Assembly: GCA_018829965.1 (NCBI GenBank)
Contig: JAHJTG010000005.1
Location: forward strand, 49,558 to 113,557
Direction: 5' to 3'
DNA length: 64,000 nucleotides
DNA from: Patescibacteria group bacterium
Lineage (GTDB): Bacteria > Patescibacteriota > Minisyncoccia > Minisyncoccales > Staskawiczbacteraceae
Shown here: piece after piece, positions 1 through 64,000 of the stretch
Layout of the letters: every line of letters starts with the position of its first letter
Position numbering within the stretch: the stretch's first letter is position 1
Notes under the pieces: model-generated
What the model saw: only the letters and a program-made list of their open reading frames with translations
Databases searched by the model: none
What the model was told of the DNA's origin: nothing
Made by a program: the position numbers and the translations under genes

Positions 1-154
1 TTTTAATCGAAGACATTCCGGCAATATTTCTATACAACTCCGGATATACTTATTTAATTTCCAATAAAATTAAAGGGACAGACACAAAAAGAATAGTTGA
101 CCCATCAAAAAGATTCTCTAACATTGAAGATTGGCACATTAAAACAAAAAGAGC

Positions 155-742
155 ATGGAAATAGATTTAAAAAACTTAAAACCAGACGTTCGCCATTTAA
201 GAGACATGAAAAAGGTTTTATATGATAAAGAATGGCTGAAAACAGCTCAGAATTTAGAATTATATTATATGTATAGGGGATTGAAAAAAGAAAAAGGGTT
301 AAGATATGATATTACTGTTATCCCTTCTAAAATGTTGGGGGAAGAATTTGTAAAGACAAAAGGCAACCGCAACTCAGATAATTATTTAGAAATTTATACT
401 ATCCTTGAGGGAAAGGCAATATTCTTACTCCAAAAAATGGAGAATGAGAAAGTTAAAGATGTTTTCGCCATAAAAGCGAAAAAAGGAGAGTCTGTAATGA
501 ATCCGGCAGAATACTATATTGTTTCAATAAATCCATTTAAAAAACTTTTAAAATTAGGGAATTGGGTCCCAGAAAGAAATAAAAATATTTATCAAGATTT
601 AGAAAATAAACAAGGCGCTTGTTATTACTATACTAAAAACGGCTGGATCAAAAACAAGAACTATAAAAACATCCCTAAACTACGTTTTGAAAAGTCTCTA
701 AAATCTTTGCCAAAAAACTTAAACCTTCTCAAAGGTTGCTAA
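155..742 (+). CDS. cupin-fold protein resembling archaeal-type glucose-6-phosphate isomerase; the metal-binding His positions appear substituted
   Basis: 195-aa ORF. Segments RHLRDMKKV and TKGNRNSDNYLEIY align to the cupin PGI core, which I recall as TKGHFH...E; only the Glu appears retained. The recollection of the reference sequence is from memory. Confidence 0.35.
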   Translation: MEIDLKNLKPDVRHLRDMKKVLYDKEWLKTAQNLELYYMYRGLKKEKGLRYDITVIPSKMLGEEFVKTKGNRNSDNYLEIYTILEGKAIFLLQKMENEKVKDVFAIKAKKGESVMNPAEYYIVSINPFKKLLKLGNWVPERNKNIYQDLENKQGACYYYTKNGWIKNKNYKNIPKLRFEKSLKSLPKNLNLLKGC

Positions 743-746
743 AACT

Positions 747-831
747 TGCCGCGGTGGCGGAATTGGAATACGCGCAGGGCTCAGAACTCTGTCCTCGCAA
801 GAGGTTGTGGGTTCAAATCCCACCCGCGGCA
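747..831 (+). tRNA. tRNA-Leu(CAG), type II with a long variable arm
   Basis: Acceptor GCCGCGG pairs with CCGCGGC. Anticodon stem CAGGG/CTCTG with loop CTCAGAA. Variable arm CCTCgcaaGAGG. T arm GTGGG-TTCAAAT-CCCAC. Discriminator A; CCA is not encoded. Confidence 0.85.
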
Positions 832-1066
832 CAACAATAAATAAATCCTAAATCCGAAATCCTAAATCCTAAATAAATCCAAATATAAAATGTTAAAAAT
901 CCAAAACGTTTTAATTGTTTGAATTTAGAGTTTTGAAATTATTTAGAGTTTAGATATAGAGACTATAAATAATCTATATAATTGGTTCGCTCGCTCGGAA
1001 TAAACAAGCAAGCTTCTTTATTCCTTGCTCGTTGCCAATTATTAGAATTTAGAGTTTAAAAATATT

Positions 1067-2803
1067 ATGCAAAAAACAAGAAATACACTACCAATTAACG
1101 AGCCCGTCCGCAACGCTTCGCGTAGCGATGCGGGCGGACAAAATCTGCGCATCATCCCTCTAGGTGGTTGCGAAGAAGTCGGCAGAAATATGACTGTTTT
1201 TGAATATGGAAACGATATCGTAATATTAGACATGGGCATTCAGTTTCCGGAAGAAGATATGCCGGGCGTTGATTATGTAATCCCCAATACCGAATATTTA
1301 AAAGGGAAAGAAAAAAACATACGAGCAGTTATCTTTTCTCACGGACATTTAGATCATATTGGAGCCGCCCATATACTTTTAGGGAAATTAGGAAACCCTT
1401 TAATTATCGGCCGTCCTCTTACTATAGAAATGATAAAACGACGCCAAGAAGAGGTTAAAAGAGGAAGTTCAAAAAAATTAAAAATCGCTTATGTAAAAGA
1501 TATTAACGATAAAATGAATCTCGGAGCTTTTACGCTAAGTTTTTTCCCGATAGACCACGCTATTATGGATGCAATGGGCACAATATTAAAAACTCCGATA
1601 ACAACGATAGTTCATCCGGGCGATTGGACCATTGAACGTAAACCAATTGGAAGAAAAGAGATAAGATATGATTATTTATCTAAATTACAAAGACCAACAA
1701 TTTTAATGTTGGAAAGTTTGGGCGCAGTTAAAAAAGACCTTCCCATAACTGAAGAAGAAATGTTAAAAAATTTACATGGATTAATTAGTAACGCAAAAGG
1801 TAGAATTATCATTGCCACATTTTCCTCTCAATTACAAAGAATAAAACAAATTCTTGAATATGCCTCCAAAATAAACAAGAAAGTTGCCTTTGATGGTTAT
1901 TCAATGAAATTAAACGTAGAAATAGCAAAGGAACTTGGCTATATTAAAATGACAAAAGAGATGATAATTCCGATTGATAAAATAAACAACTATCCGGAAA
2001 ATAAGATAATCGTAGTGTGTACCGGAGGACAAGGAGAAGAAATGTCTGTTCTGCCAAGAATCGCTACCGGCAATCATAGATTTATTAAAGTTAAAAAAAG
2101 CGATACTATTATTTTCTCATCTTCAATAATTCCCGGGAATGAAAGAGCTATCCAACGACTGAAAGATAACCTCTATCGCCTTTCCGATAACGTTGTCCAC
2201 GGCGAAATAATGGATGTTCATATATCAGGACATAGCAATATGCATGATATTGAAAATATAATTAAACAAATTAAACCGAATTATTTTATACCTGTTTACG
2301 CAAACCACTTTATGCTGAAAGAAGCCGCTAAAATAGCTTATAACATCGGCTTCCCTAGAGATAAAGTATTTGTTCCTGACAATGGCTCAATTATAGAAGC
2401 TACAAGAAATGGTATAAAAATACTTAAAGAAAAAGTCCCGACTAATTATATTTACGTTGATGGCCTGGGGGTTGGAGATGTCGGAGAAATTGTATTAAGA
2501 GACCGCCAAATGTTGGCAAACGATGGAATGTTTGTTATTGTAGCAATAGTAGACAGGCAAACAGGGAGAATTAAAGGCTCTCCGGATATTATTTCCAGAG
2601 GATTTGTTTATTTAAGAGAATCGAAAGATTTGCTCGCCCAGACAAGAAGAAAAGTTATTGATATTGTTGACAAGGCAGCTGGATCTGGAGGAGCGATTAA
2701 TTGGGTCTATATTAAAGATGAAATTAGAAATAAAATTGGTGACTTTTTACACTCAAAAACCGAAAGAAGACCGATGGTTCTTCCGGTGGTAATTGAGGTA
2801 TAA
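1067..2803 (+). CDS. rnj: ribonuclease J (metallo-beta-lactamase / beta-CASP)
   Basis: 578 aa with the HGHLDHIG motif and the expected length and domain order. The first ~30 aa are GC-rich, so the true start may lie downstream near LRIIPLGG. Confidence 0.9.
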   Translation: MQKTRNTLPINEPVRNASRSDAGGQNLRIIPLGGCEEVGRNMTVFEYGNDIVILDMGIQFPEEDMPGVDYVIPNTEYLKGKEKNIRAVIFSHGHLDHIGAAHILLGKLGNPLIIGRPLTIEMIKRRQEEVKRGSSKKLKIAYVKDINDKMNLGAFTLSFFPIDHAIMDAMGTILKTPITTIVHPGDWTIERKPIGRKEIRYDYLSKLQRPTILMLESLGAVKKDLPITEEEMLKNLHGLISNAKGRIIIATFSSQLQRIKQILEYASKINKKVAFDGYSMKLNVEIAKELGYIKMTKEMIIPIDKINNYPENKIIVVCTGGQGEEMSVLPRIATGNHRFIKVKKSDTIIFSSSIIPGNERAIQRLKDNLYRLSDNVVHGEIMDVHISGHSNMHDIENIIKQIKPNYFIPVYANHFMLKEAAKIAYNIGFPRDKVFVPDNGSIIEATRNGIKILKEKVPTNYIYVDGLGVGDVGEIVLRDRQMLANDGMFVIVAIVDRQTGRIKGSPDIISRGFVYLRESKDLLAQTRRKVIDIVDKAAGSGGAINWVYIKDEIRNKIGDFLHSKTERRPMVLPVVIEV

Positions 2804-3785
2804 AACTATGAGAATTTTAAGTGGCATCCAGCCAACAGGCGACATTCATATTGGAAATTATTTAGGAGCATTACGCCAATGGATATCTTTACAAGATAAG
2901 AACGAGTGTATTTTTTTTGTAGCCGATTTACATTCTTTAACTGTCCCCTACGACCCAAAAACCCTCCAAAAATCAATAATAGAAAAGATTATTTCTTATG
3001 TTGCCGCTGGCTTAGACCCGGAAAAAAGCGCTATCTTTGTACAATCGCAAATTAAAGAACATACAGAGCTCTGCTGGTTATTAAATACTGTTTGTCCGGT
3101 TGGCGAGCTTGAAAGAATGACTCAATACAAAGAAAAAGCGAAAAAGTTCAAAAACAATATTAATGCAGGACTTTTAGACTACCCCGTCCTAATGGCAGCC
3201 GACATATTGCTTTATAAGGCAGATGCAGTGCCGGTTGGTAAGGACCAAACCCAACACGTAGAATTAGCAAGAACTTTAGCCAGAAAATTTAATCAAAAGT
3301 TCGGAAAAACTTTTATAGAACCGGCGGACGTCCTTCCTAAAATGGGGGCTAAAATAATGAGTTTAATTGACCCTAAGAAAAAAATGTCAAAGACAGACGC
3401 TCCGCAAAGCTACATTTCTCTGTTTGAAGAACCAGAATCAATTCAAAAAAAAATAATGTCTGCGACAACTGATTCTGGCAAGAATATAAAATATGACCTT
3501 GTTAAAAAAGCAGGGATTACTAATCTTTTAACTATTTATAGTTTATTGGAAAACAAACCAATCAAAGAAATAGAGAAAAAATTTAAAAACAAAGGCTATT
3601 CCGAATTCAAAAAATCGTTGATAAAAGTCGTTATAGATTTCTTGAAGCCTTTCCGAAAAAAACAAAAGGAGCTCGCTACAAGAGAGGTTTACATAAAAGA
3701 AATTCTTAGCCGAGGAAAAAATAAAGCCCAAAGCATTGCCCAGACAACAATACAGGAGGTGAAAGAAAAAATGGGACTCATTTAA
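2793..3785 (+). CDS. trpS: tryptophanyl-tRNA synthetase
   Basis: 330 aa with GIQPTGDIHIGNYLGA (HIGH-type) and KMSKT (KMSKS-type) motifs. Confidence 0.9.
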   Translation: MRYKTMRILSGIQPTGDIHIGNYLGALRQWISLQDKNECIFFVADLHSLTVPYDPKTLQKSIIEKIISYVAAGLDPEKSAIFVQSQIKEHTELCWLLNTVCPVGELERMTQYKEKAKKFKNNINAGLLDYPVLMAADILLYKADAVPVGKDQTQHVELARTLARKFNQKFGKTFIEPADVLPKMGAKIMSLIDPKKKMSKTDAPQSYISLFEEPESIQKKIMSATTDSGKNIKYDLVKKAGITNLLTIYSLLENKPIKEIEKKFKNKGYSEFKKSLIKVVIDFLKPFRKKQKELATREVYIKEILSRGKNKAQSIAQTTIQEVKEKMGLI

Positions 3786-3804
3786 TTGTTATAAAGTATC
3801 AAAA

Positions 3805-3826
3805 AACAGCTCAACGGCTGTTTTTT
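3805..3826. terminator. bidirectional rho-independent terminator between convergent trpS and pgm
   Basis: Hairpin AACAGC-tcaacg-GCTGTT with an A-run on one side and a T-run on the other. Confidence 0.5.
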
Positions 3827-3925
3827 GATAAATTACGAATAATTAATTATTTAAAATGAATTCATTTAATTCCTCTTCCTTTTCTTCGAGCAAATCTTTT
3901 GTCCCGATAAATTTAAAAAATAAAT

Positions 3926-5272
3926 TTATCGAGGATCCTCGAGAGATAAAAAATCTTTTATCTCTCGGGATTTTTGCTTTAATAAATCTTGCGTGTCGGC
4001 TTCAATGGTTAAACGTAATAACAGTTCTGTGTTTGAGGGGCGGATATTAAACCACCAATCTTTATATTCCACTGTTACGCCATCTAAATAATCCTGCTTG
4101 CCATCAGAATATTTTTCTTTGATTTTGCTTATTGTTTCTTCTTTGTTCTCAATTTTAAAATTAATCTCAGAGTCTGTTGCATAGGGAGATAATTCTTTAG
4201 TAATGTCAGAAACTTTTTTGCTTGATTCTGAAATTATTTGCAATAGAATCAAAAAGGAAATAAAGCCGGAATCCGCGTAAAAATTATCTTTAAAGCAATA
4301 ATGCCCCGATATCTCTCCCCCCATTATTCCATTATTCTCTAATAAACCCTTTTGGACATTTAAAAACCCGGCTGGTGTCCTGATAGGATTACCTCCCCAT
4401 TTTTTTATAAATTCGGGGACTGCTTTTGAGCAAATTAAATTATAAGCAATTCCTTTGCCGAGATTCTTTTCCAAAAAGTATTTAGCCAAAAGCAAAAGAG
4501 TGGTGTCTCCTTTTTTAAAATCACCTTTTTCGTCTATCAAAAAAATCCTATCAGCGTCGCCATCAAAAATAAAACCAAAGTCAGCTTTCTCTTCTTTCAC
4601 CTCTTTACTTATTTGCTCGGCTGATCCTTCAAATAAAGGGTTTGAGGGATGGGCTGGAAAATTGCCATCTAAATCAAAATTTAGAGAGATAATTTTAATC
4701 GGAAGTTTCTGAGAGATTTTAGGAATAACCTTTCCCGCCATACCATTGCCGGCATCAATTACCACTTTAAATGGTTTTATTTTATTAATATCAACAAAAG
4801 AAAAAAGATGCTCTATATAATCTTGCCAAATATCTAATTTTTTTGTTTCTCCAAATTTTTTAGCTTTTATACCCGTTTCTTTGCCGATTGCTCCAATCAT
4901 TTCTTTGCCACTGACAAATTGAATTCTTTTTCCTTCCTTTTTAACCAACTTAAAGCCATTGTATTCTTTAGGATTATGACTGGCAGTAATCATAATTCCT
5001 GCATCATAATTATAATTGCCTACGGTAAAATATATCATTTCTGTTGATACCTCTCCTAAATCATAAATATCACAACCTGTTTCTATAATTCCGCGGCTTA
5101 AAGAATCAAAAATAGTCGGAGAAGAAAGCCGCATATCGCGACCAACTACTATTTTTTTAGCACCCGTATATTTAACGAAAGCCTGACCGATTAAATAAGC
5201 GGCTTCTTCATTTAACTCCGCAGGATATATCCCGCGGATATCATAAGACCTAAAAATATTAGATGGAATCAT
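3926..5272 (-). CDS. phosphomannomutase/phosphoglucomutase (phosphohexomutase family)
   Basis: 448 aa with the TASHNP phosphoserine loop, GFIFDGDADR metal loop and an N-terminal FRSYDIRGI. Confidence 0.85.
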   Translation of the reverse strand: MIPSNIFRSYDIRGIYPAELNEEAAYLIGQAFVKYTGAKKIVVGRDMRLSSPTIFDSLSRGIIETGCDIYDLGEVSTEMIYFTVGNYNYDAGIMITASHNPKEYNGFKLVKKEGKRIQFVSGKEMIGAIGKETGIKAKKFGETKKLDIWQDYIEHLFSFVDINKIKPFKVVIDAGNGMAGKVIPKISQKLPIKIISLNFDLDGNFPAHPSNPLFEGSAEQISKEVKEEKADFGFIFDGDADRIFLIDEKGDFKKGDTTLLLLAKYFLEKNLGKGIAYNLICSKAVPEFIKKWGGNPIRTPAGFLNVQKGLLENNGIMGGEISGHYCFKDNFYADSGFISFLILLQIISESSKKVSDITKELSPYATDSEINFKIENKEETISKIKEKYSDGKQDYLDGVTVEYKDWWFNIRPSNTELLLRLTIEADTQDLLKQKSREIKDFLSLEDPR

Positions 5273-5290
5273 AGAATTATTATATTACAA

Positions 5291-5422
5291 GTGAGGAGAA
5301 AGTAAATAAGCCAAATGAGGAGAAATAAAAATTTATTTTTATTTCGGAGAATGTAGGCTTATTTACTTTTGACGAACGCAGGAATATATGTATGACTAAA
5401 GTCATACATATATCATTCCTCC
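5291..5422. promoter_or_regulatory. conserved upstream element, copy 1, in the divergent pgm/rpsF promoter region
   Basis: GTGAGGAGAAAGTAAATAAG, hairpin AAGTAAATAAGCC/GGCTTATTTACTT, TTGACGAACG, then an ~18-bp palindrome GGAATATATGTATGACT/AGTCATACATATAT. A second copy lies at 26068-26156. Confidence 0.35.
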
Positions 5423-5511
5423 ATCAATTCCGCTATATTTCTGCGATTAAAGCCTTGATTTTTTAAATACCGCCTGATACAATGATTCTACATCTAAAAA
5501 TATAGGAACAC

Positions 5512-5955
5512 ATGAAAAATTACGAACTAAGCTACCTTATTTCTCCGGAATTAAACACTGAAGAATCAGAAAAATTAGCTTCGGAAATAATCGCTTTTAT
5601 CCAAACCTCATCGGGGTTAATAATAAAATCAGGAAATCCTATTCCTAAAACTCTTGGCTACCGGATAAAAAAACAGACATCTGCCTTATGGGTTAATCTG
5701 GAATTTTCTTTAGAGCCAGAAAAATTAAACGCTATTGAAGAAAAAATCAAAAAAGAATCTAAAATTCTCCGTCATATAATCGTTGTTAAAAATCCGCCAA
5801 GAAGAGAAAAAGAGAAAAGAGGAAGAAAGACAGAGCCTGTCCTTACTGAAGCTTCTGCAGAAAATAATGATGCGACAAAAGAAAAAATAAAATCAGAAAA
5901 AAAGGTCGAGTTAAAAGATATTGACGAAAAATTAGAAGAAATACTTAAAGAATAA
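5512..5955 (+). CDS. rpsF: 30S ribosomal protein S6 with a charged C-terminal extension
   Basis: N-terminus MKNYELSYLISPEL is typical of S6, and the S6-SSB-S18 gene order is conserved. Confidence 0.85.
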   Translation: MKNYELSYLISPELNTEESEKLASEIIAFIQTSSGLIIKSGNPIPKTLGYRIKKQTSALWVNLEFSLEPEKLNAIEEKIKKESKILRHIIVVKNPPRREKEKRGRKTEPVLTEASAENNDATKEKIKSEKKVELKDIDEKLEEILKE

Positions 5956-6050
5956 CCTGATACCAATATACTAATGGGATACCAATGATACTAATAATTT
6001 TTTCGCAATTCGTATAATTGGTATGTGATTCGTATATTAGTATCGCATTT

Positions 6051-6551
6051 GTGAATCTAAATAAAGCTTTTATTTTAGGAAATGTAACCCGCACCCCAGA
6101 GGCAAAAGCTTTGCCAAGCGGATTATCAGTAGTAAATTTTGGTGTAGCTACAAATAGATTTTATACAGATAAAACTGGCACAAAAAAACAGGATGCCGAG
6201 TTTCATAATGTTGTTGCTTTCGGGAAATTAGCCGACATCTGCTCTAGTTATTTAAATAAAGGTTCTCTGGTACTAATTGAAGGAAGAATCCAAACAAGGA
6301 ATTGGCTTAATTCTTCTGGTGTTAAGCAATATAGAACAGAAATTGTTGCTAGCAATATACAGCTAGCTCCGAAATCAATGTCAGGCCCTACTTCTGGGTC
6401 AATGCCAGCATCAGGTATCGGAGAAAAAAACGAGGAAATTCCAATTATTGAAGAAAATTATATACCGCCGTCTGTAGATAATTTAAATCAGCCACAATCA
6501 GCGGAATTACCAGATGAGCAGGAAATAGATGTTAAGGATATCCCGTTCTAA
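6051..6551 (+). CDS. ssb: single-stranded DNA-binding protein
   Basis: OB-fold N-terminus (NKAFILGNVTRTPE) and the acidic C-terminal tail ending DIPF. The tracked ORF begins at a TTG at 6018; a GTG at 6051 is the more likely start. Confidence 0.85.
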   Translation: MNLNKAFILGNVTRTPEAKALPSGLSVVNFGVATNRFYTDKTGTKKQDAEFHNVVAFGKLADICSSYLNKGSLVLIEGRIQTRNWLNSSGVKQYRTEIVASNIQLAPKSMSGPTSGSMPASGIGEKNEEIPIIEENYIPPSVDNLNQPQSAELPDEQEIDVKDIPF

Positions 6552-6669
6552 AATACTAAATCCGAAATTCTAAATCCTAAACAAACCCCAAATTCTAAAT
6601 CACAAAATCAAAACGTGTTTAGAATTTAGATATTAGAATTTAGAATTTCTTTTATTAAATAAAAGTGTT

Positions 6670-6867
6670 ATGACTTGTTATTTTTGCCAAAAAAATATTG
6701 AAGATATTGATTTTAAGAACACGGAAGTGCTCTCTAAATTTGTTTCTGGTTCTTACAAAATAAAGGGTAGAAAGAAATCCGGTCTTTGCGCTCGCCATCA
6801 AAGAGGAATAGCTAAAGCCATTAAAAGAGCAAGACAATTGGGAATAATGCCATATACGCCGAGATAA
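6670..6867 (+). CDS. rpsR: 30S ribosomal protein S18
   Basis: 65 aa with RKKSGLCARHQRGIAKAIKRARQLGIMPY. Confidence 0.9.
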   Translation: MTCYFCQKNIEDIDFKNTEVLSKFVSGSYKIKGRKKSGLCARHQRGIAKAIKRARQLGIMPYTPR

Positions 6868-6886
6868 TTATTTGACGTTAAATTCA

Positions 6887-6913
6887 AAACAGCCCTACTC
6901 GGGCTGTTTTTTG
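6887..6913. terminator. bidirectional terminator between convergent rpsR and recA
   Basis: AACAGCCC-tact-CGGGCTGTT followed by TTTTT, with an A-run on the 5' side. Confidence 0.6.
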
Positions 6914-6929
6914 GTTATTTTAAATAGAA

Positions 6930-7937
6930 TTATTCTCTCTCTGGTTTTAGCACTTCTTTTTTAATTTCTTTCATTAATTCTTTATCTCCTCTTAAGGAAT
7001 TTTTGGCTGTCTCTAAGCCAACGCCGAGTTTTTTAGCACCGAACATAAAAGTATTGCCTGTTTGCTTGATAACACCTTTTGCCAAACCTGCCCGAAGAAC
7101 ATCTGCTGACACAGATATGCCCTCGTTATAATAAATATCAAACTCGGCAATTCTAAAAGGAGCGGCTACTTTATTTTTCACCACTTTTGCCCGAACTCTA
7201 TTACCAATAATCTCATCTCCACTTTTTATCTGGGCAGTTCTTGTTAAATTAATTCTGACTGAAGCATAAAACTTCAAAGCCAATCCGCCGGACGTAGTTT
7301 CCGGATTGCCGAAAAACATCCCTATTTTCATTCTTGTCTGATTTATAAATATAACTATGGTTTTTGTCTTTGCAACAATGCTTGCCAATTTTCTACAACA
7401 CTGGCTCATCAAACGCGCCTGCAAACCGATGTGCTGGTCGCCTATTTCTCCTTCTATTTCAACTTTTGGCGTTAGAGCCGCCACAGAGTCAATAACAATC
7501 ACGTCAATTTTTTCTGAACGGACAAGTGCCTCAACTATCTGTAATGCCTGTTCGCCGGAGTCTGGTTGAGAAATTAATAAATCATCCACGTTAACACCAA
7601 TCTTTCTTGCGTAATCCGGATCCATAGCATGTTCGGCATCAATAAATGCACACACGCCACCCTTCTTTTGAGCTTCGGCGACAATATGCAAAGACAGAGT
7701 TGTTTTACCGGAGCTCTCTGCTCCAAAAATTTCAATTACTCTACCACGAGGGACACCTCCAACGCCTAAAGCTAAATCCATTGCCATAGACCCTGTCGGA
7801 ATAACATCAACATCAACTGATTTTACTTCGTTCAGTTTCATAATCGCGCCTTCTCCAAAGCGCTCTTTAATTTCATCTAATGCTTCCCGCAAACCTCTTG
7901 AGTCTGACTTTTTTTCTTCTATTATTTTTTTTGCCAT
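6930..7937 (-). CDS. recA: recombinase RecA
   Basis: 335 aa with Walker [10 protein letters not shown] and full-length RecA-like sequence. Confidence 0.95.
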
Positions 7938-7956
7938 GTTTTTAATAGATTTTAAC

Positions 7957-7990
7957 CCCAGTAGAAGTCGCCTGAGGCGACTCTACGGGG
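7957..7990. repeat. hairpin member of the CCCC(A/G)(G/T)TAGAAGTC palindromic repeat family
   Basis: CCCCAGTAGAAGTCGCC-tga-GGCGACTCTACGGGG, about 20 nt upstream of the recA ATG. Confidence 0.5.
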
Positions 7991-8039
7991 CTACGGCCCT
8001 TTGGCCTTGTTTTTAATAATTTTTAATTATCTAATTTTT

Positions 8040-8282
8040 AACTGCGGTGGTGGCAACACCGGGTGTTGCCGCAACACCCGGTGTTGCGAAGCCTAAAGTG
8101 CCTCTCGCAGGCGATTTTACATAGTTTCCGCCCGCAGGCGGAAAAAATCGCCGAGAGTGGAGATGACCAAACCTCGTCCCGATTTCTGAAAGAATTCGAG
8201 GATGCTCGATTGCCGCTCAATCGGCACAGGGGTTTAGATTATCGCCACTTTTATGGCTACTACCGAGCGTTAATATCGAGTA
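8040..8282. ncRNA. GC-rich, highly structured intergenic region between ftsK and recA; candidate ncRNA of unknown class
   Basis: Tandem near-identical palindromes GGCAACACCgGGTGTTGCC and GCAACACCcGGTGTTGC, a long stem CTCTCGcaGGCGATTTT...CCGCC-cgca-GGCGG...AAAATCGCCGAGAG, and hairpins CCTCG...CGAGG and CGATTG...CAATCG. GC content is well above the local background and there is no ORF. Confidence 0.3.
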
Positions 8283-10487
8283 CTACACTTTTTCCCATTC
8301 ATCGCTCTCATCATTTCCCTCCATATCACCAGTCCCCTCTGGCGGCTGCTCAATCGTAATATCAGTTTTTTCACCAAAAACTTCTCTTGACTTTGCTCCA
8401 TCTGCGGGCCCCACTATTCCTCTTTCTTCCAACGTATCAATAAGTCGGGCTGCCCTAGCGTATCCGATTTTTAGTCTTCTTTGTAAAAATGATGCGGAGG
8501 CTTTTTTGGTTTCTAAAATTATACGCTTACTCTCTTCAAACAAAGGGTCATTCTGGTCAAAAACCATTTTACCAGCTTCTCTTTCTTCCGAAGCCTCTAA
8601 TTGATCCTGTAAACTCTGCGCAAGAAATGATGCCGTAGAATTATCTGTTTTCCCATTTTGTTTCCCAATAAATTCAGCAACTTTTCTAACATCTTCCTCT
8701 GGGACATAAGGTCCCTGAAGCCTTCTTGGCCTTATGGATTTAGCAGAAACAAAAAGCATATCTCCCGAACCCAATAATTTTTCTGCGCCACCCATATCTA
8801 AAACAGTTCTTGAATCAATTTGCGAAGCAACTTGGAAAGTTGCTCTTGAAGAAACATTAGCCTTAATTAAACCCGTTATAACCTCTACTGAAGGCCTTTG
8901 AGTGGCTAAAACTAAGTGTATGCCCGTAGCTCTTGCCATTTGGGCTAATCTTACAACTCCTGCCTCTATTTCCCTACCCTTTGATGCCATTAAATCTGCC
9001 AGCTCGTCAATAATTAAAACTATATATGGTAAAGTACGGCCTTCGGCGATTACTATTTTGTTTTTATTATAGGTATCAAGATTACGAGTTGGCACTTCAG
9101 AGAATACCTCAAATCTTCTTTCCATTTCTTTAACCAACCAGTTTAAGGCGTTTATGGTTTTATTGGCATCATATATAACCGGACATAGAAGGTGCGGCAG
9201 ATGATTATAGTGTTGGAATTCAACTCGTTTAGGGTCAACCATAATTATCCTCAAGTCTTTCGGAGAATTTTTGTATAATAAACTAAGAATTAAACTATTC
9301 AAGAATATTGTTTTTCCTGTGCCAGTGGACCCTGCCACCAAAAGATGGGGCATTTCTGCCATATCAGCATATGTTGCGATGCCAGATACATTACGGCCTA
9401 AAACAAATAAAAGCGGAGATATTGAATTTTGAAAAGAGGGGTCGGCGATTAAATTTCTTAAAGAAACAATTGACCTTACTTTGTTAGGCACCTCAATGCC
9501 AACCAATGATTTCCCAGGTATCGGAGCTTCAATCCTGATTGGATGAGCAGCCAAAGCAAGAGACAAATTATTAGTTAAAGTAGTAATTTTAGAAAGCTTT
9601 ACCCCTTCTGCCGGCTTGAAAGCATATTGGGTAACGGTAGGGCCCACATTAGCTTCTACCATTTCAACTGAAATACCGAAATTTTCTAAAGTTTTTTGGA
9701 TTATTATTGAATTTTGCTTTATGTTTCCGCTGGTTGGACTTCCCTCATTTTTAGAAAGCAAATCAATCGGCGGCAAAATATACTGCTCTTTATTTTTTGA
9801 TAATTTTTTATTATTTGTTTTTAGTTCTTCGTTTTTAGCGTTTTTAAATAAAGATATCTTCGGTTGAGCATCTGGGCTTACTTTATTTTCTTCTTCAATC
9901 TCTTTTATTTTAAGCGATGTTAGTTTTTTGAATTTCGTAATTCTTGAAAGCAGAGATGGTTTCTCTTCTTTCTCTTCTTCTGATATTTTTTTAAGATGCC
10001 AAAGAGATTGAAAAAATATTACAAGGCCAATAACAATTACTGCGCCAAAAACTATATTAGCTACTAATAAACCGAACGAACTAACTATTATTTGCGCCAT
10101 CAAATACCCCAACCAACCGCCCTCTTTTAGGTTTAGATTTTGAGAACCTAAAACTCCTGCTATTCCAAAAATTAAAACAAAAATACCCAAAAATGTAGGT
10201 ATTAATTTTCCTCTATGCTTTGGTTTCAAAAATATTAGACCGCTTAAAAGAAAAAGAAAGGGTATAGTAAATACTGTCTGGCCGATTAGAAATTTAGCTC
10301 CTTTTAAAAATAACTCACCACCCCTGCCTGCCTTATCTAAAAAGCTCAGACTGACAATTACTGCCACTAAAAACATTATAGTGGCTTTAATCCACCTTTT
10401 GGTCCGAGAATTTAAAAGAGGAGCTTTTATTTTTTCCTCTTTTTTCTGTAATTTTTGGTTGTTTTTATTCTTTTTATCCTTAGCCAT
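8283..10487 (-). CDS. ftsK: DNA translocase FtsK/SpoIIIE
   Basis: 734 aa with N-terminal TM segments and a motor domain carrying Walker A GSTGTGKT. Confidence 0.9.
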   Translation of the reverse strand: MAKDKKNKNNQKLQKKEEKIKAPLLNSRTKRWIKATIMFLVAVIVSLSFLDKAGRGGELFLKGAKFLIGQTVFTIPFLFLLSGLIFLKPKHRGKLIPTFLGIFVLIFGIAGVLGSQNLNLKEGGWLGYLMAQIIVSSFGLLVANIVFGAVIVIGLVIFFQSLWHLKKISEEEKEEKPSLLSRITKFKKLTSLKIKEIEEENKVSPDAQPKISLFKNAKNEELKTNNKKLSKNKEQYILPPIDLLSKNEGSPTSGNIKQNSIIIQKTLENFGISVEMVEANVGPTVTQYAFKPAEGVKLSKITTLTNNLSLALAAHPIRIEAPIPGKSLVGIEVPNKVRSIVSLRNLIADPSFQNSISPLLFVLGRNVSGIATYADMAEMPHLLVAGSTGTGKTIFLNSLILSLLYKNSPKDLRIIMVDPKRVEFQHYNHLPHLLCPVIYDANKTINALNWLVKEMERRFEVFSEVPTRNLDTYNKNKIVIAEGRTLPYIVLIIDELADLMASKGREIEAGVVRLAQMARATGIHLVLATQRPSVEVITGLIKANVSSRATFQVASQIDSRTVLDMGGAEKLLGSGDMLFVSAKSIRPRRLQGPYVPEEDVRKVAEFIGKQNGKTDNSTASFLAQSLQDQLEASEEREAGKMVFDQNDPLFEESKRIILETKKASASFLQRRLKIGYARAARLIDTLEERGIVGPADGAKSREVFGEKTDITIEQPPEGTGDMEGNDESDEWEKV

Positions 10488-10568
10488 TTTTTATATAATT
10501 ATACCATATTCTTATCCCGTTGAAAGCTCTAACATCAGAACCTTACTTCATAAATCCGTAAACAAATT

Positions 10569-10898
10569 TTAGGCAAACTTCCCCAATAATATTAAAGACG
10601 CTATGGCTCCTATAATCCCAATCATCTCGTAAATATTTATTGGTTCCTTAAAATAGAATGTTCCAATAATAACTAAAAATAGTATTGTTGAAACTGCGTA
10701 AAAAACACCAAGCGTTGCTAATTTTATATTTTTCATCACAAAAAACCAACCGAAGGCTGTTGATGCATAAATCAAAAAGCCAACAATAAACCACCTTAAC
10801 TCAATAAATCTCTTTCCCTCTCCAGCAAGATTTATAAAAAAATCTCCTACTACTCCTATTAACGCTAAAACTATTGCGCCTATTAAATAAATTAATTT
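10569..10898 (-). CDS. small multidrug-resistance (SMR/EmrE-like) four-TM membrane protein; start codon uncertain
   Basis: The tracked 68-aa ORF extends upstream in frame (…IGAIVLALIGVVGDFFINLAGEGKRFIELRWFIVGFLIYASTAFGW…) to about 110 aa with four hydrophobic helices. No ATG is present, so a non-ATG start is likely. Confidence 0.4.
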   Translation of the reverse strand, partial: KLIYLIGAIVLALIGVVGDFFINLAGEGKRFIELRWFIVGFLIYASTAFGWFFVMKNIKLATLGVFYAVSTILFLVIIGTFYFKEPINIYEMIGIIGAIASLILLGKFA

Positions 10899-11087
10899 CG
10901 CAATAAATATTACTTTATTCTATCAAAAAATCGCTCGGCACGGAAGCACATATAATTTAATACCCCATCCTTTTGGGATGAGGCATTATTCTACTTTCTA
11001 TTTTCCCTGCCCGCATTGCTACGCCAGCCCGCAGTAGATACAGCGTTTCTGGCGGGCAAAGCGTTGCAGGCGAGTACTTTCTATTTT

Positions 11088-14000
11088 CTACTTCTTTAAA
11101 ATAAACCCTGTTCCAACCGGAATAAGCTTGCCGATAATTACATTCTCTTTTAACCCGCGGAGCTTGTCTTCTTTCCCTTCCAAAGCCGCCTTGATTAAGA
11201 CACGTGAAGTTTGTTGAAAAGAAGCAGCTGATAAGAAGCTCTCTGACGCCAAAGCCACCTCGGAAATACCGAGCAACATTTGTCGGCCGATAAGAGCTTT
11301 CTTGTTATGTTTCTTTAAATAATCGTTTTCTTCTGCAAAAGTTGCTCCGTCAATAATTTCACCTTTCATCCATTCGCTATCTCCTTCTTCTTTTACTTTC
11401 ATACGAGAAAACATTTTTTGAATAATCATTTCAATATGCTTATCGTGGATATCTACTCCTTGAGAAGAATATATTTTTTGAACTTCTTTTATAATATAAC
11501 GCTGCGCCTCTTCTGCTCCGACTGACTTGTATAATTTTTTGAGATCCAAACTCCCTCCACATAAAGGCTGACTCTCGTAAACCATATCTCCTTGCCTGAC
11601 TAAAATAGCGACTCTGCCAGGAATTTTATACTCCACCACATCTTTCTTTCCGGCAGATTTCTTGCCGCTTGATTCAATTTTAACAATCCTATTCTCTTCA
11701 TCAACTTTCGAAACTTTGCCTTCGGTTAAAGACATTACTGCCTCGCCTTTTGGAACTCTAGCTTCAAAGATTTCTTCTACTCTAGGCAAACCTTGAGTAA
11801 TATCACCTGCTCCAGCAACACCGCCTAAATGATGGGTTCTTAAAGTTAATTGCGTTCCAGGTTCACCAATTGCTTGAGCTGCAACTACTCCCACTGCTTC
11901 TCCTAAATTCACTAATTTATTCCTGCCAAGGTCCCAACCATAGCAATGCCGACAAAATCCTCTTAGAGTTTTACAGGTTAAGGGAGTACGAACTGCTACT
12001 TTTTCAATTTTCTCTTTGTCTATTATATCTGCCTTTTTCCAATCAATAATTTCTCCTTTTTTAACTATAATAGTATTGCCTTTTTTGATATCTTCTACGA
12101 CAACGCGCCCTACTATTTTAAAAGTGAATTTTTGTTCTATGTCATCGGCATCTTTTCTTAAAATAACTGTGCCCTTTTTATCTTTACAATCTTCCTCAGT
12201 AATTATCATATCGTGAGCAACATCAACTAAACGACGAGTCAAATATCCTGCTGAAGAAGTTCTTAAAGCAGTATCTGCCGTACCTTTTCTAGCGCCATGA
12301 GTTGAAATAAAATATTCCAAAACATTAAACCCTTCCGTAAAAGAAGACTTTACCGGCAATTCAATAATATCGCCTGCCGGATTATTAACCAAACCTTTCA
12401 TACCAGCCATTTGAACCGGTTGAGCCCAAGTACCGCGAGCCCCTGCGCTGATTATGGACATAACCGAACCGTCTTGAGGCAATGTTTCTTTTAACAAAAC
12501 CTCTAATCTTGATTTAACTGTCTGCCAGATAAGAATAATTTGAGCTGTTTTTTCTTCCTTTGAAAGAAGGCCTTTTTTATAATAACTATTAATTTTTTCT
12601 ACTTCTTTTTCAGCACCGTCCATTAATTTTCCTTTTTGAGGCGGAACTATTAAATCATCCATTCCCCAACTAAAGCTTGCCAAAGTTGAATATTCAAATC
12701 CCAAATTTTTTATTTTATCTAAAATATTTACGCATTCTTCGTTTGAGTAATTGTTAACAAACTCACGAACAAGATTTTTTAATCCCTTGTTATCAATTAA
12801 TTTATTTACATATTCATGGTCTGCCGGCAAGCTCATATTTAAAATAAGCCTTCCAACACTTGTTTCAATCATTTCCTTATTTTTAGACTTAGGGTTAGGA
12901 ACTTTTATTTTTTCTTGTAGTTTTATAAAACCAGAGTCATAAGCAATAATAGCTTCTGAAACGCTGGACAATACTCTAATTTGTTTTTCATCTATTTTTA
13001 TTTTATCCGCTTCTTTCATCGTATCCTCTTTCATTTTTGTAAGAGAATAACATCCCAAGGCAATATCACGAAACGGCCCCATTATAGGTAAACCAGTAGC
13101 TGGTCTTAAAAGATTGGACTGCGAGAACATAATTTCCCTTGCTTCTTTTTGCGCTTCATCTGACAATGGCAAATAAACCGCCATTTGATCTCCATCAAAA
13201 TCAGCATTAAATGCCTCACAAACCAAAGGATTAATCCTTATAGTTTCTCCTTCAATTAAAACTGGCTGGAACGCCTGAATACCTAATCTATGAAGGGTTG
13301 GCGCGCGGTTTAATAAAACTAATTTATTCTGAATCACTTCTTCTAAAATAGCCCAAACTTCGGATGTTTTATCTTCAATTAATCTGGTTGCGCCTCTGAT
13401 ATTATAGGCTAATTCTTTGTCTAAAATTCTTTTAATAACAAAGGGTTTAAAAATTTCTAAAGCCATATTTTTTGGTAAACCGCATTGATAGAACTTAAGA
13501 TTTGGCCCAACAGTAATAACTGATCTTCCTGAATAATCCACGCGTTTGCCCAAAAGATTTTGGCGGAATCTACCTTGTTTTCCAGCCAACATCGCCGCTA
13601 AAGACTTTAAAAGCCTTTTTCCTCCTGTTGTTGCGGTAGTAGTTACGCCTTTTCTCATTTCATTATCAATCAAAGCATCTACTGCTTCCTGTAACATTCT
13701 TTTCTCATTTCTGACAATAACGCTTGGAGCTAAAATTTCTAAAAGATATTTTAAACGATTGTTTCTATTAATTACTCTGCGGTATAAATCATTAAGGTCT
13801 GAAGAGGCATATCTGCCACCATCTAATTGAACCATTGGCCTTAAATCAGGAGGCAAAACCGGCAAGACTGTTAAAAACATCCACGCTGGTTTAATATCAG
13901 CTTTTATCATTCCTTGAAAAAGTTTTAATCTTCTTAAAATTCGTTTTCTGTTAGCTGGCTCTAAGGTTTTGCTTTCTTTTATAAGTTCTTCTGTCGCTTT

Positions 14001-14672
14001 CTTTAAATCAATCCCTTCAAAAATTGCTCGGATGGTTTCAGCGCCGGTTCCTGCTTCAAAAATTTCTCCGTATTTTAAAGATAATTCATGATAAACAACT
14101 TCTGATAAAATTCTTAAAAGCTTGATCTCCATAACTTCCTCTCTTGCCTTATCCATGGCCTGTTTTAATTCTTGTTTTACGGCAGCAGAAGCTCCTTTAG
14201 CTTTTCTTTTATATTCTTGTTCTACATCTTCTAAAATTTTCTTTCTCGCATCTTCGTTGACCTTAGTAATAATATATGAAGAAAAATAAATAACTTTTTC
14301 TAATTGTTGGGAAGATTTATTTAAAACTAACCCCATTCTTGAAGGAACCCCCCTTAAGAACCAGATGTGGGAAACCGGAGCAGCTAATTTAATATGCCCC
14401 ATTCTTTCCCTTCTGACTTGAGATTTAGTGACCTCAACCCCACAACGATCACAAACCACACCTTTATAACGAATGCGTTTATATTTTCCGCAAGCGCATT
14501 CATAATCTTTTTCAGGACCGAAAATCTGCTCTCCAAAGAGACCATCTTTTTCCGGCTTTTGCGTTCTATAATTAATCGTTTCCGGCCTTATTACTTCTCC
14601 GTGACTCCATGATAGAATTTCTTCCGGAGAAGCGATTTTTATTCTGATTGCTTCAAGGTCTAATACACGCAT
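11088..14672 (-). CDS. rpoC: DNA-directed RNA polymerase subunit beta'
   Basis: 1194 aa with the NADFDGDQMAV catalytic motif and an N-terminal zinc-binding cysteine cluster. Confidence 0.97.
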   Translation of the reverse strand: MRVLDLEAIRIKIASPEEILSWSHGEVIRPETINYRTQKPEKDGLFGEQIFGPEKDYECACGKYKRIRYKGVVCDRCGVEVTKSQVRRERMGHIKLAAPVSHIWFLRGVPSRMGLVLNKSSQQLEKVIYFSSYIITKVNEDARKKILEDVEQEYKRKAKGASAAVKQELKQAMDKAREEVMEIKLLRILSEVVYHELSLKYGEIFEAGTGAETIRAIFEGIDLKKATEELIKESKTLEPANRKRILRRLKLFQGMIKADIKPAWMFLTVLPVLPPDLRPMVQLDGGRYASSDLNDLYRRVINRNNRLKYLLEILAPSVIVRNEKRMLQEAVDALIDNEMRKGVTTTATTGGKRLLKSLAAMLAGKQGRFRQNLLGKRVDYSGRSVITVGPNLKFYQCGLPKNMALEIFKPFVIKRILDKELAYNIRGATRLIEDKTSEVWAILEEVIQNKLVLLNRAPTLHRLGIQAFQPVLIEGETIRINPLVCEAFNADFDGDQMAVYLPLSDEAQKEAREIMFSQSNLLRPATGLPIMGPFRDIALGCYSLTKMKEDTMKEADKIKIDEKQIRVLSSVSEAIIAYDSGFIKLQEKIKVPNPKSKNKEMIETSVGRLILNMSLPADHEYVNKLIDNKGLKNLVREFVNNYSNEECVNILDKIKNLGFEYSTLASFSWGMDDLIVPPQKGKLMDGAEKEVEKINSYYKKGLLSKEEKTAQIILIWQTVKSRLEVLLKETLPQDGSVMSIISAGARGTWAQPVQMAGMKGLVNNPAGDIIELPVKSSFTEGFNVLEYFISTHGARKGTADTALRTSSAGYLTRRLVDVAHDMIITEEDCKDKKGTVILRKDADDIEQKFTFKIVGRVVVEDIKKGNTIIVKKGEIIDWKKADIIDKEKIEKVAVRTPLTCKTLRGFCRHCYGWDLGRNKLVNLGEAVGVVAAQAIGEPGTQLTLRTHHLGGVAGAGDITQGLPRVEEIFEARVPKGEAVMSLTEGKVSKVDEENRIVKIESSGKKSAGKKDVVEYKIPGRVAILVRQGDMVYESQPLCGGSLDLKKLYKSVGAEEAQRYIIKEVQKIYSSQGVDIHDKHIEMIIQKMFSRMKVKEEGDSEWMKGEIIDGATFAEENDYLKKHNKKALIGRQMLLGISEVALASESFLSAASFQQTSRVLIKAALEGKEDKLRGLKENVIIGKLIPVGTGFILKK

Positions 14673-14718
14673 GGGATTATTATTTATTATTTAGGGTTTA
14701 GTATTTAGGGTTTAGGGT

Positions 14719-17700
14719 TTAGGGTTTATGGTCTCTACGAATTTTTTCTTTAACTTCAACGCTTAAACCTATTGATTTTAATTCAGCCAACAAAAGGTTA
14801 AAAGATGCGGGAATATTTGGGTTCTTGATTGGTTCTCCTCTTAGAATTGATTCATAGGCTGATGCCCTTCCAATGACATCATCTGATTTAATAGTAAGCA
14901 TTTCTTGCAAAATATGAGCTGCACCATATCCTTCTATTGCCCAAACTTCCATTTCTCCAAATCTCTGACCGCCAAATTGAGCTTTACCCCCTAAAGGTTG
15001 TTGTGTAATCAAAGAATAAGGACCAATAGAACGGGCGTGGATTTTGTCGTCAACCATATGGATAAGTTTCATTACATACATATATCCAACAGTAATTAAT
15101 CTTGGAAAAGGCAGACCAGTTCTTCCATCGTATAAAATTGTTTGTCCTGATTCAGGGAGACCCGCTCTTTTAAGTTCTCCTTTAATATCAGCTTCGTTAG
15201 CGCCAAGCAAAGCTGGCGAAATTGCAAGATAATTTAATTTATGGGCTGCCCAGCCTAAATGGGTTTCAAGAATTTGACCCAAATTCATTCTCGATGGTAC
15301 CGAAAGAGGGCTTAAAACTATTTCAACTGGAGTACCATCGGCCAAAAATGGCATCTCTTCTTGGGGAAGAACTCTTGAAATAACTCCTTTATTGCCGTGA
15401 CGGCCGACTAATTTATCACCAACCTTAACTTTTCTTATTTCAGCAACTTCAACTTGGATTCTTTTTATTACTCCCGGCTCTAGTTTATGGCCTAAATCTC
15501 TTGAAAAGATTTTAACATTAATCACTTTACCTTTTTTGCCATGCTCCATTCTCAAAGAAGCATCTTTAACGTCTTTAGCTTTGTCCCCAAAAATTGCCCT
15601 GAGTAATCTTTCTTCTGGAGTTAATTCTGCCTCCCCTTTTGGTGAAATTTTACCGACTAAAATATCGTTTGGCCCAACTTCTGCCCCAATTCTAATTACT
15701 CCTTCTTCATCTAAGTCTTTTAATTTATCTTCGCCGACATTAGGAATATCACAAGTAGTAACTTCGGGCCCTAATTTTGTTTCTCTTACATCGCAAGTAA
15801 ATTCCTCAATATGAATAGAGGTAAAAAAATCCTCTTTAACCAATTTTTCAGAAATAATAATTGAATCTTCAAATCCTCCACCGCGCCAGCACATAAAAGC
15901 GACTAAAACATTTCTTCCCAAAGCTAGTCTTCCATTTGAGATAGAAGCCCCATCGTTTAAAACATCTCCCTTTTTAAATTGAGCTCCCTTTTTTACTGCT
16001 GGTTTTTGATGGAAGCAAGTATATTGATTCGTTCTAACAAAAGTTTGAAAATCATATTCTTCAGTTTTCTTCTGCCCGCCTATTTCTAATTCTATTTTAA
16101 TAGAATTGGCATCTACTTCTTTAACTTTTCCTGCCCCCTTTGCCACTATTGCTTGACCAGAATCTCGAGCTATATTCCTTTCAACTCCAGTGCCGATTAA
16201 AGGCGGCTCTGGAAATATCAAGGGCACTGCTTGACGCTGCATATTTGAACCCATAAGGGCCCTTGAAGCATCGTCGTTTTGCAAAAACGGAATTAAAGAA
16301 GTGGCAATACTAATGAATTGCTTTGAAGAAACATCTATATAATTTACTTTTGAAATTTCGACTTCAGCTGGTTCTCCCTTTACCCTTGCCTCAACTTTAT
16401 TTGGCAGAATTTCTGGGAGTATTTTCCCTTTTTCATCAATAGGAACCGAAGCTGGAGCAATTATATATTTTTCTTCTTCTTGGGCAGTAAGATAACAAGC
16501 TTCATCAGTCACTCTCCCATCTTTAACTTTGAAATAAGGAGTTTCAATAAAACCATATGGATTTACTCTGGCAAAAGAAGCTAAGTGCCCAACTAAACCT
16601 ACGTTAGGGCCTTCTGGCGTTTGTATCGGGCAAATTCTTCCATAATGAGATGGCTGTACGTCTCTAACCTCAAAACCCGCTCTTTCTCTTGTTAAGCCAC
16701 CAGGACCAGTTGTTGTTAATCTTCTTTTATGTTCCAACTCGGCCAATGGATTTTCATTATCCATAAATTGGGAAAACTGGGAAGAAGTATAAAATTCTTT
16801 AATAACAGCCATAAATGGTCTTGGATTTATGACTTGATTGGGCGTAATAGTCGATGGATCTAAGGTAGACATTTTATCTTTAATAATCCTTTCCATACGC
16901 ATTAAACCAACCCTTAGCCTATTTTGTAAAAGTTCGGCCATTGTCCTTACTCTTCTATTTCCCAAATGGTCTACCTGGTCAGGAGTTGCATTCGGGTCAT
17001 TATTCAATCTGATAATTTCTTTTATGACTTCGGACAAATCTTCGATTTTTAAAGTCCTATCTTCTTTAGTGACTTCTTTGTCTACATTTGCATCAGTTAT
17101 GCGGGCAGGTTTTTTTGCCGGCGCAATATCCGGGAGCCTTTGCCATGTTTTCCAACGGCCTACTTTAGACAAATCATATCTGTCAAAATTAAAAAACATA
17201 TTAAAAATCAAATCTTGAGCAGTGTCGGGAGTAACTAAATCTCCAGGCCTCAATCTTCTATAAATTTCTACCAATGCTTCTTTTTGGTCAGCGCAAGTTT
17301 CCCTTTTTAAAGTTTCTTGAATGTATTTAATTTCTCCGTTATCTATTTTTTCAAATTCTTTTTTAATTTTTTCTATATTTTCTAAACCCAAAGCCATCAA
17401 TAAAGTTGTTGCCGGAACTTTTCTTTTGCGGTTAATTTTAACTCCGATAAATCCCGATTCTTCTGTTTCAAATTCTAACCAAGCTCCGCGATTAGGAATT
17501 ATTTTTGCTCCAAAATGTTTTTTACCGCGAATACTTTTCGCAGTAAAAAACGCTCCGGGAGAACGAATAAGTTGAGAAATAACCACCCTTTCTACTCCGT
17601 TTAAAACAAAAGTGCCCCTTTCGGTCATAAGAGGAAAATCAGCGAGAAATACTTCTTGTTCTTTTATTTCTTTGGTTTTAAGATTAACTAATTTAATTTT

Positions 17701-17970
17701 AACTCTTAATGGAGCCTCTAAAGAATCGTTATTCTTTTTAGCCTCTAGGCCGTTCTTATAATTTTGTTTATCTAATTTATAGTCCGAAAACCAAAGCTGA
17801 AATTCCTTTCCAGTATAATCTGTGATTGGAGATATTTCTTCAAAAAGCTCTTTTATTCTTACGTCCCAAAAATCGTTCCAGACTTGTTTTTGTAAATTTA
17901 ACAAATTAGGAAGCGAAAAAACAAGCTTAGATTTAGAGAAATTTTTTATTTGGATAGAATCTTTCTCCAT
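14719..17970 (-). CDS. rpoB: DNA-directed RNA polymerase subunit beta
   Basis: 1083 aa, full-length beta-subunit-like sequence, in the conserved rpoB-rpoC order. Confidence 0.97.
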   Translation of the reverse strand: MEKDSIQIKNFSKSKLVFSLPNLLNLQKQVWNDFWDVRIKELFEEISPITDYTGKEFQLWFSDYKLDKQNYKNGLEAKKNNDSLEAPLRVKIKLVNLKTKEIKEQEVFLADFPLMTERGTFVLNGVERVVISQLIRSPGAFFTAKSIRGKKHFGAKIIPNRGAWLEFETEESGFIGVKINRKRKVPATTLLMALGLENIEKIKKEFEKIDNGEIKYIQETLKRETCADQKEALVEIYRRLRPGDLVTPDTAQDLIFNMFFNFDRYDLSKVGRWKTWQRLPDIAPAKKPARITDANVDKEVTKEDRTLKIEDLSEVIKEIIRLNNDPNATPDQVDHLGNRRVRTMAELLQNRLRVGLMRMERIIKDKMSTLDPSTITPNQVINPRPFMAVIKEFYTSSQFSQFMDNENPLAELEHKRRLTTTGPGGLTRERAGFEVRDVQPSHYGRICPIQTPEGPNVGLVGHLASFARVNPYGFIETPYFKVKDGRVTDEACYLTAQEEEKYIIAPASVPIDEKGKILPEILPNKVEARVKGEPAEVEISKVNYIDVSSKQFISIATSLIPFLQNDDASRALMGSNMQRQAVPLIFPEPPLIGTGVERNIARDSGQAIVAKGAGKVKEVDANSIKIELEIGGQKKTEEYDFQTFVRTNQYTCFHQKPAVKKGAQFKKGDVLNDGASISNGRLALGRNVLVAFMCWRGGGFEDSIIISEKLVKEDFFTSIHIEEFTCDVRETKLGPEVTTCDIPNVGEDKLKDLDEEGVIRIGAEVGPNDILVGKISPKGEAELTPEERLLRAIFGDKAKDVKDASLRMEHGKKGKVINVKIFSRDLGHKLEPGVIKRIQVEVAEIRKVKVGDKLVGRHGNKGVISRVLPQEEMPFLADGTPVEIVLSPLSVPSRMNLGQILETHLGWAAHKLNYLAISPALLGANEADIKGELKRAGLPESGQTILYDGRTGLPFPRLITVGYMYVMKLIHMVDDKIHARSIGPYSLITQQPLGGKAQFGGQRFGEMEVWAIEGYGAAHILQEMLTIKSDDVIGRASAYESILRGEPIKNPNIPASFNLLLAELKSIGLSVEVKEKIRRDHKP

Positions 17971-17971
17971 A

Positions 17972-18104
17972 CTCCGTTAGAAGTCCTCTACGAAAAAATT
18001 TTATTTTAAAATTTTTTCTAATCTTCGGGACAAGTTATTATTTAATATCTTCTTCTTTACCTCGATAAAAAATCTTGATTGCAATTGTCAGACTTCTAAC
18101 GGGG
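17972..18104. repeat. inverted pair of the 14-nt motif (CCGTTAGAAGTC … GACTTCTAACGGGG) flanking ~105 bp of AT-rich sequence upstream of rpoB
   Basis: Left copy at 17974-17985, right copy at 18091-18104. The interior is not conserved with the other loci. Confidence 0.5.
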
Positions 18105-18310
18105 CATATAAAACCACAAAAACCCTAAATACTTAGGGTATCTCCCGGCTCTACTTTTTAAAAAATTTGGAAGTTTTAAAAAGAGAACTATTTTTAGATA
18201 AGCAGGGTCGGGTATTTAATTTTAATTTATAATACTAACAAAAGATAAAGCACCTTTTTTTTGATACTATTCTATTATATTTATTTAAAGATTCTTGTCA
18301 ACCCCAAAGG

Positions 18311-19627
18311 TCATTCTGTTCTCTCGCCTAGGGTAACTTCCACTGTTTTTTCTTCTTTATCCCTTAGAATTTTTAAACTAACTTTATCATTGGGGCTATA
18401 CTTCATAATAATTTTAACCAAAGAATTGTCTTGAGTAATCTTCTCTCCATTTAATTCTAAAATTACATCTCCTTCTTTTATTCCTGCCTTATCAGCGGCA
18501 GAATCTTTTGTGATAGCGACTTCACCCTTCGTACCCTTAATAATCCATGCGCCACAATCAACTGGCAAGTTGTTCTTTGTTTTTATTTCCTCGTTAATCA
18601 ACACATAACGAATTCCTAAAAACGGGTAGGTAATCTTGTTTCCTTCTGCTACTTGCTCAATATCTCTTTTTGCCTTATTTATCGGTATTGTAAAACTGAT
18701 ATTTTGCGCTGACTCGGCTATAGCAGTATTAATTCCAATTACCTCGCCTTTTAAATTCAAAAGCGGTCCGCCAGAATTTCCGAGATTAATTGCTGCATCT
18801 GTTTGAATAATATCTTCTAATGTTTCTGAAAAATTAGAATTGGCGCCGCTAGAAGCATTAATTGTTCTTCCTAACCCAGATATTACACCAACTGAAACTG
18901 TATTTCTAAATTCACCCAAAGCATTCCCGATTGCAATTACCGTCTGTCCGATTTGTAAATTATCAGAGTCGCCTAATTTAACAATCGGAAACGGTTTTGT
19001 GTCTTTGCCAATATTAATCTTAATTATGGCTAAATCTTGAACTGGGTCTTTTGCCAAAACCTTTGCCGGATATTTCTTGCCATCGGTGGTAAAAATCGTG
19101 TATTCTGCGGCATCATCTAAAACCACGTGCTTATTTGTTAAAATCATACCATCTTCAGAAATAATAAAACCAGAACCACCGCCTATTTCTTTTTTCTCCG
19201 TCCCCTTTTGGCGATATTGTGGAATCTGAATTTGGAAATCAGGACCTAATCCATCAAAGGGGTTATAATAATATTCCTCCATAATCGGAACATCTTTTGA
19301 GATAACAATACTAACCACTGCTGGAGAATACTGCTTTACAGTGTTTATAATCGCCTGTTCTTGTGATGCTTGAGGAATATACTCTTTAATTTCTTGATTA
19401 TTTTTTTCAATAATAGAAGGTATGGTTAAACCTAATTTTTCTAAACTATCCTTAAAGTGGATATAAAAATAACCGCTAGAGATAGTACCGAAGATAAAAC
19501 CTAGAAAAGACGACAAAATCACCACCCATAAAATTAACCAAGCAAAACGATTTTTGGGAAGCCTTTTTAAATAATTTTTGATTTTTGAAAAATCTATTTT
19601 GAAGTTGAACTGCGGTATTTCGTACAT
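18311..19627 (-). CDS. HtrA/DegP-family serine protease with a C-terminal PDZ domain
   Basis: 438 aa with an N-terminal TM anchor, the GNSGGPLLN active-site motif and a PDZ-like C-terminus. Confidence 0.85.
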   Translation of the reverse strand: MYEIPQFNFKIDFSKIKNYLKRLPKNRFAWLILWVVILSSFLGFIFGTISSGYFYIHFKDSLEKLGLTIPSIIEKNNQEIKEYIPQASQEQAIINTVKQYSPAVVSIVISKDVPIMEEYYYNPFDGLGPDFQIQIPQYRQKGTEKKEIGGGSGFIISEDGMILTNKHVVLDDAAEYTIFTTDGKKYPAKVLAKDPVQDLAIIKINIGKDTKPFPIVKLGDSDNLQIGQTVIAIGNALGEFRNTVSVGVISGLGRTINASSGANSNFSETLEDIIQTDAAINLGNSGGPLLNLKGEVIGINTAIAESAQNISFTIPINKAKRDIEQVAEGNKITYPFLGIRYVLINEEIKTKNNLPVDCGAWIIKGTKGEVAITKDSAADKAGIKEGDVILELNGEKITQDNSLVKIIMKYSPNDKVSLKILRDKEEKTVEVTLGERTE

Positions 19628-19651
19628 AATTTTTAAAATGAAATCGTAATT

Positions 19652-20875
19652 CTAAAAACGACCGAATCTATACGGAAGCAATTTTTTATGTATCTCGCCT
19701 ATATTTTGCCTATACCATTCAAAAAAAAGATATTTAAAAACAAGGATTAATCTATTCTCTTTTTTAAATCTTCTCCATGAAATTAATAATGGTTGACTAT
19801 CCAATATCCTAAATTTACCAAAATTAGATGCCCTTTTAATATAATCAAAATCTTCTGCCATAATAATGCTCTCATCAAATAAAACCTTATTGTGAAGTTC
19901 TTTTAAAGCAAATAGGCAGAATCCGGGGCCCCTTGGATTATAATATTGGACAATTCTCAACCAGTTTTTATAAAATGCCGTGATAAATTTATCCGCTATT
20001 TTTTCGGTTGAAAAAATAAAATCTGCCACTGCGATAGAAAGCTTCTGCCGGACAAATAACTCCAAATTTTTATTGATAAAATTATTATCCGGCAAAACCA
20101 CATCTGCATCAAGAAACAAAATTATTTCACCCTTGGCTAAAGAAGCGCCATAATTTCTTGATTTAGAAATGCCCCTGACCTCCTTTTGCACTATTTTTAA
20201 CGGGAGCTGTGATTCAAAACCTTTTGCCACCTCTATTGTTTTGTCTTCGCTATGGTCATCAACAATTATAACTTCGAAATTCTTGTAGTCCTGTTTTTTT
20301 ATTGATTCCAGTAGTTTGCCGATATATTTTTCCTCGTTAAGGGCGGGTATTATTATTGAAATAAAGGGATTAGGGGATATAGAAATATTTGGATAATGCA
20401 TTTTATATAATTTCTTTTTGCAAAAAATAAAAAAATTCAAACGAAGAATGAGACACAGAGTAATTATTGATAATAAAATCGTTTGCGATGGGAAAAAACC
20501 CAACATAAGCAATCCTAAAAATCCGAGCATAATACTGTATATTTCAATATATATTTTATAATTACAGAACTCTTGCAGATAAACATCGCTGAGATATTTT
20601 TTATAAAACAGGTGAAGTGGCATTGCAAAGAAAAATACTGCTTGGAGCGAAATAATCCAAAGAAATGGTTTTGGCGTATTGATTATCAGAAAAACCAGAC
20701 AAAGTCCTATTATTGCGCAAAAAAATAGGACTGGAAGATTTATTCTTCTTTCTTTTTTAAAAAGATAATATCCTCCGTATAAAATATGAGCACAAAGCAA
20801 AAAGGTGCTTATTTTGAAAAATAGCAAATCCATTCCCGACATTTTAATTTTTATAATTTCTGCGAATATAAACAT
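19652..20875 (-). CDS. membrane-anchored family 2 glycosyltransferase
   Basis: 407 aa with N-terminal TM helices followed by IIIPALNEE…VIIVDDHSED…DAD (GT-A fold, DxD motif). Confidence 0.7.
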   Translation of the reverse strand: MFIFAEIIKIKMSGMDLLFFKISTFLLCAHILYGGYYLFKKERRINLPVLFFCAIIGLCLVFLIINTPKPFLWIISLQAVFFFAMPLHLFYKKYLSDVYLQEFCNYKIYIEIYSIMLGFLGLLMLGFFPSQTILLSIITLCLILRLNFFIFCKKKLYKMHYPNISISPNPFISIIIPALNEEKYIGKLLESIKKQDYKNFEVIIVDDHSEDKTIEVAKGFESQLPLKIVQKEVRGISKSRNYGASLAKGEIILFLDADVVLPDNNFINKNLELFVRQKLSIAVADFIFSTEKIADKFITAFYKNWLRIVQYYNPRGPGFCLFALKELHNKVLFDESIIMAEDFDYIKRASNFGKFRILDSQPLLISWRRFKKENRLILVFKYLFFEWYRQNIGEIHKKLLPYRFGRF

Positions 20876-20924
20876 TTTTTAAAAAGATTTTTATTTTCTC
20901 TCTTTTCTAATTTTAAATCCATTT

Positions 20925-21641
20925 TTAAATTTCGGAGTTGAAAAACTTTTTTATTTCTTTTTTTATTCTAAGCTTTATTATTGGGTCTCTTATTGACTCT
21001 AAAAAAAGCTTTGATACTTTAAACCACATTTTCGGATTTGTGCCGAATTTACTTTTGCCGCATCTTTTTAAGTTTGGGATTGTTACTTCTTTTATTTTAA
21101 ACTCCGCTTTTATTGCCTTGATATTCATCTCTGTTTCTATCTCAAAAGCATTGCTTTTCAAATCTAACTTATCCCAATCTTTCTTCTTTATTGCTCGAAA
21201 ACCAGCTAAGGGGTCAGAAACTTTAAAATTGACTAAGTAAAAATGATAAGTAAAAATTTTATAAAATTTAAAAAATCCTCTCATCATCGAGTAATCTTCT
21301 TTCATTTTTTTTTCAGAACGGCAGCCTAAAATAAGATTAGCGGTTTTAATTTTTTTTAATAATTTAGGAATATATTCTCCGGGGTCAGTGCCATCGCCAT
21401 CCATAAATATTAGAATATCTCCCTTACTTTCTTTGACGCCTTTTCTCATCTGCCATCCCTTACCCTTCCTTTTTACTCTTATCACTTTTGCCCCTAATTT
21501 TTCTGCGATAATCGGAGTATAATCATTAGAGACATCTACCACTATCACTTCTGACTTTTTTCTGATTTCTTTTGGGATAGAACAAATCGTTTTTGCAATT
21601 CCCTCCTCTTCATTTAATGTTGGGATAATAATAGATAACAT
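20925..21641 (-). CDS. family 2 glycosyltransferase (dolichyl/polyprenyl-phosphate sugar transferase-like)
   Basis: 238 aa with MLSIIIPTLNEEEGI…VIVVDVSND…FMDGDG. Confidence 0.75.
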   Translation of the reverse strand: MLSIIIPTLNEEEGIAKTICSIPKEIRKKSEVIVVDVSNDYTPIIAEKLGAKVIRVKRKGKGWQMRKGVKESKGDILIFMDGDGTDPGEYIPKLLKKIKTANLILGCRSEKKMKEDYSMMRGFFKFYKIFTYHFYLVNFKVSDPLAGFRAIKKKDWDKLDLKSNAFEIETEMNIKAIKAEFKIKEVTIPNLKRCGKSKFGTNPKMWFKVSKLFLESIRDPIIKLRIKKEIKKFFNSEI

Positions 21642-21681
21642 AGAAATAATTTTTAACTAATTTATAATAGAGAGAGTAGCC

Positions 21682-22587
21682 TTAATAAATACCCAATATC
21701 GCTAATCCAAGGACTATAAGTAATATTGAGATTATTTTTTTGATAATTAAACCTTTTGATATCCCCTCTTTTAAAATTTTAGGATAAAAATATGAAAAGA
21801 ATAAAGTTATCAAAAAAAGAAAAACGTATTGAATTCCTCTTAAAGAATTTACAATTGGCAAAAAAGATATTGGAGCCAAAAATATAGAGAAGCTTTGAAG
21901 AAAGTTCGCTATTCCACCAGATGCTTGTCCGCAGAAAAACATAATTCTTGTTTTCCCTATTAATAAATTTTGTTTTCTAAATATTTCTTTTCTAAAATTA
22001 GAATTGAGGACAAAAAATAAAACGAACATAAAGCTAAATATCCTCATCCAGATGAACCCTTGCAGAAACGGCTGATTCAAAAAGACAAATTTAGAAAAAA
22101 TATATTCTAAAGAAAACATTAAGGCTGCAAAAAGGGTGATTTTTAAATAATTCCTTGATATTTTAATGTTCTTTTCAAATGATATAATACTACTCCCTAT
22201 CAATAATATAATGAAGGCTAAAAGATCTGTACCTTTTAATGATTGATTGCTCCAGAATATAAATGTCAAAATAAAAATAAATATCGGCTGGACAGCTCCA
22301 ATAGTTGGTATAACCCTAGAAACATCAAATCTTTCCAGGGCGACAAACATAGAATATAAGCCAACTATAAAAACAATGGCCTCCATAATTATCCAAGGCA
22401 AAGATGCGATATTAGGTAGACCGAAATTAGCAAATGGTATCAATAAAACTACTAATATATTCAAAACTCCTATATAAAAAACATAAGATTTCGGCTGCGG
22501 CGGTCCGCTTAAAACTAACTTATCTGCTAAAGAAGCTATACTAAAAAACAAACAAGCTAAAATTATTATCGGAATCCAGTATGCCAT
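21682..22587 (-). CDS. polytopic membrane protein, EamA/DMT-like transporter
   Basis: 301 aa with about 10 predicted TM helices arranged as two repeated halves. It lies in the glycosyltransferase cluster. Confidence 0.45.
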   Translation of the reverse strand: MAYWIPIIILACLFFSIASLADKLVLSGPPQPKSYVFYIGVLNILVVLLIPFANFGLPNIASLPWIIMEAIVFIVGLYSMFVALERFDVSRVIPTIGAVQPIFIFILTFIFWSNQSLKGTDLLAFIILLIGSSIISFEKNIKISRNYLKITLFAALMFSLEYIFSKFVFLNQPFLQGFIWMRIFSFMFVLFFVLNSNFRKEIFRKQNLLIGKTRIMFFCGQASGGIANFLQSFSIFLAPISFLPIVNSLRGIQYVFLFLITLFFSYFYPKILKEGISKGLIIKKIISILLIVLGLAILGIY

Positions 22588-22609
22588 AATTTTTATATCT
22601 ATTTAAAGC

Positions 22610-23476
22610 CTAATTATCAATTAAAGAATTAACAATTAAACTTGAGATATCAACATTAACACCATTGCACTTTATAGTGTTTGTCAAAAACAACTCGTCG
22701 TAAATGTTATTTATTTTATCTACGCCACTCTGGAGTACTCCGTGGGTAATCATAGCGATTGTCTTCAAAGCGCCAAAATCTTTACATTTTTTGTGGACAC
22801 AAACCATTGTGCCACCGGTCTCAACCATATCATCAATTACGCCAACTATCTTTCCCTTAATGTCTTTTTCGAAATTTTTATCGCAAGATATTTCTATATC
22901 ATATGAATTTTTTCGCTTTTTTATAAATCCAGGTAAATTATTTCTTCTAGCCGACCCAGCATCAGGAGCAATAAAAAATACCTCTGGATATTTGTCAGAA
23001 ACGGCTTTCTTAAGAATACCGACACCAGATATGTGCTCTATAGGATATTTACTAACCCAATCTTTGCCTTTAAAATGAGTGTCAACGATGTATATTTTTT
23101 TCACTCCATAGATATTAATCCATTTTTTAATTAAAACTTCGGCAGCGTTTATTTCACCGTTTTTGAATACTGAATCTTGCCTTCCATATGGAAAATAGGT
23201 GATAAAAAGCTCAACTGGATTCATCCGCCTATCTTTTAATAAATTTAGTACAAACTCTAACTCTACAAGACCATCGTTTGGATTAGGAGCACCGGAATGC
23301 AGAACGACTATCTTTCTTTTACAAAGTTTTCCAAGATTTACATATACCTCTCCATCTGGAAAATATCTTTGGCTATTTTTATTCTTTCCTATGTAATGGA
23401 TATGAAAATCCGGATTTTTTGATAAAATCCTAGCGATATGCTCTGAATTTAAGGTTGGGATAAGGTCTATCTTCAT
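22610..23476 (-). CDS. prs: ribose-phosphate pyrophosphokinase (PRPP synthetase)-like
   Basis: 288 aa with N-terminal FPDGEVYVNL and the PRPP-binding loop GKIVGVIDDMVETGGTM. Confidence 0.7.
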   Translation of the reverse strand: MKIDLIPTLNSEHIARILSKNPDFHIHYIGKNKNSQRYFPDGEVYVNLGKLCKRKIVVLHSGAPNPNDGLVELEFVLNLLKDRRMNPVELFITYFPYGRQDSVFKNGEINAAEVLIKKWINIYGVKKIYIVDTHFKGKDWVSKYPIEHISGVGILKKAVSDKYPEVFFIAPDAGSARRNNLPGFIKKRKNSYDIEISCDKNFEKDIKGKIVGVIDDMVETGGTMVCVHKKCKDFGALKTIAMITHGVLQSGVDKINNIYDELFLTNTIKCNGVNVDISSLIVNSLIDN

Positions 23477-24471
23477 TATTTTAAAAACAACTTTTTTGCT
23501 TCATTCCATATTTCTGGCTGATTTTGTTTATCTTTTAACCAATACCACCACTCTGCTCCCCAAAGATAAAAAGTATCTAAACCAGTCTTTTTAGCAAATT
23601 CAATATTATATTTAAACTTTTCCAGGTCCATTGTTTTTGTTTGTTCTTTTAATGACAAACTATATAAAAGCACTGGTCCCCACGGTTCGGCTTGCAACTC
23701 TACACATTGTACTTCTTTCCCGAATAACATATTTATTAATTTTGCCCTCCACCAATAATATAGAGGAGGGAACGGCGCATGAAAATAAATACCCAATTCT
23801 TTCGACCAAACATTTTTATACATGGTTGTTCCGACTATATCCCCTATTTTTGCCGGTTTTAGCCAAAAAGAAAATTCTCCTGTGTCTGAAATTATAATTG
23901 GTTTTTTGCTGTCAAGCGATTTTACTAAAACAACTTCTTTTTTTAGAAAATTTATATCAACCTTAGGGCATTCGCCAAAGGGAAAAAATGGTTCGTTCTC
24001 AACCTGCCATGAAATAACTGATAGAGAATTTTTATACCTTTGGACTATTTTTTCAAGATATTTTAATATCTCTTGCTCTCTTTCTTCTTTTGATAAAGAA
24101 CTTGCCCAATCGGGGATATGACATTCGGGCCAACGACCAGTTTTCATGCCAATTACCATTATAATTTTTACATTATGTTTTTCTGCCTCTTTTATTTGCC
24201 AATCAACATCATCAAAGTAGTAGTCTTCTTTCTTACCATTAATCCAATCCCAGGAAATAACCAATTTAAGGTTTTTTACACCAAGGTCTTCAATGAGCGC
24301 TGAATAAGCCTTTTTCCAATCAAGTTTTAAATTTTCTGTATGCATCTGGGAAAAATTCACTCCCCAAAGAATTTCTTTCTGTTGTGGTCCACGACCCAAG
24401 AAAAAATAAACGACAAAAACTATAAATAAAAAAATTGAAATTGAAACAATCATTTTTGTTCTTTTTTTCAT
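23476..24471 (-). CDS. membrane-anchored glycoside hydrolase, clan GH-A (GH5-like TIM barrel)
   Basis: 331 aa with an N-terminal TM helix and a WQVENEP motif (NEP catalytic acid/base). Its stop overlaps the prs start. Confidence 0.5.
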   Translation of the reverse strand: MKKRTKMIVSISIFLFIVFVVYFFLGRGPQQKEILWGVNFSQMHTENLKLDWKKAYSALIEDLGVKNLKLVISWDWINGKKEDYYFDDVDWQIKEAEKHNVKIIMVIGMKTGRWPECHIPDWASSLSKEEREQEILKYLEKIVQRYKNSLSVISWQVENEPFFPFGECPKVDINFLKKEVVLVKSLDSKKPIIISDTGEFSFWLKPAKIGDIVGTTMYKNVWSKELGIYFHAPFPPLYYWWRAKLINMLFGKEVQCVELQAEPWGPVLLYSLSLKEQTKTMDLEKFKYNIEFAKKTGLDTFYLWGAEWWYWLKDKQNQPEIWNEAKKLFLK

Positions 24472-24494
24472 TATTTATTAGAAATAATTTTTTC

Positions 24495-24645
24495 TACCTT
24501 CGCACTAATTTTGCGACAAAAATTTATTATCATTTTAAGAATCTTTAAATATTAATTTTCGTGGTGGCGTGCTTCGCCCAACAAAGGATGTGCTATCCGC
24601 ACACGCACGCCACAAAAAATTCTACGGCAAAATTAGTGCGGAGTT
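24495..24645. repeat. GC-rich nested-hairpin element sharing the motif TTGTTGGGCGAAGCA (reverse-complemented here) with loci 49376 and 10960
   Basis: Outer stem CGCACTAATTTTGC/GCAAAATTAGTGCG and inner stem GTGGCGTGC/GCACGCCAC; the core contains CTTCGCCCAACAAAGGATG. Confidence 0.4.
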
Positions 24646-25970
24646 TCAATCGCTATCGCTCGCTCAATATTATAAGTTCCCATTTTTTCTATTTCTACAA
24701 ATCCCTGCATAGCCATTTCAGCTAATGTCCCTCCTTCTAACAAATCAGTGAGCCATTCGTCAGTATGATTCGGATTTTCCTGGATAAACCCTGCACCTAC
24801 GTGTAAAAGCCATTTTTTATTAAAATCCTCTTGAGAGCCAATTGATGGAGCAATAATAATTGGGATGCCTAACCCTGCATAAAATGAAAGTTCCGACGGT
24901 TTTGTCCAAAGAATATCTGTTTTTCTTAATTTTTGATTAAATTCTGTAAAATAATTATTTATGTTATCTTTAAAAATTATTTCGATATTTCTATTAATCT
25001 CTTCTTTTAATCCAATAGTTTCAAGATTTTCTAAAAGATAATTTTTAACATTCTCTTTAATACCGGCAGAAAATATTAGCTTTATTTTGCCTGTCTGTAT
25101 CTTTTGTTTTAAACTTTTTGCTATTTTCACACCCATCTCTTTCTGTGCCCCCGCTCCGCCTATCGAAAACATTATAGTCAAAGGATGGTTTGATTTCTCC
25201 GGCAATTTACCGATATAGTCTTCTATCACGGGGTGGTACATTTTATAATATTCTCCTTTTGGGTCAAGATTTAGAAGTCGATGCGCTAAATCTTCTTTTA
25301 CAATTTCCATTTCTTCAGTACCAATATTTTCCTTAGGCATAGGATAGCCGGTTAAAAATATGTTTTCTTTTCTTATGCCGTAAAGCTTCAACCTTTCAAA
25401 TGTCCAAGAGTTAGGAGTAAAATATTTTATTCTACTCTCGAATGGTTTTAAAGAAGCCCAAGGACGAGCAATATCAGCATCACAAATAACGCAATAAATA
25501 TCATTCGGATATTTAAATTCCTCTGCCATAAAAGCAGGGGCAAAGAATGTACTAATAATAGGTAAAGGATTGCCAGCTAACGTTTTAATCAAGTTTTCTC
25601 CCCATCCTTTTCTAATTAGAGAAAATACAACCTTAAGACTAGCATTGGGTCTAGATAAATCTCTTTTAGGATAATAGTTAAAGATTTTCTGGAATTTATT
25701 GAAAATAGCAAAAGCCCAATTACCAATTATTGGGATTCGTTTGATATTTGAAATAAATTCATAAAAACCTCTACTATATTCCCAAATCTTCTTATCTTTT
25801 TCCGGAATACCATCGTAAGTATTAGCATTAATAATACTATTGGCACTTAAATCTTTTAATGGATACGCAGTCCTCTGGTGTCCGTAACCCATATTAACTG
25901 AAATTATCCAAGCCCTCCCAATTTTTCCTTCGGAAAATTTAGGTGGGTAAACTTTGTTTGTTTGATTCAT
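24633..25970 (-). CDS. GT28-family glycosyltransferase (MGDG synthase / UgtP / MurG-like)
   Basis: 445 aa with an N-terminal ISVNMGYGHQRTAYPL motif resembling the GGGH loop of the MGDG-synthase N-terminal domain. Confidence 0.5.
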   Translation of the reverse strand: MNQTNKVYPPKFSEGKIGRAWIISVNMGYGHQRTAYPLKDLSANSIINANTYDGIPEKDKKIWEYSRGFYEFISNIKRIPIIGNWAFAIFNKFQKIFNYYPKRDLSRPNASLKVVFSLIRKGWGENLIKTLAGNPLPIISTFFAPAFMAEEFKYPNDIYCVICDADIARPWASLKPFESRIKYFTPNSWTFERLKLYGIRKENIFLTGYPMPKENIGTEEMEIVKEDLAHRLLNLDPKGEYYKMYHPVIEDYIGKLPEKSNHPLTIMFSIGGAGAQKEMGVKIAKSLKQKIQTGKIKLIFSAGIKENVKNYLLENLETIGLKEEINRNIEIIFKDNINNYFTEFNQKLRKTDILWTKPSELSFYAGLGIPIIIAPSIGSQEDFNKKWLLHVGAGFIQENPNHTDEWLTDLLEGGTLAEMAMQGFVEIEKMGTYNIERAIAIETPH

Positions 25971-26067
25971 AGGATATTTTTATTTAGAATTTAGAGTATA
26001 GAATTAAGGAGCTAAGCTCCTTTTAGGATTTTGGAATTAGAAATTAGTCATTTATTCTATTATAATT

Positions 26068-26156
26068 GTGAATGAGGAAAAAGTAAAAGAATAAATTCTT
26101 TTACTTTGACCGAACGAGACAATTATATGAATATGTGAATATTTCACATATTCATA
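26068..26156. promoter_or_regulatory. conserved upstream element, copy 2, upstream of the GT28-like gene
   Basis: GTGAATGAGGAAAAAGTAAAAG, hairpin AAGTAAAAGAAT/ATTCTTTTACTT, TTGACCGAACG, then palindrome ATGAATATGTGAA/TTCACATATTCAT. Same order as copy 1. Confidence 0.35.
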
Positions 26157-26160
26157 TACA

Positions 26161-26406
26161 TCAATAATCCAAAAACTTTAATCTTTCTCTTTTCTTAAGC
26201 CAAACTACAAAGATGCTTAATAGAAGATATAAAATTATTAGCCAGCTCCAATGAACGTTTTCAACTGATTTTATCGCCCACGGCTGGGAAAAAATATCTA
26301 TCACTTTTAATATATAAACAATTAAAAACCAACAAGGCCAAATAAAAATCCAACCCAAAGCACCCCAAATTGTGCTTAAAATTCCAAATATGAAACCAAG
26401 AATCAT
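26161..26406 (-). CDS. hypothetical small membrane protein
   Basis: 81 aa with two hydrophobic helices. Confidence 0.35.
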   Translation of the reverse strand: MILGFIFGILSTIWGALGWIFIWPCWFLIVYILKVIDIFSQPWAIKSVENVHWSWLIILYLLLSIFVVWLKKRERLKFLDY

Positions 26407-26409
26407 TAC

Positions 26410-27669
26410 TCAGTCAACAATCGGCACAACTAAGATATTAGTTATGGGAGCAATTAAAGAAATCTGGCCAAAGTTATAAATTAAAATCGGCAAAGTAAAA
26501 ATTTGCGCAGACAAAGTAGCAGAAATAATACTCCTTAAATTTATAAATTTTTCTTGCGGGATAAATTTTAAAAAACTTTCAATCGGTTTTGACAATAAAA
26601 CAATACCCAATATTGCTAAAAAAGAGAGCTGGAAGCCAATATTCCACCTTAAAAGCATTGGATTTAATAAAAGCATAATCGTAGCGGTAATTACTATCGC
26701 GCGAGTGCTTGTTGATAATCTGCCAAACTTTTGAGCTAAAAGCATAATTGCGCCCATAATTCCGGCTCTTACAACCGAAGGTTGAAATCCAATCATTGCG
26801 ACAAAAAGAAATATGAAAATTACTGTCAAATAAAAGGCTTGGTTTCTCCAAAGGCCAATACCTAAAAATAAACTCATTAATACGCTACATATAATTGCAA
26901 CGTTCATTCCCGATATAGCGGTTATATGGCGAAGACCAGTGGTATTTAATTTCTCTTTAAATTCTTCCGAAAAACTAGCTTGGTCCCCTAAAAGTATTCC
27001 TGAAAGCAACTTGCTTTCTGTAAAAGAGAAGTTTTGATTAATATTTTCCCTGATTTTATTCTTAAATTTCAAAATTTGGCCGTAGCTAAATTGCCAGAAG
27101 TTTGAATAGTCTTCTTTTGCAAATAACTCTATTTCTGGCCAATCTATTAAAGAAAAAATTCCTTTTTTAGCTAAATAATCCTTATAATCAAAGCCTTCAA
27201 ATTGTTGCGGTGTTTTTAATAACCCTTTAATTAATATAACATCAGCATAATTATATCCCGGATATTTATTCGTCTTTATCAAAACCTTGCCAGAAACTGG
27301 AAAAACTTCATTCTTAATCAATATTTTCTCAGTACTAATAACCAATTGAACGGTGTTTTCCCTTACATCTGGTTCGGTTAAAATCTTGCCTGCTAAAATA
27401 ATTTCTTTGTCATTGTACTGCCTTAATCCGCTATCTTTAAGACGAATATTTGCTATTTGATAACGCCAAACACCGAATAATACAAAAATCAGACAGAAAC
27501 TAATTACTATAATTATTTTGTTTCCCTTTAAAAAAGAAACTGAAATCGCAAACACTCCTAGAAATAAAAGCCCCGACAAATAAAGTTGGGGTATAAAAAT
27601 TAGAGAACCAACAAAAATTCCTGCGATTAAACTTAAACAAAAATAGAAAAGTATTTTTGACGGAGTCAT
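26410..27669 (-). CDS. comEC: ComEC/Rec2-family DNA internalization channel (membrane core only)
   Basis: 419 aa, polytopic, with TAISGMNVAIICSV matching the ComEC competence-domain motif (HxxAISGxH). Confidence 0.6.
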   Translation of the reverse strand: MTPSKILFYFCLSLIAGIFVGSLIFIPQLYLSGLLFLGVFAISVSFLKGNKIIIVISFCLIFVLFGVWRYQIANIRLKDSGLRQYNDKEIILAGKILTEPDVRENTVQLVISTEKILIKNEVFPVSGKVLIKTNKYPGYNYADVILIKGLLKTPQQFEGFDYKDYLAKKGIFSLIDWPEIELFAKEDYSNFWQFSYGQILKFKNKIRENINQNFSFTESKLLSGILLGDQASFSEEFKEKLNTTGLRHITAISGMNVAIICSVLMSLFLGIGLWRNQAFYLTVIFIFLFVAMIGFQPSVVRAGIMGAIMLLAQKFGRLSTSTRAIVITATIMLLLNPMLLRWNIGFQLSFLAILGIVLLSKPIESFLKFIPQEKFINLRSIISATLSAQIFTLPILIYNFGQISLIAPITNILVVPIVD

Positions 27670-27717
27670 TTCATTCTTTTATACTTGATAAGACTGCCAT
27701 GGCATTGATACCGAGTA

Positions 27718-28446
27718 TTAACGAATTTCACAGATTTTAAAAAACGGGGATATTTCTTTTTTGACAGAAATTAACCATTCTTCGGGGTATGGCTTTATTT
27801 TTTCAAAACTGGAATCAATTGTTTTTTCCGGACGAAAGTTTTGTAAATAATATTTAACATTTGTTCCTCCTATCCATTTTGCAATTTCTAAGAAATCTTC
27901 TTTTTTATTAACAGTCGGCACCGCCGTCGTCCTGAATTCAAAGTCAATTTTCCCTTTTCTTAATATCTCAACACTTTTTTTAATCTCCTTTTCGTATTTT
28001 TGGATTTGGGATTTGGGGGTTTTTTGGGATTTAGGATTTAGGATTTGGGATTTAAACACCAAAGGGGTTTTGATATCCATCGCCACATAATCTATCAACT
28101 TCTTGTCTATTAATTTTTCTAACATTTCTGGATTTGAACCATTAGTATCTAATTTCACTAAAAAACCCATTTTTTTTATTTTCTTTATAAGCTCTGGTAA
28201 ATCTTTATTCATACTCGGCTCTCCTCCGCAGATCACAACTCCTTCTAACAATCCCTTTCTGCTTTCTAAAAAATCAAAAACTTCCTTCTCTGTTATTCTT
28301 GGTTGTTTTTTTATTTTTTCCGGTAAAACCAATTCTGGGGAATAGCACCATGGGCAAAAAAAATTGCAACCGGAAATAAAAACCGTGCAAGCTAACTTGC
28401 CCGGAAAATCAATGAGAGTATTTTTTTGTAACCCTCCAATTATCAT
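27718..28446 (-). CDS. nrdG: anaerobic ribonucleotide reductase activating protein (radical SAM)
   Basis: 242 aa with CNFFCPWC (CxxxCxxC), directly downstream of nrdD. It carries an in-frame heptamer-repeat insert (…FKSQILNPKSQKTPKSQIQK…). Confidence 0.8.
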   Translation of the reverse strand: MIIGGLQKNTLIDFPGKLACTVFISGCNFFCPWCYSPELVLPEKIKKQPRITEKEVFDFLESRKGLLEGVVICGGEPSMNKDLPELIKKIKKMGFLVKLDTNGSNPEMLEKLIDKKLIDYVAMDIKTPLVFKSQILNPKSQKTPKSQIQKYEKEIKKSVEILRKGKIDFEFRTTAVPTVNKKEDFLEIAKWIGGTNVKYYLQNFRPEKTIDSSFEKIKPYPEEWLISVKKEISPFFKICEIR

Positions 28447-28456
28447 ATTAAGTTAT

Positions 28457-31400
28457 TTAAATGAATTGCCCCGGTGTTATTTTATATTCCTTCCTCTCTT
28501 TATACTCCTGCTTTTTCCCTTTATGCCATTGTTGTATGGGACGGTAATATCCGACCACCCTAGAATAAACTTCGCAAGGTTGCTTAACCAGACATTTCGG
28601 ACACTCAAAATGTTCTCCATCTAAATATCCGTGAGAGGGACAAATTGAAAAAGTCGGAGTTAAAGTAACATATGGTAAATGAAATTTTTCAAAAACTTTT
28701 TTAATTAATTTTTTTGCCATTTCAGGGTCAGAAATTCTTTCTCCTAAAAATAAGTGCAAAACCGTTCCGCCTGTATATTTAGTCTGTAAATCATCTTGAA
28801 GCTTTAATGCTTCAAAAATGTCATCGGTATAATTAACGGGAAGATGAGTTGAATTAGTATAATAAGGAAGTTCTTTTGTACCAGCAGTGACAATGTCTGG
28901 ATATTTTTCTTTGTCAGTTTTTGCTTGCCTATAAGATGTTCCTTCGCCGGGAGTAGCCTCCAGATTATACATATTTCCAGTTTCTTCCTGAATTTGTACT
29001 AATTTATCTCGCATAAAATCTAAAACTTCTAAAGCAAACTTCTTACCGCGCTTTGACCCGATATCTTCTCCGAGAAAGTTTAACAAAGCCTCATTCATTC
29101 CAATCAAACCAATTGTAGAAAAATGGTTTCCGAAATATGAATCCCTCATCTTCTTAACCGAGGATAAATAATGTTTAGAATAGGGATAAAGTCCTTTTTC
29201 TATAAAGTTTTCTAAAGCTTTTCTTTTTATTTCTAAACTTTCTTTGGCTAGCTCCATAAGACGATCCAATCTGCTAAAAAAATCTTTTTTAGTTTTTGAC
29301 AAATATCCGATGCGAGGTAAATTTATTGTCACCACACCAACAGATCCGGTTAAAGGGTTAGCTCCAAAAAGCCCGCCTCCTCTCTTGTAAAGCTCCCTGT
29401 TGTCCAATCTTAATCGGCAACAATTATGCGTAATAATTCCATTTGCTAATTGAAAAATATGGCCTTTACTGCCTAACTCAAAATCATAAACATAGCCCGT
29501 ATATTTTTGTCTTTCAATTTTAACGATTTTAATACCATAAAAATCTTTATATAATTTGTATTTTAAACTTTTGCCTCTTTTAAGTTTAAAATAAGACATA
29601 AGCCAATCGGGATAATCATTCGTTAATCTTAAAGAATAGCCAATTTTTTCTATATCTCCAGTTTTATTTTTAGATTCAAAATAAGTTGCATTAACCCCTA
29701 AACTTCTCGCTAATGTCATTGTGTCTATAACAAGATTTTTATTGCCTATATGTAAAACAACTACATTTTTAACAAAACCGTCGCTTTCAATTATCCCAAC
29801 AAAAACTCCTCTTCTAAACTCAATAGAACGAGCAAATATTTTAGAATTTAACCTTTTAACTAATGAGCCGTCTCCACGTACATATTCTTTTGTTAGTTCA
29901 ACTACTGATTTGCTCGCAACCGATACTTTCACATAAGAATGATCGTCGTTCAAAAAAATTGTAGCTTTTACACCGAATCTTTTCTCAACGATAGATTTAA
30001 TAAATTTTGCAAAATGAACCTCATTTTTGTTAAAAACAAAATTTGCAGTTGCGCCATTATGAGATACCCAACCATCTCCAATATAAAGACCAATTAATCT
30101 CCCTAAATCAAAATCTCCAAGTTCTCCATTATAAGGATATTTAGCAATAGGAAATTCGTCACCAATTTTTATATCCCTACTTTCTTTAATAACAATTTTG
30201 CCACCTTTAATAACAGCTGAAGGGTGATCTAAAGTCATTTTATCAATTAATCCATTATCTAATGTTAATTTCAAAATTTCTTCATTTTCCAATTTTATCT
30301 TTATAACATCCTTTACTGGTTCAAATTTCCCATTTATAAGCACATCAATTGGGTTATCTCTTTTTATAAAATCATCTACTATCCTTCTAATTTCTGTCTT
30401 AGCAATTATACCATTTGCATTTCTATAAATAATTTGCGTAGATGGTAATTTGCACATCGAACGCGCGTCTTCCGGGTTCATATCTGATTGAATAAAATTG
30501 GAGAAGTAATTTACTCCATATTTTGCAGTTGCCTCCCACAATGGTTTTAAAACAGGGTTGTCCCAATCAAAATCTTTTGTTATAGAAACTGTTGGAATTG
30601 GGAACGTAAAAGGCTTGCCAGTAGCATCCCCTTCCATTAAGCCTTCGTAGAAAGCCCTTATAAGCATATTCATTTCTTCTTGAAATTCTCCGTATATTTC
30701 TTTTTGGGGCTTCCCGCCTACAATTACGGGCTGTTTGGCTAAAAATGACGGCGCTTTAATGTCTAAAGTTACGTTTAAAAATGGCGTTTGAAATCCAACT
30801 CGGGTCGGCACCATGCAACTGTACAAAAACTCTTGCATTGCCTGTTTTACTTGAGGATATGTTAAGCCATCATAACGAATAAAAGGAGCCAGGAGCGTAT
30901 CAAAATTAGAAACAGCGTTAGCACCTGCAGTTTCACCCTGTACGGTATAAAGGAAGTTAACTAATTGACCTAAAGCAGTTCTTAAATGTTTTGCTGGTCT
31001 ACACTCTATCTTTCCTACCACGCCTCCAAAACCTCTCATCAGTAAGTCATAAAGATCCCATCCCATACAATACGGCGCTAAAATCTCTAAATTATGAATA
31101 TGGAAATCTTCTTCAGCCGCCGCCTCTCTTATTTCCTTTGGATAGATTTTATTAAGCCAATACTTTTTTGAAATATAAGAACCGACATATTGGTTCAATC
31201 CTTGTAAAGAAAAGGTCATATTGGCATTCTCATTGACTTGCCAATCAACTTCTTGTAAGTAACTATCTATCTTTTCGCTTGATTCATCAACAGCTTTTGT
31301 CGCTTCTCTTATTTTTCTTCTTTGTTCCCTGTAAAGAATGTAAGCTTTTGCGGTTTCTACATATCCTTCCAAAATCAAAACCTCTTCAACCACATCTTGA

Positions 31401-31612
31401 ATTTGTTCTACTTGAGGAATTTCGTCTTTTTTAAAACGGCGGTTTAAAATTTGGAGAACCCTATTAGAAATCCGCCGAGATTTCGGGCCGTTACCCTCTC
31501 CGGTGGCGGTTAAAGCTTTATGGATAGCATCAGTAATCTTTATTTGGTCAAAATCCATAATCATTCCGTCCCTTTTTCTAATTTTTATAATTCGGTTTTT
31601 TATTTTCGGCAT
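28457..31612 (-). CDS. nrdD: anaerobic ribonucleoside-triphosphate reductase (class III) interrupted by an intein
   Basis: 1051 aa with an N-terminal ATP-cone, a C-terminal glycyl-radical region (RVVGYY) and a Zn ribbon (CPKCLVKQPC). A 344-aa insertion is bounded by Cys387 and …THN730/Cys731. Confidence 0.9.
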   Translation of the reverse strand: MPKIKNRIIKIRKRDGMIMDFDQIKITDAIHKALTATGEGNGPKSRRISNRVLQILNRRFKKDEIPQVEQIQDVVEEVLILEGYVETAKAYILYREQRRKIREATKAVDESSEKIDSYLQEVDWQVNENANMTFSLQGLNQYVGSYISKKYWLNKIYPKEIREAAAEEDFHIHNLEILAPYCMGWDLYDLLMRGFGGVVGKIECRPAKHLRTALGQLVNFLYTVQGETAGANAVSNFDTLLAPFIRYDGLTYPQVKQAMQEFLYSCMVPTRVGFQTPFLNVTLDIKAPSFLAKQPVIVGGKPQKEIYGEFQEEMNMLIRAFYEGLMEGDATGKPFTFPIPTVSITKDFDWDNPVLKPLWEATAKYGVNYFSNFIQSDMNPEDARSMCKLPSTQIIYRNANGIIAKTEIRRIVDDFIKRDNPIDVLINGKFEPVKDVIKIKLENEEILKLTLDNGLIDKMTLDHPSAVIKGGKIVIKESRDIKIGDEFPIAKYPYNGELGDFDLGRLIGLYIGDGWVSHNGATANFVFNKNEVHFAKFIKSIVEKRFGVKATIFLNDDHSYVKVSVASKSVVELTKEYVRGDGSLVKRLNSKIFARSIEFRRGVFVGIIESDGFVKNVVVLHIGNKNLVIDTMTLARSLGVNATYFESKNKTGDIEKIGYSLRLTNDYPDWLMSYFKLKRGKSLKYKLYKDFYGIKIVKIERQKYTGYVYDFELGSKGHIFQLANGIITHNCCRLRLDNRELYKRGGGLFGANPLTGSVGVVTINLPRIGYLSKTKKDFFSRLDRLMELAKESLEIKRKALENFIEKGLYPYSKHYLSSVKKMRDSYFGNHFSTIGLIGMNEALLNFLGEDIGSKRGKKFALEVLDFMRDKLVQIQEETGNMYNLEATPGEGTSYRQAKTDKEKYPDIVTAGTKELPYYTNSTHLPVNYTDDIFEALKLQDDLQTKYTGGTVLHLFLGERISDPEMAKKLIKKVFEKFHLPYVTLTPTFSICPSHGYLDGEHFECPKCLVKQPCEVYSRVVGYYRPIQQWHKGKKQEYKERKEYKITPGQFI
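29423..30454 (-). mobile_element. intein with a LAGLIDADG homing-endonuclease domain inside nrdD
   Basis: Starts at Cys387 (checked: codon TGC, preceded by an ATG Met) and ends with His-Asn followed by Cys (CAT-AAT-TGT). Two LAGLIDADG-like motifs: LIGLYIGDGWVS and FVGIIESDGFV. Confidence 0.8.
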
Positions 31613-31692
31613 ATTTTTTAAAAATTTTTATAAAATTTTGACAAAAAAATAACTGATTTAGAAATTACTCCATTTTAACTTATAACGACGGC

Positions 31693-31813
31693 GGGTCAAG
31701 TTTTCACCAATTTTTACAACAGAAATTGAATACTAATAATGACAATCGCAGGCGCTTCGCATATTATACAAACTATTATGTCTATTCTCTGCTGAAATTG
31801 GTGAAGGGTCAAG
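31693..31813. repeat. MITE-like ~121-bp element, copy 1 (terminal inverted repeats TCACCAATTT…AAATTGGTGA, flanked by GGGTCAAG)
   Basis: About 85% identical over ~120 bp to 40836-40956. Lies between the nrdD start and the ftsZ stop. Confidence 0.5.
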
Positions 31814-31828
31814 CCACACACTATTTTT

Positions 31829-32755
31829 TTAAAATCCAGTGGCAATAACCGTTATTTTTATTTCTCCTTTTTTTAATTTTGCGTCTTCAATTGCTCCAAA
31901 AATTATCTGAGCTTTTTTGTCGGCGCTTTTTGTAATAATTTTTGCAATTTCAGAAACTTCAGTAAGCGCTAAATCCCGACCGGAGACATTAAACAAAACT
32001 TTTTTAGCTCCTGAAATTGAGGAATCAAGCAATGGCGAATTAATAGCCATATTTGCGGCTTCAATGGCTCTGTTTTCTCCTTTTGCTTTTCCTACTCCAA
32101 ATAAAGCATGACCTGCATTTTTCATAATCGCTAAAACCGAAGCCATATCTACGCTAACTATTCCCGGCAATAAAATTAAATCAGTAATTCCCTGCACCGC
32201 TTCTTTTAAAATTTCGTCGCAAATCCAAAAAGCATCAAAAACTGTGGTTTTTTGGTCAGAAATTTGAAGAAGTTTATCGTTTGAAATTACTAAAAGCGCA
32301 TCCACATTATCTTTCAGTTGTTCTAAAGCCGAATTAGCAATCCTACTCCTTTGCGCTCCTTCAAAAGAAAATGGTTTTGTAACCACGGCTATAGTTAGAA
32401 TACCTAATTTCTTTGAAATATCAGCAATAACAGGACCTGCTCCTGAACCAGTCCCGCCACCACACCCGCAAGTGATAAAAACCATATCTGCCTCCTTTAT
32501 AGCTTCTTTTATTTTTTCCCTGCTTTCCTCTGCCGCTTTCTTCCCCAAGACAATATCCATCCCAGCGCCTAAACCTCGTGTAACATTTTCTCCGATTAAA
32601 ATTTTTCTCTCTGACTTACAAGTATTTAAAGCTTGGGCATCGGTATTCACAGCGATCAAATCAATACCTTGAATTTGGCATTTTACCATTCTAGAAATCG
32701 TGTTGGAACCAGAGCCACCAACCCCGACAACTTTAATTTTTGTGTTTATTTTCAT
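31829..32755 (-). CDS. ftsZ: cell division protein FtsZ (core domain only)
   Basis: 308 aa with the tubulin signature GGGTGSG. Confidence 0.95.
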   Translation of the reverse strand: MKINTKIKVVGVGGSGSNTISRMVKCQIQGIDLIAVNTDAQALNTCKSERKILIGENVTRGLGAGMDIVLGKKAAEESREKIKEAIKEADMVFITCGCGGGTGSGAGPVIADISKKLGILTIAVVTKPFSFEGAQRSRIANSALEQLKDNVDALLVISNDKLLQISDQKTTVFDAFWICDEILKEAVQGITDLILLPGIVSVDMASVLAIMKNAGHALFGVGKAKGENRAIEAANMAINSPLLDSSISGAKKVLFNVSGRDLALTEVSEIAKIITKSADKKAQIIFGAIEDAKLKKGEIKITVIATGF

Positions 32756-32875
32756 TAGATATTAGAGCTTTCCCGAGGCAAGGCCTCGGGAAAGCTCGTA
32801 TTCATTGGTATGCCATTCACCCGCCTACCTTGCTATGTAATGCATTGAGGGCAGGTAGATTAGTATCGCATTTAT

Positions 32876-34075
32876 TTAGGGAATAAAAACTCTAAAAACT
32901 TTTTTTAACCATAATTTGGTTTTTTTAAAAATACTAGGACTCCTATCATATTCAGTAGTATCAGACCCATCTATGACAAGACCGCAAACAGTGGCCAATG
33001 AAGGATCTTCCTCTATCCCAATAATCCCGATAGGAGTTCCTATGTCGCAGGGCAGTTTTAATTCTTGCTTAGCAATCTCTTTTATTTTTTGAAGTTTAGC
33101 TCCACCTCCTGTTAAAACAACACCACCAGGCAATAATTGTTGCCGGCCAATTTTTTTGAGTTCTTTATTAATTAAATCGAAAATCTCAGAAACCCTTGGA
33201 TTGATAATGTCTACTAAAAGCTTTTTAGAAAAAGAAAGAGGCGAAGATTTATCTGTAATTTCTATTTTTTTCTTGGACTGGCCCAAAAGACAAGTTCCGT
33301 GTTCTTTCTTTATATTCTCCGCCGTATTTATTTCTATCTTCAAACCAATAGCAATATCATTGGTGATGTTTGCCGAGCCAATTGGAAAAATTACAAAATG
33401 GATTAAATCTCCTTCTTCAAACACTGCCAAGCTTGTGGTAGCAGAACCGATATCTATTAAAGCCACTCCCAGTTCTTTTTGTTGTGGAGTTAAAACCGCA
33501 GAAGCCGCAGCTAATGGAGAAGGAACAATATCATCAATCTGAAGCTTTGAGTTTAGAACCGCTTGAGTGAGTTTTATAAAATAAGGGGAGAAGACGCAGA
33601 GTAAGATAACCTTTGCTTCCAATCTTATGCCGGTTAGACCCAAAGGTTCTTTTATTCCTCGCTGATCGTCAACAATAAATTCTTTCGGGAAAACATCTAA
33701 TATCTCTTCGTTTGAAGGAATATTAATCGCTCGAGCTGCCTGTAAAACTCTTTCAATATCTTCTTGAGAAATCTTTTGATCTGCTCTTGAAACAGAAATT
33801 ATGCTGTCGGAAGGAGTGATATATAGATGACTGCCTCCGATATTTACGAAAACTGACTTAATCCTTTTGCTAGAAAGCTTTTCGGCTTCTGATATTAATG
33901 ATTCAATATTCTTTGCCACTTCATCAACATTAACCACTGCCCCTTTTCTCATTCCAAAAGAAGGAATTTGAGTTTGAGCTAATACCTCTAACTCTTTTCC
34001 CTTTTTTTGAGCAACTAAAACTTTTATAGTATTTGTCCCGATATCCAATCCTGTAATAATTTGGCTCTTTGACAT
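32876..34075 (-). CDS. ftsA: cell division protein FtsA
   Basis: 399 aa with actin/Hsp70-fold N-terminus GLDIGTNTIKVLV, directly upstream of ftsZ. Confidence 0.85.
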   Translation of the reverse strand: MSKSQIITGLDIGTNTIKVLVAQKKGKELEVLAQTQIPSFGMRKGAVVNVDEVAKNIESLISEAEKLSSKRIKSVFVNIGGSHLYITPSDSIISVSRADQKISQEDIERVLQAARAINIPSNEEILDVFPKEFIVDDQRGIKEPLGLTGIRLEAKVILLCVFSPYFIKLTQAVLNSKLQIDDIVPSPLAAASAVLTPQQKELGVALIDIGSATTSLAVFEEGDLIHFVIFPIGSANITNDIAIGLKIEINTAENIKKEHGTCLLGQSKKKIEITDKSSPLSFSKKLLVDIINPRVSEIFDLINKELKKIGRQQLLPGGVVLTGGGAKLQKIKEIAKQELKLPCDIGTPIGIIGIEEDPSLATVCGLVIDGSDTTEYDRSPSIFKKTKLWLKKVFRVFIP

Positions 34076-34249
34076 ACCCAGTATATCAACTTCCAGATAG
34101 CCAAACGCAATTGTTCTTGGAATGGCTAAAACGGAATTGTTTAATAATTATTTACCCAGTACTTATTCCATGTTCTATCATTTGGCATATTTGTTCTAAG
34201 AACACTGGAAGTTGTATTACTGGGCATAAATATATAAATTCTAAATATT

Positions 34250-34642
34250 TTAGATTTTAGAAAGATAATAATCCTGCCTCTTTTCCATCTTTCTTGCTTC
34301 TACTTCTTTGTCTTCGTGCTCATAACCCAACAAATGCAGAATGCCGTGGATTAAAATCAACGATAACTCTTTTTTAAAACTTAATCCAAACCTTTTTGCA
34401 TTCTTCTTCACCTCCGCAGGACAGATTATTATTTCATTCAATTCTCCAAAAGACAGAACATCAGTCGCTTTATTTTTCCCCCTATACTTTCTGTTTATCT
34501 CTTTAATCTTACTGCTATCAACAAAAACAATAGAAAAATCCTTTCCTTTACTTATATTCTCGCCTTTTAAAACAATTTTTGCAACTCTCTCTAAAAACTT
34601 TTTATCAACAATATTTTTTGTTAGATTTTTTATAGTAATCAT
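34250..34642 (-). CDS. ybeY: rRNA maturation endoribonuclease YbeY
   Basis: 130 aa with the HGILHLLGYEHED zinc-binding motif (HxxxHxxGxxH). Confidence 0.85.
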   Translation of the reverse strand: MITIKNLTKNIVDKKFLERVAKIVLKGENISKGKDFSIVFVDSSKIKEINRKYRGKNKATDVLSFGELNEIIICPAEVKKNAKRFGLSFKKELSLILIHGILHLLGYEHEDKEVEARKMEKRQDYYLSKI

Positions 34643-34716
34643 TGGTTGATTTTATCATAAATATTGTTTTCCCGCCAAAAAATCACTTCATAATTAAAGC
34701 TTTTTATTTTAATTTC

Positions 34717-35719
34717 TTATTTACTGTCTTTAATATATAATTTTAAAATCTTATTTTTAATTTTATAAGTATTGCCGTGTTTTATTAGTCCTAAATAAGA
34801 AGCGAGGGTTTTAATGTTTAAATCTTTATTTATATTTTTAAATATTCTTCTCTTTGTAGCCGTACGAAGCACCCGATGGTCTGGAAAATTGATCCATCCC
34901 AAAAAATCAACTCCCGAAAATAAAATTTTAATGAATATTTTATCGGAATGCATAATAAGTTTTAATCTGTTTTTTAAAAAATTGTTAATTATTTCAATTA
35001 AACTTTCTATATGTTTTTTGTCTTTTGATAAAATAATAAAGTCGTCAGCATATCTAATATAGTGTTTCTCTTTTAATTTATGTTTTGCAAAATTATCAAA
35101 TTCATTCATATAAACATTAGCGAAAAGCTGCGAAGTTAAGTTTCCAAGAGGCAAACCAGTCCCTATTTTTCCTGAATTAAAACTGAATATTATCTCCTTT
35201 AAAACATTTATAACATTTTCATCTGATATGTATTTTTGTAAAATCTCCAACAATATTTGCTGATTAATACTTGCAAAAAAACTTTTTAATATCGCATTTT
35301 AAAACCCAGCAGGTTTTTGTGTTATTTTTTGAAACAATGTAGGCAAACTCTCTGAACCTATTTATTGCCCTATGCGTTCCTTTATTGTCTCTACAAGAAA
35401 AAGAATCTGGAATAAATGTCCCATTAAAAAATGGGCGCAATATGCGATATACGGCACGGTGTAAAAGACGGTCGCGGACGCTGGCTTTGTGGATTGTTCT
35501 TGTTTTTGGGTCGCTTATTTTGAAACATTGGTAGTTGCCGTGTTCGTATATATGATTTTTTAAATCATGGTGCAATGATAAAATATTATCCATTAAATAA
35601 AATGAAAACATTAGAACATCTTTTCTGTTCCTCTTTCCCCTAACAAAGGCTCTCCATGCATTTAATAAATTATCAACACTAATTATATCTTCAAATTTAT
35701 GTCTCAATTTAATCCTCAT
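34717..35719 (-). pseudogene. DGR-type reverse transcriptase (DGR-1) split by a +1 frameshift in a T7 homopolymer
   Basis: Two ORFs (35264-35719, 151 aa; 34717-35253, 178 aa) together align along the full length of the intact RT at 53541-54533. The break is at …CDIKKFF where this copy has AAAAAGTTTTTTT (7 T) and the intact copy has 6 T. Deleting one T restores FFASI…. Carries the IGNLTSQ and YIRYADDF motifs. Confidence 0.75.
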
Positions 35720-36085
35720 AATAATTTTTTAAACCTCGCCAACAACCAATTTAGTTTGAGTATAATTCAAAAATTAACTAATACCTATAAAGTATGGTAT
35801 GAATATTTACCTGACTTTCCTAAAGATTCAAAATATACCCTTGGCGCTAAGGTTGATTCTTTATTTTTAGAAGTAATTGAAGAAATAATAAAAGCGAGCA
35901 GTTCAGACAAGACAGAGAAACTAATTTTTCTTAAAACCGGTTCTGCTAAGTTAGATTTACTTAAATTTTTTTTGCAAATTGTTTGGGAGATAAAATCTTT
36001 AGATAATAAAAAATATATAAACCTTTCTGAAAAACTGAACGAAATTGGGAAAATGCTGGGGGGATGGCTTAAGTCGTTAAAATAA
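35699..36085 (+). CDS. avd: Avd-like four-helix-bundle accessory protein of DGR-1
   Basis: 128 aa with LPDFPKDSKYTLGAKVDSLFLEVIEEIIKA, matching the FPK-E-Y-L…NI-EG pattern of the four-helix-bundle family to which DGR Avd belongs. Nearly identical over the C-terminal 100 aa to the ORF at 54513-54896. Encoded divergently, with its 5' end overlapping the RT start. Confidence 0.55.
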   Translation: MSQFNPHNNFLNLANNQFSLSIIQKLTNTYKVWYEYLPDFPKDSKYTLGAKVDSLFLEVIEEIIKASSSDKTEKLIFLKTGSAKLDLLKFFLQIVWEIKSLDNKKYINLSEKLNEIGKMLGGWLKSLK

Positions 36086-36119
36086 AAACCACCCAAAGGG
36101 GTGGAAAAAACAAAGAGAT

Positions 36120-36256
36120 TTGCGGGGGAGGACGAAGACGAAATGATTGTTGCTATTCCAAACGTTGTCAGAATTGTCATAGTAGCTGTTGAGCCACAGA
36201 CTATTGTCATTATGCTCCACATTGAACAGCTTGAGATCGCCATCCGAGTCAGTAAT
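36120..36256 (-). repeat. DGR-1 template repeat (TR1), 137 bp
   Basis: Aligns without gaps to VR1 (36636-36772) with 10 mismatches, 9 of them at TR adenines in the minus-strand coding sense. The 3' end in coding sense is GC-rich and identical (…CGTCTTCGTCCTCCCCCGCAA). Confidence 0.8.
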
Positions 36257-36631
36257 ATATAAAGCGTCATCTATGCCACTGCCCATTGAATGCTCTCCGG
36301 GCTGAATCTTATTCGGTATCTTAATATACCTTAACACCTTATACCAAGTATCTTCATTTTTTAAAAATCAGAGATGACTCTTTTGAAAGGCGTACCCGTC
36401 AAAATTCTGCATACATCTGAAATATAGAATTCGGCCACCTGAAGCCGTAACCGCAGATTTATTAGCCTACTATCCGATTTCAATTTTAGCATATCGGGAG
36501 AAAAAAAAGAACCCCTCTTTGCATTTTTAAATTGCATGAGGGGTCTTTGTCTTTTGCGTCTCTTGAAGTTTTAAGGAACCAAGCGTTCAAAGAAGAACAA
36601 AGGTTCCAAGCTACCAAGAGTATTTTGAAGA

Positions 36632-37258
36632 TTACTTGCGGGGGAGGACGAAGACGAAAGGATAGTTGCCATTCCAAACGCTGCCAGAATGGGCATAGTA
36701 GCTGTTGAGCCACAGACTATTGTCATTATGGTCCACATGGAACAGCTCGAGATCGCCATCCGAGTCAGTAATTGGCTCCATGGCGATAATAAGTACTTCG
36801 CCTTTGGGCTGGTCTTTGTACTGTAAGCGCAGTTGGGGGCCGACTTCATTCGGGCAGAGTTCTAAACCGAGCTCTTTTGCTCTGGCGTAAATCTTCTCAC
36901 GAGTCTCTCCATTCTTGAAACCGAGATCGGCAACACTGATGTTGACTAAATCCAATTCTGTTTCCTTGACGGTAACCGTGAACTGAGACTTGCCAAGAAT
37001 GTCGTTAGCGTATTTGCCGATTTCCATTCCGTTATCCTTTATGGCTTTACGGAAGTCGTCGGCGGTTGTGATGCCAGTGCCGAGGGTGATGGTTTGGAAA
37101 ATTTTAAAACTTGGCATCGTTTCTGGCGGACATAAGGCATTTTTGAGAACTTTTTGAAGACCCTTAGGATTCTCAATCCAGCTTTGCATCAGATCATCTG
37201 GCATTTCGGGTAAATTTTGTGCTACTACTCCAACAAATTTTGCAGTTTGTTTGTGCAT
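36632..37258 (-). CDS. DGR-1 target (variable) protein with a C-terminal VR
   Basis: 208 aa with SD AAAGGAG 8 nt upstream. C-terminus …DSDGDLELFHVDHNDNSLWLNSYYAHSGSVWNGNYPFVFVLPRK is encoded by VR1; the TR encodes …FNVEHNDNSLWLNSYYDNSDNVWNSNNHFVFVLPRK, Asn-rich as AAY codons. Confidence 0.75.
   Translation of the reverse strand: MHKQTAKFVGVVAQNLPEMPDDLMQSWIENPKGLQKVLKNALCPPETMPSFKIFQTITLGTGITTADDFRKAIKDNGMEIGKYANDILGKSQFTVTVKETELDLVNISVADLGFKNGETREKIYARAKELGLELCPNEVGPQLRLQYKDQPKGEVLIIAMEPITDSDGDLELFHVDHNDNSLWLNSYYAHSGSVWNGNYPFVFVLPRK
36636..36772 (-). repeat. DGR-1 variable repeat (VR1)
   Basis: See TR1. Ends at the stop codon of the target gene. Confidence 0.8.
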
Positions 37259-37512
37259 GGCGTTTTCTCCTTTCTGAGGTTTTCGCCTATTCTATTTATA
37301 CTAGAGGACCACCACAATGATAGTCATAGCCAGAAAACACCGAAAACTTTTATCAGTATCTTTTGGCTATGACTATAAATTGCAAGTAATTTTGAGTGTA
37401 AAAGAGCTTATTCACTATGTTTTAACTATAGCACTACCGAGAACTGTTGTCAAGCCCGAAAACAAAAAAACCGCCCTAGGCTTCCCAAAGACGGTTTCGA
37501 AAACTTATTACT

Positions 37513-38013
37513 CTATTTCTTCTCCAATAACTCTTTTACGATTTTACTTACCAAACTGTTATCTGCTCTACCTTTAATTTTTAAATTTAAATCTTTCATA
37601 ACCCGCCCCATATCTTTTATTTCTTTTGCGCCAATCTTAGCAACCGCTTCTGTAACAATCTTTCTTACTTCATCCTCTGAAATTTGCTTCGGTAAATACT
37701 TTTGTAAAATTTCAATTTCTTTTTTCTCTTTATCTACTAACTCCTGCCTATTGCCTTCTTCATAGGCTGTTACTGAATCTTTTCTTTTTTTAATTTCAGA
37801 AGAGACAACTTCGATTATATCTTCGTCTTGTAACTGAGACTCTCTAATCAAGCCCTCTTCGCTTAAGTCAGGTTTTAATTTAGATATTTTAAATCTTTTT
37901 TCTTTTTCTTTAAAAACAATGGAAGCAGATAACATCCTTAAAGTACTGCAAACCAAATTATTGCCATCTTTCATCGCTTGAGTAATCTCATTTTGAATTT
38001 CTTCTTTTAACAT
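37513..38013 (-). CDS. GatB/YqeY-domain protein
   Basis: 166 aa, YqeY-like, in the usual rpsU-yqeY arrangement. Confidence 0.7.
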   Translation of the reverse strand: MLKEEIQNEITQAMKDGNNLVCSTLRMLSASIVFKEKEKRFKISKLKPDLSEEGLIRESQLQDEDIIEVVSSEIKKRKDSVTAYEEGNRQELVDKEKKEIEILQKYLPKQISEDEVRKIVTEAVAKIGAKEIKDMGRVMKDLNLKIKGRADNSLVSKIVKELLEKK

Positions 38014-38023
38014 TTTGTTAAAA

Positions 38024-38269
38024 TTAAAATCTCTTAGAAAACCTTTCCTTTTGTTGAGGTTTGCTCATTTTATACTCTTGAGCTTTCTCTATTTTAACTT
38101 CTTCGCGCCTTAAAGCCGACCTCTTTTTAGCAAGGCCGCTTTTAGCCCGTTTATGAAATTGTCTTTTCCTTTTCTCAAGCAAAACTCCGCTTTGACGAAC
38201 TACTTTTATAAAGCGGTGAACTAAATTTTGAGAATTTTCTCTTTCTTTTTTTCTTACTTCTAATACCAT
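38024..38269 (-). CDS. rpsU: 30S ribosomal protein S21
   Basis: 81 aa, basic, with VHRFIKVVRQSGVLLEKRKRQFHKR resembling S21. Confidence 0.6.
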   Translation of the reverse strand: MVLEVRKKERENSQNLVHRFIKVVRQSGVLLEKRKRQFHKRAKSGLAKKRSALRREEVKIEKAQEYKMSKPQQKERFSKRF

Positions 38270-38364
38270 TTATCTGTGGCAATCAGCTATTAATCAGCGG
38301 CAATCTTTTCTACGTGTCAAAATATCTTTTCTGATTTACGCTGATGATGGCGGATTACCGCTAA

Positions 38365-39651
38365 TTATTTCTTTATTTTCTTCTTCATTTCCTTAACTAT
38401 ATCGCTCAACTTAAAAGTTTCTTGGGTGCCATTATCCATATCCCTTAAGACAATCTCTCTATCTAGCGCTTCTTTCTGCCCAAAAATTAATACGTATTTA
38501 ATCCCTAGCTTATTTGCCATTCCAAGCTGAGACTTAAGAGAATCTTTAGATAAAACCTCCATAATTTGAATTTTAGCCCTTCTAAATTCTTCCAGTAATT
38601 TCAAGCTCTTCTTTTTCGCTAAATCTCCAAGTTGAGCTAAAAATATTTTAGCATCATCTGATTTTAAAGGTTTTAATTCTTTGGTCTTTAGTACATTAGC
38701 AATTCTTTCCACTCCTCCTGCTACTCCGCAAGCTGGCGTATCTCTGCCACCTAAGGTCTTTACCAAGTTATCATATCTTCCCCCGCCGAGCAAGGCCCCC
38801 TGTAATCTTCCCTCTGGAGTATTCTCAAAAATTTCAAATACGGTCTTTGTATAATAGTCCAAACCTCTTACTAAATAAGGGTTTAAGCTGTAAGGTATTT
38901 CCGTCTCGTCTAAAAATTCTAAAACCTTTTTAAAATGGTTGTGGCAACCTTCGCAAAGATGATTAATTATTTGCGGAGCATCAGTTTTAACTTTTTGGCA
39001 CTTTTCTTCTTTGCAATCTAGAATCCTTAAAGGATTTTGTTTTAATCTCCTCTGACAATCAGGACATAAAGAAGACCTGCGTGATTTGAAATAATTCATC
39101 AAGTTCTTTTTAAAATATGGCCTGCATTCCGAATCTCCAATACTGTTTATTTCTACCATTAAGTTTTTAAGACGGGCTTCTTTCAAAACATCATAAGACA
39201 TCTGAATAATCTGGCTATCCATTGATGGACTTTTATCACCCATGATTTCAAACCCGAATTGATGGAACTGCCTGTATCTACCTGCTTGAGGACGCTCATA
39301 ACGGAAACAAGGGCCGTAATACCATAACTTTACGGGCTGGGGCATTGTTTGCATGCCGTGTTCAATATATGCCCTAACTATAGAAGGAGTCCACTCTGGC
39401 CTTAAAACAACAGCGTCTCCTCCTTTGGTGCGGAATGTATACATTTGTTTTTCAACAATCTCAGTATCTGCTCCGGTGCCTTTATAGAAAAGCTCTGCAT
39501 CTTCAAGAATTGGCGTTTCAATCCTGCCAAAATTATAAAAATGGGCAATACCTTCTACTGCCTTAAAAACTCTTTGGAAATATTTCTGGTCAATTGGCAA
39601 AATATCGTGCATCCCGGATAGAGATTGAATTTTTGCTTTTTTTGTGGACAT
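38365..39651 (-). CDS. hisS: histidyl-tRNA synthetase
   Basis: 428 aa with N-terminal GMHDILP and class II motifs. Confidence 0.9.
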   Translation of the reverse strand: MSTKKAKIQSLSGMHDILPIDQKYFQRVFKAVEGIAHFYNFGRIETPILEDAELFYKGTGADTEIVEKQMYTFRTKGGDAVVLRPEWTPSIVRAYIEHGMQTMPQPVKLWYYGPCFRYERPQAGRYRQFHQFGFEIMGDKSPSMDSQIIQMSYDVLKEARLKNLMVEINSIGDSECRPYFKKNLMNYFKSRRSSLCPDCQRRLKQNPLRILDCKEEKCQKVKTDAPQIINHLCEGCHNHFKKVLEFLDETEIPYSLNPYLVRGLDYYTKTVFEIFENTPEGRLQGALLGGGRYDNLVKTLGGRDTPACGVAGGVERIANVLKTKELKPLKSDDAKIFLAQLGDLAKKKSLKLLEEFRRAKIQIMEVLSKDSLKSQLGMANKLGIKYVLIFGQKEALDREIVLRDMDNGTQETFKLSDIVKEMKKKIKK

Positions 39652-39654
39652 ATT

Positions 39655-40203
39655 TTAATAGGCGGGGTTTGGTATCTTGCTTAATGAAGCAAGAGGGAAT
39701 ACCCTTATAAAAACTTTACCGATAATATTTTGTCTTGGTACAGCTCCCCAAGCTCGGGAATCCGAAGAATAGGGTCTGTTATCTCCCAAAACAAAATACT
39801 CATTCTCCCCTAAAACAATCTGTAAATTTCCATAGGTTGATTTTGGGTCAGAAATATATGATATTTCGTTTATGGTCTGCTTTTGACCGTTTTTATCATA
39901 AATTGCTGGCTGGCCGTCTTTAATTTCAACTGTTTCTCCCGGCAAGCCAATAATTCTTTTTATAAATTTGTGAATGGGATTTTTAGGATATTTAAAAACT
40001 ATAACATCTCCCCTTTCTGGGTTTCCGAATCTATAAGATATCTCGTCAATAATTAAATAATCTCCGGAATTAAAATTGGGAAGCATAGAGTCGCCTTTAA
40101 CAATAAACGGCTGAAATAAAAAATAGCGGATAGGAACTACTATCACTAAGGCAATAACAAATATTTTTGAAATTTCCCAAATAAAAGAAAATAATTTTTT
40201 CAT
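39655..40203 (-). CDS. lepB: signal peptidase I
   Basis: GDSMLPNF (Ser-box) and a GDNRPYSSDSR region. Start chosen at the ATG at 40203 (MKKLFSF…); the tracked ORF extends to 40287. Confidence 0.85.
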   Translation of the reverse strand: MKKLFSFIWEISKIFVIALVIVVPIRYFLFQPFIVKGDSMLPNFNSGDYLIIDEISYRFGNPERGDVIVFKYPKNPIHKFIKRIIGLPGETVEIKDGQPAIYDKNGQKQTINEISYISDPKSTYGNLQIVLGENEYFVLGDNRPYSSDSRAWGAVPRQNIIGKVFIRVFPLASLSKIPNPAY

Positions 40204-40369
40204 ATAGCAAGTATTTAAAAATTGTATCAGATTTTTTAAATTTAAACAAGCGTTTATTATTTTAAAAACAAAAAGGGTTGCATACACAACCCTTTATTAT
40301 TTTTTGTATTCCTCCAATAGGTATAGTTTAATTATATCTTTGATTTCTGGCTTTAATCTCTTTGCGGAT

Positions 40370-40675
40370 TTACGCATATGCGAATTTCAGATTAGTTTTC
40401 GACGTTAACTCTCTTCCTTTTCTACTAAAAGAAGGGGCTCTTCCTTTCTTTCCCCGCCTCTTTTTTATATGATACACTTTTTCTAAAATCGCCTGCATAT
40501 TTCTAGATGTAATGCTACCCCCAAACTCCTCTGTGAAAAACAAAGTAAAACTATTAACACTTCCCATATCGCCGGGGTGCGGTCCGTTCAAAAATATAAA
40601 TTTCCGCTGGGCATCACTAAAGTCTTTGAGAGAAGTGCCGGAAATTACTAATGTCGGTGCTATCACTGGTTCCAT
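40370..40675 (-). CDS. hypothetical protein
   Basis: 101 aa with SD AAAGGAG 5 nt upstream of the ATG. No recognisable family. Confidence 0.4.
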   Translation of the reverse strand: MEPVIAPTLVISGTSLKDFSDAQRKFIFLNGPHPGDMGSVNSFTLFFTEEFGGSITSRNMQAILEKVYHIKKRRGKKGRAPSFSRKGRELTSKTNLKFAYA

Positions 40676-40835
40676 AAAAACTCCTTTTTCTATCTTAATT
40701 TATGGTTGTTTCGTCGCGACGCTTTTTTTAATTTTCTTAATATTTACTCCTTTCTACACATATTTGTATGGCTATAGTAAGTCAAAGAACGATTTAAATT
40801 AACTGAATTTTATTATTTTACCCTCCTGATACCTT

Positions 40836-40956
40836 TTGTCAACCCTTCACCAATTTTTTACAACAGAAAATGAACACTAACAATGACAGCCGCAGGCGCT
40901 TCGCATATTGTACAAACTATTACAATGATTCTCTGCTGAAATTGGTGAAGGGTCAA
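40836..40956. repeat. MITE-like ~121-bp element, copy 2
   Basis: Terminal inverted repeats CCCTTCACCAATTT / AAATTGGTGAAGGG. Followed by a hairpin plus T-run at 40973-41035. Confidence 0.5.
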
Positions 40957-41531
40957 GAATAGAATAAAAAAACCGAGACAGCTCATCAACTTCCAGTTTG
41001 GAAGGGAGCATCTCGGTTTAATTTTTTTACAACCCAGTTCTATTTTATATTAAAGTTTTTGTTATCCATCAACCCTTCCATATTTTGGAGTTTTTGGGTT
41101 AATTTGGTTATCCTTAACCTAATTAAATAGAATTTTTGGGCTAGGTTCGTTATTGAACCTCTTTTTGTAACTTTTTTTGGAAATAAAATTAAGTAAATCC
41201 GCTGAACTTACGCATAATTCTATACGTAATCCTCCTTTCGTTTCTTTATCACGAAGTTAATAACTAACTGTTAGAACGGCCTCCTTACCTGTACTAAGGG
41301 GGTTTTCCAGACTTGATTCCTGTTTCCATAGGAATTCTCCAAATAAAAGTTAAAGCAAAAGTTTCAAAAAACACTTTCTGCGCTTCTGTAATTGAAACGC
41401 AGTTGTAGTTAATAAACTAATACCTCGTAAAGAACTATCTTATATAGTAATCTTCTCTATAAAATTGTCAAGACAATTTTTCCACAGATTAAAAAAATGA
41501 TACAATAAGATATAAAATATTTCTTAAAATT

Positions 41532-42092
41532 ATGATAATCATTGCAGGGCTGGGAAATCCCGGCAAAAAATACGAAAACACTAGACACAATATCGGCTTT
41601 AAAATTGTTGATGAATTTAAAAAGAAAAGCAATTTCTCTGAATCTTGGCTTTCCCAAAAGAAGGCGGGGGCTTTGATCGCCTACAACGATGAATTAATTT
41701 TAGCAAAACCGCAATCCTTTATGAACCTTTCGGGTGACGTGATACACAACTTATCTAATTATTACAAAGTTAAAACGCCAGACATCATAATCATCCATGA
41801 TGATATGGATTTACCGATAGGCAAGATTAAAATTTCCATAGGCAAGGGCTCTGCCGGGCATAAAGGCGTGGAATCAATTATAAAACGCCTTAGAACCGCA
41901 GATTTCATAAGAATAAGAATCGGCATTTTACCAACTAAAGGGAAACCGAAGACTCCGGAAAAATTCGTCTTACAAAAATTTTCTAAAAAAGAAAAAGAAA
42001 TTTTAAATAAAGCCATAAAAAACGCACTTTCCGCGATAGGGTTGATTATAAAAGAGGGCGTTGAAAAAACAATGAACGAGTATAACAAATAA
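41532..42092 (+). CDS. pth: peptidyl-tRNA hydrolase
   Basis: 186 aa with MIIIAGLGNPGKKYENTRHNIGF. Confidence 0.9.
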   Translation: MIIIAGLGNPGKKYENTRHNIGFKIVDEFKKKSNFSESWLSQKKAGALIAYNDELILAKPQSFMNLSGDVIHNLSNYYKVKTPDIIIIHDDMDLPIGKIKISIGKGSAGHKGVESIIKRLRTADFIRIRIGILPTKGKPKTPEKFVLQKFSKKEKEILNKAIKNALSAIGLIIKEGVEKTMNEYNK

Positions 42093-42109
42093 CAAATGGA
42101 AGAAATTAA

Positions 42110-42240
42110 CCCCGTTAGAAGTCTGTTTTAACCTTTTATATTTTTTATTTTAATAAACATGGAATTAGAGTATGATCAATTTCAAGAAGCACAAAAAAAT
42201 TTTGAAAACAAAAATTTTTTGTCAAAAACTTCTAACGGGG
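42110..42240. repeat. inverted pair of the 14-nt motif (CCCCGTTAGAAGTC … ACTTCTAACGGGG) flanking ~104 bp between pth and dprA
   Basis: Left copy at 42110-42123, right copy at 42228-42240. The interior overlaps the tracked N-terminus of the dprA ORF. Confidence 0.5.
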
Positions 42241-43121
42241 TGAAAGAAATTAAAATTGAGGACAATGATTATCCTGAAATTTTAAGGAAAATTGCTAAAC
42301 CGCCAAAAATTCTTTATTATCGAGGAAAATTTGAAAAAGATGAACTATGCTTCGGGGTTGTTGGCACAAGAAAATGTTCTCTTTACGGCAAACAGGTTGC
42401 TTTGGATATTGTTGGTAAATTAGCTGATTTAGGGATTACTATTGTAAGCGGTTTGGCTCCTGGAATTGACACCTTTGCTCATCAAGCCTGTGTTGAAAAA
42501 AATAAAAGAACTATTGCTATTTTGGGAACTGGGTTAGACGAGAAAAGTATTTATCCTCAATCAAACATTGCTTTATCACGAAAAATATTAGAGACTGGCG
42601 GATGTTTAATATCAGAACTCCCTCCGGGAACTTCTGGCTCAAAATTTACCTTTCCAAATAGAAATAGAATTATTTCAGGCCTGTCTCAAGGAGTTTTAGT
42701 TATAGAAGCAAAAATCAAATCAGGGTCTCTAATTACTGCTAATTATGCCTTTAAACAAAATAGGAAAGTTTTTGCAATACCAGGACCGATTTATTCTTCT
42801 AACTCAACTGGCACTAATAGATTAATTAAGCAGGGAGCTAAATTAGTTGACAATGTCAGTGATATTTTGCAAGAATTAAATTCGCCCGTATTGCTACAGA
42901 CAGGTTTACCTCTTGAAAAACATAAACAAAACTATAACGGAAATTTGACTCCGGAGGAAAAATTAATTATAAAGGCCCTTACCGAAGAATCTTTACATAT
43001 TGATAAAATAATAGAAAAAACAAAGTTAATCGCTACTACTGTAGCTAGTACCCTTGCGGTTTTGGAAATAGAAGGAATTATCCAAAATTTAGGAGGAAAT
43101 GTATACGCGCTCACGCGATAG
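42159..43121 (+). CDS. dprA: DNA processing protein DprA
   Basis: Rossmann-fold region YPEILRKIAKPPKILYYRGK … GLAPGIDTFAHQACVE. The first ~27 aa of the tracked ORF lie inside the repeat element, so a GTG start at 42239 is plausible. Confidence 0.85.
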   Translation: MELEYDQFQEAQKNFENKNFLSKTSNGVKEIKIEDNDYPEILRKIAKPPKILYYRGKFEKDELCFGVVGTRKCSLYGKQVALDIVGKLADLGITIVSGLAPGIDTFAHQACVEKNKRTIAILGTGLDEKSIYPQSNIALSRKILETGGCLISELPPGTSGSKFTFPNRNRIISGLSQGVLVIEAKIKSGSLITANYAFKQNRKVFAIPGPIYSSNSTGTNRLIKQGAKLVDNVSDILQELNSPVLLQTGLPLEKHKQNYNGNLTPEEKLIIKALTEESLHIDKIIEKTKLIATTVASTLAVLEIEGIIQNLGGNVYALTR

Positions 43122-43313
43122 CCTTACGAATTACGAATTAAACCGAATTACGAATATACCGAAACCGATTTACGAATATACTAATCTGCGGTTTCGGATA
43201 CGAATAAATCTATTCGTAGCCGATTGCCCAAATTCGTAAATTCGTATCTGGTAATCGGTAAATTCGTACAACACTTTCTGTATATTCGTAATTCGAAAAT
43301 ATTCGTAATTCGT
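43122..43313. promoter_or_regulatory. palindromic array of TACGAAT / ATTCGTA heptamers upstream of topA
   Basis: About 5 TACGAAT in the left half and about 7 ATTCGTA in the right half, centred near 43207, plus inverted repeat CCGAAACCG/CGGTTTCGG. An ATTCGTAT x2 block also lies upstream of ssb (6005-6040). Confidence 0.4.
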
Positions 43314-45374
43314 ATGATACTTATGAATTTAATTATCGTTGAGAGTCCGGTGAAGGCAAAGACGATTGGGAGGTTTTTAGGGAGTAAATATAAAGTACTC
43401 TCTTCTTTTGGTCACGTAAGAGATCTTCCTAAAAGAAAACTAGGAGTTGATGTTGAAAACGATTTTAAGCCAGAGTATATTGTCCCTGTAAAAGCGAAAA
43501 AAACCGTTTCCGCTTTAAAAAAAGCTATTAAAAAAGACACAAAGACTATACTGGCAACGGACGAGGACCGAGAAGGAGAAGCAATCGCCTGGCATTTGAA
43601 AGAAGTTTTGGGGTTAGAAAATCCGGAAAGAATTGTTTTTCACGAAATAACAAAGTCTGCAATTGAAGAAGCTTTAAAAAATCCGAGAATAATTGATATG
43701 AATTTAGTTGATGCTCAACAAGCAAGAAGAATTTTGGACAGAATTGTAGGATATAAACTTTCTCCTTTCTTATGGAAGAAAATCACTAAAGGCCTATCTG
43801 CTGGCAGAGTGCAATCAGTTGCTGTACGATTGGTTGTTGAAAAAGAAAAAGAAATTGAAAAGTTTATCGTACAAGAATATTGGACTATTGAAGCATTGCT
43901 AAAAAAATACGGAAAAGAATTCAACGCTGTATTAATCAAAAAAGACAACGAACCAATAGAAAAACTGGATATTAACTCAAAAGCTGACGCAGAGAAAATC
44001 GTTAAAGATTTAGAGAATGCTGAATATAAGGTAATTGATGTTGAGAAAAAAGAAGTTAAGAAAAACCCCCTTCCTCCATTTACCACCAGCACCCTACAAC
44101 AAGAAGCTTGGAAACGGCTCCATTATCCAGCAAGATTTACTATGAGGATAGCTCAAGAACTTTACGAGAAAGGAAATATCACTTATCACAGAACCGATTC
44201 TGTAAAGCTTTCACAGATTTCTTTAACAGAAGCTAAAAGCTTTATTGAAGAAAAATATGGTAAAAATTATTGGGCGGGATATTTCAGACAATATGTATCA
44301 AAAGGAAAAACACAGGAAGCCCACGAAGCAATAAGACCAACTTTTGCCAAAAATACTCCAGAGAAATTAGGGTTAGAAGAAAGACATTTTAAACTTTACA
44401 ATTTAATTTGGCAAAGATTTGTTTCTTGCCAAATGGCCACTGCTATTTTTGACGCGACTAACATAGACATTGATGCAAATAATTATACATTCCACGCCAC
44501 AGGACAAACTTTAAAGTTTGATGGGTTTCTAAAAGTATATCCTATGAAATTTGAAGAAAACGAATTGCCACCCTTAAAAAAAGAAGATATTTTAGAGCTT
44601 ATAAAACTTGCTCCCCTACAACACTTTACAGAACCGCCGGCAAGATATAATGAAGCCAGTTTGATTAAGGCGCTGGAAAAGCATGGCATTGGCCGTCCAT
44701 CTACCTATGCCCCAACACTGGCTACAATCCAAGACAGAAATTATGTTGAAAAAAACGAGCAAAAAAGATTTAAACCAACTGAAGTTGGAACAATAGTTAA
44801 TAATCTTTTAGTAGAACACTTTCCTCAAATTATTGATATTGAATTCACTGCAAAATTAGAAAAAGAACTAGATCAAGTAGCTGATGGCAAAGACACGTTA
44901 ATTAAAACCTGCCGTGACTTCTATGTTCCTTTTGCAAAAAATCTTAAAGAAAAATACGAAGAAGTTTTAAAGTCAGATATAACGGATAAGCCGACTGGAA
45001 AGAAGTGTCCGAAATGCGGAACCCCCTTAGTTGAACGCCTCGGCAGATTCGGAAGATTTTATGCCTGCCCTAAATTTCCTAAATGTAAATATGCCGAATC
45101 CCTAGAAAAAGATAATTTAAATATAAAATGTCCCAAGTGTAATAAAGGGAAAATTACAGCTAAAAGAACTAAAAAGGGAAAGATATTTTACGGCTGCAAT
45201 AACTTTCCAGAGTGCGATTTTGCCCTATGGGACAAACCTATTCTTAATGATAAAAATGAACCGGAAAAATGCCCCGAATGCGGTTCTTTATTGGTCCAAA
45301 AAGGCAAAACCATAAAGTGCTCTAATAAGGAGTGCTTGTATAAAACAAAAGGGGGAGAAGATACTCCCTCCTAA
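43314..45374 (+). CDS. topA: DNA topoisomerase I with C-terminal zinc ribbons
   Basis: Toprim N-terminus MNLIIVESPVKAKTI and DEDREGEAIAWH, plus three CxxC…CxxC ribbons. Start set at the ATG at 43314 or 43323; the tracked ORF start at 43224 lies inside the repeat array. Confidence 0.9.
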   Translation: MILMNLIIVESPVKAKTIGRFLGSKYKVLSSFGHVRDLPKRKLGVDVENDFKPEYIVPVKAKKTVSALKKAIKKDTKTILATDEDREGEAIAWHLKEVLGLENPERIVFHEITKSAIEEALKNPRIIDMNLVDAQQARRILDRIVGYKLSPFLWKKITKGLSAGRVQSVAVRLVVEKEKEIEKFIVQEYWTIEALLKKYGKEFNAVLIKKDNEPIEKLDINSKADAEKIVKDLENAEYKVIDVEKKEVKKNPLPPFTTSTLQQEAWKRLHYPARFTMRIAQELYEKGNITYHRTDSVKLSQISLTEAKSFIEEKYGKNYWAGYFRQYVSKGKTQEAHEAIRPTFAKNTPEKLGLEERHFKLYNLIWQRFVSCQMATAIFDATNIDIDANNYTFHATGQTLKFDGFLKVYPMKFEENELPPLKKEDILELIKLAPLQHFTEPPARYNEASLIKALEKHGIGRPSTYAPTLATIQDRNYVEKNEQKRFKPTEVGTIVNNLLVEHFPQIIDIEFTAKLEKELDQVADGKDTLIKTCRDFYVPFAKNLKEKYEEVLKSDITDKPTGKKCPKCGTPLVERLGRFGRFYACPKFPKCKYAESLEKDNLNIKCPKCNKGKITAKRTKKGKIFYGCNNFPECDFALWDKPILNDKNEPEKCPECGSLLVQKGKTIKCSNKECLYKTKGGEDTPS

Positions 45375-45379
45375 AGTTA

Positions 45380-47113
45380 ATGCCAAAAGATATAACAAAT
45401 TTTGTTAAAAATTTTGGAAATCCTGAATTAATCCAGGAGGCTTTTGAATTTGCCGAAAACGCTTATAAAGACAGAAAAATGGTATCTGGGGAAGATTATA
45501 TTAATCACGCCATAAGAGTTGCATCAATTTTAAATGAAATAGGACTTGATATAAAAACAGTGATTGCCGGCCTACTCCATGATGTTTTTGAAGATATCCT
45601 CCCTTCTACTCAAAAAATCCAATTAAATGAAATCGAAAGAAAATTTGGCAAAGAAGTGGCTTTTTTGATAGAAAAAACTTCGGAGCTAAACAAGATACGC
45701 TATCCCTTAATAATCAATCCGAAAGAAAGAAACAGGCTTAGCAGAGAAAAACTAGAAAGCTTACAGAATATGTTTCTTGCCATTTCCGGCGATATCCGCG
45801 TAATTTTAATAAAACTTGCTTCCCGCTTGGATAATTTGGACCATTTTAGAAAAATGCCGTTAGAACAACAAAAAATATATGCCTTGGAAACCTTAAGAAT
45901 TTTTGCACCTATCGCTGATAAGCTTGGGGTATGGGGAATAAAATATAAATTGGAAGATTTAGCGTTTTTTTACCTCTTTCCAGAAAAACTAGACTGGCTT
46001 CATTCCCAAATTAAAGAGAAATATAAGGAAAGAAAAAACTACTTAAAGATATTTACTAAGCATATTAAGAAATTATTAAAAAGGAATGAAATAAATGCCA
46101 TTAGTATAGATTTCAGACCGAAAGCTTACTGGAGCACCTACCAAAAATTATTAAAATATAACAATGATGTTGAAAGAATCCACGACCTTTTAGCTTTAAG
46201 GATAATCGTAAGCACGGTTGAAGGCTGCTATAAAACACTAGGTATTATCCATAAGCAATGGAAGCCTCTTTACGAAGAAATAGACGATTATATAGCAAAG
46301 CCGAAGCTAACCGGATATCGTTCTTTACATACCACTGTTTTTTCTGAAGACGGCCATATCACCGAAATACAAATAAGAACACCGGAAATGCACAAAGAGG
46401 CAGAATATGGTCATTATGCGCACTATGCCTATAAAAAAGGAATTGATTTATCAAAAGATAAAGAAAGTCTAAAAATAATTCAAAAAATTCCCGAGGTTTG
46501 GAAGAATTTTAAAATTGATTTTTATGAAAACAAAATTTTTGTTTTTACGCCTAAAGGAGATGTAATTTCTTTAATTAAAGGTTCGACACCAATTGATTTT
46601 GCTTATGCTGTGCATAGTGAAATAGGAAATCATTGTGAGTCGGCAAAAATAAATAGCAAACTTGTATCTCTCTTTAAAACCTTAAAAAACGGCGATATTA
46701 TTGAGATTATTGTAAGTAAAAAGAGGGGGCCATCAATGGATTGGTTGAAGTTTGTAAAAACTAATCTAGCTATATCCCAAATTAAAAAAGAACTAGCAAA
46801 AAAGGGTTTTATCACTAAAATAACTAGTCTAAGTAAAATTCCTCGTTTATTAAGGAGAAAAGTCTTTGAAATTTCAGAAAGAATCAGCAAAAAAGGAAAG
46901 CCGAAAAAGAAGAGAACGCAAGAGATTTATCTTGCTGGCCAAAAAGGCATTTCAACAACTTTGGCAAAATGTTGTAATCCTAAATCAGGCGATAAAGTCC
47001 AAGCATATCTTTCAAGATATAGAGCAGCTGTCTTACATAAAGTTTCTTGTAAAGACTTCCAAAAGTTAGCAAAAAAATTCCCAGATAAAGTTATTGATGC
47101 GGAGTGGAAATAA
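45380..47113 (+). CDS. small RelA/SpoT-homologue (p)ppGpp synthetase/hydrolase
   Basis: 577 aa with HD domain (HDVFED), a nucleotidyltransferase synthetase domain (RIIVSTVEGCY…) and a TGS-like region. Confidence 0.85.
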   Translation: MPKDITNFVKNFGNPELIQEAFEFAENAYKDRKMVSGEDYINHAIRVASILNEIGLDIKTVIAGLLHDVFEDILPSTQKIQLNEIERKFGKEVAFLIEKTSELNKIRYPLIINPKERNRLSREKLESLQNMFLAISGDIRVILIKLASRLDNLDHFRKMPLEQQKIYALETLRIFAPIADKLGVWGIKYKLEDLAFFYLFPEKLDWLHSQIKEKYKERKNYLKIFTKHIKKLLKRNEINAISIDFRPKAYWSTYQKLLKYNNDVERIHDLLALRIIVSTVEGCYKTLGIIHKQWKPLYEEIDDYIAKPKLTGYRSLHTTVFSEDGHITEIQIRTPEMHKEAEYGHYAHYAYKKGIDLSKDKESLKIIQKIPEVWKNFKIDFYENKIFVFTPKGDVISLIKGSTPIDFAYAVHSEIGNHCESAKINSKLVSLFKTLKNGDIIEIIVSKKRGPSMDWLKFVKTNLAISQIKKELAKKGFITKITSLSKIPRLLRRKVFEISERISKKGKPKKKRTQEIYLAGQKGISTTLAKCCNPKSGDKVQAYLSRYRAAVLHKVSCKDFQKLAKKFPDKVIDAEWK

Positions 47114-47188
47114 CCCCAGTAGTAGAAATTTGACAGCCACCGAACATAAAAAATCGGCGTTGTGGCGAAGTCAAATTTCACTACGGGG
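47114..47188. repeat. hairpin member of the CCCC…GGGG palindromic family immediately after the rel stop
   Basis: CCCCAGTAGTAGAAATTTGAC … GTCAAATTTCACTACGGGG. Confidence 0.5.
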
Positions 47189-47233
47189 CAAGATTGAAAA
47201 TTGTCTTAAACCTGCTAATATAATAAGAGTCGA

Positions 47234-47320
47234 GCCGGGGTGATGAAACTGGAAAACATGCGGCACTCAAAATGCCGTGGGCGTAAGCCCTTGAGGGTTC
47301 AACTCCCTCCCTCGGCACCA
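47234..47320 (+). tRNA. tRNA-Leu(CAA), type II, with 3' CCA encoded
   Basis: Acceptor GCCGGGG/CCTCGGC (one G-U pair). Anticodon stem CGGCA/TGCCG with loop CTCAAAA. Variable arm GGGC-gtaa-GCCC. T arm GAGGG-TTCAACT-CCCTC. Discriminator A followed by CCA. Confidence 0.8.
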
Positions 47321-47403
47321 CGTAAAAAATTTCGAAAGAAATTTTAACGTGGTAGGCACGTTAATTTTCGAATAAAATTTTACGTGCCACCACAACAATA
47401 AAA

Positions 47404-47426
47404 AACACTGAGGCGAGTGTTTTTTA
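47404..47426 (+). terminator. rho-independent terminator after tRNA-Leu(CAA)
   Basis: ACACT-gaggcg-AGTGT followed by TTTTTT. It is preceded by two further palindromes at 47318-47390. Confidence 0.6.
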
Positions 47427-47437
47427 TTTAGAATATT

Positions 47438-47974
47438 TTAAATTATTCTTTTAAGAGACTTATTTATCACCCAACTGGTAAATATGCCGATTAATGCTCC
47501 GGATAAAATATCCAACGGCCAATGGAGGCCGACGAAAACCCTGCCCAAACAAATCATAAAACTTATTACATAAAATAAAATCCCGATTTTTTTGTTATAG
47601 AAAAAGATAAAAGTAGATAAAGCAAAATAGAAAGTTGCATGGCCAGACGGAAAAGACAATTCATTGCTCTTATTTACCAATAGATTAGTCATCGGATCTA
47701 CGGCAAATGGCCTTAATCTTGGAAAAATCCAGCGGATTATATCAACAATGACAAGCTTCGCTACTAATGCCGAAGCAACTGCTCCTAAAAAAACTTTGAT
47801 TCTATCTTTAAACTTTAATATCAAGAACAAGATTAGAATAGCCCATAATACATACTCTAGATATTTAGCGCAAAAAATACCGAATATATCCAACCCAACC
47901 CAACGAAATCCAAATTGGTTTATTTGATGGAATAAGAATTTATCTATATTTTGAATGGTTTCTATGATCATCAT
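47438..47974 (-). CDS. PAP2-family membrane phosphatase (undecaprenyl-diphosphatase-like)
   Basis: 178 aa with the SFPSGHATF and LGRVFVGLHWPLD PAP2 motifs. Confidence 0.75.
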   Translation of the reverse strand: MMIIETIQNIDKFLFHQINQFGFRWVGLDIFGIFCAKYLEYVLWAILILFLILKFKDRIKVFLGAVASALVAKLVIVDIIRWIFPRLRPFAVDPMTNLLVNKSNELSFPSGHATFYFALSTFIFFYNKKIGILFYVISFMICLGRVFVGLHWPLDILSGALIGIFTSWVINKSLKRII

Positions 47975-47982
47975 TTTGGCAA

Positions 47983-48111
47983 CCCCGTTAGAAGTCTGGA
48001 TAATTTGGCGAAACTTTTTAGCGGGTTAAAATTACAAATAATAAAAAACATTGAAATGAGAATGCAAAAATATTTTCAAAAAAATATTTTTACTCAAGAC
48101 TTCTAGCGGGG
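47983..48111. repeat. inverted pair of the 14-nt motif (CCCCGTTAGAAGTC … GACTTCTAGCGGGG) flanking ~101 bp between PAP2 and glyA
   Basis: Left copy at 47983-47996, right copy at 48098-48111. The right copy overlaps the glyA stop codon. Confidence 0.5.
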
Positions 48112-49344
48112 CAAAGGAAAATTTTCACAGAATTTTTTAATTTCCTGTCTAACCTTTTTTACTGATTTCGGATTTGAAATAACCTCATTAATCCAACCAG
48201 CTATTTTCTTCATATCTTTTTCCTTCATCCCTCTTGTCGTAATCGCTGGAGTCCCCATTCTAATTCCTGATGGCTTAAAAGGCGGAGCTGGGTCATAAGG
48301 AATGCTGTTTTTGTTTATTGTAATTCCCGCTTCTTCTAGTAAGTTCTGGGCTTCGGGGCCCCCAATGTTTTTATTCCTTAAATCAATTAAAATTAAATGG
48401 TTATCAGTGCCTCCGCTAACTAAATTAAATCCGTATTCTTTTAACCCCTTTGCAAGAGCTTTTGCGTTTTTTACTATCTGCTTCGCATATTTCTTAAAAG
48501 CTGGCGTTGATGCTTCCTTTAAACATACGGCTATTGCAGCAATCTGATGCATATGAGGTCCGCCTTGAAATCCTGGGAAAATTGCCCTGTCAACTTTCTT
48601 TGCTAGCTCAGAATCTTTATCTAACCCTTTTTGAGTGACCATAATTATTCCTCCTCTCGGACCTCGTAAGGTTTTATGAGTTGTTGTTGTAACAATATGA
48701 ACGAAAGGAACTGGGCTTGGATGAGCTCCACCAGCAACTAATCCTGCGATATGAGCGATATCAGCTACCAAATATGCGCCCACAGAATCTGCTATCTTCC
48801 CTAATCTTTTCCAATCAAAAATTCTTGGGTAAGCAGTAGCTCCCACAAAAATTAGTTTTGGTTTATTATCTTTTGCTAATTTTTCCACTTCTTCATAATT
48901 TAAAAGTCCTGTTTTTTCATAAACACCGTATTGAACTGATTTAAAAAACTTAGCAGAAAAATTGACCTTCCAGCCATGAGTTAAATGGCCCCCCATAGGT
49001 AAAGCCATGCCCATTATAGTGTCTCCTGGCTCACAAACAGCCATATAGACTGCTGCATTCGCTGGAGAGCCAGAATATGGCTGGACATTAACATGTAGGA
49101 CTTTAAACAACTTTTTAGCCCGATCTCTACATAAGTCTTCTAAGATATCGTAATACTTTAATCCAGCATAATATCTTTTCCCAGGATAACCTTCAGCATA
49201 TTTATCAGTAAGCAAAGACCCAAGGGCTTCTCGCACAGCCAGAGAAGAATGATTTTCCGAAGGAATCATTTCAAGAGATGTTTTTTGCCTCTCTGCTTCT
49301 AAATCAATTAATTTTGCAATTTGATGATCTTGCTTTTTGAGCAT
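48103..49344 (-). CDS. glyA: serine hydroxymethyltransferase
   Basis: 413 aa with the PLP-lysine region TTTTHKTLRGPRGG. Confidence 0.95.
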   Translation of the reverse strand: MLKKQDHQIAKLIDLEAERQKTSLEMIPSENHSSLAVREALGSLLTDKYAEGYPGKRYYAGLKYYDILEDLCRDRAKKLFKVLHVNVQPYSGSPANAAVYMAVCEPGDTIMGMALPMGGHLTHGWKVNFSAKFFKSVQYGVYEKTGLLNYEEVEKLAKDNKPKLIFVGATAYPRIFDWKRLGKIADSVGAYLVADIAHIAGLVAGGAHPSPVPFVHIVTTTTHKTLRGPRGGIIMVTQKGLDKDSELAKKVDRAIFPGFQGGPHMHQIAAIAVCLKEASTPAFKKYAKQIVKNAKALAKGLKEYGFNLVSGGTDNHLILIDLRNKNIGGPEAQNLLEEAGITINKNSIPYDPAPPFKPSGIRMGTPAITTRGMKEKDMKKIAGWINEVISNPKSVKKVRQEIKKFCENFPLPR

Positions 49345-49375
49345 TTTCCTTTAAATAAAAACTTAGACAAAAAAT

Positions 49376-49540
49376 GCGAAACCCCGCTCAAATTTTGCCA
49401 TAGCGAATACTCTTTTAAATTTATTTTTAACAAACAATTAAATCTCCATCAATCTGCGTGGGGCGAATAGCCCCATCCCTTGTTGGGCGAAGCAGATTGA
49501 CACCCAGCTGTTTCCAAAATTTGAGCTGGGGTTTAGTTTC
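49376..49540. repeat. GC-rich structured element in the glyA 5' region, member of the TTGTTGGGCGAAGCA family
   Basis: Outer inverted repeat AAACCCCGCTCAAATTTTG / CAAAATTTGAGCTGGGGTTT, with inner hairpins CAATCTGC/GCAGATTG and TGGGGCGAATAGCCCCA. Confidence 0.4.
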
Positions 49541-49895
49541 ATAAGTTTATTTATGTTTTTTGATTATATCACTTTTCTCTTTTCTCGAGAAATAAAAAAG
49601 TCCCTACCGATAAGCGATAGGGACTTTATATAATCTATAAGATAATCAGCCGACAAATAATAATTTTTTGGATACTTATGTGAAAACGCACCTCCTTTCA
49701 TTTCTGCCATATAGTTTGGGTTAATCAAATTGATTAACCCAGGCCGACGCCGTCGAATCAGTCAATACTAAATAAGAAATGGACTTTTCTCGTCCTTCGC
49801 ATAGATATCACCTCCTTTATTTTGGCTCTTTTCGGTGGTTATTAAAGTTAATGAACTATACAACATAAATATAATACAGTATGCTAAAAGGCTTG

Positions 49896-50489
49896 TCAAT
49901 AGCGGATAATCTTTTCCCTCTCTTCCGTTAGGTCAACTACTTTTGACGGTCTACTTTTAGATAAATCTCCAGCGTCTATTATTAAACTGGGTTTTATTTT
50001 ATCTCTCGTAAATTGTTCTAAAATCTCCCTAATCTTTACTGTCGCAGGATTTCCTGAAATATTAGCTGAAGTCTGGGCAATAGGAAAATTTATTTTTTCA
50101 AATAAATCTCTTATTAAATTATAATCCGGGATTCTCATACCAATTGTTTTATTTTTCGCAATAACGCCTTTCGGTAAATTATTTTTTGCCTGCAAAATAA
50201 CTGTTATTTTCCCGGGCCAAGCTTTTCTCAAAAATTTTTCCTGCTCTTTGTTAATAAAAGCATACTTTCTCGCCATTTTTATATCTTTAACAAAAACAGC
50301 CAAAGGTTTTACCTTCGCCCGTTTCTTTATCTTAAAAATTTTCTCAACTGTTTTCTTATTTCTAGCATCTGCTAAAATACCGTAAACCGTATCTGTAGGA
50401 AGAACCAATATCTTACCGTTCTTAAATAGCCTTACAGCTTTTTTTATTATATCCTTAGAATTATTTTCTTCTAGCTTTACAATCTCCAT
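49896..50489 (-). CDS. tsaC: L-threonylcarbamoyladenylate synthase (YrdC/TsaC family)
   Basis: 197 aa with ILVLPTDTVYGILADA. Confidence 0.8.
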   Translation of the reverse strand: MEIVKLEENNSKDIIKKAVRLFKNGKILVLPTDTVYGILADARNKKTVEKIFKIKKRAKVKPLAVFVKDIKMARKYAFINKEQEKFLRKAWPGKITVILQAKNNLPKGVIAKNKTIGMRIPDYNLIRDLFEKINFPIAQTSANISGNPATVKIREILEQFTRDKIKPSLIIDAGDLSKSRPSKVVDLTEEREKIIRY

Positions 50490-50557
50490 AATTATGAAGT
50501 AGGGAGGAGTAAAAATTTATTTTTGTTCCGACCGAATGATTAATTATATAAATTGCC

Positions 50558-51298
50558 TCAACGGTTTCTATTTTCTTTTAAGAATTTAGATAATTTTACA
50601 ACATCTCCAGGGTTACCGAAATCTTTCCAATAATCTTTAATCTTTTTAACTTTTACCTTTTTCTCTTTAGCTAAAAGAGAAACTGCATCAGTAATTTCAA
50701 ATTCCCCACGAGGAGATTTTTTTATCTTAGATAACTTACTAAAAACTTCTGGAGTAAATTTATACATCCCAGCATTGATTAAATCTCCCATATATTTTTT
50801 GGGCTTTTCTACAATCTTTTGCAAAAACTCGCCACCATTGACAAGAACACCGTATTTCTCAGGATTTTCGTGACGAAGGCCAGCAACATAATTATATTTA
50901 TCATTAATATTCATCGCCTTTAAATCTTCTACAGAATAGAGATTATCTCCGCAAATAAATAAAAACTGCTCTTTAATAATATCCTTCACGCACATTAGAG
51001 GACAGGCAGTGCCATATATCTTTTCTTTAGGACCCAATTTATCAAACTGGCTCACAAAGACTATTTTAGATTTACCGCTACAAGGCGAAGTATAACTTTT
51101 AATAAAATCCCGAATCATTTCTTCTTTATGTCCAACAACCAAAATTATTTCGCTATAACCAGCCCTGAAGAGATTATCTAAAACATAAGATAAAAAGGGT
51201 CTTTTTTGGACCTTAATTAAATGCTTGCACTTGTTTTTTGTTAGATGAAGCATGCGGGTTCCCTGCCCCGCAGCAGCTACCACAACTTTTTTAATCAT
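50558..51298 (-). CDS. sugar-phosphate nucleotidyltransferase
   Basis: 246 aa with N-terminal VVAAAGQGTRM (GxGTR). Substrate cannot be called. Confidence 0.6.
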   Translation of the reverse strand: MIKKVVVAAAGQGTRMLHLTKNKCKHLIKVQKRPFLSYVLDNLFRAGYSEIILVVGHKEEMIRDFIKSYTSPCSGKSKIVFVSQFDKLGPKEKIYGTACPLMCVKDIIKEQFLFICGDNLYSVEDLKAMNINDKYNYVAGLRHENPEKYGVLVNGGEFLQKIVEKPKKYMGDLINAGMYKFTPEVFSKLSKIKKSPRGEFEITDAVSLLAKEKKVKVKKIKDYWKDFGNPGDVVKLSKFLKENRNR

Positions 51299-51860
51299 GC
51301 GCTAATCCAAATGCCTTTTTATTTAATTCTAAATATTTCTCAGGAATAACTTTCTTAATAGCCCCTAAAATAGAGGTGGTTTTTAAAGGAATTAATTTCT
51401 TGTTAACCGCATAACCCAAAAGGTAAATTCCACTAACGACTTCGTTATTCAATTCTTTTTTACAAATTTCAGAAGCAGAGATTAGATATAAGTTGCTTTT
51501 TGAAATCATTTTTAACTTTCCTAAAATTTCTTCTTTCTTTAAGGATCCTGAAAACGGCAGATAATAATTATTTATTAAAAACTTAGTTTTGCTATTGGCT
51601 TGAGAAAAACCCCTTAATCCTTCCAACACCTCTAACCCAATTATTAAATCAGCCTGGCCTCTTGAAACCAGCGGAGAATAAACTTTCTCGCCGAACCTTA
51701 TATGCGTTTCAACGCTTCCACCTCTCTGTGAAAGCCCATGCAGTTCAGATGACTTTACGTCATAACCTTCAATGAAAGCAGCTTCATTAATAATTGAAAG
51801 CAAGGTAATTATTCCCTGACCACCAACCCCTCTTAGTATAAGATTAAAAGTTTTATCCAT
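51291..51860 (-). CDS. iorB: indolepyruvate/2-oxoacid:ferredoxin oxidoreductase beta (gamma-type) subunit
   Basis: 189 aa with LRGVGGQGI. Confidence 0.6.
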   Translation of the reverse strand: MDKTFNLILRGVGGQGIITLLSIINEAAFIEGYDVKSSELHGLSQRGGSVETHIRFGEKVYSPLVSRGQADLIIGLEVLEGLRGFSQANSKTKFLINNYYLPFSGSLKKEEILGKLKMISKSNLYLISASEICKKELNNEVVSGIYLLGYAVNKKLIPLKTTSILGAIKKVIPEKYLELNKKAFGLAHD

Positions 51861-53505
51861 TTTGTTTCTTTAATAGAAGAGCGCAAATTCTTCGACAAAC
51901 TATTAGCGATACTTCTTTTTTTATTAAGAATTCTTTAACTGCTTCTTCTAATTCTTTTATATTAATAGGGTCTAAAACTTTAATATGCTTTACCCCGCAA
52001 GCCTTAGCAATTTCTTCTATCTTCAATTCCTCTGTATTTTCACCCATCAATGTCTTCCCCATACCAGGATTTACTTGATGACCAGTCATAGCTGTTATTC
52101 TATTGTCTAAAACAACAATCAAAGGACTTGATTTATTATAGACAGTATTTATAAGTGCTGGAATTCCTGAATGGAAAAATGTTCCATCCCCCATAATGGA
52201 TATGACCTTTTGGTCCGTAGCCTTCCCTACGCCATGCGATATCCCCAAGCCAGCTCCCATCGAAAAAAGATAATCCTGCATATTATGAGGAGAAAGACCT
52301 GCAATCATATTACAACCGATGTCGCCACCAAAAATTGTTCCCTCAGTAGCCACTTTTTTTATTATAGGTAAAATATACCAATAAGGACAACCTTCACAAA
52401 GCCTAGCACTTCTTTTGGGTAAGTCTAAGATTTTAGACTTCTCGATTACAAATTTCTTGCCCGTTATTTTCGATAAAGCGATACAGACCTTATCTGTATC
52501 TAATTCTCCAACCGTTGGTAAAACATCTTTGCCATAAATAGTTAATTTATCTTTTGCTAAACGCACTATTTCATTTTCTAAATAAGGATCTAATTCTTCA
52601 ACAACTAGTATTTTCTTTTTGCCTTTTATAAAATCGGTAATCATTTTTTCTGGCAAAGGATAAAAAAATCCTAATTTTAAAACAGGTAGTTGTATTCCTA
52701 ATGTTTTAAGAGCTTCTAAAATATGCAGATAAGAAATACTAGAGGCGATAATGCCAATTTTATTCTTTTTGCCAATAACCTTATTAATTTTAGATTTTTC
52801 TGCAAATTGCCTGATCTTCTCAATTTTTTGCAAAAGCTCTTTTTTCATTTCTAAAACTCTCGGCGGCATTGTACAGAACTGATGCGGATTTTTTATAAAT
52901 ACGCCTTTTGGAATTTTGGATTTGGGATTTGAGATTTGTTTAGGGTTTAGGATTTGGGATTTAGAATTTATCGTAACTGGCATTTTTTGGTGAGAAACTC
53001 TCGTAGTTGTCCTTAAAATTACAGGGATATTAAATTTTTCTGATATTTCAAAGCCTAATTTTGTGAAATCACAGCATTCCTGCGGGTCTGAAGGATCTAA
53101 AATTGGTATACGGCTTAAATAAGCATATCCTCTTGAATCTTGCTCTGATTGGGCAGAACTATGACAAGAAGGATCATCTCCAATAAAAATTACCATCGGA
53201 CCTTTAGTGCCAGTATAGGCTAAAGGCAATAAGCTATCAGAGCAAACATTCACCCCAAAGCTTTTCATATTAACTAAAGTCTTTAAGCCAGAAAAACTAG
53301 CTCCGATTGCAACCTCTAGTGCAACTTTTTCGTTTGTTGACCATTCTGCATAAATACCTTTTTCCTTAGCAATATCTTTGAACCCATCTCCCACTTCAGC
53401 AGAAGGACATCCAGGATAACCGGAAACGAAATCAACGCCTGCTTCTAAGGCGCCCTGAACTATTGCTTCGTTGCCTAATAGAATCTTTTTCATATATATA
53501 AACAA
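51853..53505 (-). CDS. iorA: indolepyruvate:ferredoxin oxidoreductase alpha subunit (TPP-binding)
   Basis: 550 aa with N-terminal LLGNEAIVQGALEAGVDFVSGYPGCPSAEV and TPP motif MGDGTFFHSG. Carries an in-frame heptamer-repeat insert (…INSKSQILNPKQISNPKSKIPKG…). Confidence 0.7.
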   Translation of the reverse strand: MFIYMKKILLGNEAIVQGALEAGVDFVSGYPGCPSAEVGDGFKDIAKEKGIYAEWSTNEKVALEVAIGASFSGLKTLVNMKSFGVNVCSDSLLPLAYTGTKGPMVIFIGDDPSCHSSAQSEQDSRGYAYLSRIPILDPSDPQECCDFTKLGFEISEKFNIPVILRTTTRVSHQKMPVTINSKSQILNPKQISNPKSKIPKGVFIKNPHQFCTMPPRVLEMKKELLQKIEKIRQFAEKSKINKVIGKKNKIGIIASSISYLHILEALKTLGIQLPVLKLGFFYPLPEKMITDFIKGKKKILVVEELDPYLENEIVRLAKDKLTIYGKDVLPTVGELDTDKVCIALSKITGKKFVIEKSKILDLPKRSARLCEGCPYWYILPIIKKVATEGTIFGGDIGCNMIAGLSPHNMQDYLFSMGAGLGISHGVGKATDQKVISIMGDGTFFHSGIPALINTVYNKSSPLIVVLDNRITAMTGHQVNPGMGKTLMGENTEELKIEEIAKACGVKHIKVLDPINIKELEEAVKEFLIKKEVSLIVCRRICALLLKKQNG

Positions 53506-53540
53506 TTCTTATAATAACACAATTTTGTTGTTTTTTTAAA

Positions 53541-54533
53541 CTAAACAACAAAACTCTTAATAATCGCTTCTTTTGTTTTATAAGTATTGCCGTGTTTTAT
53601 CAGTCCAAAATAAGAATTAAGGGGTTCAATATTCAGATTTCTTTTTATCTTCTTAAACATTCTTCTCTTTGTAGCAGTGCGAAGTACCCGATGACTTGGA
53701 AAATTAACCCAACCCAAAAAATCAACCCCAGAGGATAGAGTTTTAATGAATATTTTGTCGGGATGCATGACAAGCCTTAATCTGTTTTGTAAAAAATTGC
53801 TAATTATTTGGATTAAATTTTCTATATGTTTTTTATCTTCAGACAAAACAATAAAATCATCGGCATATCTGATGTAGTATTTTCCTTTTAATTCATGCTT
53901 CATAAACTGGTCAAACTCATTCATATATACGTTGGCAAAAAGCTGAGAAGTTAAGTTGCCAAGAGGCAAACCGGTTTCTTGTTTTCCTGAATTAAAACTG
54001 AATATTATTTCTTTTAAAAGGTAAACAATATTTTTATCCAGTATGTATTGCTCTAAAATATTGACCAAAATATTTTGATCAATTGAGGCAAAAAACTTTT
54101 TAATATCGCATTGTAAAACCCAGCAGGTTTTTGTGTTGTTTTTTGAAACAATATAGATAAACTCTCTGAACCTATTTATGGCCTTATGCGTTCCTTTATA
54201 ATTTCTGCAGGAAAACGAATCTGAAATAAAGGTTTTATCGAAAAACGGGTATAATATACGATATACGGCGCGATGTAATAGGCGATCGCGAACGCTAGCT
54301 TTGTGGATTATTCTTGGTTTTGGATCGCTTACTTTAAAACATTTGTATCCGCCGTGTTTGTAATTATTATTAATCAGGTCGTAATACAATGATAAAATAT
54401 TATCCATCAGACTAAATTGGAATTCTTGTACATCTTTTTTGTTTTTCTTTCCCCTGATAAATTCTTTCCATGTATCTAATAAATTATCAATACTAATAAT
54501 ATCTTCAAATTTATGATTCAATCTTATTTTCAT
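53541..54533 (-). CDS. DGR reverse transcriptase (DGR-2), intact
   Basis: 331 aa from MKIRLNHKFEDI. N-terminal …W..F..GK..K…F…NIL.L..L…Y.HG.Y..F.V.DPK.R.I.KA.V.DR.LHRA pattern, the DGR-specific motif-4 signature LGNLTSQ, and catalytic YIRYADDF. No maturase or endonuclease domains. Confidence 0.85.
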   Translation of the reverse strand: MKIRLNHKFEDIISIDNLLDTWKEFIRGKKNKKDVQEFQFSLMDNILSLYYDLINNNYKHGGYKCFKVSDPKPRIIHKASVRDRLLHRAVYRILYPFFDKTFISDSFSCRNYKGTHKAINRFREFIYIVSKNNTKTCWVLQCDIKKFFASIDQNILVNILEQYILDKNIVYLLKEIIFSFNSGKQETGLPLGNLTSQLFANVYMNEFDQFMKHELKGKYYIRYADDFIVLSEDKKHIENLIQIISNFLQNRLRLVMHPDKIFIKTLSSGVDFLGWVNFPSHRVLRTATKRRMFKKIKRNLNIEPLNSYFGLIKHGNTYKTKEAIIKSFVV

Positions 54534-54896
54534 AATAATAATTTTACTTCTAACCCCCCATTTAGCTTGAGTATAATTCAAAAACTGACGCGGGTTTACA
54601 AACTATGGCAAGAATATTTGCCTGATTTTCCAAAAGATTCAAAATATACTCTTGGCGCAAAAGTTGATTCTTTGTTTTTAGAAGTAATTGAAGAAATAAT
54701 AAAAGCAAGCAGTTCAGATAAAACAGAAAAACTAATTTTTCTTAAAACCGCTTCTGCTAAATTAGACCTGCTTAAATTTTTCTTGCAGATTGTTTGGGAG
54801 ATAAAATCTTTAGATAATAAGAAATACATCTTACTTTCTGAAAAACTGAATGAAATAGGCAAAATGCTTGGAGGATGGATCAAATCGTTAAAGTAA
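54513..54896 (+). CDS. avd: Avd-like four-helix-bundle accessory protein of DGR-2
   Basis: 127 aa, same family pattern as avd of DGR-1 and >90% identical to it over the C-terminal ~100 aa. Divergent to the RT and overlapping its start by ~21 nt. Followed by hairpin GGCGATAAAAATA/TATTTTTATCGCC. Confidence 0.55.
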   Translation: MIQSYFHNNNFTSNPPFSLSIIQKLTRVYKLWQEYLPDFPKDSKYTLGAKVDSLFLEVIEEIIKASSSDKTEKLIFLKTASAKLDLLKFFLQIVWEIKSLDNKKYILLSEKLNEIGKMLGGWIKSLK

Positions 54897-55005
54897 GCAA
54901 AGCATATTTTCGTCATTCATTCGGCGATAAAAATATTAATATTTTTATCGCCCTCATTTATTAGAGAATAAAAACCGCCTAAAAAGGCGGAAAAAACGAA
55001 GAGAT

Positions 55006-55136
55006 TTGCGACGACCGAGGAAGCGATCGTCCTCATACCAAGCATACCCGAAAGAGCGCAGGTTCAAGCGCCGATCATCAGCATGGCTGCACAAACACGG
55101 CACGAGGAGATAGCCACCGGGAATCCGCCAGGACGA
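55006..55136 (-). repeat. DGR-2 template repeat (TR2), 131 bp
   Basis: Aligns without gaps to VR2 with 8 mismatches, 6 at TR adenines in coding sense. Encodes Asn/Tyr-containing SSWRIPGGYLLVPCLCSHADDRRLNLRSFGYAWYEDDRFLGRR. The bidirectional hairpin CCGCCtaaaaaGGCGG lies just outside at 54975-54997. Confidence 0.75.
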
Positions 55137-55503
55137 TATATATAAAACATCATCTATGCCACTGCCCTTCGAAGCTATAAAACGATCTCAGGGCTGTATC
55201 TAATTCGGTATCTAAAATACCTTAATGCTTTATACCAAGTAATCTTCGTTTTTTACTAAATCAGGAACGACTCTTCCAGAAGCCGTAACCGCTGGAATCC
55301 TGCGTTATCCTGAAATATAGAATTCGGCCGCCTGAAGCCTTGACCGCAAACATATTAGCCTACTATCCGAATTAATAATATCATTATTTGTAAAATGTGA
55401 AAACCCCGAAACGAACATTCGTTTCGGGGTTTTATTGCCAAGGGTTCAAGAGACTAAGATTCAATGAAGAATCAAGGTTCCAAGTTCCCAAGGATTTTGA
55501 AGA

Positions 55504-56103
55504 TTACTTGCGACGACCGAGGAAGCGATCGTCCTCATACCAAGCAGACCCGAAAGAGCGCAGCGGCACGCGCCGATCATCAGCAAGGCTGCACAAACAC
55601 GGCACGAGGAGACAGCCACCGGGAACCCGCCAGGACGACTTTAGAGCAACTATCGGAAATTGTCGTTGAAGCTCCGGCTGATCTGATCCTAACGCGAGCA
55701 GGTCTGCGATATCTCCAGGCTCACATCCAGCTTGGGACATTTCAGCAATCGCATCATCACTCGAGATATTACGTTTGAAGTCGAAAAGGATGAATTCTTT
55801 CTCTTCTTTACCACTACCCACGACCGGAAAATGCTCTTGAGTGATATCACTATTTACACAATCATATTTACCAGCTTTAATCATTTCCGCTAAGGTCTTG
55901 GTGCGGTCCACTGTGAGGTTATAGATTGGACGGACAACACCAACAATGAATTTAGCAATTTGTTTTACCAAATCCTCACCCTCAGGTGTCGCGAGCTTAC
56001 GAATGCTCTCGTCATCTCCGCCTAGCTTATAAACTTCTTTTACTAATGCCTGAATTATAGACATTAACACTCCCATCCACGATACAAGATTTGACTTCGC
56101 CAT
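55504..56103 (-). CDS. DGR-2 target (variable) protein with a C-terminal VR
   Basis: 199 aa with SD AAAGGAG upstream. C-terminal 44 aa are encoded by VR2. The middle region is weakly similar to the DGR-1 target. Confidence 0.7.
   Translation of the reverse strand: MAKSNLVSWMGVLMSIIQALVKEVYKLGGDDESIRKLATPEGEDLVKQIAKFIVGVVRPIYNLTVDRTKTLAEMIKAGKYDCVNSDITQEHFPVVGSGKEEKEFILFDFKRNISSDDAIAEMSQAGCEPGDIADLLALGSDQPELQRQFPIVALKSSWRVPGGCLLVPCLCSLADDRRVPLRSFGSAWYEDDRFLGRRK
55508..55638 (-). repeat. DGR-2 variable repeat (VR2)
   Basis: See TR2. Ends at the target stop codon. Confidence 0.75.
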
Positions 56104-56284
56104 TTTTATCTCCTTTTAACTTTTTCGGCAAATCTCCCGTTCCAGAACAACTGAAATCTCAGACTCGCCTTTGGTTGAAACCATTAAACTGCTTTTTTGT
56201 AATCTAATGGTTTCAACCAAATTTATCGCAAGTAATTTTAGATATAAAAGAGCTTACTTACTATTTATAATATAACACGCCTCC

Positions 56285-58753
56285 TTACCTCTTGTCAATA
56301 GCAACAAGGTTTATTAACTTACCTAATATAAATATTATTTTCTTAACTTCTTTACCTTCAATCCATTTCTTGATCTTCTCGCTGTTTAAAGCAAGCTTCT
56401 CCGCCTCTTTTTGGGTAATATCAGAATCAACCTCTATTTTATCGCGCACACTGCCATTAATCTGAATAATTAATAACACTCTTTCCCTCTTAATTAATTC
56501 AGAATCATATTTAGGCCACTCTTGTTCACAACAAAACCCTTTAAATCCCGCCTGCTTCCAGAGCTCTTCAGATATATGAGGAGCAAATGGTGAGAATAAG
56601 ATTAATAGCTTTTCAATTGTATCTTTACCAACTTCGTTTTGATGACTGCTAATAAAATTCAGAAATTCCATAAAAGCAGCCACTGATGTATTAAACTTCG
56701 CTGCTTCCAAGTAGCTACCTATTTTTTTAATCAAACGATTTAAAGCTGATTCTACTTCTTTACTGCTTTTTTTACTATTGCAACCTAAAATCAAATCCCA
56801 GAATCTCTCTAAAAATCTCCTACATCCCTTTATTCCTTGAGTATTCCATGCAATCGCTTGATCAAACGGCCCCATAAACATTTCGTAAAGCCTTAAAGTA
56901 TCTGCGCCGTATTCTTTCACAATATTGTCAGGATTTACCACATTGCCCCATGACTTTGACATTTTCCTGCTGTCCTCAGCTAAAACCATCCCGTGAGATG
57001 TTCTTTTAGCATAAGGCTCTGATTGCGGAGCGACTTTAATATCATATAAAAATTTGTACCAAAAACGAGAGTACAATAAATGGAGAGTCGTATGTTCCAT
57101 CCCCCCGTTATACCAATCAACCGGCATCCAATATTTCAATTTTGCGGAATCAGTCAATTCCTTATTATTCTTCGGGTCAATGTATCGCATGAAATACCAA
57201 GAAGAACCTGCCCAATTCGGCATAGTGTCTGTTTCTCTCTTAGCCGATCCTTTGCATTTCGGACATTTTACGTTTACCCATTTTGAAATAGCTGATAAAG
57301 GAGATTCGCCAGTTCCTGTCGGCTGATAATTCTTAACAAAAGGTAGTTTCACCGGCAAATCTTTTTCTGGAACTGGCCACATTCCTTGCCCGCCGTAGCC
57401 TTGGCGAAGGTGGGCGCACTTCTCGCAATGAACAATAGGTATTGGCTCGCCCCAATAATGCTGTCTTGAAAATACCCAATCGCGAAGCTTGTATTGAATT
57501 GTTTTTTTGCCTAAACTATTTAGCTCCAGCCATTTTGTAATCTTTTCAATTGCTTCTTCAGATTTTAGCCCATTGAATTCTCCTGAATTAATCAAAACTC
57601 CATATTCTTCGTAAGCCATTTCGCATCCGTGTAAATCCGTTTTCTTATCTGTGTCAATCTGTGGCGCTATAACTTCCCGCATGGGAAGATTATAGCGCTT
57701 AGCAAACTTGTAATCCCTGCTATCATGAGCCGGAACCATCATTACTGCTCCTCCGCCATAAGTTGCCACGACATAATCTCCTATCCAAATCGGCACTTTT
57801 CCTCCGTTTAAAGGATTAATGCAATAAGAGCCAGTGAAAACTCCTGTCTTCTCTTTTTCCAATTCTATTCTTTCAAATTCGCTTTTAAGCTTAGACTGTT
57901 TAATATATTCTTTGACCTTAGCTTCGTTTTCTTTTGTAATAATTTCTAAGGCCAATGGATTTTCCGGAGCTAAAACAACAGCAGTTACTCCGAAGATAGT
58001 ATCTACCCTTGTTGTAAAAACAGTTATTTTCTTTTCCGAGTTTTCTATTTTGAAATCAACTTCTGCTCCAAAGCTTTTCCCTATCCAGTTTATCTGCTGA
58101 GTTTTTATCTTTTCTAAATAATTAACATTATCTAAGTCTTTTATCAGACGATCTGCGTATTTAGTAATCTTTAGCATCCATTGTTCTTTTTCTTTCTGCT
58201 CTCCTTGAGTTCCGCATCTTTCACATTTGCCATTAACTACTTCTTCATTCGCTAATCCGGTTTTGCAAGAAGGACACCAATTAATCGGCATTCTCTTTTT
58301 ATACGTCAATCCATTCTCAAAAAGCTTTAAGAATATCCACTGAGTCCATTTATAGTATTTAGGGTCGGTTGTATTAATCTCTCTTTGCCAATCAAAAGAA
58401 AGACCTAAGCTTTTTAATTGGCGCTTGAAGGTAGCAATATTTTTCTTTACCGTAACTGAAGGATGAATACCTGTTTTAATGGCATAATTCTCTGCCGGCA
58501 AACCAAAAGCATCCCAACCGATTGGAAACAAGACATTGAATCCTTCCATTCTCTTTTTCCGAGCAACTGCATCTAAAGCCGTGTAGCTTCTTACATGCCC
58601 TACGTGCAAACCCTCGCCAGAAGGATAAGGGAATTCGATTAAAACATAAAACTTCGGCCTCTTTGACTTATCCTTTGCCTGAAAAACCTTTCCTTTTTCC
58701 CAGATTTTCTGCCATTTCGATTCAATTTTACCAGGATTATATTTTAAAACCAT
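56285..58753 (-). CDS. leuS: leucyl-tRNA synthetase
   Basis: HVGHVRSY (HIGH), KMSKSWGN (KMSKS), an editing domain and zinc motifs. Start chosen at the ATG at 58753 (MVLKYNP); the tracked ORF begins at an upstream TTG. Confidence 0.9.
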   Translation of the reverse strand: MVLKYNPGKIESKWQKIWEKGKVFQAKDKSKRPKFYVLIEFPYPSGEGLHVGHVRSYTALDAVARKKRMEGFNVLFPIGWDAFGLPAENYAIKTGIHPSVTVKKNIATFKRQLKSLGLSFDWQREINTTDPKYYKWTQWIFLKLFENGLTYKKRMPINWCPSCKTGLANEEVVNGKCERCGTQGEQKEKEQWMLKITKYADRLIKDLDNVNYLEKIKTQQINWIGKSFGAEVDFKIENSEKKITVFTTRVDTIFGVTAVVLAPENPLALEIITKENEAKVKEYIKQSKLKSEFERIELEKEKTGVFTGSYCINPLNGGKVPIWIGDYVVATYGGGAVMMVPAHDSRDYKFAKRYNLPMREVIAPQIDTDKKTDLHGCEMAYEEYGVLINSGEFNGLKSEEAIEKITKWLELNSLGKKTIQYKLRDWVFSRQHYWGEPIPIVHCEKCAHLRQGYGGQGMWPVPEKDLPVKLPFVKNYQPTGTGESPLSAISKWVNVKCPKCKGSAKRETDTMPNWAGSSWYFMRYIDPKNNKELTDSAKLKYWMPVDWYNGGMEHTTLHLLYSRFWYKFLYDIKVAPQSEPYAKRTSHGMVLAEDSRKMSKSWGNVVNPDNIVKEYGADTLRLYEMFMGPFDQAIAWNTQGIKGCRRFLERFWDLILGCNSKKSSKEVESALNRLIKKIGSYLEAAKFNTSVAAFMEFLNFISSHQNEVGKDTIEKLLILFSPFAPHISEELWKQAGFKGFCCEQEWPKYDSELIKRERVLLIIQINGSVRDKIEVDSDITQKEAEKLALNSEKIKKWIEGKEVKKIIFILGKLINLVAIDKR

Positions 58754-58894
58754 ATTATTAAATATAATAACACGAACAATATTCTTTAAAAAGGTTCCTT
58801 TTGACAAAATTATACTTTTGCGGTATTGTTTACATAAATAGCGTTAATAAACTAGAATTTTGTTCTTTTACTTTTTTAAGAAGGGATATAAATA

Positions 58895-59863
58895 ATGAAA
58901 TCGAATGGAGAATATCTTGATTTTGAAGAAACTATTAAGGCGATAGACGAAAGAATAGCAGAACTATTAAAAGAAAGCTCTCAACACGGAATTGATTACT
59001 CAGCTGAAATCCGCAAACTTCAACAACTGCAAATAATAGAGCTCCAGCAAATCTATTCAAACCTCACCGCCTGGCAAACAGTTCAAGTCGCAAGACATCC
59101 TCAAAGACCTATCTTAGGAGACTATTTAAATTTAATGGTAAAGGATTTCCGCCAGCTTCACGGCGACAGATGTTTCGGCGATGACCCAGCAATAATCTGC
59201 GGCACCGGTCATATCGGCAGAGAAAAGTTTTTAGTTATAGGCCAAAACAAGGGTCGCGATACAAAAGAAAAGATAAAATGTAATTTTGGATGTCCCAATC
59301 CTGAAGGCTATCGCAAGGCTCTTGCCAAGATGAAATTCGCTGAGAAATTCAACATCCCAGTGGTGACCCTGATTGACACACCAGGCGCTTATCCAGGTAT
59401 CGGTGCCGAAGAACGAGGCCAAGCTCGAGCTATTGCCGTAAATCTTATGGAAATGTCGAGACTGCGAGTACCGATCATATGTATAGTTATCGGTGAAGGC
59501 GGTTCAGGTGGCGCATTAGGTATTGGCGTAGGTGATCGAATGGCTATGCTTGAATTTGCTTATTGCTCTGTTATCTCTCCCGAAGGTTGTGCGGCAATTT
59601 TATGGAGAAACGGCTCAGAGGCACAAAAAGCTGCAGAGGCTTTAAAGCTCACGAGTAAAGACTTATTTAAGCTCAAATTAATGGATAAGATTATTTCTGA
59701 ACCTCTTGGTGGTGCCCATAGAAATATATATGAAACCATCTTTAATGTTAAAAAATACATTATTAAAACCATTAAAGAGCTCAAATCTTTATCGGCTGAA
59801 ACTCTAGTTAAAAACCGCTACCAAAAACTGCGCTTGATTGGCACAAAAGCAGTTCTTTATTAA
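58895..59863 (+). CDS. accA: acetyl-CoA carboxylase carboxyltransferase alpha subunit
   Basis: 322 aa, full-length AccA-like with a GGAHRN-type C-terminal region. GC content is visibly higher than the flanks. No accB/C/D in the window. Confidence 0.75.
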   Translation: MKSNGEYLDFEETIKAIDERIAELLKESSQHGIDYSAEIRKLQQLQIIELQQIYSNLTAWQTVQVARHPQRPILGDYLNLMVKDFRQLHGDRCFGDDPAIICGTGHIGREKFLVIGQNKGRDTKEKIKCNFGCPNPEGYRKALAKMKFAEKFNIPVVTLIDTPGAYPGIGAEERGQARAIAVNLMEMSRLRVPIICIVIGEGGSGGALGIGVGDRMAMLEFAYCSVISPEGCAAILWRNGSEAQKAAEALKLTSKDLFKLKLMDKIISEPLGGAHRNIYETIFNVKKYIIKTIKELKSLSAETLVKNRYQKLRLIGTKAVLY

Positions 59864-59865
59864 AA

Positions 59866-59898
59866 ACCTGTTCGTTTTCTGAGCAGGTTTTTTTATTG
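59866..59898 (+). terminator. rho-independent terminator after accA
   Basis: CCTGTTCG-ttttctga-GCAGG followed by TTTTTTT. Confidence 0.5.
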
Positions 59899-59916
59899 CA
59901 AAAATAGCGGATATTA

Positions 59917-60750
59917 TTAAATATTAAATAGAGCTTTTGCGTTTTGAGTTGTTGCTTCTGCTACTTCTTCAAAGTTGATATTTTTAATCTTTGCGATTTC
60001 TTCGGCAATATATTTAACAAAAATGGGTTCGTTTCTTTCCATCTCTACTCCTATTGGTGTTAAATAAGGACAATCAGTCTCAATCAAAATTCTATTTAAA
60101 GGAGTTTTTTCTATAACTTCTTTTAAATCCAACTTGTAAATTATTCCGTTTATGCCGAGGTAAAATCCCATATCCAAATATCTTTTCGCTTGTTCCCAAC
60201 TTCCGGTGAAACAATGGACAACTCCTTTTAATTGAAAATTGAAAATTGAAAATTGAAAATTTAAGACCTCTAAAAGGTCCTCGTGCGCCATTCGGCAATG
60301 TAAAATTACCGGTAAATTTAACTCTTTAGCCAACTCTAATTGTTTCAAAAAAACTTCTTTTTGTTTTTCTTTAAATAATTCCAATTTCTTTTTTGTTTTT
60401 GGTCTGTAATAATAATCCAGGCCTATCTCTCCTATTGCCACCACCTTTTTACTTAAAGCAAGCTCTTTATATTTTTCTTTATCAAACTCCTCGCTTTTAG
60501 CCAAAAAATCCCCTTCTTCGGGATCTGTTTTTATTTTAACTAAATTAGAAGCGTAAATCGGATGCAAGCCAATTGCCGCATATACTCCTTCTTTGTATTC
60601 TTCTGCAATTTCCACCGCCCTTTTGCTCGTCTCATATTTTGACCCGACATTTATCATCCAGATATTTTCATCTAACGTTCTTTTAATAACTTCATCTAAA
60701 TCTCTTTTAAAGGCATTGAAATTAAGATGGCTGTGGGTATCTATTAACAT
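59917..60750 (-). CDS. tatD: TatD-family metal-dependent hydrolase/DNase
   Basis: 277 aa with MLIDTHSHLNF. Contains an in-frame (TGAAAAT)x4 tract at 60231-60262 encoding …FQFSIFNFQ…. Confidence 0.85.
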   Translation of the reverse strand: MLIDTHSHLNFNAFKRDLDEVIKRTLDENIWMINVGSKYETSKRAVEIAEEYKEGVYAAIGLHPIYASNLVKIKTDPEEGDFLAKSEEFDKEKYKELALSKKVVAIGEIGLDYYYRPKTKKKLELFKEKQKEVFLKQLELAKELNLPVILHCRMAHEDLLEVLNFQFSIFNFQLKGVVHCFTGSWEQAKRYLDMGFYLGINGIIYKLDLKEVIEKTPLNRILIETDCPYLTPIGVEMERNEPIFVKYIAEEIAKIKNINFEEVAEATTQNAKALFNI

Positions 60751-60842
60751 ATAGCTATTATAGAATAATTTTCAGAAATTAAAAAAGCGCGGTGGTTTGC
60801 CATCGCGCTTAACTGTTTCAAAATATTTCTAATTACATCTGG

Positions 60843-61553
60843 TTAATACACCTTTTTTTCTTCGTCCAGAAGATTGCAGAAGACCTTATATGCCTGTTCC
60901 AGTATCTCCGAAGGGTCTGTTGAACAAACTATTCGTTCATAGCGCCATTTCCCATTGTCAACGGATTTACTTCTGCTACCGAGTGTCCATGTCCTGAAGT
61001 CCAACGTAATCTTAATGGGGTTATCATCAGATGGTTTCTTTCCCCTTTTTGTCATGCTTTTATCGCTCTCCCTGAAAAGCATGGAAAACATCTCGACGAA
61101 ACATGAGGATAATATGAAATTGCTTCCCGACAGAAATCGCTCGCCAAATATAGGCAGAACATCCCTTTTTAGATTTTCGGAAGCTTTCTTAATAATCCCT
61201 ACAGCAAATATCCCCCATCTCTCTTTGGCTGTAGGCCCGGAGCAGTAGCGGATAGTCACTTTTTTCGTGCCAGAAAATCTTTTCTGGGAATCATCGTCAA
61301 GTTCTATCGTGACTGCAGACCAACGCTGACCTTTTTCTGCCCAAGCCGGTGTCCAGTAACGATGCCACTCGGACATGTTGACCAAGCTTATGACGCGTCC
61401 TCTCATGTCAGGCCCGCCGGCAACAGGGAAAGTTATGCTATCCAGCTCTTTCGCCCAGCACAAAGCCAGCCTGGTCGCGGTAGGCCCGCAACATCTGTCT
61501 CTGGTGTCGCCATGAACAATAAACAATCTGTCTTGTGGTTTTGAATCAGCCAT
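60843..61553 (-). CDS. hypothetical protein in a GC-anomalous segment (likely acquired)
   Basis: 236 aa with SD GAAAGGAG. The gene and its ~130-nt upstream leader (60843-61680) are far more GC-rich than the surrounding DNA. No recognisable family (…IVHGDTRDRCCGPTATRL…). Confidence 0.5.
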   Translation of the reverse strand: MADSKPQDRLFIVHGDTRDRCCGPTATRLALCWAKELDSITFPVAGGPDMRGRVISLVNMSEWHRYWTPAWAEKGQRWSAVTIELDDDSQKRFSGTKKVTIRYCSGPTAKERWGIFAVGIIKKASENLKRDVLPIFGERFLSGSNFILSSCFVEMFSMLFRESDKSMTKRGKKPSDDNPIKITLDFRTWTLGSRSKSVDNGKWRYERIVCSTDPSEILEQAYKVFCNLLDEEKKVY

Positions 61554-61900
61554 TCGGCTTCTCCTTTCACTGCCCGCTTTCCGCCCCGCTTCAACGAGAG
61601 GCTGGCCTTCGGAATTCTCCTAGGGCCGGGCGACCGCGCGCACGCAGGCTCTGTGCCGCGCAGATTTAACAAGATGTATTATCAAAGAACTATTTAAAAA
61701 GTTAACAGGTCCAAACTTTCTTCACAGCGGTTTCAAATATTTCAAACATCACTTCGCCCCTGCCTGTTTTTATAAGCACAAATTCTTTCCCTTTCTTAAA
61801 AAACCATATCTTTTTTTAATCCACTTTTTCATTTTCAAGAATACAATTAAATAAAATTCTTTCTTAATTTATCCTCCTTTCTGGATTTCTATCCATATAA

Positions 61901-61965
61901 AATTGTTAAAAAACTTGATTTAATACTTAATTTAATAATCTAACAGGTTTAAAAATCTTTGTCAA
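61901..61965 (-). promoter_or_regulatory. promoter-containing 65-bp direct repeat, copy 1, driving a long leader of the GC-rich gene
   Basis: About 90% identical to 62489-62553. On the minus strand it reads TTGACAAAG-…-TAAATT (-35/-10-like, 17-bp spacer). Confidence 0.4.
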
Positions 61966-62043
61966 ATGGTTTTAAAAAGGTTTTAAAAAGGTGGTTTTAA
62001 AAAGGGCTACATAAATGCAGCCCTTTTTTCCTCAAATCTTCCC

Positions 62044-62487
62044 TTACTTATACTTAGGGTCGGGAACATAATTAAACCTAAGATGACCATCTTGTTGTAT
62101 TAATTCACATGTTGTTGGTATCAAGTTAGGGTTCTTCCATGTAATCATGAATTCTAATGGATTTACAGAAGTCATTTTAATTGAAAATATATCATCTTGC
62201 GTAAAAAAGTTTCCATCTGGAACGCCATGCTGAAAACCCAGACAGCATGATTCATCAACCCATAAACCACCTGGTACCACAAAATTAGGATTCGCTATAA
62301 TGCGATGATACTCACGTATAGCGTTTGCAATTCTCATCATCTTTGCTTCTCTTTTTAACCATCTGGCTTTGTTTACCTTTCCCCGTATCACGGGTATTGT
62401 CACCATTGCAATTATAGCCAGAATCACAACAATCAGAATCATCTTTCTCGTTTTCATAATGTTCCTTTCTAAAATTCCGGTATTCAT
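62044..62487 (-). CDS. hypothetical N-terminally membrane-anchored protein
   Basis: 147 aa with a single N-terminal TM helix (MILIVVILAIIAMVTIPVI) followed by a helical region. It lacks the GFTLIE prepilin motif. Confidence 0.4.
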   Translation of the reverse strand: MNTGILERNIMKTRKMILIVVILAIIAMVTIPVIRGKVNKARWLKREAKMMRIANAIREYHRIIANPNFVVPGGLWVDESCCLGFQHGVPDGNFFTQDDIFSIKMTSVNPLEFMITWKNPNLIPTTCELIQQDGHLRFNYVPDPKYK

Positions 62488-62488
62488 T

Positions 62489-62553
62489 TGTTAAAAAACT
62501 TAGTTTAATGCTTAATTTGATAATTTAACAGGTTTAAAAACCTTTGTCAAATT
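62489..62553 (-). promoter_or_regulatory. promoter-containing 65-bp direct repeat, copy 2, immediately upstream of ORF 62044-62487
   Basis: On the minus strand: TTGACA-aaggtttttaaacctgt-TAAATT. Confidence 0.4.
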
Positions 62554-62609
62554 TTTGTGTAAAAAACGCGGTTTGCATCGCGTTTTGATTATTGAGTTAA
62601 CTTTAAAAA

Positions 62610-64000
62610 TTAAATTCGCGGGAATAATAATCCCCCTCTTTCGTTTTTGAATTTTCCTGTTTTTTTATTTGTTTCTATCTCTTTCTCTATTTTTTCAGAA
62701 GTTTCAGGTAAAAACGGAGGCAATAACTCCGAACCTATACAAAATAATGCCTCAAGTAAATTTCTTAAGACTTGCTCATAACCTTTGTTTTTCTCCCACG
62801 GTTCTGTTTCATTTATATATGAATCGCAATAATGAACTATATCCCAAACACAAACTAATGCCTCATTAAATTTAAAATCTTCTATACTGTTTCTATATTT
62901 AATCTTAATCTCTGTTAAATAATCAATTATTTTTTTATCTGGGAAAATTTTCGTAAAATCAACCACTTCTGCCATTACTTTTACTCTCGCAATAAGATTA
63001 CCTATACCTCCTGCTAAATCAGCATTATACCTTCTCTCAAATTTTTCATAAGTAAAGTCGCCATCTTCGGTTGAGGAAATTTCTCGCAAAAGATAATATC
63101 TTAAAGCGTCAGCGCCGTGTTTTTCAATAAGCTCAAAAGGATCAACTACATTCCCTAAAGATTTTGACATTTTTTGTCCGTTGGAGGTTATAAATCCGTG
63201 GACGAATATTGTTTTTGGCAAATCTAAACCTAAAGACAAGAGCATCGCCGGCCAAAAAATAGTATGGAATCTCATTATATCTTTGCCCAAGCAATGAACA
63301 TCTACGGGCCAATATTTTTTGAATTTTTTATCTTCTTTGTAATAACCTATGGCAGATATATAATTCGGCAGTGCGTCACACCAGACATACAGGTACTGCG
63401 AAGGATCCCCAGGCACTTCAAACCCCCAATATTTGTCTTTTGTCCTCGAAAAACTTACATCTTCCAACCCTTGATTTATAAAAGAGAGCGTTTCATTTTT
63501 TCTTGTTTCCGGGACAATTTTTAATTCGCCTGATTCAATCGCTTTCTTTATTCTATCTGCATATTTTGAAAGTCGGAAAAAATAGTTTTCTTCTTCTATT
63601 AATTCTGGCTTTTTATTATGAATCGGACATTTACCATCAACCAAATCTTTTTCTGTGACAAAGGCTTCGCAACCAGCACAGTAAAACCCCCTATATTTCT
63701 TTTTATAAATATCGTCGTTTTCCTCTAGCTTCCTCCAAACTTTTTCTACTGCTGGTTTATGTATTTTTTCATCAGTGGTTCTAATAAAGTCATCATTAGA
63801 AATATTCAAAGCTTTATTTAATTCTCTAAATTTTTCTGATATTTCATCGGCAAATTCTTTTGGCTCTTCCCCTGCATCCCTTGCTGCTCTTAAAGTTTTA
63901 ATGCCATGCTCATCTGTTCCTGTTAAAAAAAACACGTCTTTACCTAAAAGACGATTATAGCGAGCTAAAACATCCGCCTGAACCGCCTCTAAAGCAAACC
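62610..64000 (-). CDS. metG: methionyl-tRNA synthetase (5' end beyond the window edge)
   Basis: KMSKSLGN motif. The frame stays open upstream of the tracked start (…RLLGKDVFFLTGTDEHG…), so the HIGH region and true start lie past position 64000. Confidence 0.85.
   Translation of the reverse strand, partial: FALEAVQADVLARYNRLLGKDVFFLTGTDEHGIKTLRAARDAGEEPKEFADEISEKFRELNKALNISNDDFIRTTDEKIHKPAVEKVWRKLEENDDIYKKKYRGFYCAGCEAFVTEKDLVDGKCPIHNKKPELIEEENYFFRLSKYADRIKKAIESGELKIVPETRKNETLSFINQGLEDVSFSRTKDKYWGFEVPGDPSQYLYVWCDALPNYISAIGYYKEDKKFKKYWPVDVHCLGKDIMRFHTIFWPAMLLSLGLDLPKTIFVHGFITSNGQKMSKSLGNVVDPFELIEKHGADALRYYLLREISSTEDGDFTYEKFERRYNADLAGGIGNLIARVKVMAEVVDFTKIFPDKKIIDYLTEIKIKYRNSIEDFKFNEALVCVWDIVHYCDSYINETEPWEKNKGYEQVLRNLLEALFCIGSELLPPFLPETSEKIEKEIETNKKTGKFKNERGGLLFPRI

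Follow-up and report, generated by a model that had tools for sequence, protein, structure and literature searches.

For simple sequence repeats (SSRs) inside genes, one expects unit lengths that are multiples of three, as in Borgs. Heptamers are known mainly from intergenic DNA or as dedicated on/off switches. A slip by one heptamer unit (7 nt) breaks the reading frame, and yet, in the stretch of 64,000 nt analysed here (the window), heptamer arrays lie within loops of conserved enzymes. How did they get there, and how do they persist? Our preferred answer, which we hold to be somewhat probable, is that the in-gene segments are heptanucleotide simple-sequence arrays that arise and stay uniform by slippage or template switching, exchange sequence with a family of hairpin elements and are tolerated in loops. 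The overall pattern is best explained if such arrays are a habit of the whole group of Parcubacteria-like Patescibacteria rather than one-off insertions of discrete transposons.

The window is AT-rich (about 34% GC). Here, TRF reports period-7 arrays at 27998-28053, 52907-52962, 842-874, 6551-6581, 6618-6648 and 14690-14732, which bears out the positions where an initial annotation of this DNA had placed arrays of AAATCCY/TTTAGGR units. The sequence RGGATTTRGGATTT is matched 13 times with at most one mismatch, compared to 0.34 expected matches, and a count of 13 was reached in none of 100 shuffles. Based on our own period-7 detector (threshold of at least three units), there are 9 arrays within the 64 kb of the source genome that were examined, compared to a mean of 0.17 and a maximum of 2 in 100 third-order Markov simulations. 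That is, head-to-tail 7-nt units occur above the expectation from composition, as is characteristic for heptanucleotide long SSRs (LSSRs). Respective counts for other periods are 1 (period 6) and 0 (periods 8 and 9). Of the 9 arrays, 4 are coding; period 7 is prominent even within coding DNA, where periods 6 and 9 would be frame-neutral. Over-representation of single heptamers was also considered as a signal and discarded as uninformative; it is the arrays that hold the signal.

An assembly artefact, which had been left open, is excluded: the respective proteins are found in several sources, each on two contigs, and many unrelated assemblies have arrays at these sites as well. The host genes named by the initial annotation are supported by Pfam (nrdG as a radical-SAM activase beside NrdD, IorA, SSB, RpoB and RpoC) or by ARAGORN (tRNA-Leu); Pfam support extends to FtsK, TatD, RNase J and TopA. 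After the 100% identical ones, the closest relatives of the NrdG-type, IorA and TatD proteins are from Candidatus Staskawiczbacteria and Nealsonbacteria.

The NrdG-type radical-SAM activase (ORF 27718..28446, minus strand; Pfam Radical_SAM and Fer4_12) adjoins an NrdD gene that carries an intein. Its array is located at 27998..28053 (minus strand; TRF: 8.4 copies, 73% matches) and reads, on the sense strand, 4 x AAATCCY followed by AAAAAACCCCC and AAATCCC AAATCCA. It encodes F131-Q149, and the ORF translation contains VFKSQILNPKSQKTPKSQIQKYE. The second array is found at 52907..52966 (minus strand; TRF: 8.4 copies, 76% matches for 52907-52962) within ORF 51853..53505 (minus strand), which is identified as IorA by Pfam POR_N and TPP_enzyme_C and is followed by a POR-family (IorB-type) gene; its true start is likely the ATG at 53493. 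The 60 nt of this array are composed of 4 units, AAAC and another 4 units (sense strand), and the translation contains TINSKSQILNPKQISNPKSKIPKG. A third in-frame array, missed by the initial annotation, is the perfect (TTCAATT)4.6 at 60230..60261 (minus strand; TRF: 100% matches) in the TatD ORF 59917..60750; it encodes NFQFSIFNFQ. Finally, our array detector, translation and Pfam place a short 3-unit array (SQNLNLK; 10125..10145, minus strand) in frame in the N-terminal region of FtsK.

The ORF translations confirm that the nrdG and iorA arrays are in frame. They had been described as identical insertions; in fact, they are 78% alike over 80 nt, in register and without gaps. The KSQILNPK-type peptide that they were said to share is present in both translations as quoted, but it is a trivial outcome of (AAATCCY)3 in one frame, i.e., KSQILNP corresponds to AAA-TCC-CAA-ATC-CTA-AAT-CCT and thus to three heptamers. 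Furthermore, (AAATCCT)n contains TAA in every frame within three units, so that in-gene copies need AAATCCC as every third unit. The order of unit variants that both inserts have in common is partly explained by this avoidance of stops alone.

We also compared the positions of the segments with structural models. Both segments are low-confidence loops of otherwise good models, in agreement with the loop placement suggested earlier. The AlphaFold model of NrdG has a mean pLDDT of 88.9, with values below 50 for residues 132-143 between strand 120-124 and helix 148-163; in the IorA model, residues 179-192 are below 50. Such low values in the inserts may partly reflect weak alignment signal rather than true disorder. 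Structurally, the NrdG model is closest to the pyruvate formate-lyase activating enzyme (PFL-AE; 3c8f, TM 0.73): a PDB sequence search covered the N-terminal radical-SAM core only, and it was the fold search that placed the protein beside PFL-AE. In radical-SAM enzymes, SAM and substrate are bound on one face of the barrel, and the NrdG loop comes after a strand on that face; its harmlessness is therefore only assumed.

The two sites differ in their distribution among homologues. For IorA, the 23-aa segment is found only in the window protein among 120 homologues (68-100% identity), i.e., it is absent from 119/119 others, which show about 12 aa at this place. That is, the array replaces and lengthens a loop of roughly 12 aa, and the segment is lineage-specific as had been proposed. 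For NrdG, the insert lies between APL and KY within a loop that has 31 aa (form APxEKY..G..) in most of the 134 homologous loci from bacteria and archaea. Period-7 inserts were found in about 9/134 loci; most of them lie between APL(G) and KY and adjoin an ancestral AAAATAC. Among the 120 closest NrdG proteins, about half show array-type peptides. KSQI(L/P/R)NPKSQ-type peptides occupy this site in orthologues of 65-80% identity, NFQFSIS-type peptides are found in others, and still others have none. This partly agrees with what the initial annotation had named as evidence against its view, namely the same peptide in orthologues. The NrdG segment is thus extra with respect to the family norm, as claimed, but not specific to the lineage. 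Because orthologues at this level of identity carry arrays there and others have none, the NrdG site is an old, recurrent hotspot rather than a fresh insertion. Among homologues, the differences in loop length take many values and are not confined to multiples of 7 aa, so that indels other than 7-aa steps contribute to loop length.

Arrays at orthologous sites differ in their units in a concerted manner. In five lineages (window, L164-L167), the TatD loops have the same register and length, with AATTTTC, AACTATA, AAAGAAC, AATTCTY and AATACTM as units. In most of the 120 TatD homologues, the loop is about 10 aa long, and a tripeptide frequently recurs at i and i+7; one loop (P0279) is longer by exactly 7 aa (3 units). 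Similar results are observed for NrdG, where the loops of the window, L082 and L083 are all 41 aa long and follow one layout (4 units, an irregular centre of 11 nt, and 2-3 units ending in the Lys-Tyr codons AAAATAC), built from the units AAATCCY, AAAATCC and AATTTTC. In a neighbour-joining tree of NrdG with masked loop, which has low resolution for this 240-aa protein, array types are interspersed with array-less sequences, and hybrids such as KSQIQISNFQ and KSQIPNPKSQFSI are found. The NrdG units further form a series of one-nucleotide changes, i.e., AAATCCC (KSQIPNP) > AATTCCC (NSQFPIP) > AATTTCC (NFQFPIS) > AATTTTC (NFQFSIF). A stepwise unit series and hybrids are what mutation combined with homogenisation within arrays would predict; selection on the peptide cannot produce them. 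Units are also shared more within a locus than between loci (mean distance 2.23 vs. 2.53, permutation p = 0.0015), which is a modest effect. A homogenisation of the whole genome to one unit was considered and rejected, since the TatD and NrdG units differ within the same genome (window; L083 contig).

The codons beside the arrays point to their origin. Most NrdG arrays that were aligned in register abut the ancestral AAAATAC (Lys-Tyr), with the arrays of L150 and L028 located elsewhere; the right half of the L084 array even reads (AAAATAC)5. The corresponding ancestral A-rich codons for IorA are AAA-TCC-AAA (Lys-Ser-Lys). Its nearest array-less relative (L168) already has the seed AAAAAATCCAAAAAAGG, i.e., the site reads GCT-AAAAAATCC-AAAAAAGG with Lys-Ser-Lys as a proto-unit. 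At the same spot of IorA, a different lineage (L169) carries an independent (GAAATCC)3, that is 3 units compared to 8 in the window. Since the arrays abut ancestral A-rich codons and L169 shows an independent expansion, local seeding is indicated, and A-rich codons within loops explain the hotspots.

Outside of genes, the arrays pair as arms of hairpins. A hairpin element after tRNA-Leu spans 838..960 (plus strand; identified by folding and repeat alignment). Its left arm is composed of 4 x AAATCCN, AAAT and AAATCCA, its loop is AAAATCCAAAACGT and its right arm consists of TTTAGAG-type units; the region 833-1066 folds with -47.4 kcal/mol (z = -5.7). Another one (6547..6652, plus strand; folding and repeat search) starts at the stop codon of ssb, with a left arm of 4 units, AAAC and AAACCCC... 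and a right arm of TTTAGAA units that is followed by a T-rich run. Here, the fold of 6545-6665 has -21.7 kcal/mol (z = -6.8), and 0/200 shuffles were as stable. The arrays that had been listed separately at 900-960 and 6618-6648 are the inverted right arms of these two elements. Both elements are 81% alike over about 125 nt, non-periodic parts included (843-944 being the paired repeat), and have in common the order of unit variants, the loop motif AAAATC(C)AAAACGT and a phase break of +4 nt behind unit four. Degenerate arrays at 25975..26050 (minus strand; alignment and folding) flank the GC palindrome AAGGAGC-TAA-GCTCCTT (26006-26022), which is placed where other copies have the phase break. 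The four long window copies show one architecture, and the nrdG and iorA arrays share the left arm's "4 units + break + 3-4 units". In Rfam, no family was found for the hairpins; the gathering score was reached by the tRNA only.

An (AAACCCT)n array fills the rpoB-rpoC spacer (14683..14732, minus strand; TRF: 6.1 copies, 86%) and includes the stop codon of rpoB (14719-14721) together with the final codons of this gene; rpoC starts at 14672. A TTACGAA heptamer family (43124..43314, plus strand; TRF and repeat search) forms inverted arms at 43125-43181 and 43258-43314, each of 57 nt and 81% complementary, which lie upstream of the start called for topA or overlap with it.

The hairpin family is not restricted to the window. 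Among the fetched loci (2.2 Mb), we identified 117 period-7 arrays, two-thirds of them in long ORFs. For 29/117 arrays (25%), an inverted partner was found within 200 nt, compared to 8.1 in the controls (3.6 times). Copies that are identical over about 85 nt occur at separate loci and in both orientations in L127. The NrdG of L150 (44% identical) contains a complete two-armed AAATCCG element in frame, at a different point of the same loop, and a second copy lies just upstream; both copies share the AAAC-AAA break and the GATATTAGAA right-arm motif with the window element. Finally, the closest NrdG relative (L081, 80% identity) shows a GC-rich block of about 33-35 nt at the break (net gain of 33 nt, i.e., 11 aa), and L024 and L106 have other palindromes at this position.

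Taken together, we propose the following scenario. Arrays would be seeded at A-rich Lys/Ser/Asn/Pro codons in exposed loops, via replication slippage or short-range template switching. Within coding DNA, only frame-preserving outcomes would survive, i.e., steps of three units (21 nt = 7 aa) or compensated indels, and units that give in-frame stops would be removed. Repeated gain and loss would keep the units of an array alike, such that orthologous arrays stay in place, with little change in length, as their units change together. In addition, arrays may swap sequence with the genome's dominant dispersed hairpin family, whose arms are built of the same heptamers; such exchange between arrays would account for the nrdG and iorA layout, in which 4 units, a phase break and 3-4 units follow each other as in the left arm. 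The encoded peptides would be passengers that are tolerated as disordered loops, presumably neutral for the proteins. The intergenic two-armed copies are predicted to fold into long hairpins at gene ends and are probably terminators or 3'-end structures.

A more far-reaching version of this scenario, which we regard as rather unlikely, takes the elements of Parcubacteria-type Patescibacteria as a new class of hairpins with heptamer arms that enter A-rich codons by microhomology-guided template switching and continuously rewrite surface loops of housekeeping enzymes. With a unit of 7 nt, each array would then also be a latent frameshift switch. If true, the arrays could serve as contingency sites throughout the genomes of organisms with minimal regulatory capacity.

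The initial annotation had suggested a mobile microsatellite-like sequence. This is partly supported: a dispersed family does exist and the segments are extra, while the old NrdG site and the signs of local seeding call for a revision. A rival reading, which we regard as rather unlikely, is a mobile element like the Rickettsia palindromic elements (RPEs), where the nrdG and iorA segments are copies of the hairpin element's left arm only that were introduced by transposition or templated insertion and survived in frame in a loop. RPEs, attributed to Ogata et al. in 2000, are reportedly dispersed palindromic repeats that occur both in intergenic DNA and in frame within unrelated conserved proteins, in surface-exposed positions. 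They are 100-150 bp long and not built of short tandem units. As for RPEs, the same dispersed element is found in intergenic DNA and in unrelated genes (two genes and two intergenic elements in the window). Identical dispersed copies occur in L127, and the two intergenic window elements are alike. The in-gene arrays share the 4 units and the AAAC/AAACCCC break with these elements, GC-rich palindromes are located exactly at the break in L081, L024, L106 and the window (26006-26022), and the whole translated hairpin in the NrdG of L150, with its second copy upstream, is a direct parallel to RPEs. It shows that coding DNA can take up complete elements, which also counts against the preferred reading.

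On the other hand, a whole palindrome within a gene is found in L150 only, whereas the window's nrdG, iorA and tatD copies are single-armed arrays of one orientation without an inverted arm. Inspection of the NrdG and IorA loop DNA revealed no target-site duplications at the window's in-gene copies, and no terminal inverted repeats were identified there; both together would mark a MITE, as a GTAG/CGTC-tagged GC-rich palindrome with an associated RAYT would mark a REP. Orthologues lack the insert in the case of IorA. In NrdG and TatD, by contrast, the sites carry old arrays in many lineages, with differing units. Moreover, the TatD unit AATTTTC is not the genome's dominant AAATCCY, array-less relatives already contain seeds, one of which was independently expanded in L169, and the evidence for local seeding and concerted evolution sets the arrays apart from RPEs. 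For the IorA insert, pure RPE-like transposition is a serious rival: it is unique to this genome, and its array is young yet imperfect and shows the family architecture, a combination more in line with a ready-made segment that was imported than with recent slippage on site. Footprints of repeated cycles of insertion and excision, with 7-bp target duplications, were also considered and dropped, as there is no evidence for them; no transposon family is known to behave in this way.

Less likely are explanations based on a selected DNA or RNA motif, on a switch or on protein function. With regard to the first, which we consider quite improbable, the arrays would be kept as a nucleic-acid motif, i.e., either as a G-quadruplex (G4) of the template strand or as an unstructured, G-free and C-containing RNA that is bound every 7 nt by a protein (Rho-like, S1 or CSP). 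This is in line with the sense strands of the nrdG, iorA and tatD arrays, which lack any G, with the AAATCC strand always being the sense strand within the window, and with a heptamer periodicity that persists in orthologous arrays despite the change of units. Four GGG tracts are found on the opposite strand at both 14690-14732 and 27998-28053, which echoes the preference of GGGAATC repeats for four units (PMC4692102), and three at 52907-52966; a G4 of such heptamer repeats (GGGNATC type, PMC4692102) would take four or more consecutive G-tracts, one per unit. However, arrays of AATTTTC, AACTATA or AAAGAAC cannot form G4s, and we thus rejected G4s as a general explanation, given orthologous arrays with AT-only or G-less units. 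A strict rule that the G-poor strand is the sense strand, read as a Rho/rut-like signal, was likewise rejected: it holds in the window but vanishes across the 75 in-ORF arrays of all loci (43 G-poor vs. 32 G-rich), and L028 has arrays in both orientations within one gene. Furthermore, A-rich sense units would also be favoured by selection for codons that suit a loop (K, N, S, Q, I, P).

Even more doubtful is a contingency switch, where slippage by a single unit reversibly frameshifts nrdG, tatD or iorA and thereby generates heterogeneity within the population. The coding AAGACTC heptamer VNTR of neuO (poly-psi) in the E. coli K1 prophage CUS-3 behaves exactly like this. One RLKTQDS heptad takes three units, and changes by a single copy, up or down, are the most frequent (PMC3046976). 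The window arrays resemble it as coding heptanucleotide repeats in which three units yield one 7-aa repeat in an unstructured segment, and the tatD array is perfect (4.6 copies, 100%). In contrast to neuO, with its 2-93 perfect N-terminal copies and proven on/off switch, they have 4-8 copies, most of them imperfect, and lie in loops inside housekeeping enzymes rather than in proteins with surface or variable functions; their shortness and, for nrdG and iorA, their imperfection (73-76% matches) would suppress slippage. All sampled homologues are in frame, and no variants are on record, each of the NrdG-type, IorA and TatD proteins being the sole member of its 90% cluster (2 contigs). The idea of functional loop modules selected at the protein level is highly improbable: although the TatD loop length is well conserved (about 10 aa) and 41 aa recur in several NrdG proteins, loop sequences are hypervariable and mirror the periodicity of the DNA rather than any conservation of residues, many close homologues have no insert, and the models give the segments no structure.

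The window arrays can be related to known repeats. According to Mrazek 2007, as cited in PMC4679880 (see also PMC4692102), heptamers are the most abundant class of long SSRs in many prokaryotes, and polymerase slippage has been proposed as their source. Known examples are the cyanobacterial STRR, GGGAATC of Xanthomonas and GGGGAYT of Nostoc (PMC4692102) as well as TAACTGA of Beggiatoaceae and cyanobacteria, which has occasional in-ORF copies at protein ends (LSVISYQ; PMC4679880). The arrays studied here share with these LSSRs the tandem 7-nt units, typically about 4 copies, with a genome-specific dominant unit, the location, mainly in spacers of co-oriented genes, at stop codons or shortly before starts, stops in all frames for some units and the occasional copies inside ORFs. 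They differ by phylum and units, and many are located in the middle of conserved housekeeping enzymes rather than at protein ends or in hypothetical ORFs. In addition, orthologous coding arrays persist here across lineages with concerted unit change, intergenic arrays pair as arms of dispersed hairpins, and G4 potential is restricted to some units. Tandem repeats of Borgs create disordered protein regions, too, but only with units divisible by three (PMC9879509). Common to both are A-rich seeds, rapid turnover, many independent origins and added disordered segments, whereas our unit has 7 nt and some arrays are old.

Literature searches within a set of open-access papers gave no account of heptamer arrays in Patescibacteria, Parcubacteria or CPR, of hairpins with heptamer arms or of orthologous coding heptamer arrays that evolve in concert. 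The arrays provide a natural system to study the persistence of non-triplet repeats under frame constraint, the exchange of sequence between repeats and small palindromic elements, and the entry of new disordered loops into old proteins of reduced Patescibacteria genomes. On the practical side, loops encoded by heptamers can mislead alignments, phylogenies and domain boundaries for CPR proteins.

A point against the preferred reading is the constant length of the TatD arrays despite their differing units. Random expansion and contraction would not obviously lead to it, and it may reflect selection on loop length or at the nucleic-acid level.

Arrays of heptamers are also found in and beside NrdG genes at other loci. 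In the Gottesmanbacteria locus L028, NrdG carries two of them (10407-10433 and 10556-10588), which lie in different loops, run in opposite orientations and encode the peptides GKDIGYRVKGT and LYPKPSTLNPKFK. Inserts are thus accepted by a second loop as well, the one before KYYLQNF. The NrdG of the relative L083 shows an extra PIGA in the loop before KYYLQNF. On a metagenome contig (L135), a TAACTGA array (9925-9977) is located immediately upstream of an NrdG homologue; this heptamer has previously been reported from Beggiatoaceae and cyanobacteria. The IorA of the nearest array-less relative (L168, 1975-3681) contains further inserts that are lineage-specific and non-periodic, i.e., LPEGNRGSPTALPSG near residue 45, TPAQSG and PKGTPNP. 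IorA loops accept varied inserts in these genomes.

Within the window, the end of rpoB (14719-14732; ...DHKP-TAA) lies inside a heptamer array, and rpoC starts 46 nt past this end with no recognisable Shine-Dalgarno sequence. Array units also precede the gene starting at 25970, again with no obvious Shine-Dalgarno sequence. TTACGAA constitutes a further heptamer family (43124-43314), whose inverted arms (57 nt each, 81% complementary) surround the called TTG start of topA. Since the Toprim domain of TopA begins only at residue 36, the true start may be located downstream of the hairpin. Unrelated to the heptamer-armed hairpins, another hairpin motif, CCCCGTTAGAAGTC...GACTTCTAACGGGG, recurs in several intergenic regions (about 7950-7990, 17971-18110, 42105-42125, 47114-47190 and 47980-48040) and may represent a REP-like or terminator family.

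In the NrdD gene adjoining the activase (28457-31612, minus strand), the NRDD domain is split by an intein that comprises the Pfam domains Intein_splicing and LAGLIDADG_3, the latter a homing-endonuclease domain of the LAGLIDADG type. An intein is also present in the NrdD of L083, and free-standing LAGLIDADG genes are found in L164, a further fetched locus, and in L169, the lineage with an independent array in IorA.

The repeat search also revealed a segmentally duplicated region, about 1.8 kb long (34742-36480 vs. 53557-55373, 77-88% identity), that spans several genes as well as a long non-coding stretch adjoining iorA. Internal duplications are present as well (36120-36256 with 36636-36772, 55006-55136 with 55508-55638), and the non-coding parts have no match in Rfam. 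Non-coding DNA upstream of nrdD contains a 103-nt block (31711-31813) that recurs with 89% identity at 40855-40957 within the 40676-41531 intergenic region. No Rfam family is found for it at gathering score; the two copies may represent a common leader or a riboswitch-like element. Finally, two copies of an 83-nt block (61896-61978 vs. 62481-62563, 83% identity) are each located upstream of one of two consecutive minus-strand genes. Close by, GGTTTTAAAAAGG-like tandem repeats of period 11 and period 14 are observed (61948-62005), and these sequences may form a shared promoter or operator region.

Follow-up and report, generated by a model that had tools for sequence, protein, structure and literature searches.

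The window, by which we mean the whole 64,000-nucleotide stretch of DNA analysed here, comes from a metagenome-assembled genome of a candidate-phyla-radiation (CPR) bacterium. It carries a gene for the class III ribonucleotide reductase (RNR) NrdD and, immediately downstream, the gene for its activase NrdG. All coordinates are window positions, and nrdD, the intein within it and nrdG are all encoded on the (-) strand:

28457..31612, (-): nrdD precursor open reading frame, 1051 aa plus stop, with ATP-cone, class III RNR core, intein, Zn ribbon and glycyl-radical motif
30455..31612, (-): N-extein, aa 1-386, ending in ...PEDARSM, with the ATP-cone (aa 9-99) and the bottom-face Cys motif
31058..31078, (-): bottom-face Cys motif APYCMGW, within the N-extein
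29423..30454, (-): intein, 344 aa, protein residues 387-730, a Hint splicing domain into which a LAGLIDADG homing endonuclease is inserted
28457..29422, (-): C-extein, aa 731-1051 plus stop, with the Zn ribbon and the glycyl-radical motif
29417..29422, (-): Cys731 (the +1 nucleophile) and Cys732 of the MCCR finger-loop motif; in T4 NrdD the aligned residue to Cys732 is the thiyl-radical Cys290
28592..28642, (-): Zn ribbon, CPSHG...CPKC, within the C-extein
28538..28561, (-): glycyl-radical motif RVVGYYRP, within the C-extein
27718..28446, (-): nrdG, radical-SAM activase, intact

Curated models recognise the precursor as NrdD, with 1039 bits against the NCBIfam equivalog NF006126 (cut-off 548), in two stretches, and 530 against TIGR02487 (cut-off 326). 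The Pfam NRDD family (PF13597) matches with E=9e-189, its match being broken in two around the insert. The glycyl-radical motif, the Zn ribbon, the finger-loop Cys and the adjacent NrdG further mark the protein as the anaerobic, glycyl-radical class III enzyme. The window's MCCR corresponds to 288-MGCR-291 in T4 and 328-SCCR-331 in T. maritima (PMC4493059; PDB alignment). A 71-aa open reading frame on the opposite strand (29721..29936) was treated as a chance frame in AT-rich DNA.

Excision of residues 387-730 restores a contiguous NrdD

Cys387 begins at position 30454 and Asn730 finishes at 29423, so that the junctions read ...EDARSM|CKLPSTQ...GIITHN|CCRLRLD. Precise removal of the residues between them yields ...RSM-CCRLR... 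in an extein of 707 aa. The first-pass annotation had proposed a LAGLIDADG intein at 29423-30454 in a 1051-aa NrdD, and these coordinates proved exact to the base. Its estimate that the protein is some 350 aa longer than usual also holds, since the closest homologues measure 698-738 aa (among the 120 closest) and the excised extein falls within that range. In 118 of these 120 extein homologues, which are 79-87% identical and some 700-720 aa long, the string RSMCCRLR runs unbroken with no intein. One of them lies in a syntenic locus (YbeY-FtsA-FtsZ-NrdD-NrdG-ComEC-DUF6938), where the site is empty and the junction DNA conserved. The joined extein thus passes the check set in the first-pass annotation, that it should restore a conserved NrdD segment, and an in-frame insert whose exact excision restores conserved, contiguous host sequence is what is expected of an intein.

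The insertion point falls within the MCCR finger-loop motif, one residue ahead of the predicted thiyl-radical Cys. Because the finger loop is split at this position, the unspliced precursor should be catalytically inactive, and splicing should therefore be obligatory for anaerobic dNTP synthesis. A non-splicing insertion, either in a disrupted or decaying nrdD or as an extra domain kept in the mature protein, might be read from the NCBI annotation, whose pipeline recognised no intact NrdD and instead predicted a 674-aa "hypothetical protein" with Met378 as its start. However, that call is a truncated model of the same nrdD frame, in which public annotation overlooked the intein. All 1051 codons are open in AT-rich DNA, and the chance of a 344-codon open frame at the composition of the insert alone is ~7e-16; the other two sense frames across the insert contain 37 and 46 stops. 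Further, the exteins match intein-free NrdD at 87% identity and retain their glycyl-radical, Zn-ribbon and Cys motifs, nrdG is intact, all splicing residues are in place (below), and a working enzyme could not tolerate an insert that splits the finger loop beside the radical Cys. We therefore regard a non-splicing insertion as very unlikely. A group I intron or a free-standing endonuclease gene was rejected, since the reading frame runs on from the insert into both exteins and the insert contains a Hint domain.

Given that the window derives from a metagenome-assembled genome, an assembly or binning chimera, in which a fragment with the intein was fused to some unrelated nrdD, was also weighed. 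Against it, 4 public contigs of independent origin (JGI, Logan, ENA) encode an identical 1051-aa protein, at least 6 other Patescibacteria sequences have allelic inteins at the same codon, and both junctions keep the frame and coincide exactly with a conserved motif. The probability of such an artefact appears negligible.

A class 1 intein with a nested LAGLIDADG endonuclease

The residues expected of a splicing domain and of a two-motif endonuclease were located in the insert and followed through a family alignment of 20 sequences:

30452..30454, (-): Cys1, the block A N-terminal nucleophile, at least 90% conserved in the alignment
30224..30235, (-): block B, T74-L-D-H77 (TxxH), with H77 invariant in the alignment
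30071..30097, (-): LAGLIDADG motif 1, LIGLYIGDG, aa 506-514 (intein 120-128), with catalytic Asp127
29840..29866, (-): segment SLVKRLNSK with Lys200, invariant in the family
29774..29803, (-): LAGLIDADG motif 2, FVGIIESDGF, aa 604-613 (intein 218-227), with catalytic Asp225
29423..29497, (-): blocks F and G, GYVYDFELGSKGHIF...NGIITHN, with Asp at F:4 (YVYDFE), His332 and His343-Asn344

The class 1 set is complete, comprising Cys1, T74xxH77, the block F Asp and His, His343-Asn344 and the +1 Cys. The alignment retains C1, H77, D/E127, K200, D225, H332, T342, H343 and N344. Both LAGLIDADG motifs, as read in the first-pass annotation, are present with an acidic residue at their position 8 (D127 and D225); position 127 is D or E across the alignment, D225 is invariant and the motif glycines are conserved across the family. 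Lys200 is probably the conserved endonuclease lysine of block D. Cys1 is the sole cysteine of the intein. A class 3 intein was rejected, as Cys1 is present and F:4 is Asp rather than Cys, and so was a bacterial intein-like (BIL) domain, given the highly conserved host enzyme, the +1 Cys and the nested endonuclease.

In profile searches with the insert alone, Pfam Intein_splicing (PF14890) scored 38.9 bits (cut-off 35.8; on the whole precursor it reached 34.1, just under), LAGLIDADG_3 (PF14528) 33.5 (cut-off 22.5) and Hom_end (PF05204) 21.4 (cut-off 21.1). The C-terminal intein model TIGR01443 scored 24.4 (cut-off 15.6), whereas none of the sequence was matched by its N-terminal counterpart, TIGR01445. 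A phmmer search of the intein against PDB sequences returned the Pab PolC intein as its best hit, with a marginal E=0.011. Structure is more telling of the fold: the AF2 model of the intein (pLDDT 93.9, pTM 0.92) has, by DSSP, two alpha-beta-beta-alpha-beta-beta-alpha repeats over residues 115-289 within a beta-rich Hint domain. Its top Foldseek matches are the solved TliVMA, PhoVMA, PI-PfuI, PI-SceI and PI-TkoII inteins (TMq 0.6-0.8). Next comes I-DmoI, which corresponds to the endonuclease core; I-DmoI and I-Tsp061I match the model with TMt 0.56-0.67. The Hint fold is thus supported by the model and by solved inteins as its best PDB matches, and the pseudo-dimeric LAGLIDADG fold by DSSP, Foldseek, PF14528 and PF05204. 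On each of these points, from the Pfam models to blocks A, B, F and G and the predicted fold, the LAGLIDADG intein reading of the first-pass annotation was borne out.

We conclude, with a probability of roughly 0.93, that NrdD residues 387-730 are a canonical class 1 intein with a two-motif LAGLIDADG homing endonuclease. Splicing of the precursor is predicted from the conserved residues. Translation would give the 1051-aa precursor, from which the Hint domain would excise itself in the four standard steps: an N-S acyl shift at Cys1, aided by Thr74 and His77 of block B; trans-thioesterification onto Cys731; cyclisation of Asn344, aided by His343 and by His332 of block F; and an S-N shift. The outcome would be a 707-aa NrdD with a native M-C-C-R finger loop.

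Related inteins and signs of mobility

A word-indexed search with the intein alone produced only 3 matches and missed the allelic intein of P0058 (MBU3934820.1); an exhaustive HMMER search was needed to reveal the family. It returned 790 relatives at E<=1e-3, the best of which are mostly full-length and sit inside NrdD, again at the finger loop. Related inteins at the NrdD finger loop are common in metagenomes and occur in many NrdD genes. At least 6 other Patescibacteria sequences carry an allelic intein at the identical codon, namely P0058, P0001, P0002 and L004-L006, of which L004 is from Nealsonbacteria (PETY01000031), L005 is JBDRKH010000069 and L006 is from Gribaldobacteria (PFAX01000004). 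The P0058 and L004-L006 inteins share the window's junctions (RSM|C...ITHN|CCRL) and motifs, are 346-350 aa long and 49-67% identical to the window intein, and reside in other species; none is named as an intein in the retrieved records.

Similarity of the inteins does not simply follow that of their hosts. The P0058 host is 83% identical but its intein only 49-52%, which makes it a more divergent sub-lineage although the host protein is closer, while in L004-L006 and P0001 the inteins are 63-68% identical and the exteins only 64-74%. Hosts 87% identical to the window's NrdD lack the intein altogether. Composition also sets the insert apart, with a GC content of 28.6% against 38.0/35.4% in the exteins and a GC3 of 16.6% against 32.4/28.0%. 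The low GC3, the patchy occurrence and the disagreement between intein and host similarity point to a mobile element spread by homing, although part of the GC deficit could stem from relaxed constraint and not from a foreign source. In such a cycle the freed intein, or its ancestors, would act as a site-specific DNA endonuclease that cleaves nrdD alleles without an intein at the conserved junction sequence, and the intein would then be copied in during repair.

Whether the endonuclease still cuts is a separate matter. We consider it putatively active, bearing in mind that residue conservation is no proof of current activity. A splicing-competent intein with a dead endonuclease, fixed and vertically inherited late in the homing cycle and retained only because NrdD would not survive an imprecise loss, is a serious if less favoured possibility. 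Among L004-L006, which are three GTDB species representatives, intein identity (63-67%) roughly tracks extein identity (64-74%), as is compatible with vertical descent, and the intein is compact at 344 aa. Yet the family conserves D127, D225, Lys200 and the glycines of the two motifs, and model confidence is high in the endonuclease core. The empty sites in 87%-identical hosts, together with the discordance of P0058, make recent mobility the easier explanation.

Known inteins and functional implications

Little specific was found in the literature on NrdD intein insertion sites or on inteins in Patescibacteria. The closest described case is the putative intein noted in NrdD of Clostridium botulinum phage c-st / D-1873 (PMC3653736), which is likewise of the LAGLIDADG type and lies in the catalytic subunit of a class III RNR. 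The phage and window inteins are homologous, with 27% identity over 85% of the length (E ~4e-10), and they share the finger-loop xCCR motif, the C-terminus NGIITHN and Cys as +1 nucleophile. However, the phage intein is inserted one codon downstream, between the two cysteines (ASC|C...HN|CRL), which puts the radical Cys in the +1 position. It also has Cys at block F position 4, where the window intein has Asp, and its host is a phage rather than a CPR bacterium.

The solved inteins matched by the model (TliVMA 7qsu/7qss, PhoVMA 7qst, PI-PfuI 1dq3, PI-SceI 1vde and PI-TkoII 2cw7) are archaeal and yeast LAGLIDADG inteins. With the window intein they have in common a Hint domain with a nested double-motif endonuclease (Foldseek E 1e-15 to 1e-18, TMq 0.65-0.80) and the class 1 residues Cys1, TxxH, HN and Cys+1, at only 12-17% sequence identity. 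Their hosts are V-ATPase, class II RNR and DNA polymerase rather than NrdD. At 344 aa the window intein is shorter than these (~360-540 aa) and so probably lacks extra DNA-recognition or stirrup regions. A parallel from another reductase subunit is the LAGLIDADG intein of ~346 aa in the class I RNR R2 of Aquifex aeolicus, which lies between catalytically essential residues and whose splicing, experimentally demonstrated, is required for active-site assembly (PMC8772380). There the site is at the di-iron ligands, whereas in the window it is the thiyl-Cys loop of a glycyl-radical enzyme, and splicing of the window intein is predicted.

The window intein is thus an ordinary textbook intein, at a finger loop for which an intein was already described in phage c-st, and it leaves the understanding of inteins and of class III reductases unchanged. 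It is a compact, clean addition to the known pattern of inteins at the catalytic heart of ribonucleotide reductases, and NrdD inteins circulate among Patescibacteria. Its chief value lies in annotation. With the truncated 674-aa "hypothetical protein" of the public record, the organism seems to be without an intact anaerobic ribonucleotide reductase; most likely, it makes a normal one after the predicted protein splicing.

The intein may be more than a parasite. Examples of disulfide-trapped inteins from other proteins include the Pyrococcus abyssi PolII and MoaA inteins. For the Aquifex aeolicus R2, an RNR intein influencing cofactor loading has been reported (PMC8772380). In NrdD, oxidation might form disulfides among Cys1, Cys+1 and Cys+2 that block splicing, so that the enzyme would mature only under reduced or anoxic conditions. 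Three cysteines (Cys1, Cys731 and Cys732) do cluster at the splice junctions, Cys1 being the only one of the intein, and the host enzyme is oxygen-sensitive. However, the CC pair is native to intein-free NrdD, so no host adaptation to the intein is evident, and most close relatives have no intein. Redox gating therefore seems improbable; if true, it would amount to a post-translational oxygen switch on dNTP supply in a small-genome CPR bacterium.

The NrdD finger loop may also be a site of one-codon register shifts among homologous inteins with changed splicing chemistry. An oxygen-switch intein combined with such a shift of register and chemistry is, taken jointly, a long shot. Some related site-b NrdD inteins have Pro1 together with Cys at F:4. 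The splicing chemistries involved in such shifts would be Cys1, Ala1/Gln-terminal, and Pro1 paired with a cysteine in block F.

The NrdD precursor and its empty site

A LAGLIDADG intein had been proposed by the first-pass annotation in the class III ribonucleotide reductase NrdD at 29423-30454, and we find this proposal to be correct and its interpretation supported in full. Translation recovered the 1051-aa NrdD frame with residue numbers and coordinates exactly as described: the intein starts with Cys387 at 30454 and ends with Asn730 at 29423, and its two LAGLIDADG motifs are LIGLYIGDG (aa 506-514) and FVGIIESDGF (aa 604-613). The features discussed here are:

27718..28446, minus strand: nrdG
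27998..28053, within nrdG: heptanucleotide tandem repeat
28457..31612, minus strand: nrdD precursor, 1051 aa
29423..30454, minus strand: intein, precursor residues 387-730, 344 aa

With splice points marked by a slash, the junctions read ...PEDARSM/CKLPSTQ... and ...NGIITHN/CCRLRLD.... In Pfam the precursor matched ATP-cone and NRDD (E=9e-189), the latter split in two stretches around the insert, and the NCBIfam equivalog NF006126 'ribonucleoside triphosphate reductase' likewise matched in two stretches (1039 bits, cut-off 548), with TIGR01443 intein_Cterm also above its cut-off. The intein searched alone exceeded the curated Pfam cut-offs for Intein_splicing (38.9 against 35.8), LAGLIDADG_3 (33.5 against 22.5) and Hom_end (21.4 against 21.1). 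At the insert's base composition, 344 codons would stay open by chance with a probability of ~7e-16, and its two remaining sense frames contain 37 and 46 stops.

A collection of 5.8 billion proteins was then searched with the extein, 707 aa long (aa 1-386 plus 731-1051). The best 120 matches are Patescibacteria proteins (Staskawiczbacteria, Nealsonbacteria, Parcubacteria) that are 79-87% identical and, in nearly all cases, 698-738 aa long. An uninterrupted [PA][ED]DxRSMCCRLR, the exact product of deleting residues 387-730, is found in 118 of them. The locus of the best match (P0004) has the gene order of the window (YbeY, FtsA, FtsZ, NrdD, NrdG, ComEC, DUF6938), and its empty-site DNA, ...CGATCTATG/TGTTGCCGC..., aligns base for base with both window flanks. 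Excision therefore rebuilds a contiguous conserved NrdD segment, as the intein reading had predicted. The frame and the catalytic residues are intact and the exteins strongly conserved, which contradicts a pseudogene or an insertion that does not splice; an assembly chimera is contradicted by an identical protein on four public contigs and by same-codon allelic inteins in six other sequences.

Splicing residues, fold and probable mobility

The class 1 splicing residues are complete in intein numbering: Cys1, block B T74-L-D-H77, block F YVYDFE...H332 and block G NGIITH343-N344, with precursor Cys731 as the +1 nucleophile. HMMER, run exhaustively over 1.84 billion representatives, returned 790 relatives at E<=1e-3, of which the top-ranking ones mostly match the intein over its full length (1-344) and are nested in larger proteins; 8 of the 9 best matches scanned are NrdD, broken at the identical profile position. 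A family alignment of 20 sequences conserves C1, H77, the LAGLIDADG glycines, D/E127, K200, D225, H332, N338, G339, T342, H343 and N344. The AlphaFold2 model built from this alignment is confident (pLDDT 93.9, pTM 0.92), with a beta-rich splicing domain and, at residues 115-289, two alpha-beta-beta-alpha-beta-beta-alpha repeats. Foldseek against the PDB ranked the solved intein-endonucleases TliVMA, PhoVMA, PI-PfuI, PI-SceI and PI-TkoII highest (E 1e-15 to 1e-18, TMq 0.65-0.80), followed by the free-standing LAGLIDADG enzymes I-Tsp061I and I-DmoI on the central domain. By sequence alone, the PDB gave next to no signal (E=0.011); the intein is thus divergent in sequence and, in its modelled fold, canonical. 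All class 1 blocks expected of the proposed intein are therefore present and kept across the family, and its modelled fold matches those of solved intein-endonucleases. Class 3 membership was ruled out by Cys1 and the Asp at F:4, and membership of the BIL domains by the host, a conserved enzyme.

The intein has a GC content of 28.6% (N-extein 38.0%, C-extein 35.4%) and a GC3 of 16.6% (32.4% and 28.0%, respectively). Its GC skew on the plus strand is strongly negative and likewise conspicuous in the composition profile. Only 2 of the 120 best NrdD matches carry inteins, P0058 (MBU3934820.1) at the window's codon and P0085 at a different site. The nearest intein relatives (63-68% identity) share the insertion codon and come from Nealsonbacteria, Gribaldobacteria and two further Patescibacteria, whose exteins are merely 64-74% identical to the window's, whereas P0058 has an 83% identical extein and an intein of just 49-52% identity. 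The lack of the intein in the closest hosts and the discordance between intein and extein fit gain by homing or repeated loss. Because the endonuclease retains both aspartates and the conserved lysine, we lean slightly towards one that is still active.

The finger loop and its two registers

Thermotoga maritima NrdD 328-SCCR-331 has been aligned with phage T4 NrdD 288-MGCR-291, the finger-loop motif bearing the critical cysteine (PMC4493059). In our PDB alignment, M386-C731-C732-R of the extein lies opposite M-G-C-R of Prevotella copri NrdD (8p23), and the two alignments together place the intein directly after the Met of M-C-C-R, ahead of both Cys. Cys731 belongs to the host protein, where it is native and conserved, and is at the same time the +1 nucleophile for splicing; Cys732 aligns with the thiyl-radical cysteine, established in T4 NrdD as Cys290. 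A 344-residue domain within the finger loop must block catalysis, yet the remaining nrdD looks functional (glycyl-radical motif RVVGYYRP, Zn ribbon, bottom-face Cys) and the adjoining nrdG is intact, so we infer that splicing is obligatory and efficient. The convergence of three cysteines at the splice junction of an oxygen-sensitive enzyme could instead point to a redox-gated intein with conditional splicing, but the CC pair is already native in intein-free NrdD and no sequence feature demands such a reading, which we regard as improbable.

Ribonucleotide reductases are a classic case of intein hosts. About 80 such inteins are curated in RNRdb (PMC2795772), a LAGLIDADG intein between the metal ligands of Aquifex R2 has been characterised (PMC8772380), and a putative intein is recorded in nrdD of Clostridium phage c-st and D-1873 (PMC3653736). 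By tblastn against phage genomes, the c-st/D-1873 intein is a homologue of the window's at 27% identity; in c-st nrdD (L003 1352-4288) it reads ASC/CFDG...ITHN/CRL and so lies between the two cysteines, shifted downstream by one codon from the site in the window. The intein C-terminus falls in the finger loop in 76 of the best 150 representative clusters (P0124-P0273), 17 in the window's register (HN or HQ/CCR; M/C) and 59 in that of c-st (HN/CR; MC/C). On these counts the window intein is a further member of a large family at a known hot spot, in the less common register. Homologous finger-loop inteins thus share one family yet use two adjacent codons.

Variant inteins, public annotation and the nrdG repeat

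Eight relatives at the window's exact site (P0126, P0127, P0130, P0131, P0132, P0141, P0163, P0228) end in His-Gln rather than His-Asn (RSM/A...THQ/CCRL). Ala replaces the initial Cys in the first six, where the N-terminal junction was recovered, and a second copy of the intein in P0228 has this Ala too; the N-terminus of P0163 is truncated. Members examined have Asn at F:4, and the sub-group presumably resembles the Ala1 inteins of 'class 2' and inteins with a terminal Gln, for example CIV RIR1. Nine clusters in the c-st register (P0149, P0171, P0177, P0180, P0186, P0195, P0222, P0230, P0253) have Pro at position 1 when read in the block A register (..SMC/PLxxDT..), Cys in place of Asp in block F (xLYCFEVD) and the block B His without Trp. 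Class 3 inteins are marked by the lack of an N-terminal nucleophile and by a block F Cys, and these clusters may be unrecognised class-3-like NrdD inteins.

A different LAGLIDADG intein (428 aa, aa ~182-609, first residue apparently Thr) lies in the close homologue P0085 (TSC95156.1, Parcubacteria Licking1014_1) at APY/T...LLVHN/CAGWD, immediately ahead of the enzyme's other conserved catalytic cysteine, which is Cys182 in the window's NrdD (APYCMGW). In Candidatus Nealsonbacteria CG02 (PETY01000031.1), NrdD carries the same-site intein and a second one in the N-extein, upstream of 1501, ending ...VFITGN/CPFTNITLD (window equivalent GFQ/TPFLNVTLD). With this second intein, Patescibacteria NrdD has at least three insertion sites.

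The NCBI call for the gene in the same MAG is a 674-aa 'hypothetical protein KJ786_00480' (MBU2539627.1) that starts at Met378 of the frame, nine residues ahead of the intein, and so loses the N-extein; the record names neither NrdD nor an intein. Public annotation therefore shows neither the intein nor that NrdD is intact. The allelic P0058 is also labelled 'hypothetical protein'.

The nrdG repeat is imperfect (TTTGGGA x8.4 on the plus strand) and encodes a KSQ/PKSQ low-complexity stretch, an 11-aa insertion missing from the NrdG (65% identical overall) of the syntenic empty-site locus L002. Slippage in copy number would shift the frame, since the 7-nt period is not a multiple of 3.

Follow-up and report, generated by a model that had tools for sequence, protein, structure and literature searches.

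The window, i.e. the whole 64-kb stretch of DNA which was analysed, contains two related cassettes, DGR-1 and DGR-2, and in DGR-1 the reverse transcriptase (RT) gene is interrupted by one additional base in a short run of T. Is this base an error of assembly or sequencing, the first step of an ordinary gene loss, or a reversible switch for targeted hypermutation? All three options had been put forward in a sequence-only reading of the same DNA; an error proved unlikely, a recent loss (early pseudogenisation) fits best, and a switch is unsupported at this site. RT1 is probably an ordinary, recently inactivated paralog, in which simple slippage produced either decay or a revertible off-allele and not an evolved switch, with DGR-2 being active.

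Architecture and classification of DGR-1

DGR-1 is a bona fide diversity-generating retroelement (DGR) of the CPR type, and every part of the cassette is present (Table 1). Read from the 64-kb window, the parts follow each other in the order target gene with VR1, structured leader, TR1, reversed avd and RT. The cassette exhibits an RT domain with its motifs, an adenine-biased pair of template repeat (TR) and variable repeat (VR), a VR at the 3' end of the target gene and an Avd protein, as is characteristic of the class. The target gene followed by TR-(avd reversed)-RT, an arrangement found here in a Patescibacteria genome, corresponds to architecture B3, as defined in PMC5758913, and to DGR clade 2; the same layout was found in 101 relatives. 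The proposal that DGR-1 is a second, diverged paralog built like DGR-2 was confirmed, only the homopolymer having been misplaced. The two cassettes also diversify different proteins, as had been suspected, since BLASTP revealed no relatedness between the two target sequences (E=49). DGR-1 would have arisen together with DGR-2 by duplication and would have served a different target with a C-type-lectin fold.

Table 1 Features of DGR-1 and of the sister cassette DGR-2 (positions in the window).
Feature	Position	Strand	Remarks
RT1, reverse transcriptase gene of DGR-1	34717-35719	-	333 codons after removal of one T
Lesion, T7 run (A7 on the plus strand)	35275-35281	-	in the Phe-Phe codons of the invariant CDIKKFF motif
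avd1, accessory variability determinant	35699-36085	+	reversed, between TR and RT
Stem-loop	36089-36104	-	6-bp stem, CUUU tetraloop, then T-run; 15 nt 3' of TR1
TR1, template repeat	36120-36256	-	137 nt, 38 adenines, many in AAY codons
Structured leader RNA	36257-36480	-	~225 nt, directly 5' of TR1
GC-rich hairpin, then T8	36501-36545	-	read by eye; missed by the consensus scan (long loop)
VR1, variable repeat	36636-36772	-	codes for the last 45 residues of the target
Target gene of DGR-1	36632-37258	-	208 aa; C-terminal C-type-lectin-like fold carrying VR1
DGR-2, intact sister cassette	53541-56103	-	for comparison
RT2	53541-54533	-	part of DGR-2
avd2	54513-54896	+
TR2	55006-55136	-	part of DGR-2
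DGR-2 leader	55137-55373	-	part of DGR-2
VR2	55508-55638	-	part of DGR-2
Target 2	55504-56103	-	part of DGR-2

TR1 and VR1 align over 137 nt with 93% identity and exactly 10 mismatches. Nine of the mismatches fall on the 38 TR adenines (hypergeometric p=3.6e-5), all of them in codon positions 1 or 2, and the remaining one (G>C) directly follows a TR adenine; an eleventh difference, A>G, is located at the 3' edge of the repeat. The coordinates of both repeats, the 208-aa target and the adenine bias of the mismatches, all noted earlier from the sequence, were thereby reproduced. The 3' end of VR1, GTCCTCCCCCGCAAG, is IMH-like. Comparison of target 1 with Pfam and NCBIfam gave no match.

Avd1 is recognised by the Pfam family bAvd (4.8e-19) and by the NCBIfam equivalog DivGenRetAVD (83.2 bits at a cut-off of 80). 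Its true start probably lies near 35759, judging from the first ~17 codons, which are not conserved with avd2. The stem-loop 3' of TR1 was obtained as a terminator-like match in the consensus scan and likely ends the TR RNA. Stem-loops immediately 3' of TR have been reported (bioRxiv 10.1101/2023.10.23.563531), and the one in DGR-1 is a candidate Avd-binding stem-loop. Its stem exhibits compensatory changes between the two cassettes (CCACCC/GGGTGG in DGR-1 vs CCGCCT/AGGCGG in DGR-2). The GC-rich hairpin further upstream, whose DGR-2 counterpart is likewise a hairpin followed by a T-run, probably serves as the target-gene terminator.

The leader of ~225 nt upstream of TR is a covariation-supported, hitherto undescribed RNA element which is absent from Rfam. 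It is present at the same position in 101 related loci; 40 of the 47 pairs of the consensus show compensatory changes, and 96.4% of the alignment cells are paired compared with 40-49% in slid controls. The DGR-1 copy retains 46/47 consensus pairs and differs from the DGR-2 copy in a compensatory manner. A scan against Rfam in E-value mode over positions 33500-57500 returned only a tRNA and two weak matches well below the gathering scores, and no Rfam model, the RT-1 to RT-19 motifs included, matched near the leader of either cassette. The leader appears to be the cis-acting part of the DGR RNA.

A single additional T interrupts RT1

As encoded, RT1 consists of two ORFs on the minus strand, 35264-35719 (151 aa) and 34717-35253 (178 aa), which are annotated in the NCBI record as MBU2539632.1 and MBU2539631.1. 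At the slip the minus strand reads AAAAAG-TTTTTTT-GC and is translated into CDIKKFFCKY followed by a stop; in the same alignment column DGR-2 carries TTTTTT, and RT2 and the relatives have T6 or TTCTTT. The homopolymer had previously been placed at about 35255-35262, which turned out to be wrong (see Table 1 for its position). Deletion of one T yields a gap-free RT1 of 333 aa with an RVT_1 match of 3e-26 and 74% identity to RT2, and the LGNLTSQ and YADD motifs are readable in the part downstream of the break. The statement that only a +1 shift interrupts the frame was therefore correct, and the insertion from T6 to T7 is the sole lesion of RT1. The closest relatives of RT1 are DGR-type RTs of CPR bacteria, a family of >8000 CPR proteins with 65-75% identity. 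Look-ups of exact products gave no record for the 151-aa N-terminal fragment, the 177-aa C-terminal fragment or P0001, nor for the target-2 allele of the window or the 840-aa LeuRS ORF.

The insertion is located five codons past the catalytic Asp of the CDIKKFF motif, and the frame stops after 151 residues, whereby LGNLTSQ and YADD are removed; RT1 appears to be non-functional. A functional split RT was considered and rejected, because the break lies inside the palm beside the catalytic Asp and no Shine-Dalgarno sequence precedes the TTG of the second ORF.

Full-length RT1 might nevertheless be produced from the 7T allele by recoding, if the ribosome slipped by +1 on UUU_UUU_U or if slippage occurred during transcription; the run would then serve as a programmed throttle of the RT level. 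After a +1 step on U7, tRNA-Phe would again find a perfect match, and the weakness of an rU:dA hybrid promotes slippage of the RNA polymerase; efficient transcriptional slippage, however, is obtained with runs of 9 or more, which U7 does not reach. Furthermore, a programmed shift site should be conserved among homologues, whereas all 75 scored GTDB relatives are in frame and none of about 113 metagenomic T6 sites is 7T. The sequence upstream lacks a stimulator resembling a Shine-Dalgarno element, and the stop follows three codons downstream instead of occupying the A site. The upstream AAAAAG would favour a -1 shift, which leaves the frame unrestored, and a -1 frameshift at this position was rejected for that reason. 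Programmed recoding is accordingly very hard to reconcile with the site, although the polymerase or the ribosome could slip on U7 at a low rate and so yield traces of the full-length protein.

Authenticity of the seventh T

The finding hangs on one base, and homopolymer indels are a classic class of error; the genome might therefore truly be 6T, with the seventh T stemming from assembly or sequencing. Against this, 7T was also read in the DNA of three further assemblies (two run accessions), namely the ENA/MEGAHIT contig and the Logan assembly of ERR2191545 and the Logan assembly of SRR6514730, each with 0 mismatches to the window, although they may share a sample. In the NCBI MAG and in a JGI contig the RT is also called as two pieces, which implies 7T on the level of gene calls, not of DNA. 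The contig name (k127) points to a MEGAHIT short-read assembly, and 7-mers are usually unproblematic in Illumina-type short reads. Moreover, 83 other long homopolymers in the window (≥7 A/T or ≥6 G/C) lie within intact ORFs, RT1 being the only split gene seen there. The lesion of RT1 is real, and an artefact would be a most improbable explanation.

Age of the break

Comparison of RT1 with RT2 (NG86; dS ~0.8) gave a dN/dS of 0.189 for the part before the slip and of 0.191 for the part after it, and avd1 has a dN/dS of 0.11. Every difference between TR1 and VR1 is found at an A or directly 3' of one, and no drift is apparent. Since dN/dS is equal on either side of the slip, and avd, leader RNA, TR and VR are all intact, we infer that the break is very young compared with the split between the two paralogs. 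The perfect upkeep of the other parts is also expected of a reversible off state.

Slippage in a short homopolymer, from T6 to T7, would have broken RT1 as the first decay step of a redundant cassette; alternatively, T7 would be a neutral off-allele which is in principle revertible. Among related RT loci about 8-10 of roughly 100 are disrupted, at least four of them by a frameshift.

Activity of the two cassettes

The ENA contig was assembled independently from the same strain, and over the roughly 24 kb that were compared it departs from the window at just 11 bases. It is identical to the window over 12,387 bp around DGR-1, VR1 included, and between 49541 and 61753 around DGR-2 there are 11 substitutions, all of which are located inside VR2. 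Of these 11, six coincide with TR2 adenines and, of the remaining five, four lie immediately 3' of such an adenine; the target-2 proteins of window and ENA contig differ in 8 residues, all in the VR. For VR1, no heterogeneity at adenine sites was found among the consensus sequences of the window, the ENA contig and the partial Logan contig of SRR6514730, in which the first 72 nt of VR1 are identical; a consensus may mask low-level variation. With all 11 differences in VR2 and none in VR1, DGR-2 is active on its own target without detectably servicing VR1, and DGR-1 looks frozen. Cassette 1 seems to be currently off, with VR1 kept at its last diversified sequence. That the Logan contig breaks off 10 nt before VR2 was considered as proof of heterogeneity and set aside; it is suggestive only, no known variable site being adjacent.

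A cassette with a dead RT1 could still be diversified if RT2, together with Avd2 or Avd1, used the TR1 RNA, which would turn DGR-1 into an RT-less satellite. Such an action of RT2 in trans on TR1/VR1 had been suggested earlier. It would be in line with the intact state of avd1, leader, TR1, 3' stem-loop and IMH-like end, with the similarity of the two leaders (77-85% identity, same fold) and of the two Avd proteins (89% identity), and with a plasmid-borne avd-TR-brt which works in trans in Bordetella, according to work cited in PMC5758913. The recency of the break explains the preserved parts equally well, however, and the specificity may have diverged, as RT1 shares only 74% identity with RT2 and the leaders differ in 15 pairs. 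VR1 is the same in all three sequences over the stretch available in each while VR2 differs at 11 positions; with 38 adenines in TR1 hardly any retrohoming event would escape notice. The trans action is thus weakly disfavoured, and we consider it unlikely. The contrast between VR1 and VR2 is drawn from two consensus sequences and a partial third, and it could go back to one or two retrohoming events; because the consensus sequences are so few, it constitutes weak evidence that DGR-1 is off or that RT2 is unable to act in trans.

Is the T run a slipped-strand switch?

The T6/T7 run could also represent a reversible slipped-strand switch for the diversification of target 1, the sampled consensus being OFF. 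A one-unit change of a homopolymer in an otherwise intact cassette is what such a switch would leave behind. In the same RT clade, RT ORFs carry dinucleotide tracts at ~6x the density of their flanks (p=3e-5). In two related RT lineages near-identical genes differ in their frame downstream of a (GA)n tract, and all three frames are represented. One lineage has 2 contigs in the ON state and 27 in the OFF state, the other about 29 ON and about 19 OFF; the tracts, which also occur in RT genes of Berkelbacteria, occupy either a surface loop of the RT or its 5' end. This polymorphism was established via protein clusters, and a BLAST among the SSR-bearing loci gave no near-identical pairs. Relatives of RT1 thus carry a genuine (GA)n ON/OFF polymorphism, which makes fluctuating selection on RT activity in the clade more plausible a priori. 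The two RTs of the window are free of such SSR tracts.

At the RT1 site itself the evidence points the other way. Tract-length polymorphism, as expected of a phase-variable locus, was not seen: every assembly carries 7T as its consensus, behind which a minority 6T allele may lie hidden, the contigs continue unbroken through the site, and no 6T allele of RT1 was found among 5.8 billion protein clusters. A scan of JGI metagenomes for the RT1-specific slip site with 5-9 T gave 0 matches, and 7T followed by G occurred in 0 of about 113 T6-bearing relatives. A clade-wide scan for CDIKKFF with T6 or T7 yielded 120 loci; the three 7T matches among them were discarded as chance, since none belongs to an RT gene, one falling in a MiaB-like ORF and two in non-coding DNA. 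Instead of being enriched, T6 is avoided at the Phe-Phe codons, where 44.8 of 75 relatives would be expected to use it and 29 do (p=3e-4, kinship not corrected), and TTCTTT is over-used (36 vs 13 expected in the same 75 relatives, again with kinship not corrected), which is the opposite of what would be expected of an evolved contingency tract. Next to recognised phase-variable homopolymers a run of seven A/T is short, and the window holds 82 runs of exactly seven A/T.

The slipped-strand idea is consequently sound as far as physical feasibility and the on/off tracts of related CPR RTs are concerned, and it is unsupported at the RT1 site. A phase-variable RT1 is doubtful, and that the run is a working reversible off-switch, and as such an instance of a wider slipped-strand control of DGR RTs in CPR bacteria, is at least as doubtful.

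Comparison with known systems

The CPR DGRs described by Wu et al. 2018 (B3, PMC5758913) and Roux et al. 2021 (clade 2, PMC8144416) share with DGR-1 the gene order with avd reversed, and non-adenine substitutions as observed here have been reported for them (PMC5758913, PMC8144416). Clade 2 also has small targets without a recognisable domain, like the target of DGR-1 (PMC8144416). The genome of DGR-1 holds two cassettes; several are found in about 10% of DGR-bearing genomes (PMC5758913, PMC8144416). DGR-1 differs from these curated sets in its frameshifted RT, as such copies were removed from them as non-functional.

With the Bordetella phage BPP-1 (mtd-avd-TR-brt) DGR-1 has in common RT and Avd, the adenine differences between TR and VR, the VR at the C-terminus of a CLec-fold protein, the GC-rich IMH-like 3' end and a stem-loop 3' of TR. 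Unlike in BPP-1, avd is encoded on the opposite strand, the element is chromosomal in a cell and not in a phage, and the target is without a recognisable receptor-binding context. Furthermore, in DGR-1 a leader of ~225 nt precedes TR, and a short hairpin and then the reversed avd follow it, whereas in BPP-1 TR is followed by a spacer region and brt.

RT1 resembles the degenerate DGRs of Wu et al. in having its RT ORF interrupted by a premature stop; in contrast to them it carries a single lesion with no further decay, which indicates a very early stage. As in the contingency loci of Haemophilus, Neisseria and Campylobacter, a one-unit change of a tract in the 5' half of the ORF switches the frame. 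Unlike those loci, the tract is only 6-7 nt long and forms part of a conserved catalytic motif; the available data show no polymorphism of it, and as T6 it is avoided and not enriched in the family.

Biological meaning

DGR-1 is useful mainly as a natural control, in which the RT has just been knocked out and an intact sister cassette resides in the same genome. That VR2 varies while VR1 stays constant suggests that each RT serves its own template. Should reads turn out to be a mixture of 6T and 7T, targeted hypermutation itself would be switched stochastically; if the off-switch reading were true, hypermutation would be turned on and off cassette by cassette, and slipped-strand control of DGR RTs would be a so far undescribed habit of CPR bacteria. 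The more valuable leads are the (GA)n polymorphism of the relatives and the leader RNA, which bear on the control of DGR activity and on template recognition by the RT in a very large uncultured group.

Organisation of the two cassettes

DGR-1 is a complete diversity-generating retroelement (DGR), whose TR-(avd)-RT layout corresponds to architecture B3 of Wu et al. 2018 (PMC5758913), found in 90% of CPR DGRs. Avd1 matched Pfam bAvd (4.8e-19) and scored above the NCBIfam DivGenRetAVD equivalog cut-off. Over 137 nt TR1 and VR1 differ by 10 mismatches, nine of which are located at TR adenines (38 present, p = 3.6e-5), each of the nine affecting the first or second base of a codon; the remaining one is a G>C change immediately 3' of an adenine. 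The target protein showed no match in Pfam or NCBIfam, which agrees with DGR 'clade 2' of Roux et al. 2021 (PMC8144416). Its family comprises ~1400 CPR proteins of 205-215 aa, which are hypervariable, on a fixed scaffold, over the final ~45 residues.

Coordinates (plus-strand numbering) of the features in the window
Feature	Position	Strand	Remark
DGR-1	34717-37258	-	
DGR-1 target gene	37258-36632	-	208 aa; last 45 codons = VR1
VR1	36772-36636	-	3' end of target gene
Hairpin + T8		-	3' of DGR-1 target gene
DGR-1 leader	36480-36257	-	conserved, non-coding, ~225 nt; between target-gene hairpin and TR1
TR1	36256-36120	-	
Tetraloop hairpin, 6 bp, with T-run	36104-36089	-	3' of TR1
avd1	35699-36085	+	opposite strand to rest of DGR-1
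RT1	35719-34717	-	
DGR-2	53541-56103		
DGR-2 leader	55137-55373	-	
NrdD gene	28457-31612	-	
Repeat pair	31711-31813, 40855-40957		
Repeat pair	61896-61978, 62481-62563		
Repeat pair	27975-28054, 52891-52970		GGATTT/GGGATTT-like short units

The sister cassette DGR-2 lies 18.8 kb away and is identical in layout. The RTs share 74% and the Avd proteins 89% identity, with a dS of ~0.8 between the paralogs. The target proteins show no sequence relationship to each other (E = 49) and consequently the cassettes diversify two different proteins, as the sequence-only reading had proposed. Mechanical start-codon calls let avd and RT overlap head-to-head by 21 nt in both cassettes (35699-35719 and 54513-54533), a spot that is occupied by a (GA)n tract in several relatives. 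Since the initial ~17 codons are not conserved between avd1 and avd2, the real avd1 start is probably located near 35759; even with this later start the divergent avd/RT promoters must lie inside coding sequence.

Directly 5' of TR, a structured RNA of ~225 nt was found at a fixed position in 101 related loci. Compensatory changes occur in 40 of its 47 consensus pairs, 96.4% of the cells are paired (40-49% in slid controls) and the covariation was matched by none of 500 shuffles. The leader has no match in Rfam 15, and no description of a large 5' domain of DGR RNA was found in Handa et al. RT/Avd probably recognise the DGR RNA through this part.

Elsewhere in the window, an intein with a LAGLIDADG-type insert lies in the gene of the anaerobic ribonucleotide reductase NrdD; the ENA gene call matches Pfam Intein_splicing and, faintly, LAGLIDADG_3. 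Three pairs of intergenic direct repeats show 78-89% identity.

A single extra T interrupts RT1

At the lesion the RT1 minus strand reads AAA TGC GAT ATT AAA AAG TTT TTT TGC AAG TAT TAA, RT2 being one T shorter (6T instead of 7T) at the same alignment column. Deleting one T restores a 333-aa RT (RVT_1, 3e-26) that aligns gap-free with RT2 and carries LGNLTSQ and YADD downstream. No further lesion was found in RT1, in line with the earlier claim that one extra T alone breaks the frame; the run itself is located at plus-strand 35275-35281, ~20 nt from where it had been placed.

In the NCBI MAG, of which a 219-kb contig contains the window, the RT1 pieces are annotated as separate proteins (MBU2539632.1 and MBU2539631.1). 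A sequencing or assembly error in a genome that truly has 6T, formerly kept as an option, is highly improbable: 7T recurs, without a single mismatch to the window, in three further assemblies, namely a 136.5-kb ENA/MEGAHIT contig and a Logan contig of run ERR2191545 and a Logan contig of run SRR6514730, and 83 other homopolymers (≥7 A/T or ≥6 G/C) in the window lie inside intact long ORFs. Furthermore, a 105-kb JGI contig codes for the same C-terminal RT1 piece, and RT1 is the sole split gene seen in the window.

Drift of the downstream half of RT1 over more than about one tenth of the period since the duplication would be expected to raise dN/dS visibly there. For RT1 against RT2, the Nei-Gojobori dN/dS is 0.189 before the slip and 0.191 after it. 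The dN/dS of avd1 is 0.11, and TR1/VR1 show no drift-type mismatches. Of the 47 consensus pairs of the family, the DGR-1 leader retains 46; at 15 pairs it differs from the DGR-2 leader, several via compensatory double changes. Judged by these equal ratios and by the undecayed avd1, leader and TR1/VR1, the break in RT1 is recent.

Diversification activity

The window was compared around both cassettes with the ENA contig, an independent assembly of the same strain. The two sequences agree at every base of a 12,387-bp stretch around DGR-1, which contains VR1, TR1 and the 7T run. Around DGR-2 (49541-61753) they differ by 11 substitutions, all in VR2 (55508-55638), which lead to 8 residue differences between the target-2 proteins, all within VR. 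Six of the 11 substitutions are located at TR2 adenines; of the remaining five, four are T/C>G changes immediately 3' of a TR2 adenine. The lone non-adenine change in VR1 shares this 'A+1' position, which suggests a dinucleotide-level misincorporation signature of this RT clade. In the Logan contig of SRR6514730 the first 72 nt of VR1 are exact and the contig stops at a stretch of >31 identical bases shared by VR1 and TR1; a Logan contig toward VR2 breaks off 10 nt short of it, which is only suggestive of VR2 heterogeneity.

At the level of assembly consensus, adenine variation was thus observed in VR2 and not in VR1. DGR-2 is demonstrably diversifying at present, while VR1 appears static, a contrast that is a weak test as one or two retrohoming events could suffice. 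It fits an inactive RT1 and RT2 without efficient action in trans on VR1. That RT2 keeps cassette 1 running, as had been considered, is improbable, given the unchanged VR1 beside a changing VR2.

Switch, recoding site or ordinary slippage

When the repaired RT1 was searched against 5.8 billion protein clusters, the best match was RT2 and nothing exceeded 75% identity; hence, no assembly with a 6T allele of RT1 was found. All of 75 GTDB relatives have the motif CDIKKFF (equivalent to window positions 35275-35296) unchanged and in frame. A metagenome scan at this motif, designed to detect T6 as well as T7, yielded T6 at ~113 RT loci and 7T at no RT locus; three further 7T matches were chance matches outside RT genes. 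Based on Phe codon usage elsewhere in these RT genes (77% TTT), T6 is under-used at the Phe-Phe codons (29 of 75 relatives, 45 expected, p = 3e-4, phylogeny not corrected), and TTC-TTT after AAAAAG occurs in 36 of 75 with 13 expected (L005-L084). The RT family seems to avoid the slippery T6 run, which looks like selection against it. With no 6T allele and no 7T relative, a selected reversible switch at this run, the slipped-strand option raised earlier, is unlikely.

Production of full-length RT1 from the 7T allele by recoding is very unlikely, considering the in-frame relatives and the lack of 7T in the scan. Moreover, the 7T site has no Shine-Dalgarno-like stimulator, and a stop codon follows three codons beyond the run. 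An AAAAAG-driven -1 shift upstream of T7 was rejected because it leads to the wrong frame. Overall, the RT1 T7 run found no support as a switch or recoding site.

Broken RTs are common in this clade: ~8-10 of ~100 loci in a motif-selected metagenome sample (L085-L204) carry premature stops or truncations, at least four of them frameshifts, one (L197) at an A7 run. It is thus no surprise that a redundant second cassette has a frameshifted RT. We consider it fairly probable that a real, recent and ordinary slippage mutation at the T run turned cassette 1 off, a state that would represent early pseudogenisation or a neutral off-allele. Of the earlier interpretation, the second diverged DGR and the frame break by a single base stand, and early pseudogenisation or recent loss fits best; the slipped-strand switch is unlikely.

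Repeat tracts in the RT genes of relatives

Outside the window, several relatives' RT frameshifts lie precisely at dinucleotide repeats, (AG)17, (GA)5-6 and (CA)13. In a set of 194 related RT loci, RT ORFs contain dinucleotide tracts of ≥5 units at six times the density of the flanks (13 vs 10, p = 3e-5); of the tracts in the flanks, four or five adjoin the RT 5' end. Tracts, mainly (GA)n of 5-17 units, are internal in eight loci (L110, L140, L153, L166, L167, L186, L195, L198) and located at the RT 5' end in eight others (L026, L039, L073, L079, L089, L092, L157, L172). Seven fall within a single loop that corresponds to RT1 residues ~180-188; depending on the locus, they either keep the frame, coding for (Arg-Glu)n, or are out of frame.

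Protein clusters (90% identity) contain RT genes that are otherwise identical yet continue after the tract in each of the three frames, on dozens of long contigs. For one Patescibacteria RT, 2 contigs encode a protein of 353 aa, 21 contigs one of 210 aa and 6 contigs one of 199 aa. In the second lineage, a Berkelbacteria RT, the lengths are 333 aa versus 198 and 212 aa, and the gene is ON in ~29 contigs and OFF in ~19. A literature search found no published description of SSR phase variation of DGR RTs, and these length variants look like genuine phase variation of this kind in CPR relatives.

Follow-up and report, generated by a model that had tools for sequence, protein, structure and literature searches.

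Two TR-(avd)-RT DGR cassettes of a Patescibacteria genome and their predicted upstream-leader TR RNA

DGRs of CPR/Patescibacteria were reportedly dealt with by Paul et al. in Nat Microbiol in 2017. The DGR mechanism is known from one phage, Bordetella phage BPP-1, in which the RNA elements lie downstream of the TR; the DGR RNA of this phage consists of 20 nt of avd, the TR and a 140-nt Sp, and in the model for this phage the TR is co-transcribed with brt, Sp lying 3' of the TR (Handa et al. 2018, PMC6182149; bioRxiv 10.1101/2023.10.23.563531). CPR DGRs, on the other hand, make up a third (126 of 372) of the DGRs in one curated set, and Architecture B3 was found in 90% of the CPR DGR set, the formula TR-(avd)-RT denoting by its parentheses a gene on the reverse strand (Wu et al. 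2018, NAR 46:11, PMC5758913). Stem-loops just 3' of the TR in CPR DGRs have been read as Avd-binding (Handa et al.).

Two cassettes of Architecture B3

The window analysed here, a stretch of 64,000 nucleotides from a Patescibacteria group bacterium (GCA_018829965.1, contig JAHJTG010000005.1), contains two chromosomal Patescibacteria (CPR) DGRs, with an RT of the DGR clade (RVT_1 domain, an LGxxxSQ-type motif and YxDD) and TR/VR pairs that differ at TR adenines and have the VR at the 3' end of an ORF. Cassette 1 comprises the target gene (36632-37258), its VR (36636-36772), the TR (36120-36256) and the RT gene (34717-35719) on the minus strand and the avd ORF (35699-36085) on the plus strand; in cassette 2 the corresponding minus-strand positions are 55504-56103 (target), 55508-55638 (VR), 55006-55136 (TR) and 53541-54533 (RT), with avd at 54513-54896 on the plus strand. 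Read along the minus strand, both cassettes have the order target with VR, terminator, conserved spacer, TR, hairpin, opposite-strand avd and RT. An earlier note on this DNA had read this anatomy correctly, including the gene order, opposite-strand avd, overlapping starts, hairpins and conserved spacer in both cassettes, while its reading of the hairpin as bidirectional and the meaning it gave to an ORF antisense to avd did not hold, as described below. The note had further called the layout non-canonical, which is true only relative to BPP-1: bAvd ORFs on the plus strand between a minus-strand TR and RT are standard Architecture B3 for CPR, and the question it raised of whether avd is antisense in other DGRs of the lineage is answered by an opposite-strand avd in all 75 related loci with enough upstream DNA. 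The two cassettes match the Architecture B3 CPR DGRs of Wu et al. (2018) in gene order, strands, Avd gene and Patescibacteria host, likewise have small targets without annotated function, a C-terminal VR and adenine-specific TR/VR differences, and show no layout-level difference from them. The layout is not new; it is ordinary for the lineage, and the cassettes are further members of Architecture B3.

The source is a metagenome-assembled genome and the RT gene of cassette 1 has a homopolymer frameshift, both of which would fit a local inversion or an assembly artefact as the origin of the opposite-strand avd with its overlapping starts. The probability of such an origin is, however, practically negligible, as the arrangement recurs in both cassettes of the window and in 75 independent assemblies produced by separate studies, and is found in the literature (Wu et al. 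2018, PMC5758913).

Both plus-strand ORFs encode a true Avd, since avd1 (128 aa; E = 4.8e-19) and avd2 (127 aa; E = 2.3e-18) match Pfam bAvd (bAvd-like; PF22296) with scores of 69.3 and 67.1 bits, the cut-off being 40. The avd ATG sits 20 nt within the RT ORF, giving a 21-nt overlap in both cassettes and agreeing with the overlap of about 21 nt between the avd 5' end and the RT start that had been noted before. This overlap is not universal: an avd ATG with a 21-24 nt RT overlap was present in only 18 of 77 loci, the window's two cassettes included, and an in-frame stop occupies the overlap position in most loci without it. The claim that both overlapping frames are open in both cassettes stood for the two avd genes and for RT2, which is intact, starts with the ATG at 54533, encodes 330 aa and carries LPLGNLTSQ and YADD motifs, but failed for RT1, which is split into two ORFs by a 1-nt frameshift (one extra T in the T7 run at 35275-35281). 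The RT matched RVT_1 in Pfam (E = 7.9e-26), both motifs are invariant in the RT alignment, and the RT homologues, thousands of them at 65-76% identity from Patescibacteria, indicate a very large clade. The frame opposite avd had also been described as open; the ORF antisense to avd gave no Pfam match and, since this frame is stop-free in only one of 71 related loci (over which the best antisense phase averages 3.9 stops), we attribute it to chance.

TR1 and VR1 (137 nt each) are 93% identical and differ at 10 positions, nine of them TR adenines, and in cassette 2 the TR/VR repeat comparison gave eight differences, six of them at TR adenines. Among the relatives (60+ loci), 1045 of 1136 TR/VR mismatches (92%) fall on RT-sense TR adenines, indicating that the TR RNA is minus-sense here and giving a sequence-level answer to the question, posed in the earlier note, of which strand produces it. 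No additional VR for TR1 or TR2 was found within the window, leaving one VR per TR. The adenine-specific divergence suggests that mutagenic retrohoming, with cDNA synthesis and VR replacement, may be active; RT1 is frameshifted.

The leader upstream of the TR

The conserved blocks previously listed for the spacers of both cassettes were confirmed by comparison. Besides CTTGG-type 8-nt repeats and the target terminator, the spacer holds an extended -10 promoter and a structured leader, and what had been called the conserved spacer thus seems to be the promoter and ~220-230-nt structured leader of a self-contained TR transcript. The putative extended -10 promoters are located on the minus strand at 36483-36491 (TGcTAAAAT) in cassette 1 and at 55375-55383 (TGaTATTAT) in cassette 2; the motif TGnTAnnnT occurs in 33 of the 44 relatives and TAnnnT in all 44, and the conserved RNA begins 6-7 nt downstream of the -10. 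Leader 1 (36257-36475, minus strand) comprises helices P1, P1a, P2 and P2a, box A, and helices P3, P3a and P3b; its 3' domain (36252-36366, minus strand) contains box A, UACUUG and a 12-bp P3 enclosing P3a and P3b. In leader 2 (55137-55368, minus strand), box A lies at 55243-55254 and the 3' domain is a covariance-model match at 55135-55257. The 5' domain of the leader (~135 nt) has two hairpins sharing a UUACGG loop motif. The covariance model, R1, scored 114 bits in cassette 1 (E = 8e-22) and 99 bits in cassette 2 (E = 1.2e-18), with exactly one RT-sense copy in each of the 70 loci with upstream DNA and two in the window, and nhmmer found the leader in 72 of 77 loci, its end always 1-5 nt before the TR.

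Covariation across related genomes, suggested in the earlier note as a check on the spacer, was indeed detected: RNAalifold on a sequence-only MAFFT alignment of the leader gave 55 base pairs, 45 of them with compensatory changes. Of the leader cells 94.8% were paired, as compared to 72.4% in shuffles (0 of 500 reaching the observed value) and ~40% in slid controls; the covariation score was 0.72 (0.28 in shuffles and 0.15 in slid controls), and double-change cells numbered 601 as compared to 174 in shuffles. The shuffle controls retain phylogenetic relatedness; evidence against an artefact comes from the slid controls and from the large number of independent pair types. The RNA strand of the leader is fixed by conserved G-U pairs: one is UG in 40 of the 44 sequences, and two more are GU in 38 and in 41 of them. 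Single-sequence folding energies of the full RNAs were not significantly below those of shuffles (z = -1.2 and -1.7).

Two minus-strand ORFs of 58 and 86 aa (36361-36537 and 36077-36337), together with conservation at the nucleotide level, could suggest that the spacer is a small protein gene or a DNA-level protein-binding or recombination site devoid of RNA structure. We regard this as very improbable, since the ORFs had no Pfam matches, many alignment indels are not multiples of three, and the variation is dominated by compensatory base-pair changes, as seen from the excess of double-change cells over shuffles. Moreover, read on the other strand the conserved G-U pairs would become A-C mismatches, so that a symmetric site in duplex DNA is excluded.

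One published conservation analysis covered only 40 nt upstream and 100 nt downstream of the TR, and would therefore have missed this leader. The leader, its promoter, the A:A' helix described below and the CTTGG repeats are undescribed in the published B3 accounts examined (e.g. PMC5758913). The 15-mer ATGAAGATACTTGGT had more than 120 matches in viral contigs; none of the 80 loci among the matches listed fit the covariance model, and we therefore consider these matches to be due to chance.

Helices and terminator around the TR

In the linker, 2-6 nt beyond the 3' end of the TR/VR homology, lies the partner of leader box A (AAAAAUGAAGA), and this pairing covaries. On the minus strand of cassette 1, box A (AAAAAAUGAAGA, 36351-36362) has its partner in box A' 3' of the TR (UCUUUGUUUUUU, 36105-36116), which begins 4 nt past the end of the TR/VR homology, while box A' of cassette 2 (UCUUCGUUUUUU, 54991-55002, minus strand) is the perfect complement of box A (AAAAAACGAAGA). 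The A:A' helix was predicted de novo by RNAalifold with seven of seven pairs compensated, and 91% of its cells were paired as compared to 75% in shuffles (0 of 500). The mean duplex energy was -6.9 kcal/mol for cognate and -4.8 kcal/mol for non-cognate combinations, none of 10000 permutations being as good. Both the MFE and the centroid fold of the full-length RNA of cassette 2 contain the helix; in the MFE fold of cassette 1, box A pairs locally and not with A'.

Box A is followed by five or six invariant nucleotides (UACUUG) and then by the P3 strand of the leader. P3 has 12 bp, with 97.5% of cells paired and nine pairs compensated; its 3' strand in cassette 1 (36257-36268) adjoins the TR, and the median gap between P3 and the TR 5' boundary, taken as the start of TR/VR homology, was 2 nt over 61 loci. 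The sequence immediately before the TR accordingly finds its pairing partner upstream, in P3, and not downstream. Taken together, A:A' and P3 enclose the TR as a loop, and a single organising strand takes part in both helices.

Downstream of the TR, a minus-strand hairpin with a U-run was found at 36079-36104 in cassette 1 (CCACCC-CUUU-GGGUGG), where it overlaps the avd stop codon and is a possible Avd-binding stem-loop, and at 54965-54990 in cassette 2 (CCGCC-UUUUUA-GGCGG). In cassette 1 the TR is separated from the avd stop codon by only ~40 nt of linker, hairpin and U-run; cassette 2 has its terminator at the same position. A hairpin with a T-run was present in 56 of 63 loci at a median of 11 nt after the TR, and a recognisable terminator was absent in the remaining seven. 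The proposal that the hairpin is bidirectional was contradicted by T-runs that flank it only on the minus strand and by terminator scans that called that strand only (36104-36089 and 54990-54975); judged by its sequence, the hairpin after the TR is a one-directional intrinsic terminator.

The avd gene converges on the TR unit and diverges from the RT gene, and an extra 13-bp hairpin after avd2 (54923-54952, plus strand) is a possible avd terminator. In the related loci no consistent -10 box for the RT was seen near the divergent starts, and neither a conserved RT promoter or SD upstream of the RT nor a conserved avd promoter was found; the avd-side -10 signals coincide with the AT-rich and strongly conserved codons of the RT for EDIIS and are inseparable from coding conservation. 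Hence, RT expression may rely on read-through from the TR promoter. The same lack of a conserved promoter or SD upstream of the RT would suit a functional DGR RNA that is one long minus-strand transcript of leader, TR, antisense avd and RT, in which the hairpin would be no more than a stem-loop for Avd binding or a weak attenuator, the downstream Sp elements for priming and RT binding would come from the stretch antisense to avd, as in the Bordetella phage, and the leader before the TR would act only as 5'UTR, stabiliser or regulator. The co-transcription of TR and brt in the phage with Sp 3' of the TR, the reading of CPR stem-loops just 3' of the TR as Avd-binding by Handa et al. and the seven of 63 loci without a clear terminator point in this direction as well. 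Nevertheless, we find a single long transcript unlikely, since a U-run (UUUUGUUUU) is conserved after the hairpin in the 56 loci, the strand before the TR pairs upstream in P3, the linker 3' of the TR pairs with the leader, A:A' and P3 already supply both TR-closing duplexes, and the sequence 3' of the hairpin is under Avd-coding constraint.

The proposed TR RNA, its likenesses and the target flanks

In our view the two CPR TR-(avd)-RT cassettes probably comprise three or four transcription units each, with an upstream-leader TR RNA. The extended -10 directly after the target terminator would drive a non-coding minus-sense RNA of ~400 nt, made up of the ~220-230-nt leader, the TR, a short linker and the intrinsic terminator hairpin, with predicted ends at ~36476 and ~36080 in cassette 1 and at ~55369 and ~54965 in cassette 2. 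By analogy to what cryo-EM and biochemistry have shown for the DGR of the Bordetella phage, where cis-priming is from the 2'-OH of a spacer adenosine, the template:primer duplex would be the A:A' helix, and it is pure analogy that suggests cis-priming of the cDNA from an adenosine at the 3' end of box A; A:A' may serve only to close the loop. On the same analogy, P3 with its two hairpins and the conserved A-rich single strands may form a cDNA-stop and RT-binding module, the TR terminator hairpin may double as the Avd-binding stem-loop, and RT and Avd may act on the TR RNA in trans.

The window RNA resembles that of BPP-1 in having the TR loop closed by two helices with one organising strand and a stop duplex of 12-13 bp, in the order and polarity of primer strand, short linker, stop strand, small stem-loop, A-rich single strand (~12 nt) and larger stem-loop, and in a stem-loop immediately 3' of the template strand. 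In contrast to the phage, its organising strand and hairpins are 5' and not 3' of the TR, the strand before the TR is non-coding rather than the avd 3' end, and the RNA has a putative promoter and terminator of its own and an extra 5' domain of ~135 nt. Instead of a structured Sp of ~140 nt immediately downstream of the TR, the conserved structure is upstream; two TR-closing duplexes (A:A' and P3) are present and both covary, with permuted connectivity and with roles assigned by analogy. No sequence similarity between the window RNA and the BPP-1 DGR RNA was detectable. By the same analogy, the TR RNA may be seen as the phage DGR RNA circularly permuted, its "Sp" functions being relocated 5' of the TR because the reversed avd fills the TR-RT interval. 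That the DGR RNA of the CPR/Patescibacteria clade is such a natural circular permutation of the Bordetella phage RNA is offered more tentatively, as a proposal to which we give slightly less than even chances. Under this proposal, an autonomous RNA of ~400 nt would work in trans with Avd and RT, cis-priming would start from a leader box ~105 nt upstream of the TR paired with the linker just 3' of it, cDNA synthesis would be halted at the TR 5' edge by the 12-bp P3, and the CTTGG repeats 3' of the VR would replace the phage GC hairpin as target-recognition element.

The covariation-supported model provides exact coordinates for the predicted transcript ends, primer:template duplex, stop helix and protein-binding hairpins, and given how compact this DGR is (330-aa RT and 127-aa Avd), it could guide the reconstitution of a second, independent DGR system as well as the design of minimal tools for targeted mutagenesis. 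In genome annotation, the TR of the clade can be located precisely with covariance model R1.

Among Rfam motifs, RT-10 has been placed in the BPP-1 TR-brt spacer, and RT-14 (RF02921) and RT-9 (RF03080) are candidate structured RNAs beside reverse-transcriptase genes (Weinberg et al. 2017, PMC5737381). For the window leader, the alignment with RT-14 spans hairpin P2a, the AAAAAUGAA box and the helix that comes next, and RT-9 aligns to the leader 5' domain in the window and in the related locus L022; the scores stay far below what membership in either family would require (21.9 bits against a gathering score of 48.1 for RT-14, and 19 and 30.3 against 46.1 for RT-9). RT-10 was not among the matches of the window leader at E up to 10. 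A tRNA was the only match in the window to reach an Rfam gathering score, and in 20 related loci no RT motif scored that high.

Target 1 encodes 208 aa without a Pfam match and has its VR at the 3' end, and target 2 encodes 199 aa and is by BLASTP unrelated to target 1. Both target genes have a predicted strong sigma-70 promoter and a structured 5'UTR. The promoter of target 1 (37425-37453, minus strand; TTGACA-17-TATAGT with TG, 11 of 12 matches) is conserved also in the related loci L006, L002 and L001, and that of target 2 (56269-56298, minus strand) reads TTGACA-18-TATATT with TG. The 5'UTR of target 1 (37320-37420, minus strand) holds a conserved block, AAGCUCUUUUACAC..AAAAUUACUUGC, and a long hairpin with arms at 37320-37346 and 37350-37376, formed by a 27-nt inverted repeat of 81% complementarity; that of target 2 (56170-56262, minus strand) holds the block and a 17-bp perfect hairpin (56170-56186 and 56205-56221), so that the shared block and hairpin reported upstream of both targets were found again. 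A pairing of this block with the VR 3' end (CGCAAGUAAU, 14 nt, cassette 2) was considered and rejected, as L006 and L002 retain the block without the complementarity, which is probably a coincidence. At the other end of the target genes, CTTGG/CTTTG repeats with ~8-nt spacing follow VR1 on its 3' side (36570-36625, minus strand) and CTTGG-type repeats follow VR2 (55435-55492, minus strand). The putative target terminators, also on the minus strand, lie at 36501-36545 in cassette 1, where a hairpin (GACCCCUC...GAGGGGU) with a T10 run was read from the sequence, and at 55396-55433 in cassette 2, where a 16-bp perfect hairpin is followed by a U-run.

Cassette layout and the avd/RT overlap

Two paralogous DGR cassettes lie in the window, both on the minus strand. 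Cassette 1 consists of a target gene (36632-37258, minus) with its variable repeat (VR; 36636-36772, minus), the template repeat (TR; 36120-36256, minus), avd (35699-36085, plus) and the reverse transcriptase gene RT (34717-35719, minus), while cassette 2 has its target at 55504-56103 (minus), VR at 55508-55638 (minus), TR at 55006-55136 (minus), avd at 54513-54896 (plus) and RT at 53541-54533 (minus). Both plus-strand ORFs match Pfam bAvd (69.3 and 67.1 bits, cut-off 40), and with these coordinates the anatomy described in the earlier note was confirmed for both cassettes. Aligned with each other, the cassettes show a mean column identity of 77%, with strong conservation of avd, the RT start, the spacer and the target 5'UTR and none of the target coding regions, and no BLASTP similarity was found between the two target proteins. 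The flanking genes have housekeeping functions (FtsZ, YbeY, YqeY, HisRS, TPP oxidoreductase and LeuRS), and the cassettes are therefore chromosomal. The RT of cassette 1 is split by one extra T into ORFs 35264-35719 and 34717-35253, with a minus-strand T7 run at 35275-35281, and deleting one base recovers a 329-aa RT with 74.5% identity to that of cassette 2; this frameshift may stem from a sequencing error in the homopolymer, may mark a pseudogene for which the second RT acts in trans, or may point to slippage-dependent expression.

At E <= 1e-20, RT has at least 8000 homologues annotated from Patescibacteria, the best 120 being 65-76% identical, and 80 related loci from species-representative genomes were sampled. 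In 75 of these, avd is the gene immediately upstream of RT and is encoded on the opposite strand, the remaining five lacking upstream DNA. The same order, TR-(avd)-RT with parentheses for the reverse strand, is Architecture B3, which makes up 90% of the CPR set of Wu et al. (2018; PMC5758913). Hence, the layout previously called non-canonical is so only relative to the Bordetella phage and is the published standard for the lineage, of which both cassettes are further members.

In each cassette, the start codon (ATG) of avd is located 20 nt within the RT ORF, which produces the 21-nt overlap noticed earlier. Such an overlap (21-24 nt) occurs in only 18 of 77 loci analysed, both window cassettes counted; in most of the remaining loci, an in-frame stop close to the start of RT shifts the avd start to as much as about 70 nt before that of RT. 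Among related loci there is no conservation of the ORF antisense to avd, and the minus-strand ORFs over avd matched no Pfam family in either cassette. Separate transcription units are needed when DGR components sit on different strands (Wu et al., 2018; PMC5758913). Given the head-to-head overlap of the start codons, the avd and RT mRNAs may be leaderless; otherwise their 5' ends must be antisense to each other. Around these starts (35699-35719 and 54513-54533), avd and RT are without a recognisable Shine-Dalgarno at normal spacing, the target genes having AGGAG, and no conserved RT promoter or Shine-Dalgarno was found upstream of RT.

A structured leader upstream of TR

The VR-TR spacer of about 370 bp had been noted as conserved between the cassettes, and this was borne out both by their alignment and by an element of about 240 nt detected with nhmmer in 72/77 loci, always on the RT-sense strand and ending 1-5 nt before TR. 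Read 5' to 3', the interval contains CTTGG-type repeats, the target terminator, an extended -10 promoter (TGnTAnnnT in 33/44 loci, TAnnnT in 44/44) with a conserved GGnAGUAGG starting 6-7 nt downstream, and a structured leader. For 44 leaders aligned by MAFFT on sequence alone, RNAalifold predicted 55 base pairs, of which 45 show compensatory changes. Paired cells amounted to 94.8%, compared to 72.4% in column shuffles (0/500) and about 40% when partners were slid by 1-3 columns; double-change cells numbered 601 versus 174 in shuffles, and the covariation score was 0.72 against 0.28 (shuffles) and 0.15 (slid). Since near-invariant G-U pairs would become A-C mismatches on the opposite strand, the predicted structure is assigned to the RT-sense strand.

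The 5' group of helices forms two arms, P1/P1a and P2/P2a, whose hairpin loops share a UUACGG motif, followed by helix P3 of 12 bp; enclosed by P3 are two hairpins, P3a and P3b, together with the conserved single strands GAAUAMGAUACA and GUGGYA..GA.G. The P1a and P2a loops (e.g., about 36445-36455 and 36393-36403, minus, in cassette 1) carry the same motif (G/C)GRUUACGGYUU, which suggests two copies of one candidate protein-binding site. A covariance model of the leader 3' domain gave exactly two matches in the window, at 36252-36366 (E = 8e-22) and 55135-55257 (E = 1e-18), and a single match in 70/80 related loci, all in RT sense, the other 10 lacking upstream DNA. TR-to-VR differences fall on RT-sense adenines at 9/10 positions in cassette 1, 6/8 in cassette 2 and 1045/1136 (92%) in related loci, arguing that the TR RNA is minus-sense in the window. 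To our knowledge, the TR RNA has the RT sense in every characterised DGR.

We thus interpret the conserved spacer as the covariation-supported leader of a self-contained TR RNA. No Rfam 15 family reached its gathering score for the leader in the window and 20 related loci; sub-threshold, co-linear matches were to RT-14 and RT-9, among the RT-associated candidate RNAs for which Weinberg et al. (PMC5737381) suggested DGR or retron membership. Handa et al. reported stem-loops directly downstream of TR in CPR DGRs, their analysis being limited to the 40 nt before and the 100 nt after TR. We found no published description of the upstream leader, and an earlier one is possible, e.g., in Paul et al. 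(2017).

The predicted 3' end of the TR RNA and a proposed helix closing around TR

The hairpin after TR had been proposed to be bidirectional, which did not hold, as T-runs and terminator calls were obtained on the minus strand only. In 56/63 loci a hairpin with T-run follows the TR/VR homology at a median distance of 11 nt, its stems covary (CUCUCCC/GGGAGAG, CUUCCGC/GCGGAAG, CCACCC/GGGUGG, with UUUUGUUUU next), and it overlaps the avd stop codon, for which reasons we regard it as a predicted one-directional intrinsic terminator of the TR RNA. Cassette 2 has, for avd, a second hairpin of 13 bp (54923-54952, plus), and its avd and TR terminator are separated by about 75 nt; cassette 1 has neither feature.

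A leader segment about 105 nt upstream of TR, box A (AAAAAUGAAGA), is complementary to a segment, A', of the linker between TR and terminator. In cassette 1, AAAAAAUGAAGA pairs with UCUUUGUUUUUU including two G-U pairs, and in cassette 2 the pairing of AAAAAACGAAGA with UCUUCGUUUUUU is perfect. Across relatives both boxes change together, as in L065 (CAUACGA with UCGUAUG), L034 (AAAAUAACA with UGUUAUUUU) and L018 (AAAAUAAAGC with GCUUUAUUUU). Cognate duplexes had a mean energy of -6.9 kcal/mol versus -4.8 for non-cognate ones (0/10000 permutations as good), RNAalifold predicted the helix de novo from MAFFT-aligned box-plus-tail constructs with 7/7 pairs compensated and 91% of cells paired (75% in shuffles, 0/500), and both the MFE and the centroid structure of the complete cassette 2 RNA contain this helix. 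The median distance from the last P3 pair to the start of TR/VR homology is 2 nt, and in most loci 2-6 nt separate the end of the homology from A', so that the diversified segment would be exactly the loop between P3 and A:A'.

In the Bordetella phage RNP, TR is looped out between a template:primer duplex, formed by TR and nucleotides 53-56 of the downstream spacer RNA (Sp) and primed from A56, and a cDNA-stop duplex in which Sp 58-70 pairs with the strand immediately preceding TR (PMC6182149; bioRxiv 10.1101/2023.10.23.563531). Past these pairings, the Sp strand folds into a small stem-loop, which is followed by unpaired adenosines, by about 12 single-stranded nucleotides termed the "thumb ring" and by a bRT-binding stem-loop; the stem-loop bound by Avd is located immediately 3' of TR. 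In the CPR leader, the elements come in the order and polarity seen in Sp (box A, UACUUG, P3 5' strand, P3a, a 12-nt A-rich single strand, P3b), and a stem-loop likewise stands just 3' of the template strand; in contrast, the organising strand connects to TR on its 5' side. Read most economically, the CPR RNA would be a circular permutation of the Bordetella phage RNP core, matching the permuted gene order since the reversed avd occupies the place of Sp. Putative priming would then occur from the box A:A' duplex and the putative cDNA stop at P3. RT may be expressed from a promoter of its own or through read-through of the terminator. The leader model thereby offers a concrete, testable scheme for how reverse transcription is organised in this abundant DGR class, a more useful result than the layout.

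Target-associated elements

Directly downstream of VR lie degenerate CTTGG/CTTTG/CTTAG repeats (36570-36625 and 55435-55492, minus), spaced by 8 nt and also 7 and 16. In the 90 nt 3' of VR across L001-L080, CTT[GTA]G averages 2.6 copies per 90 nt, compared with 0.30 in the background, most often spaced by 8 nt, and the array may be a candidate target-recognition element of the clade. CUUGG is also invariant in the leader, directly after box A.

Common to the target genes are a promoter close to consensus, a block in the 5'UTR (AAGCUCUUUUAYAY..AAAAUUACUUGC) and a long hairpin (37320-37453 and 56170-56298, minus; also L006 1796-1881, L002 and L001), the hairpin being kept in both cassettes with a completely different stem sequence. 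Complementarity of the block to the last VR bases and stop codon (UCGCAAGUAAU; 55500-55513 with 56226-56239, and an equivalent 9 nt in cassette 1) is probably coincidental, since L006 and L002 keep the block without it. Within 2-3 kb of the DGR cassettes of two related loci, we also observed a group I intron match (55.2 bits; L057, 436-645, minus) and the 3' end of a 16S rRNA gene (L013, 1-541, plus).
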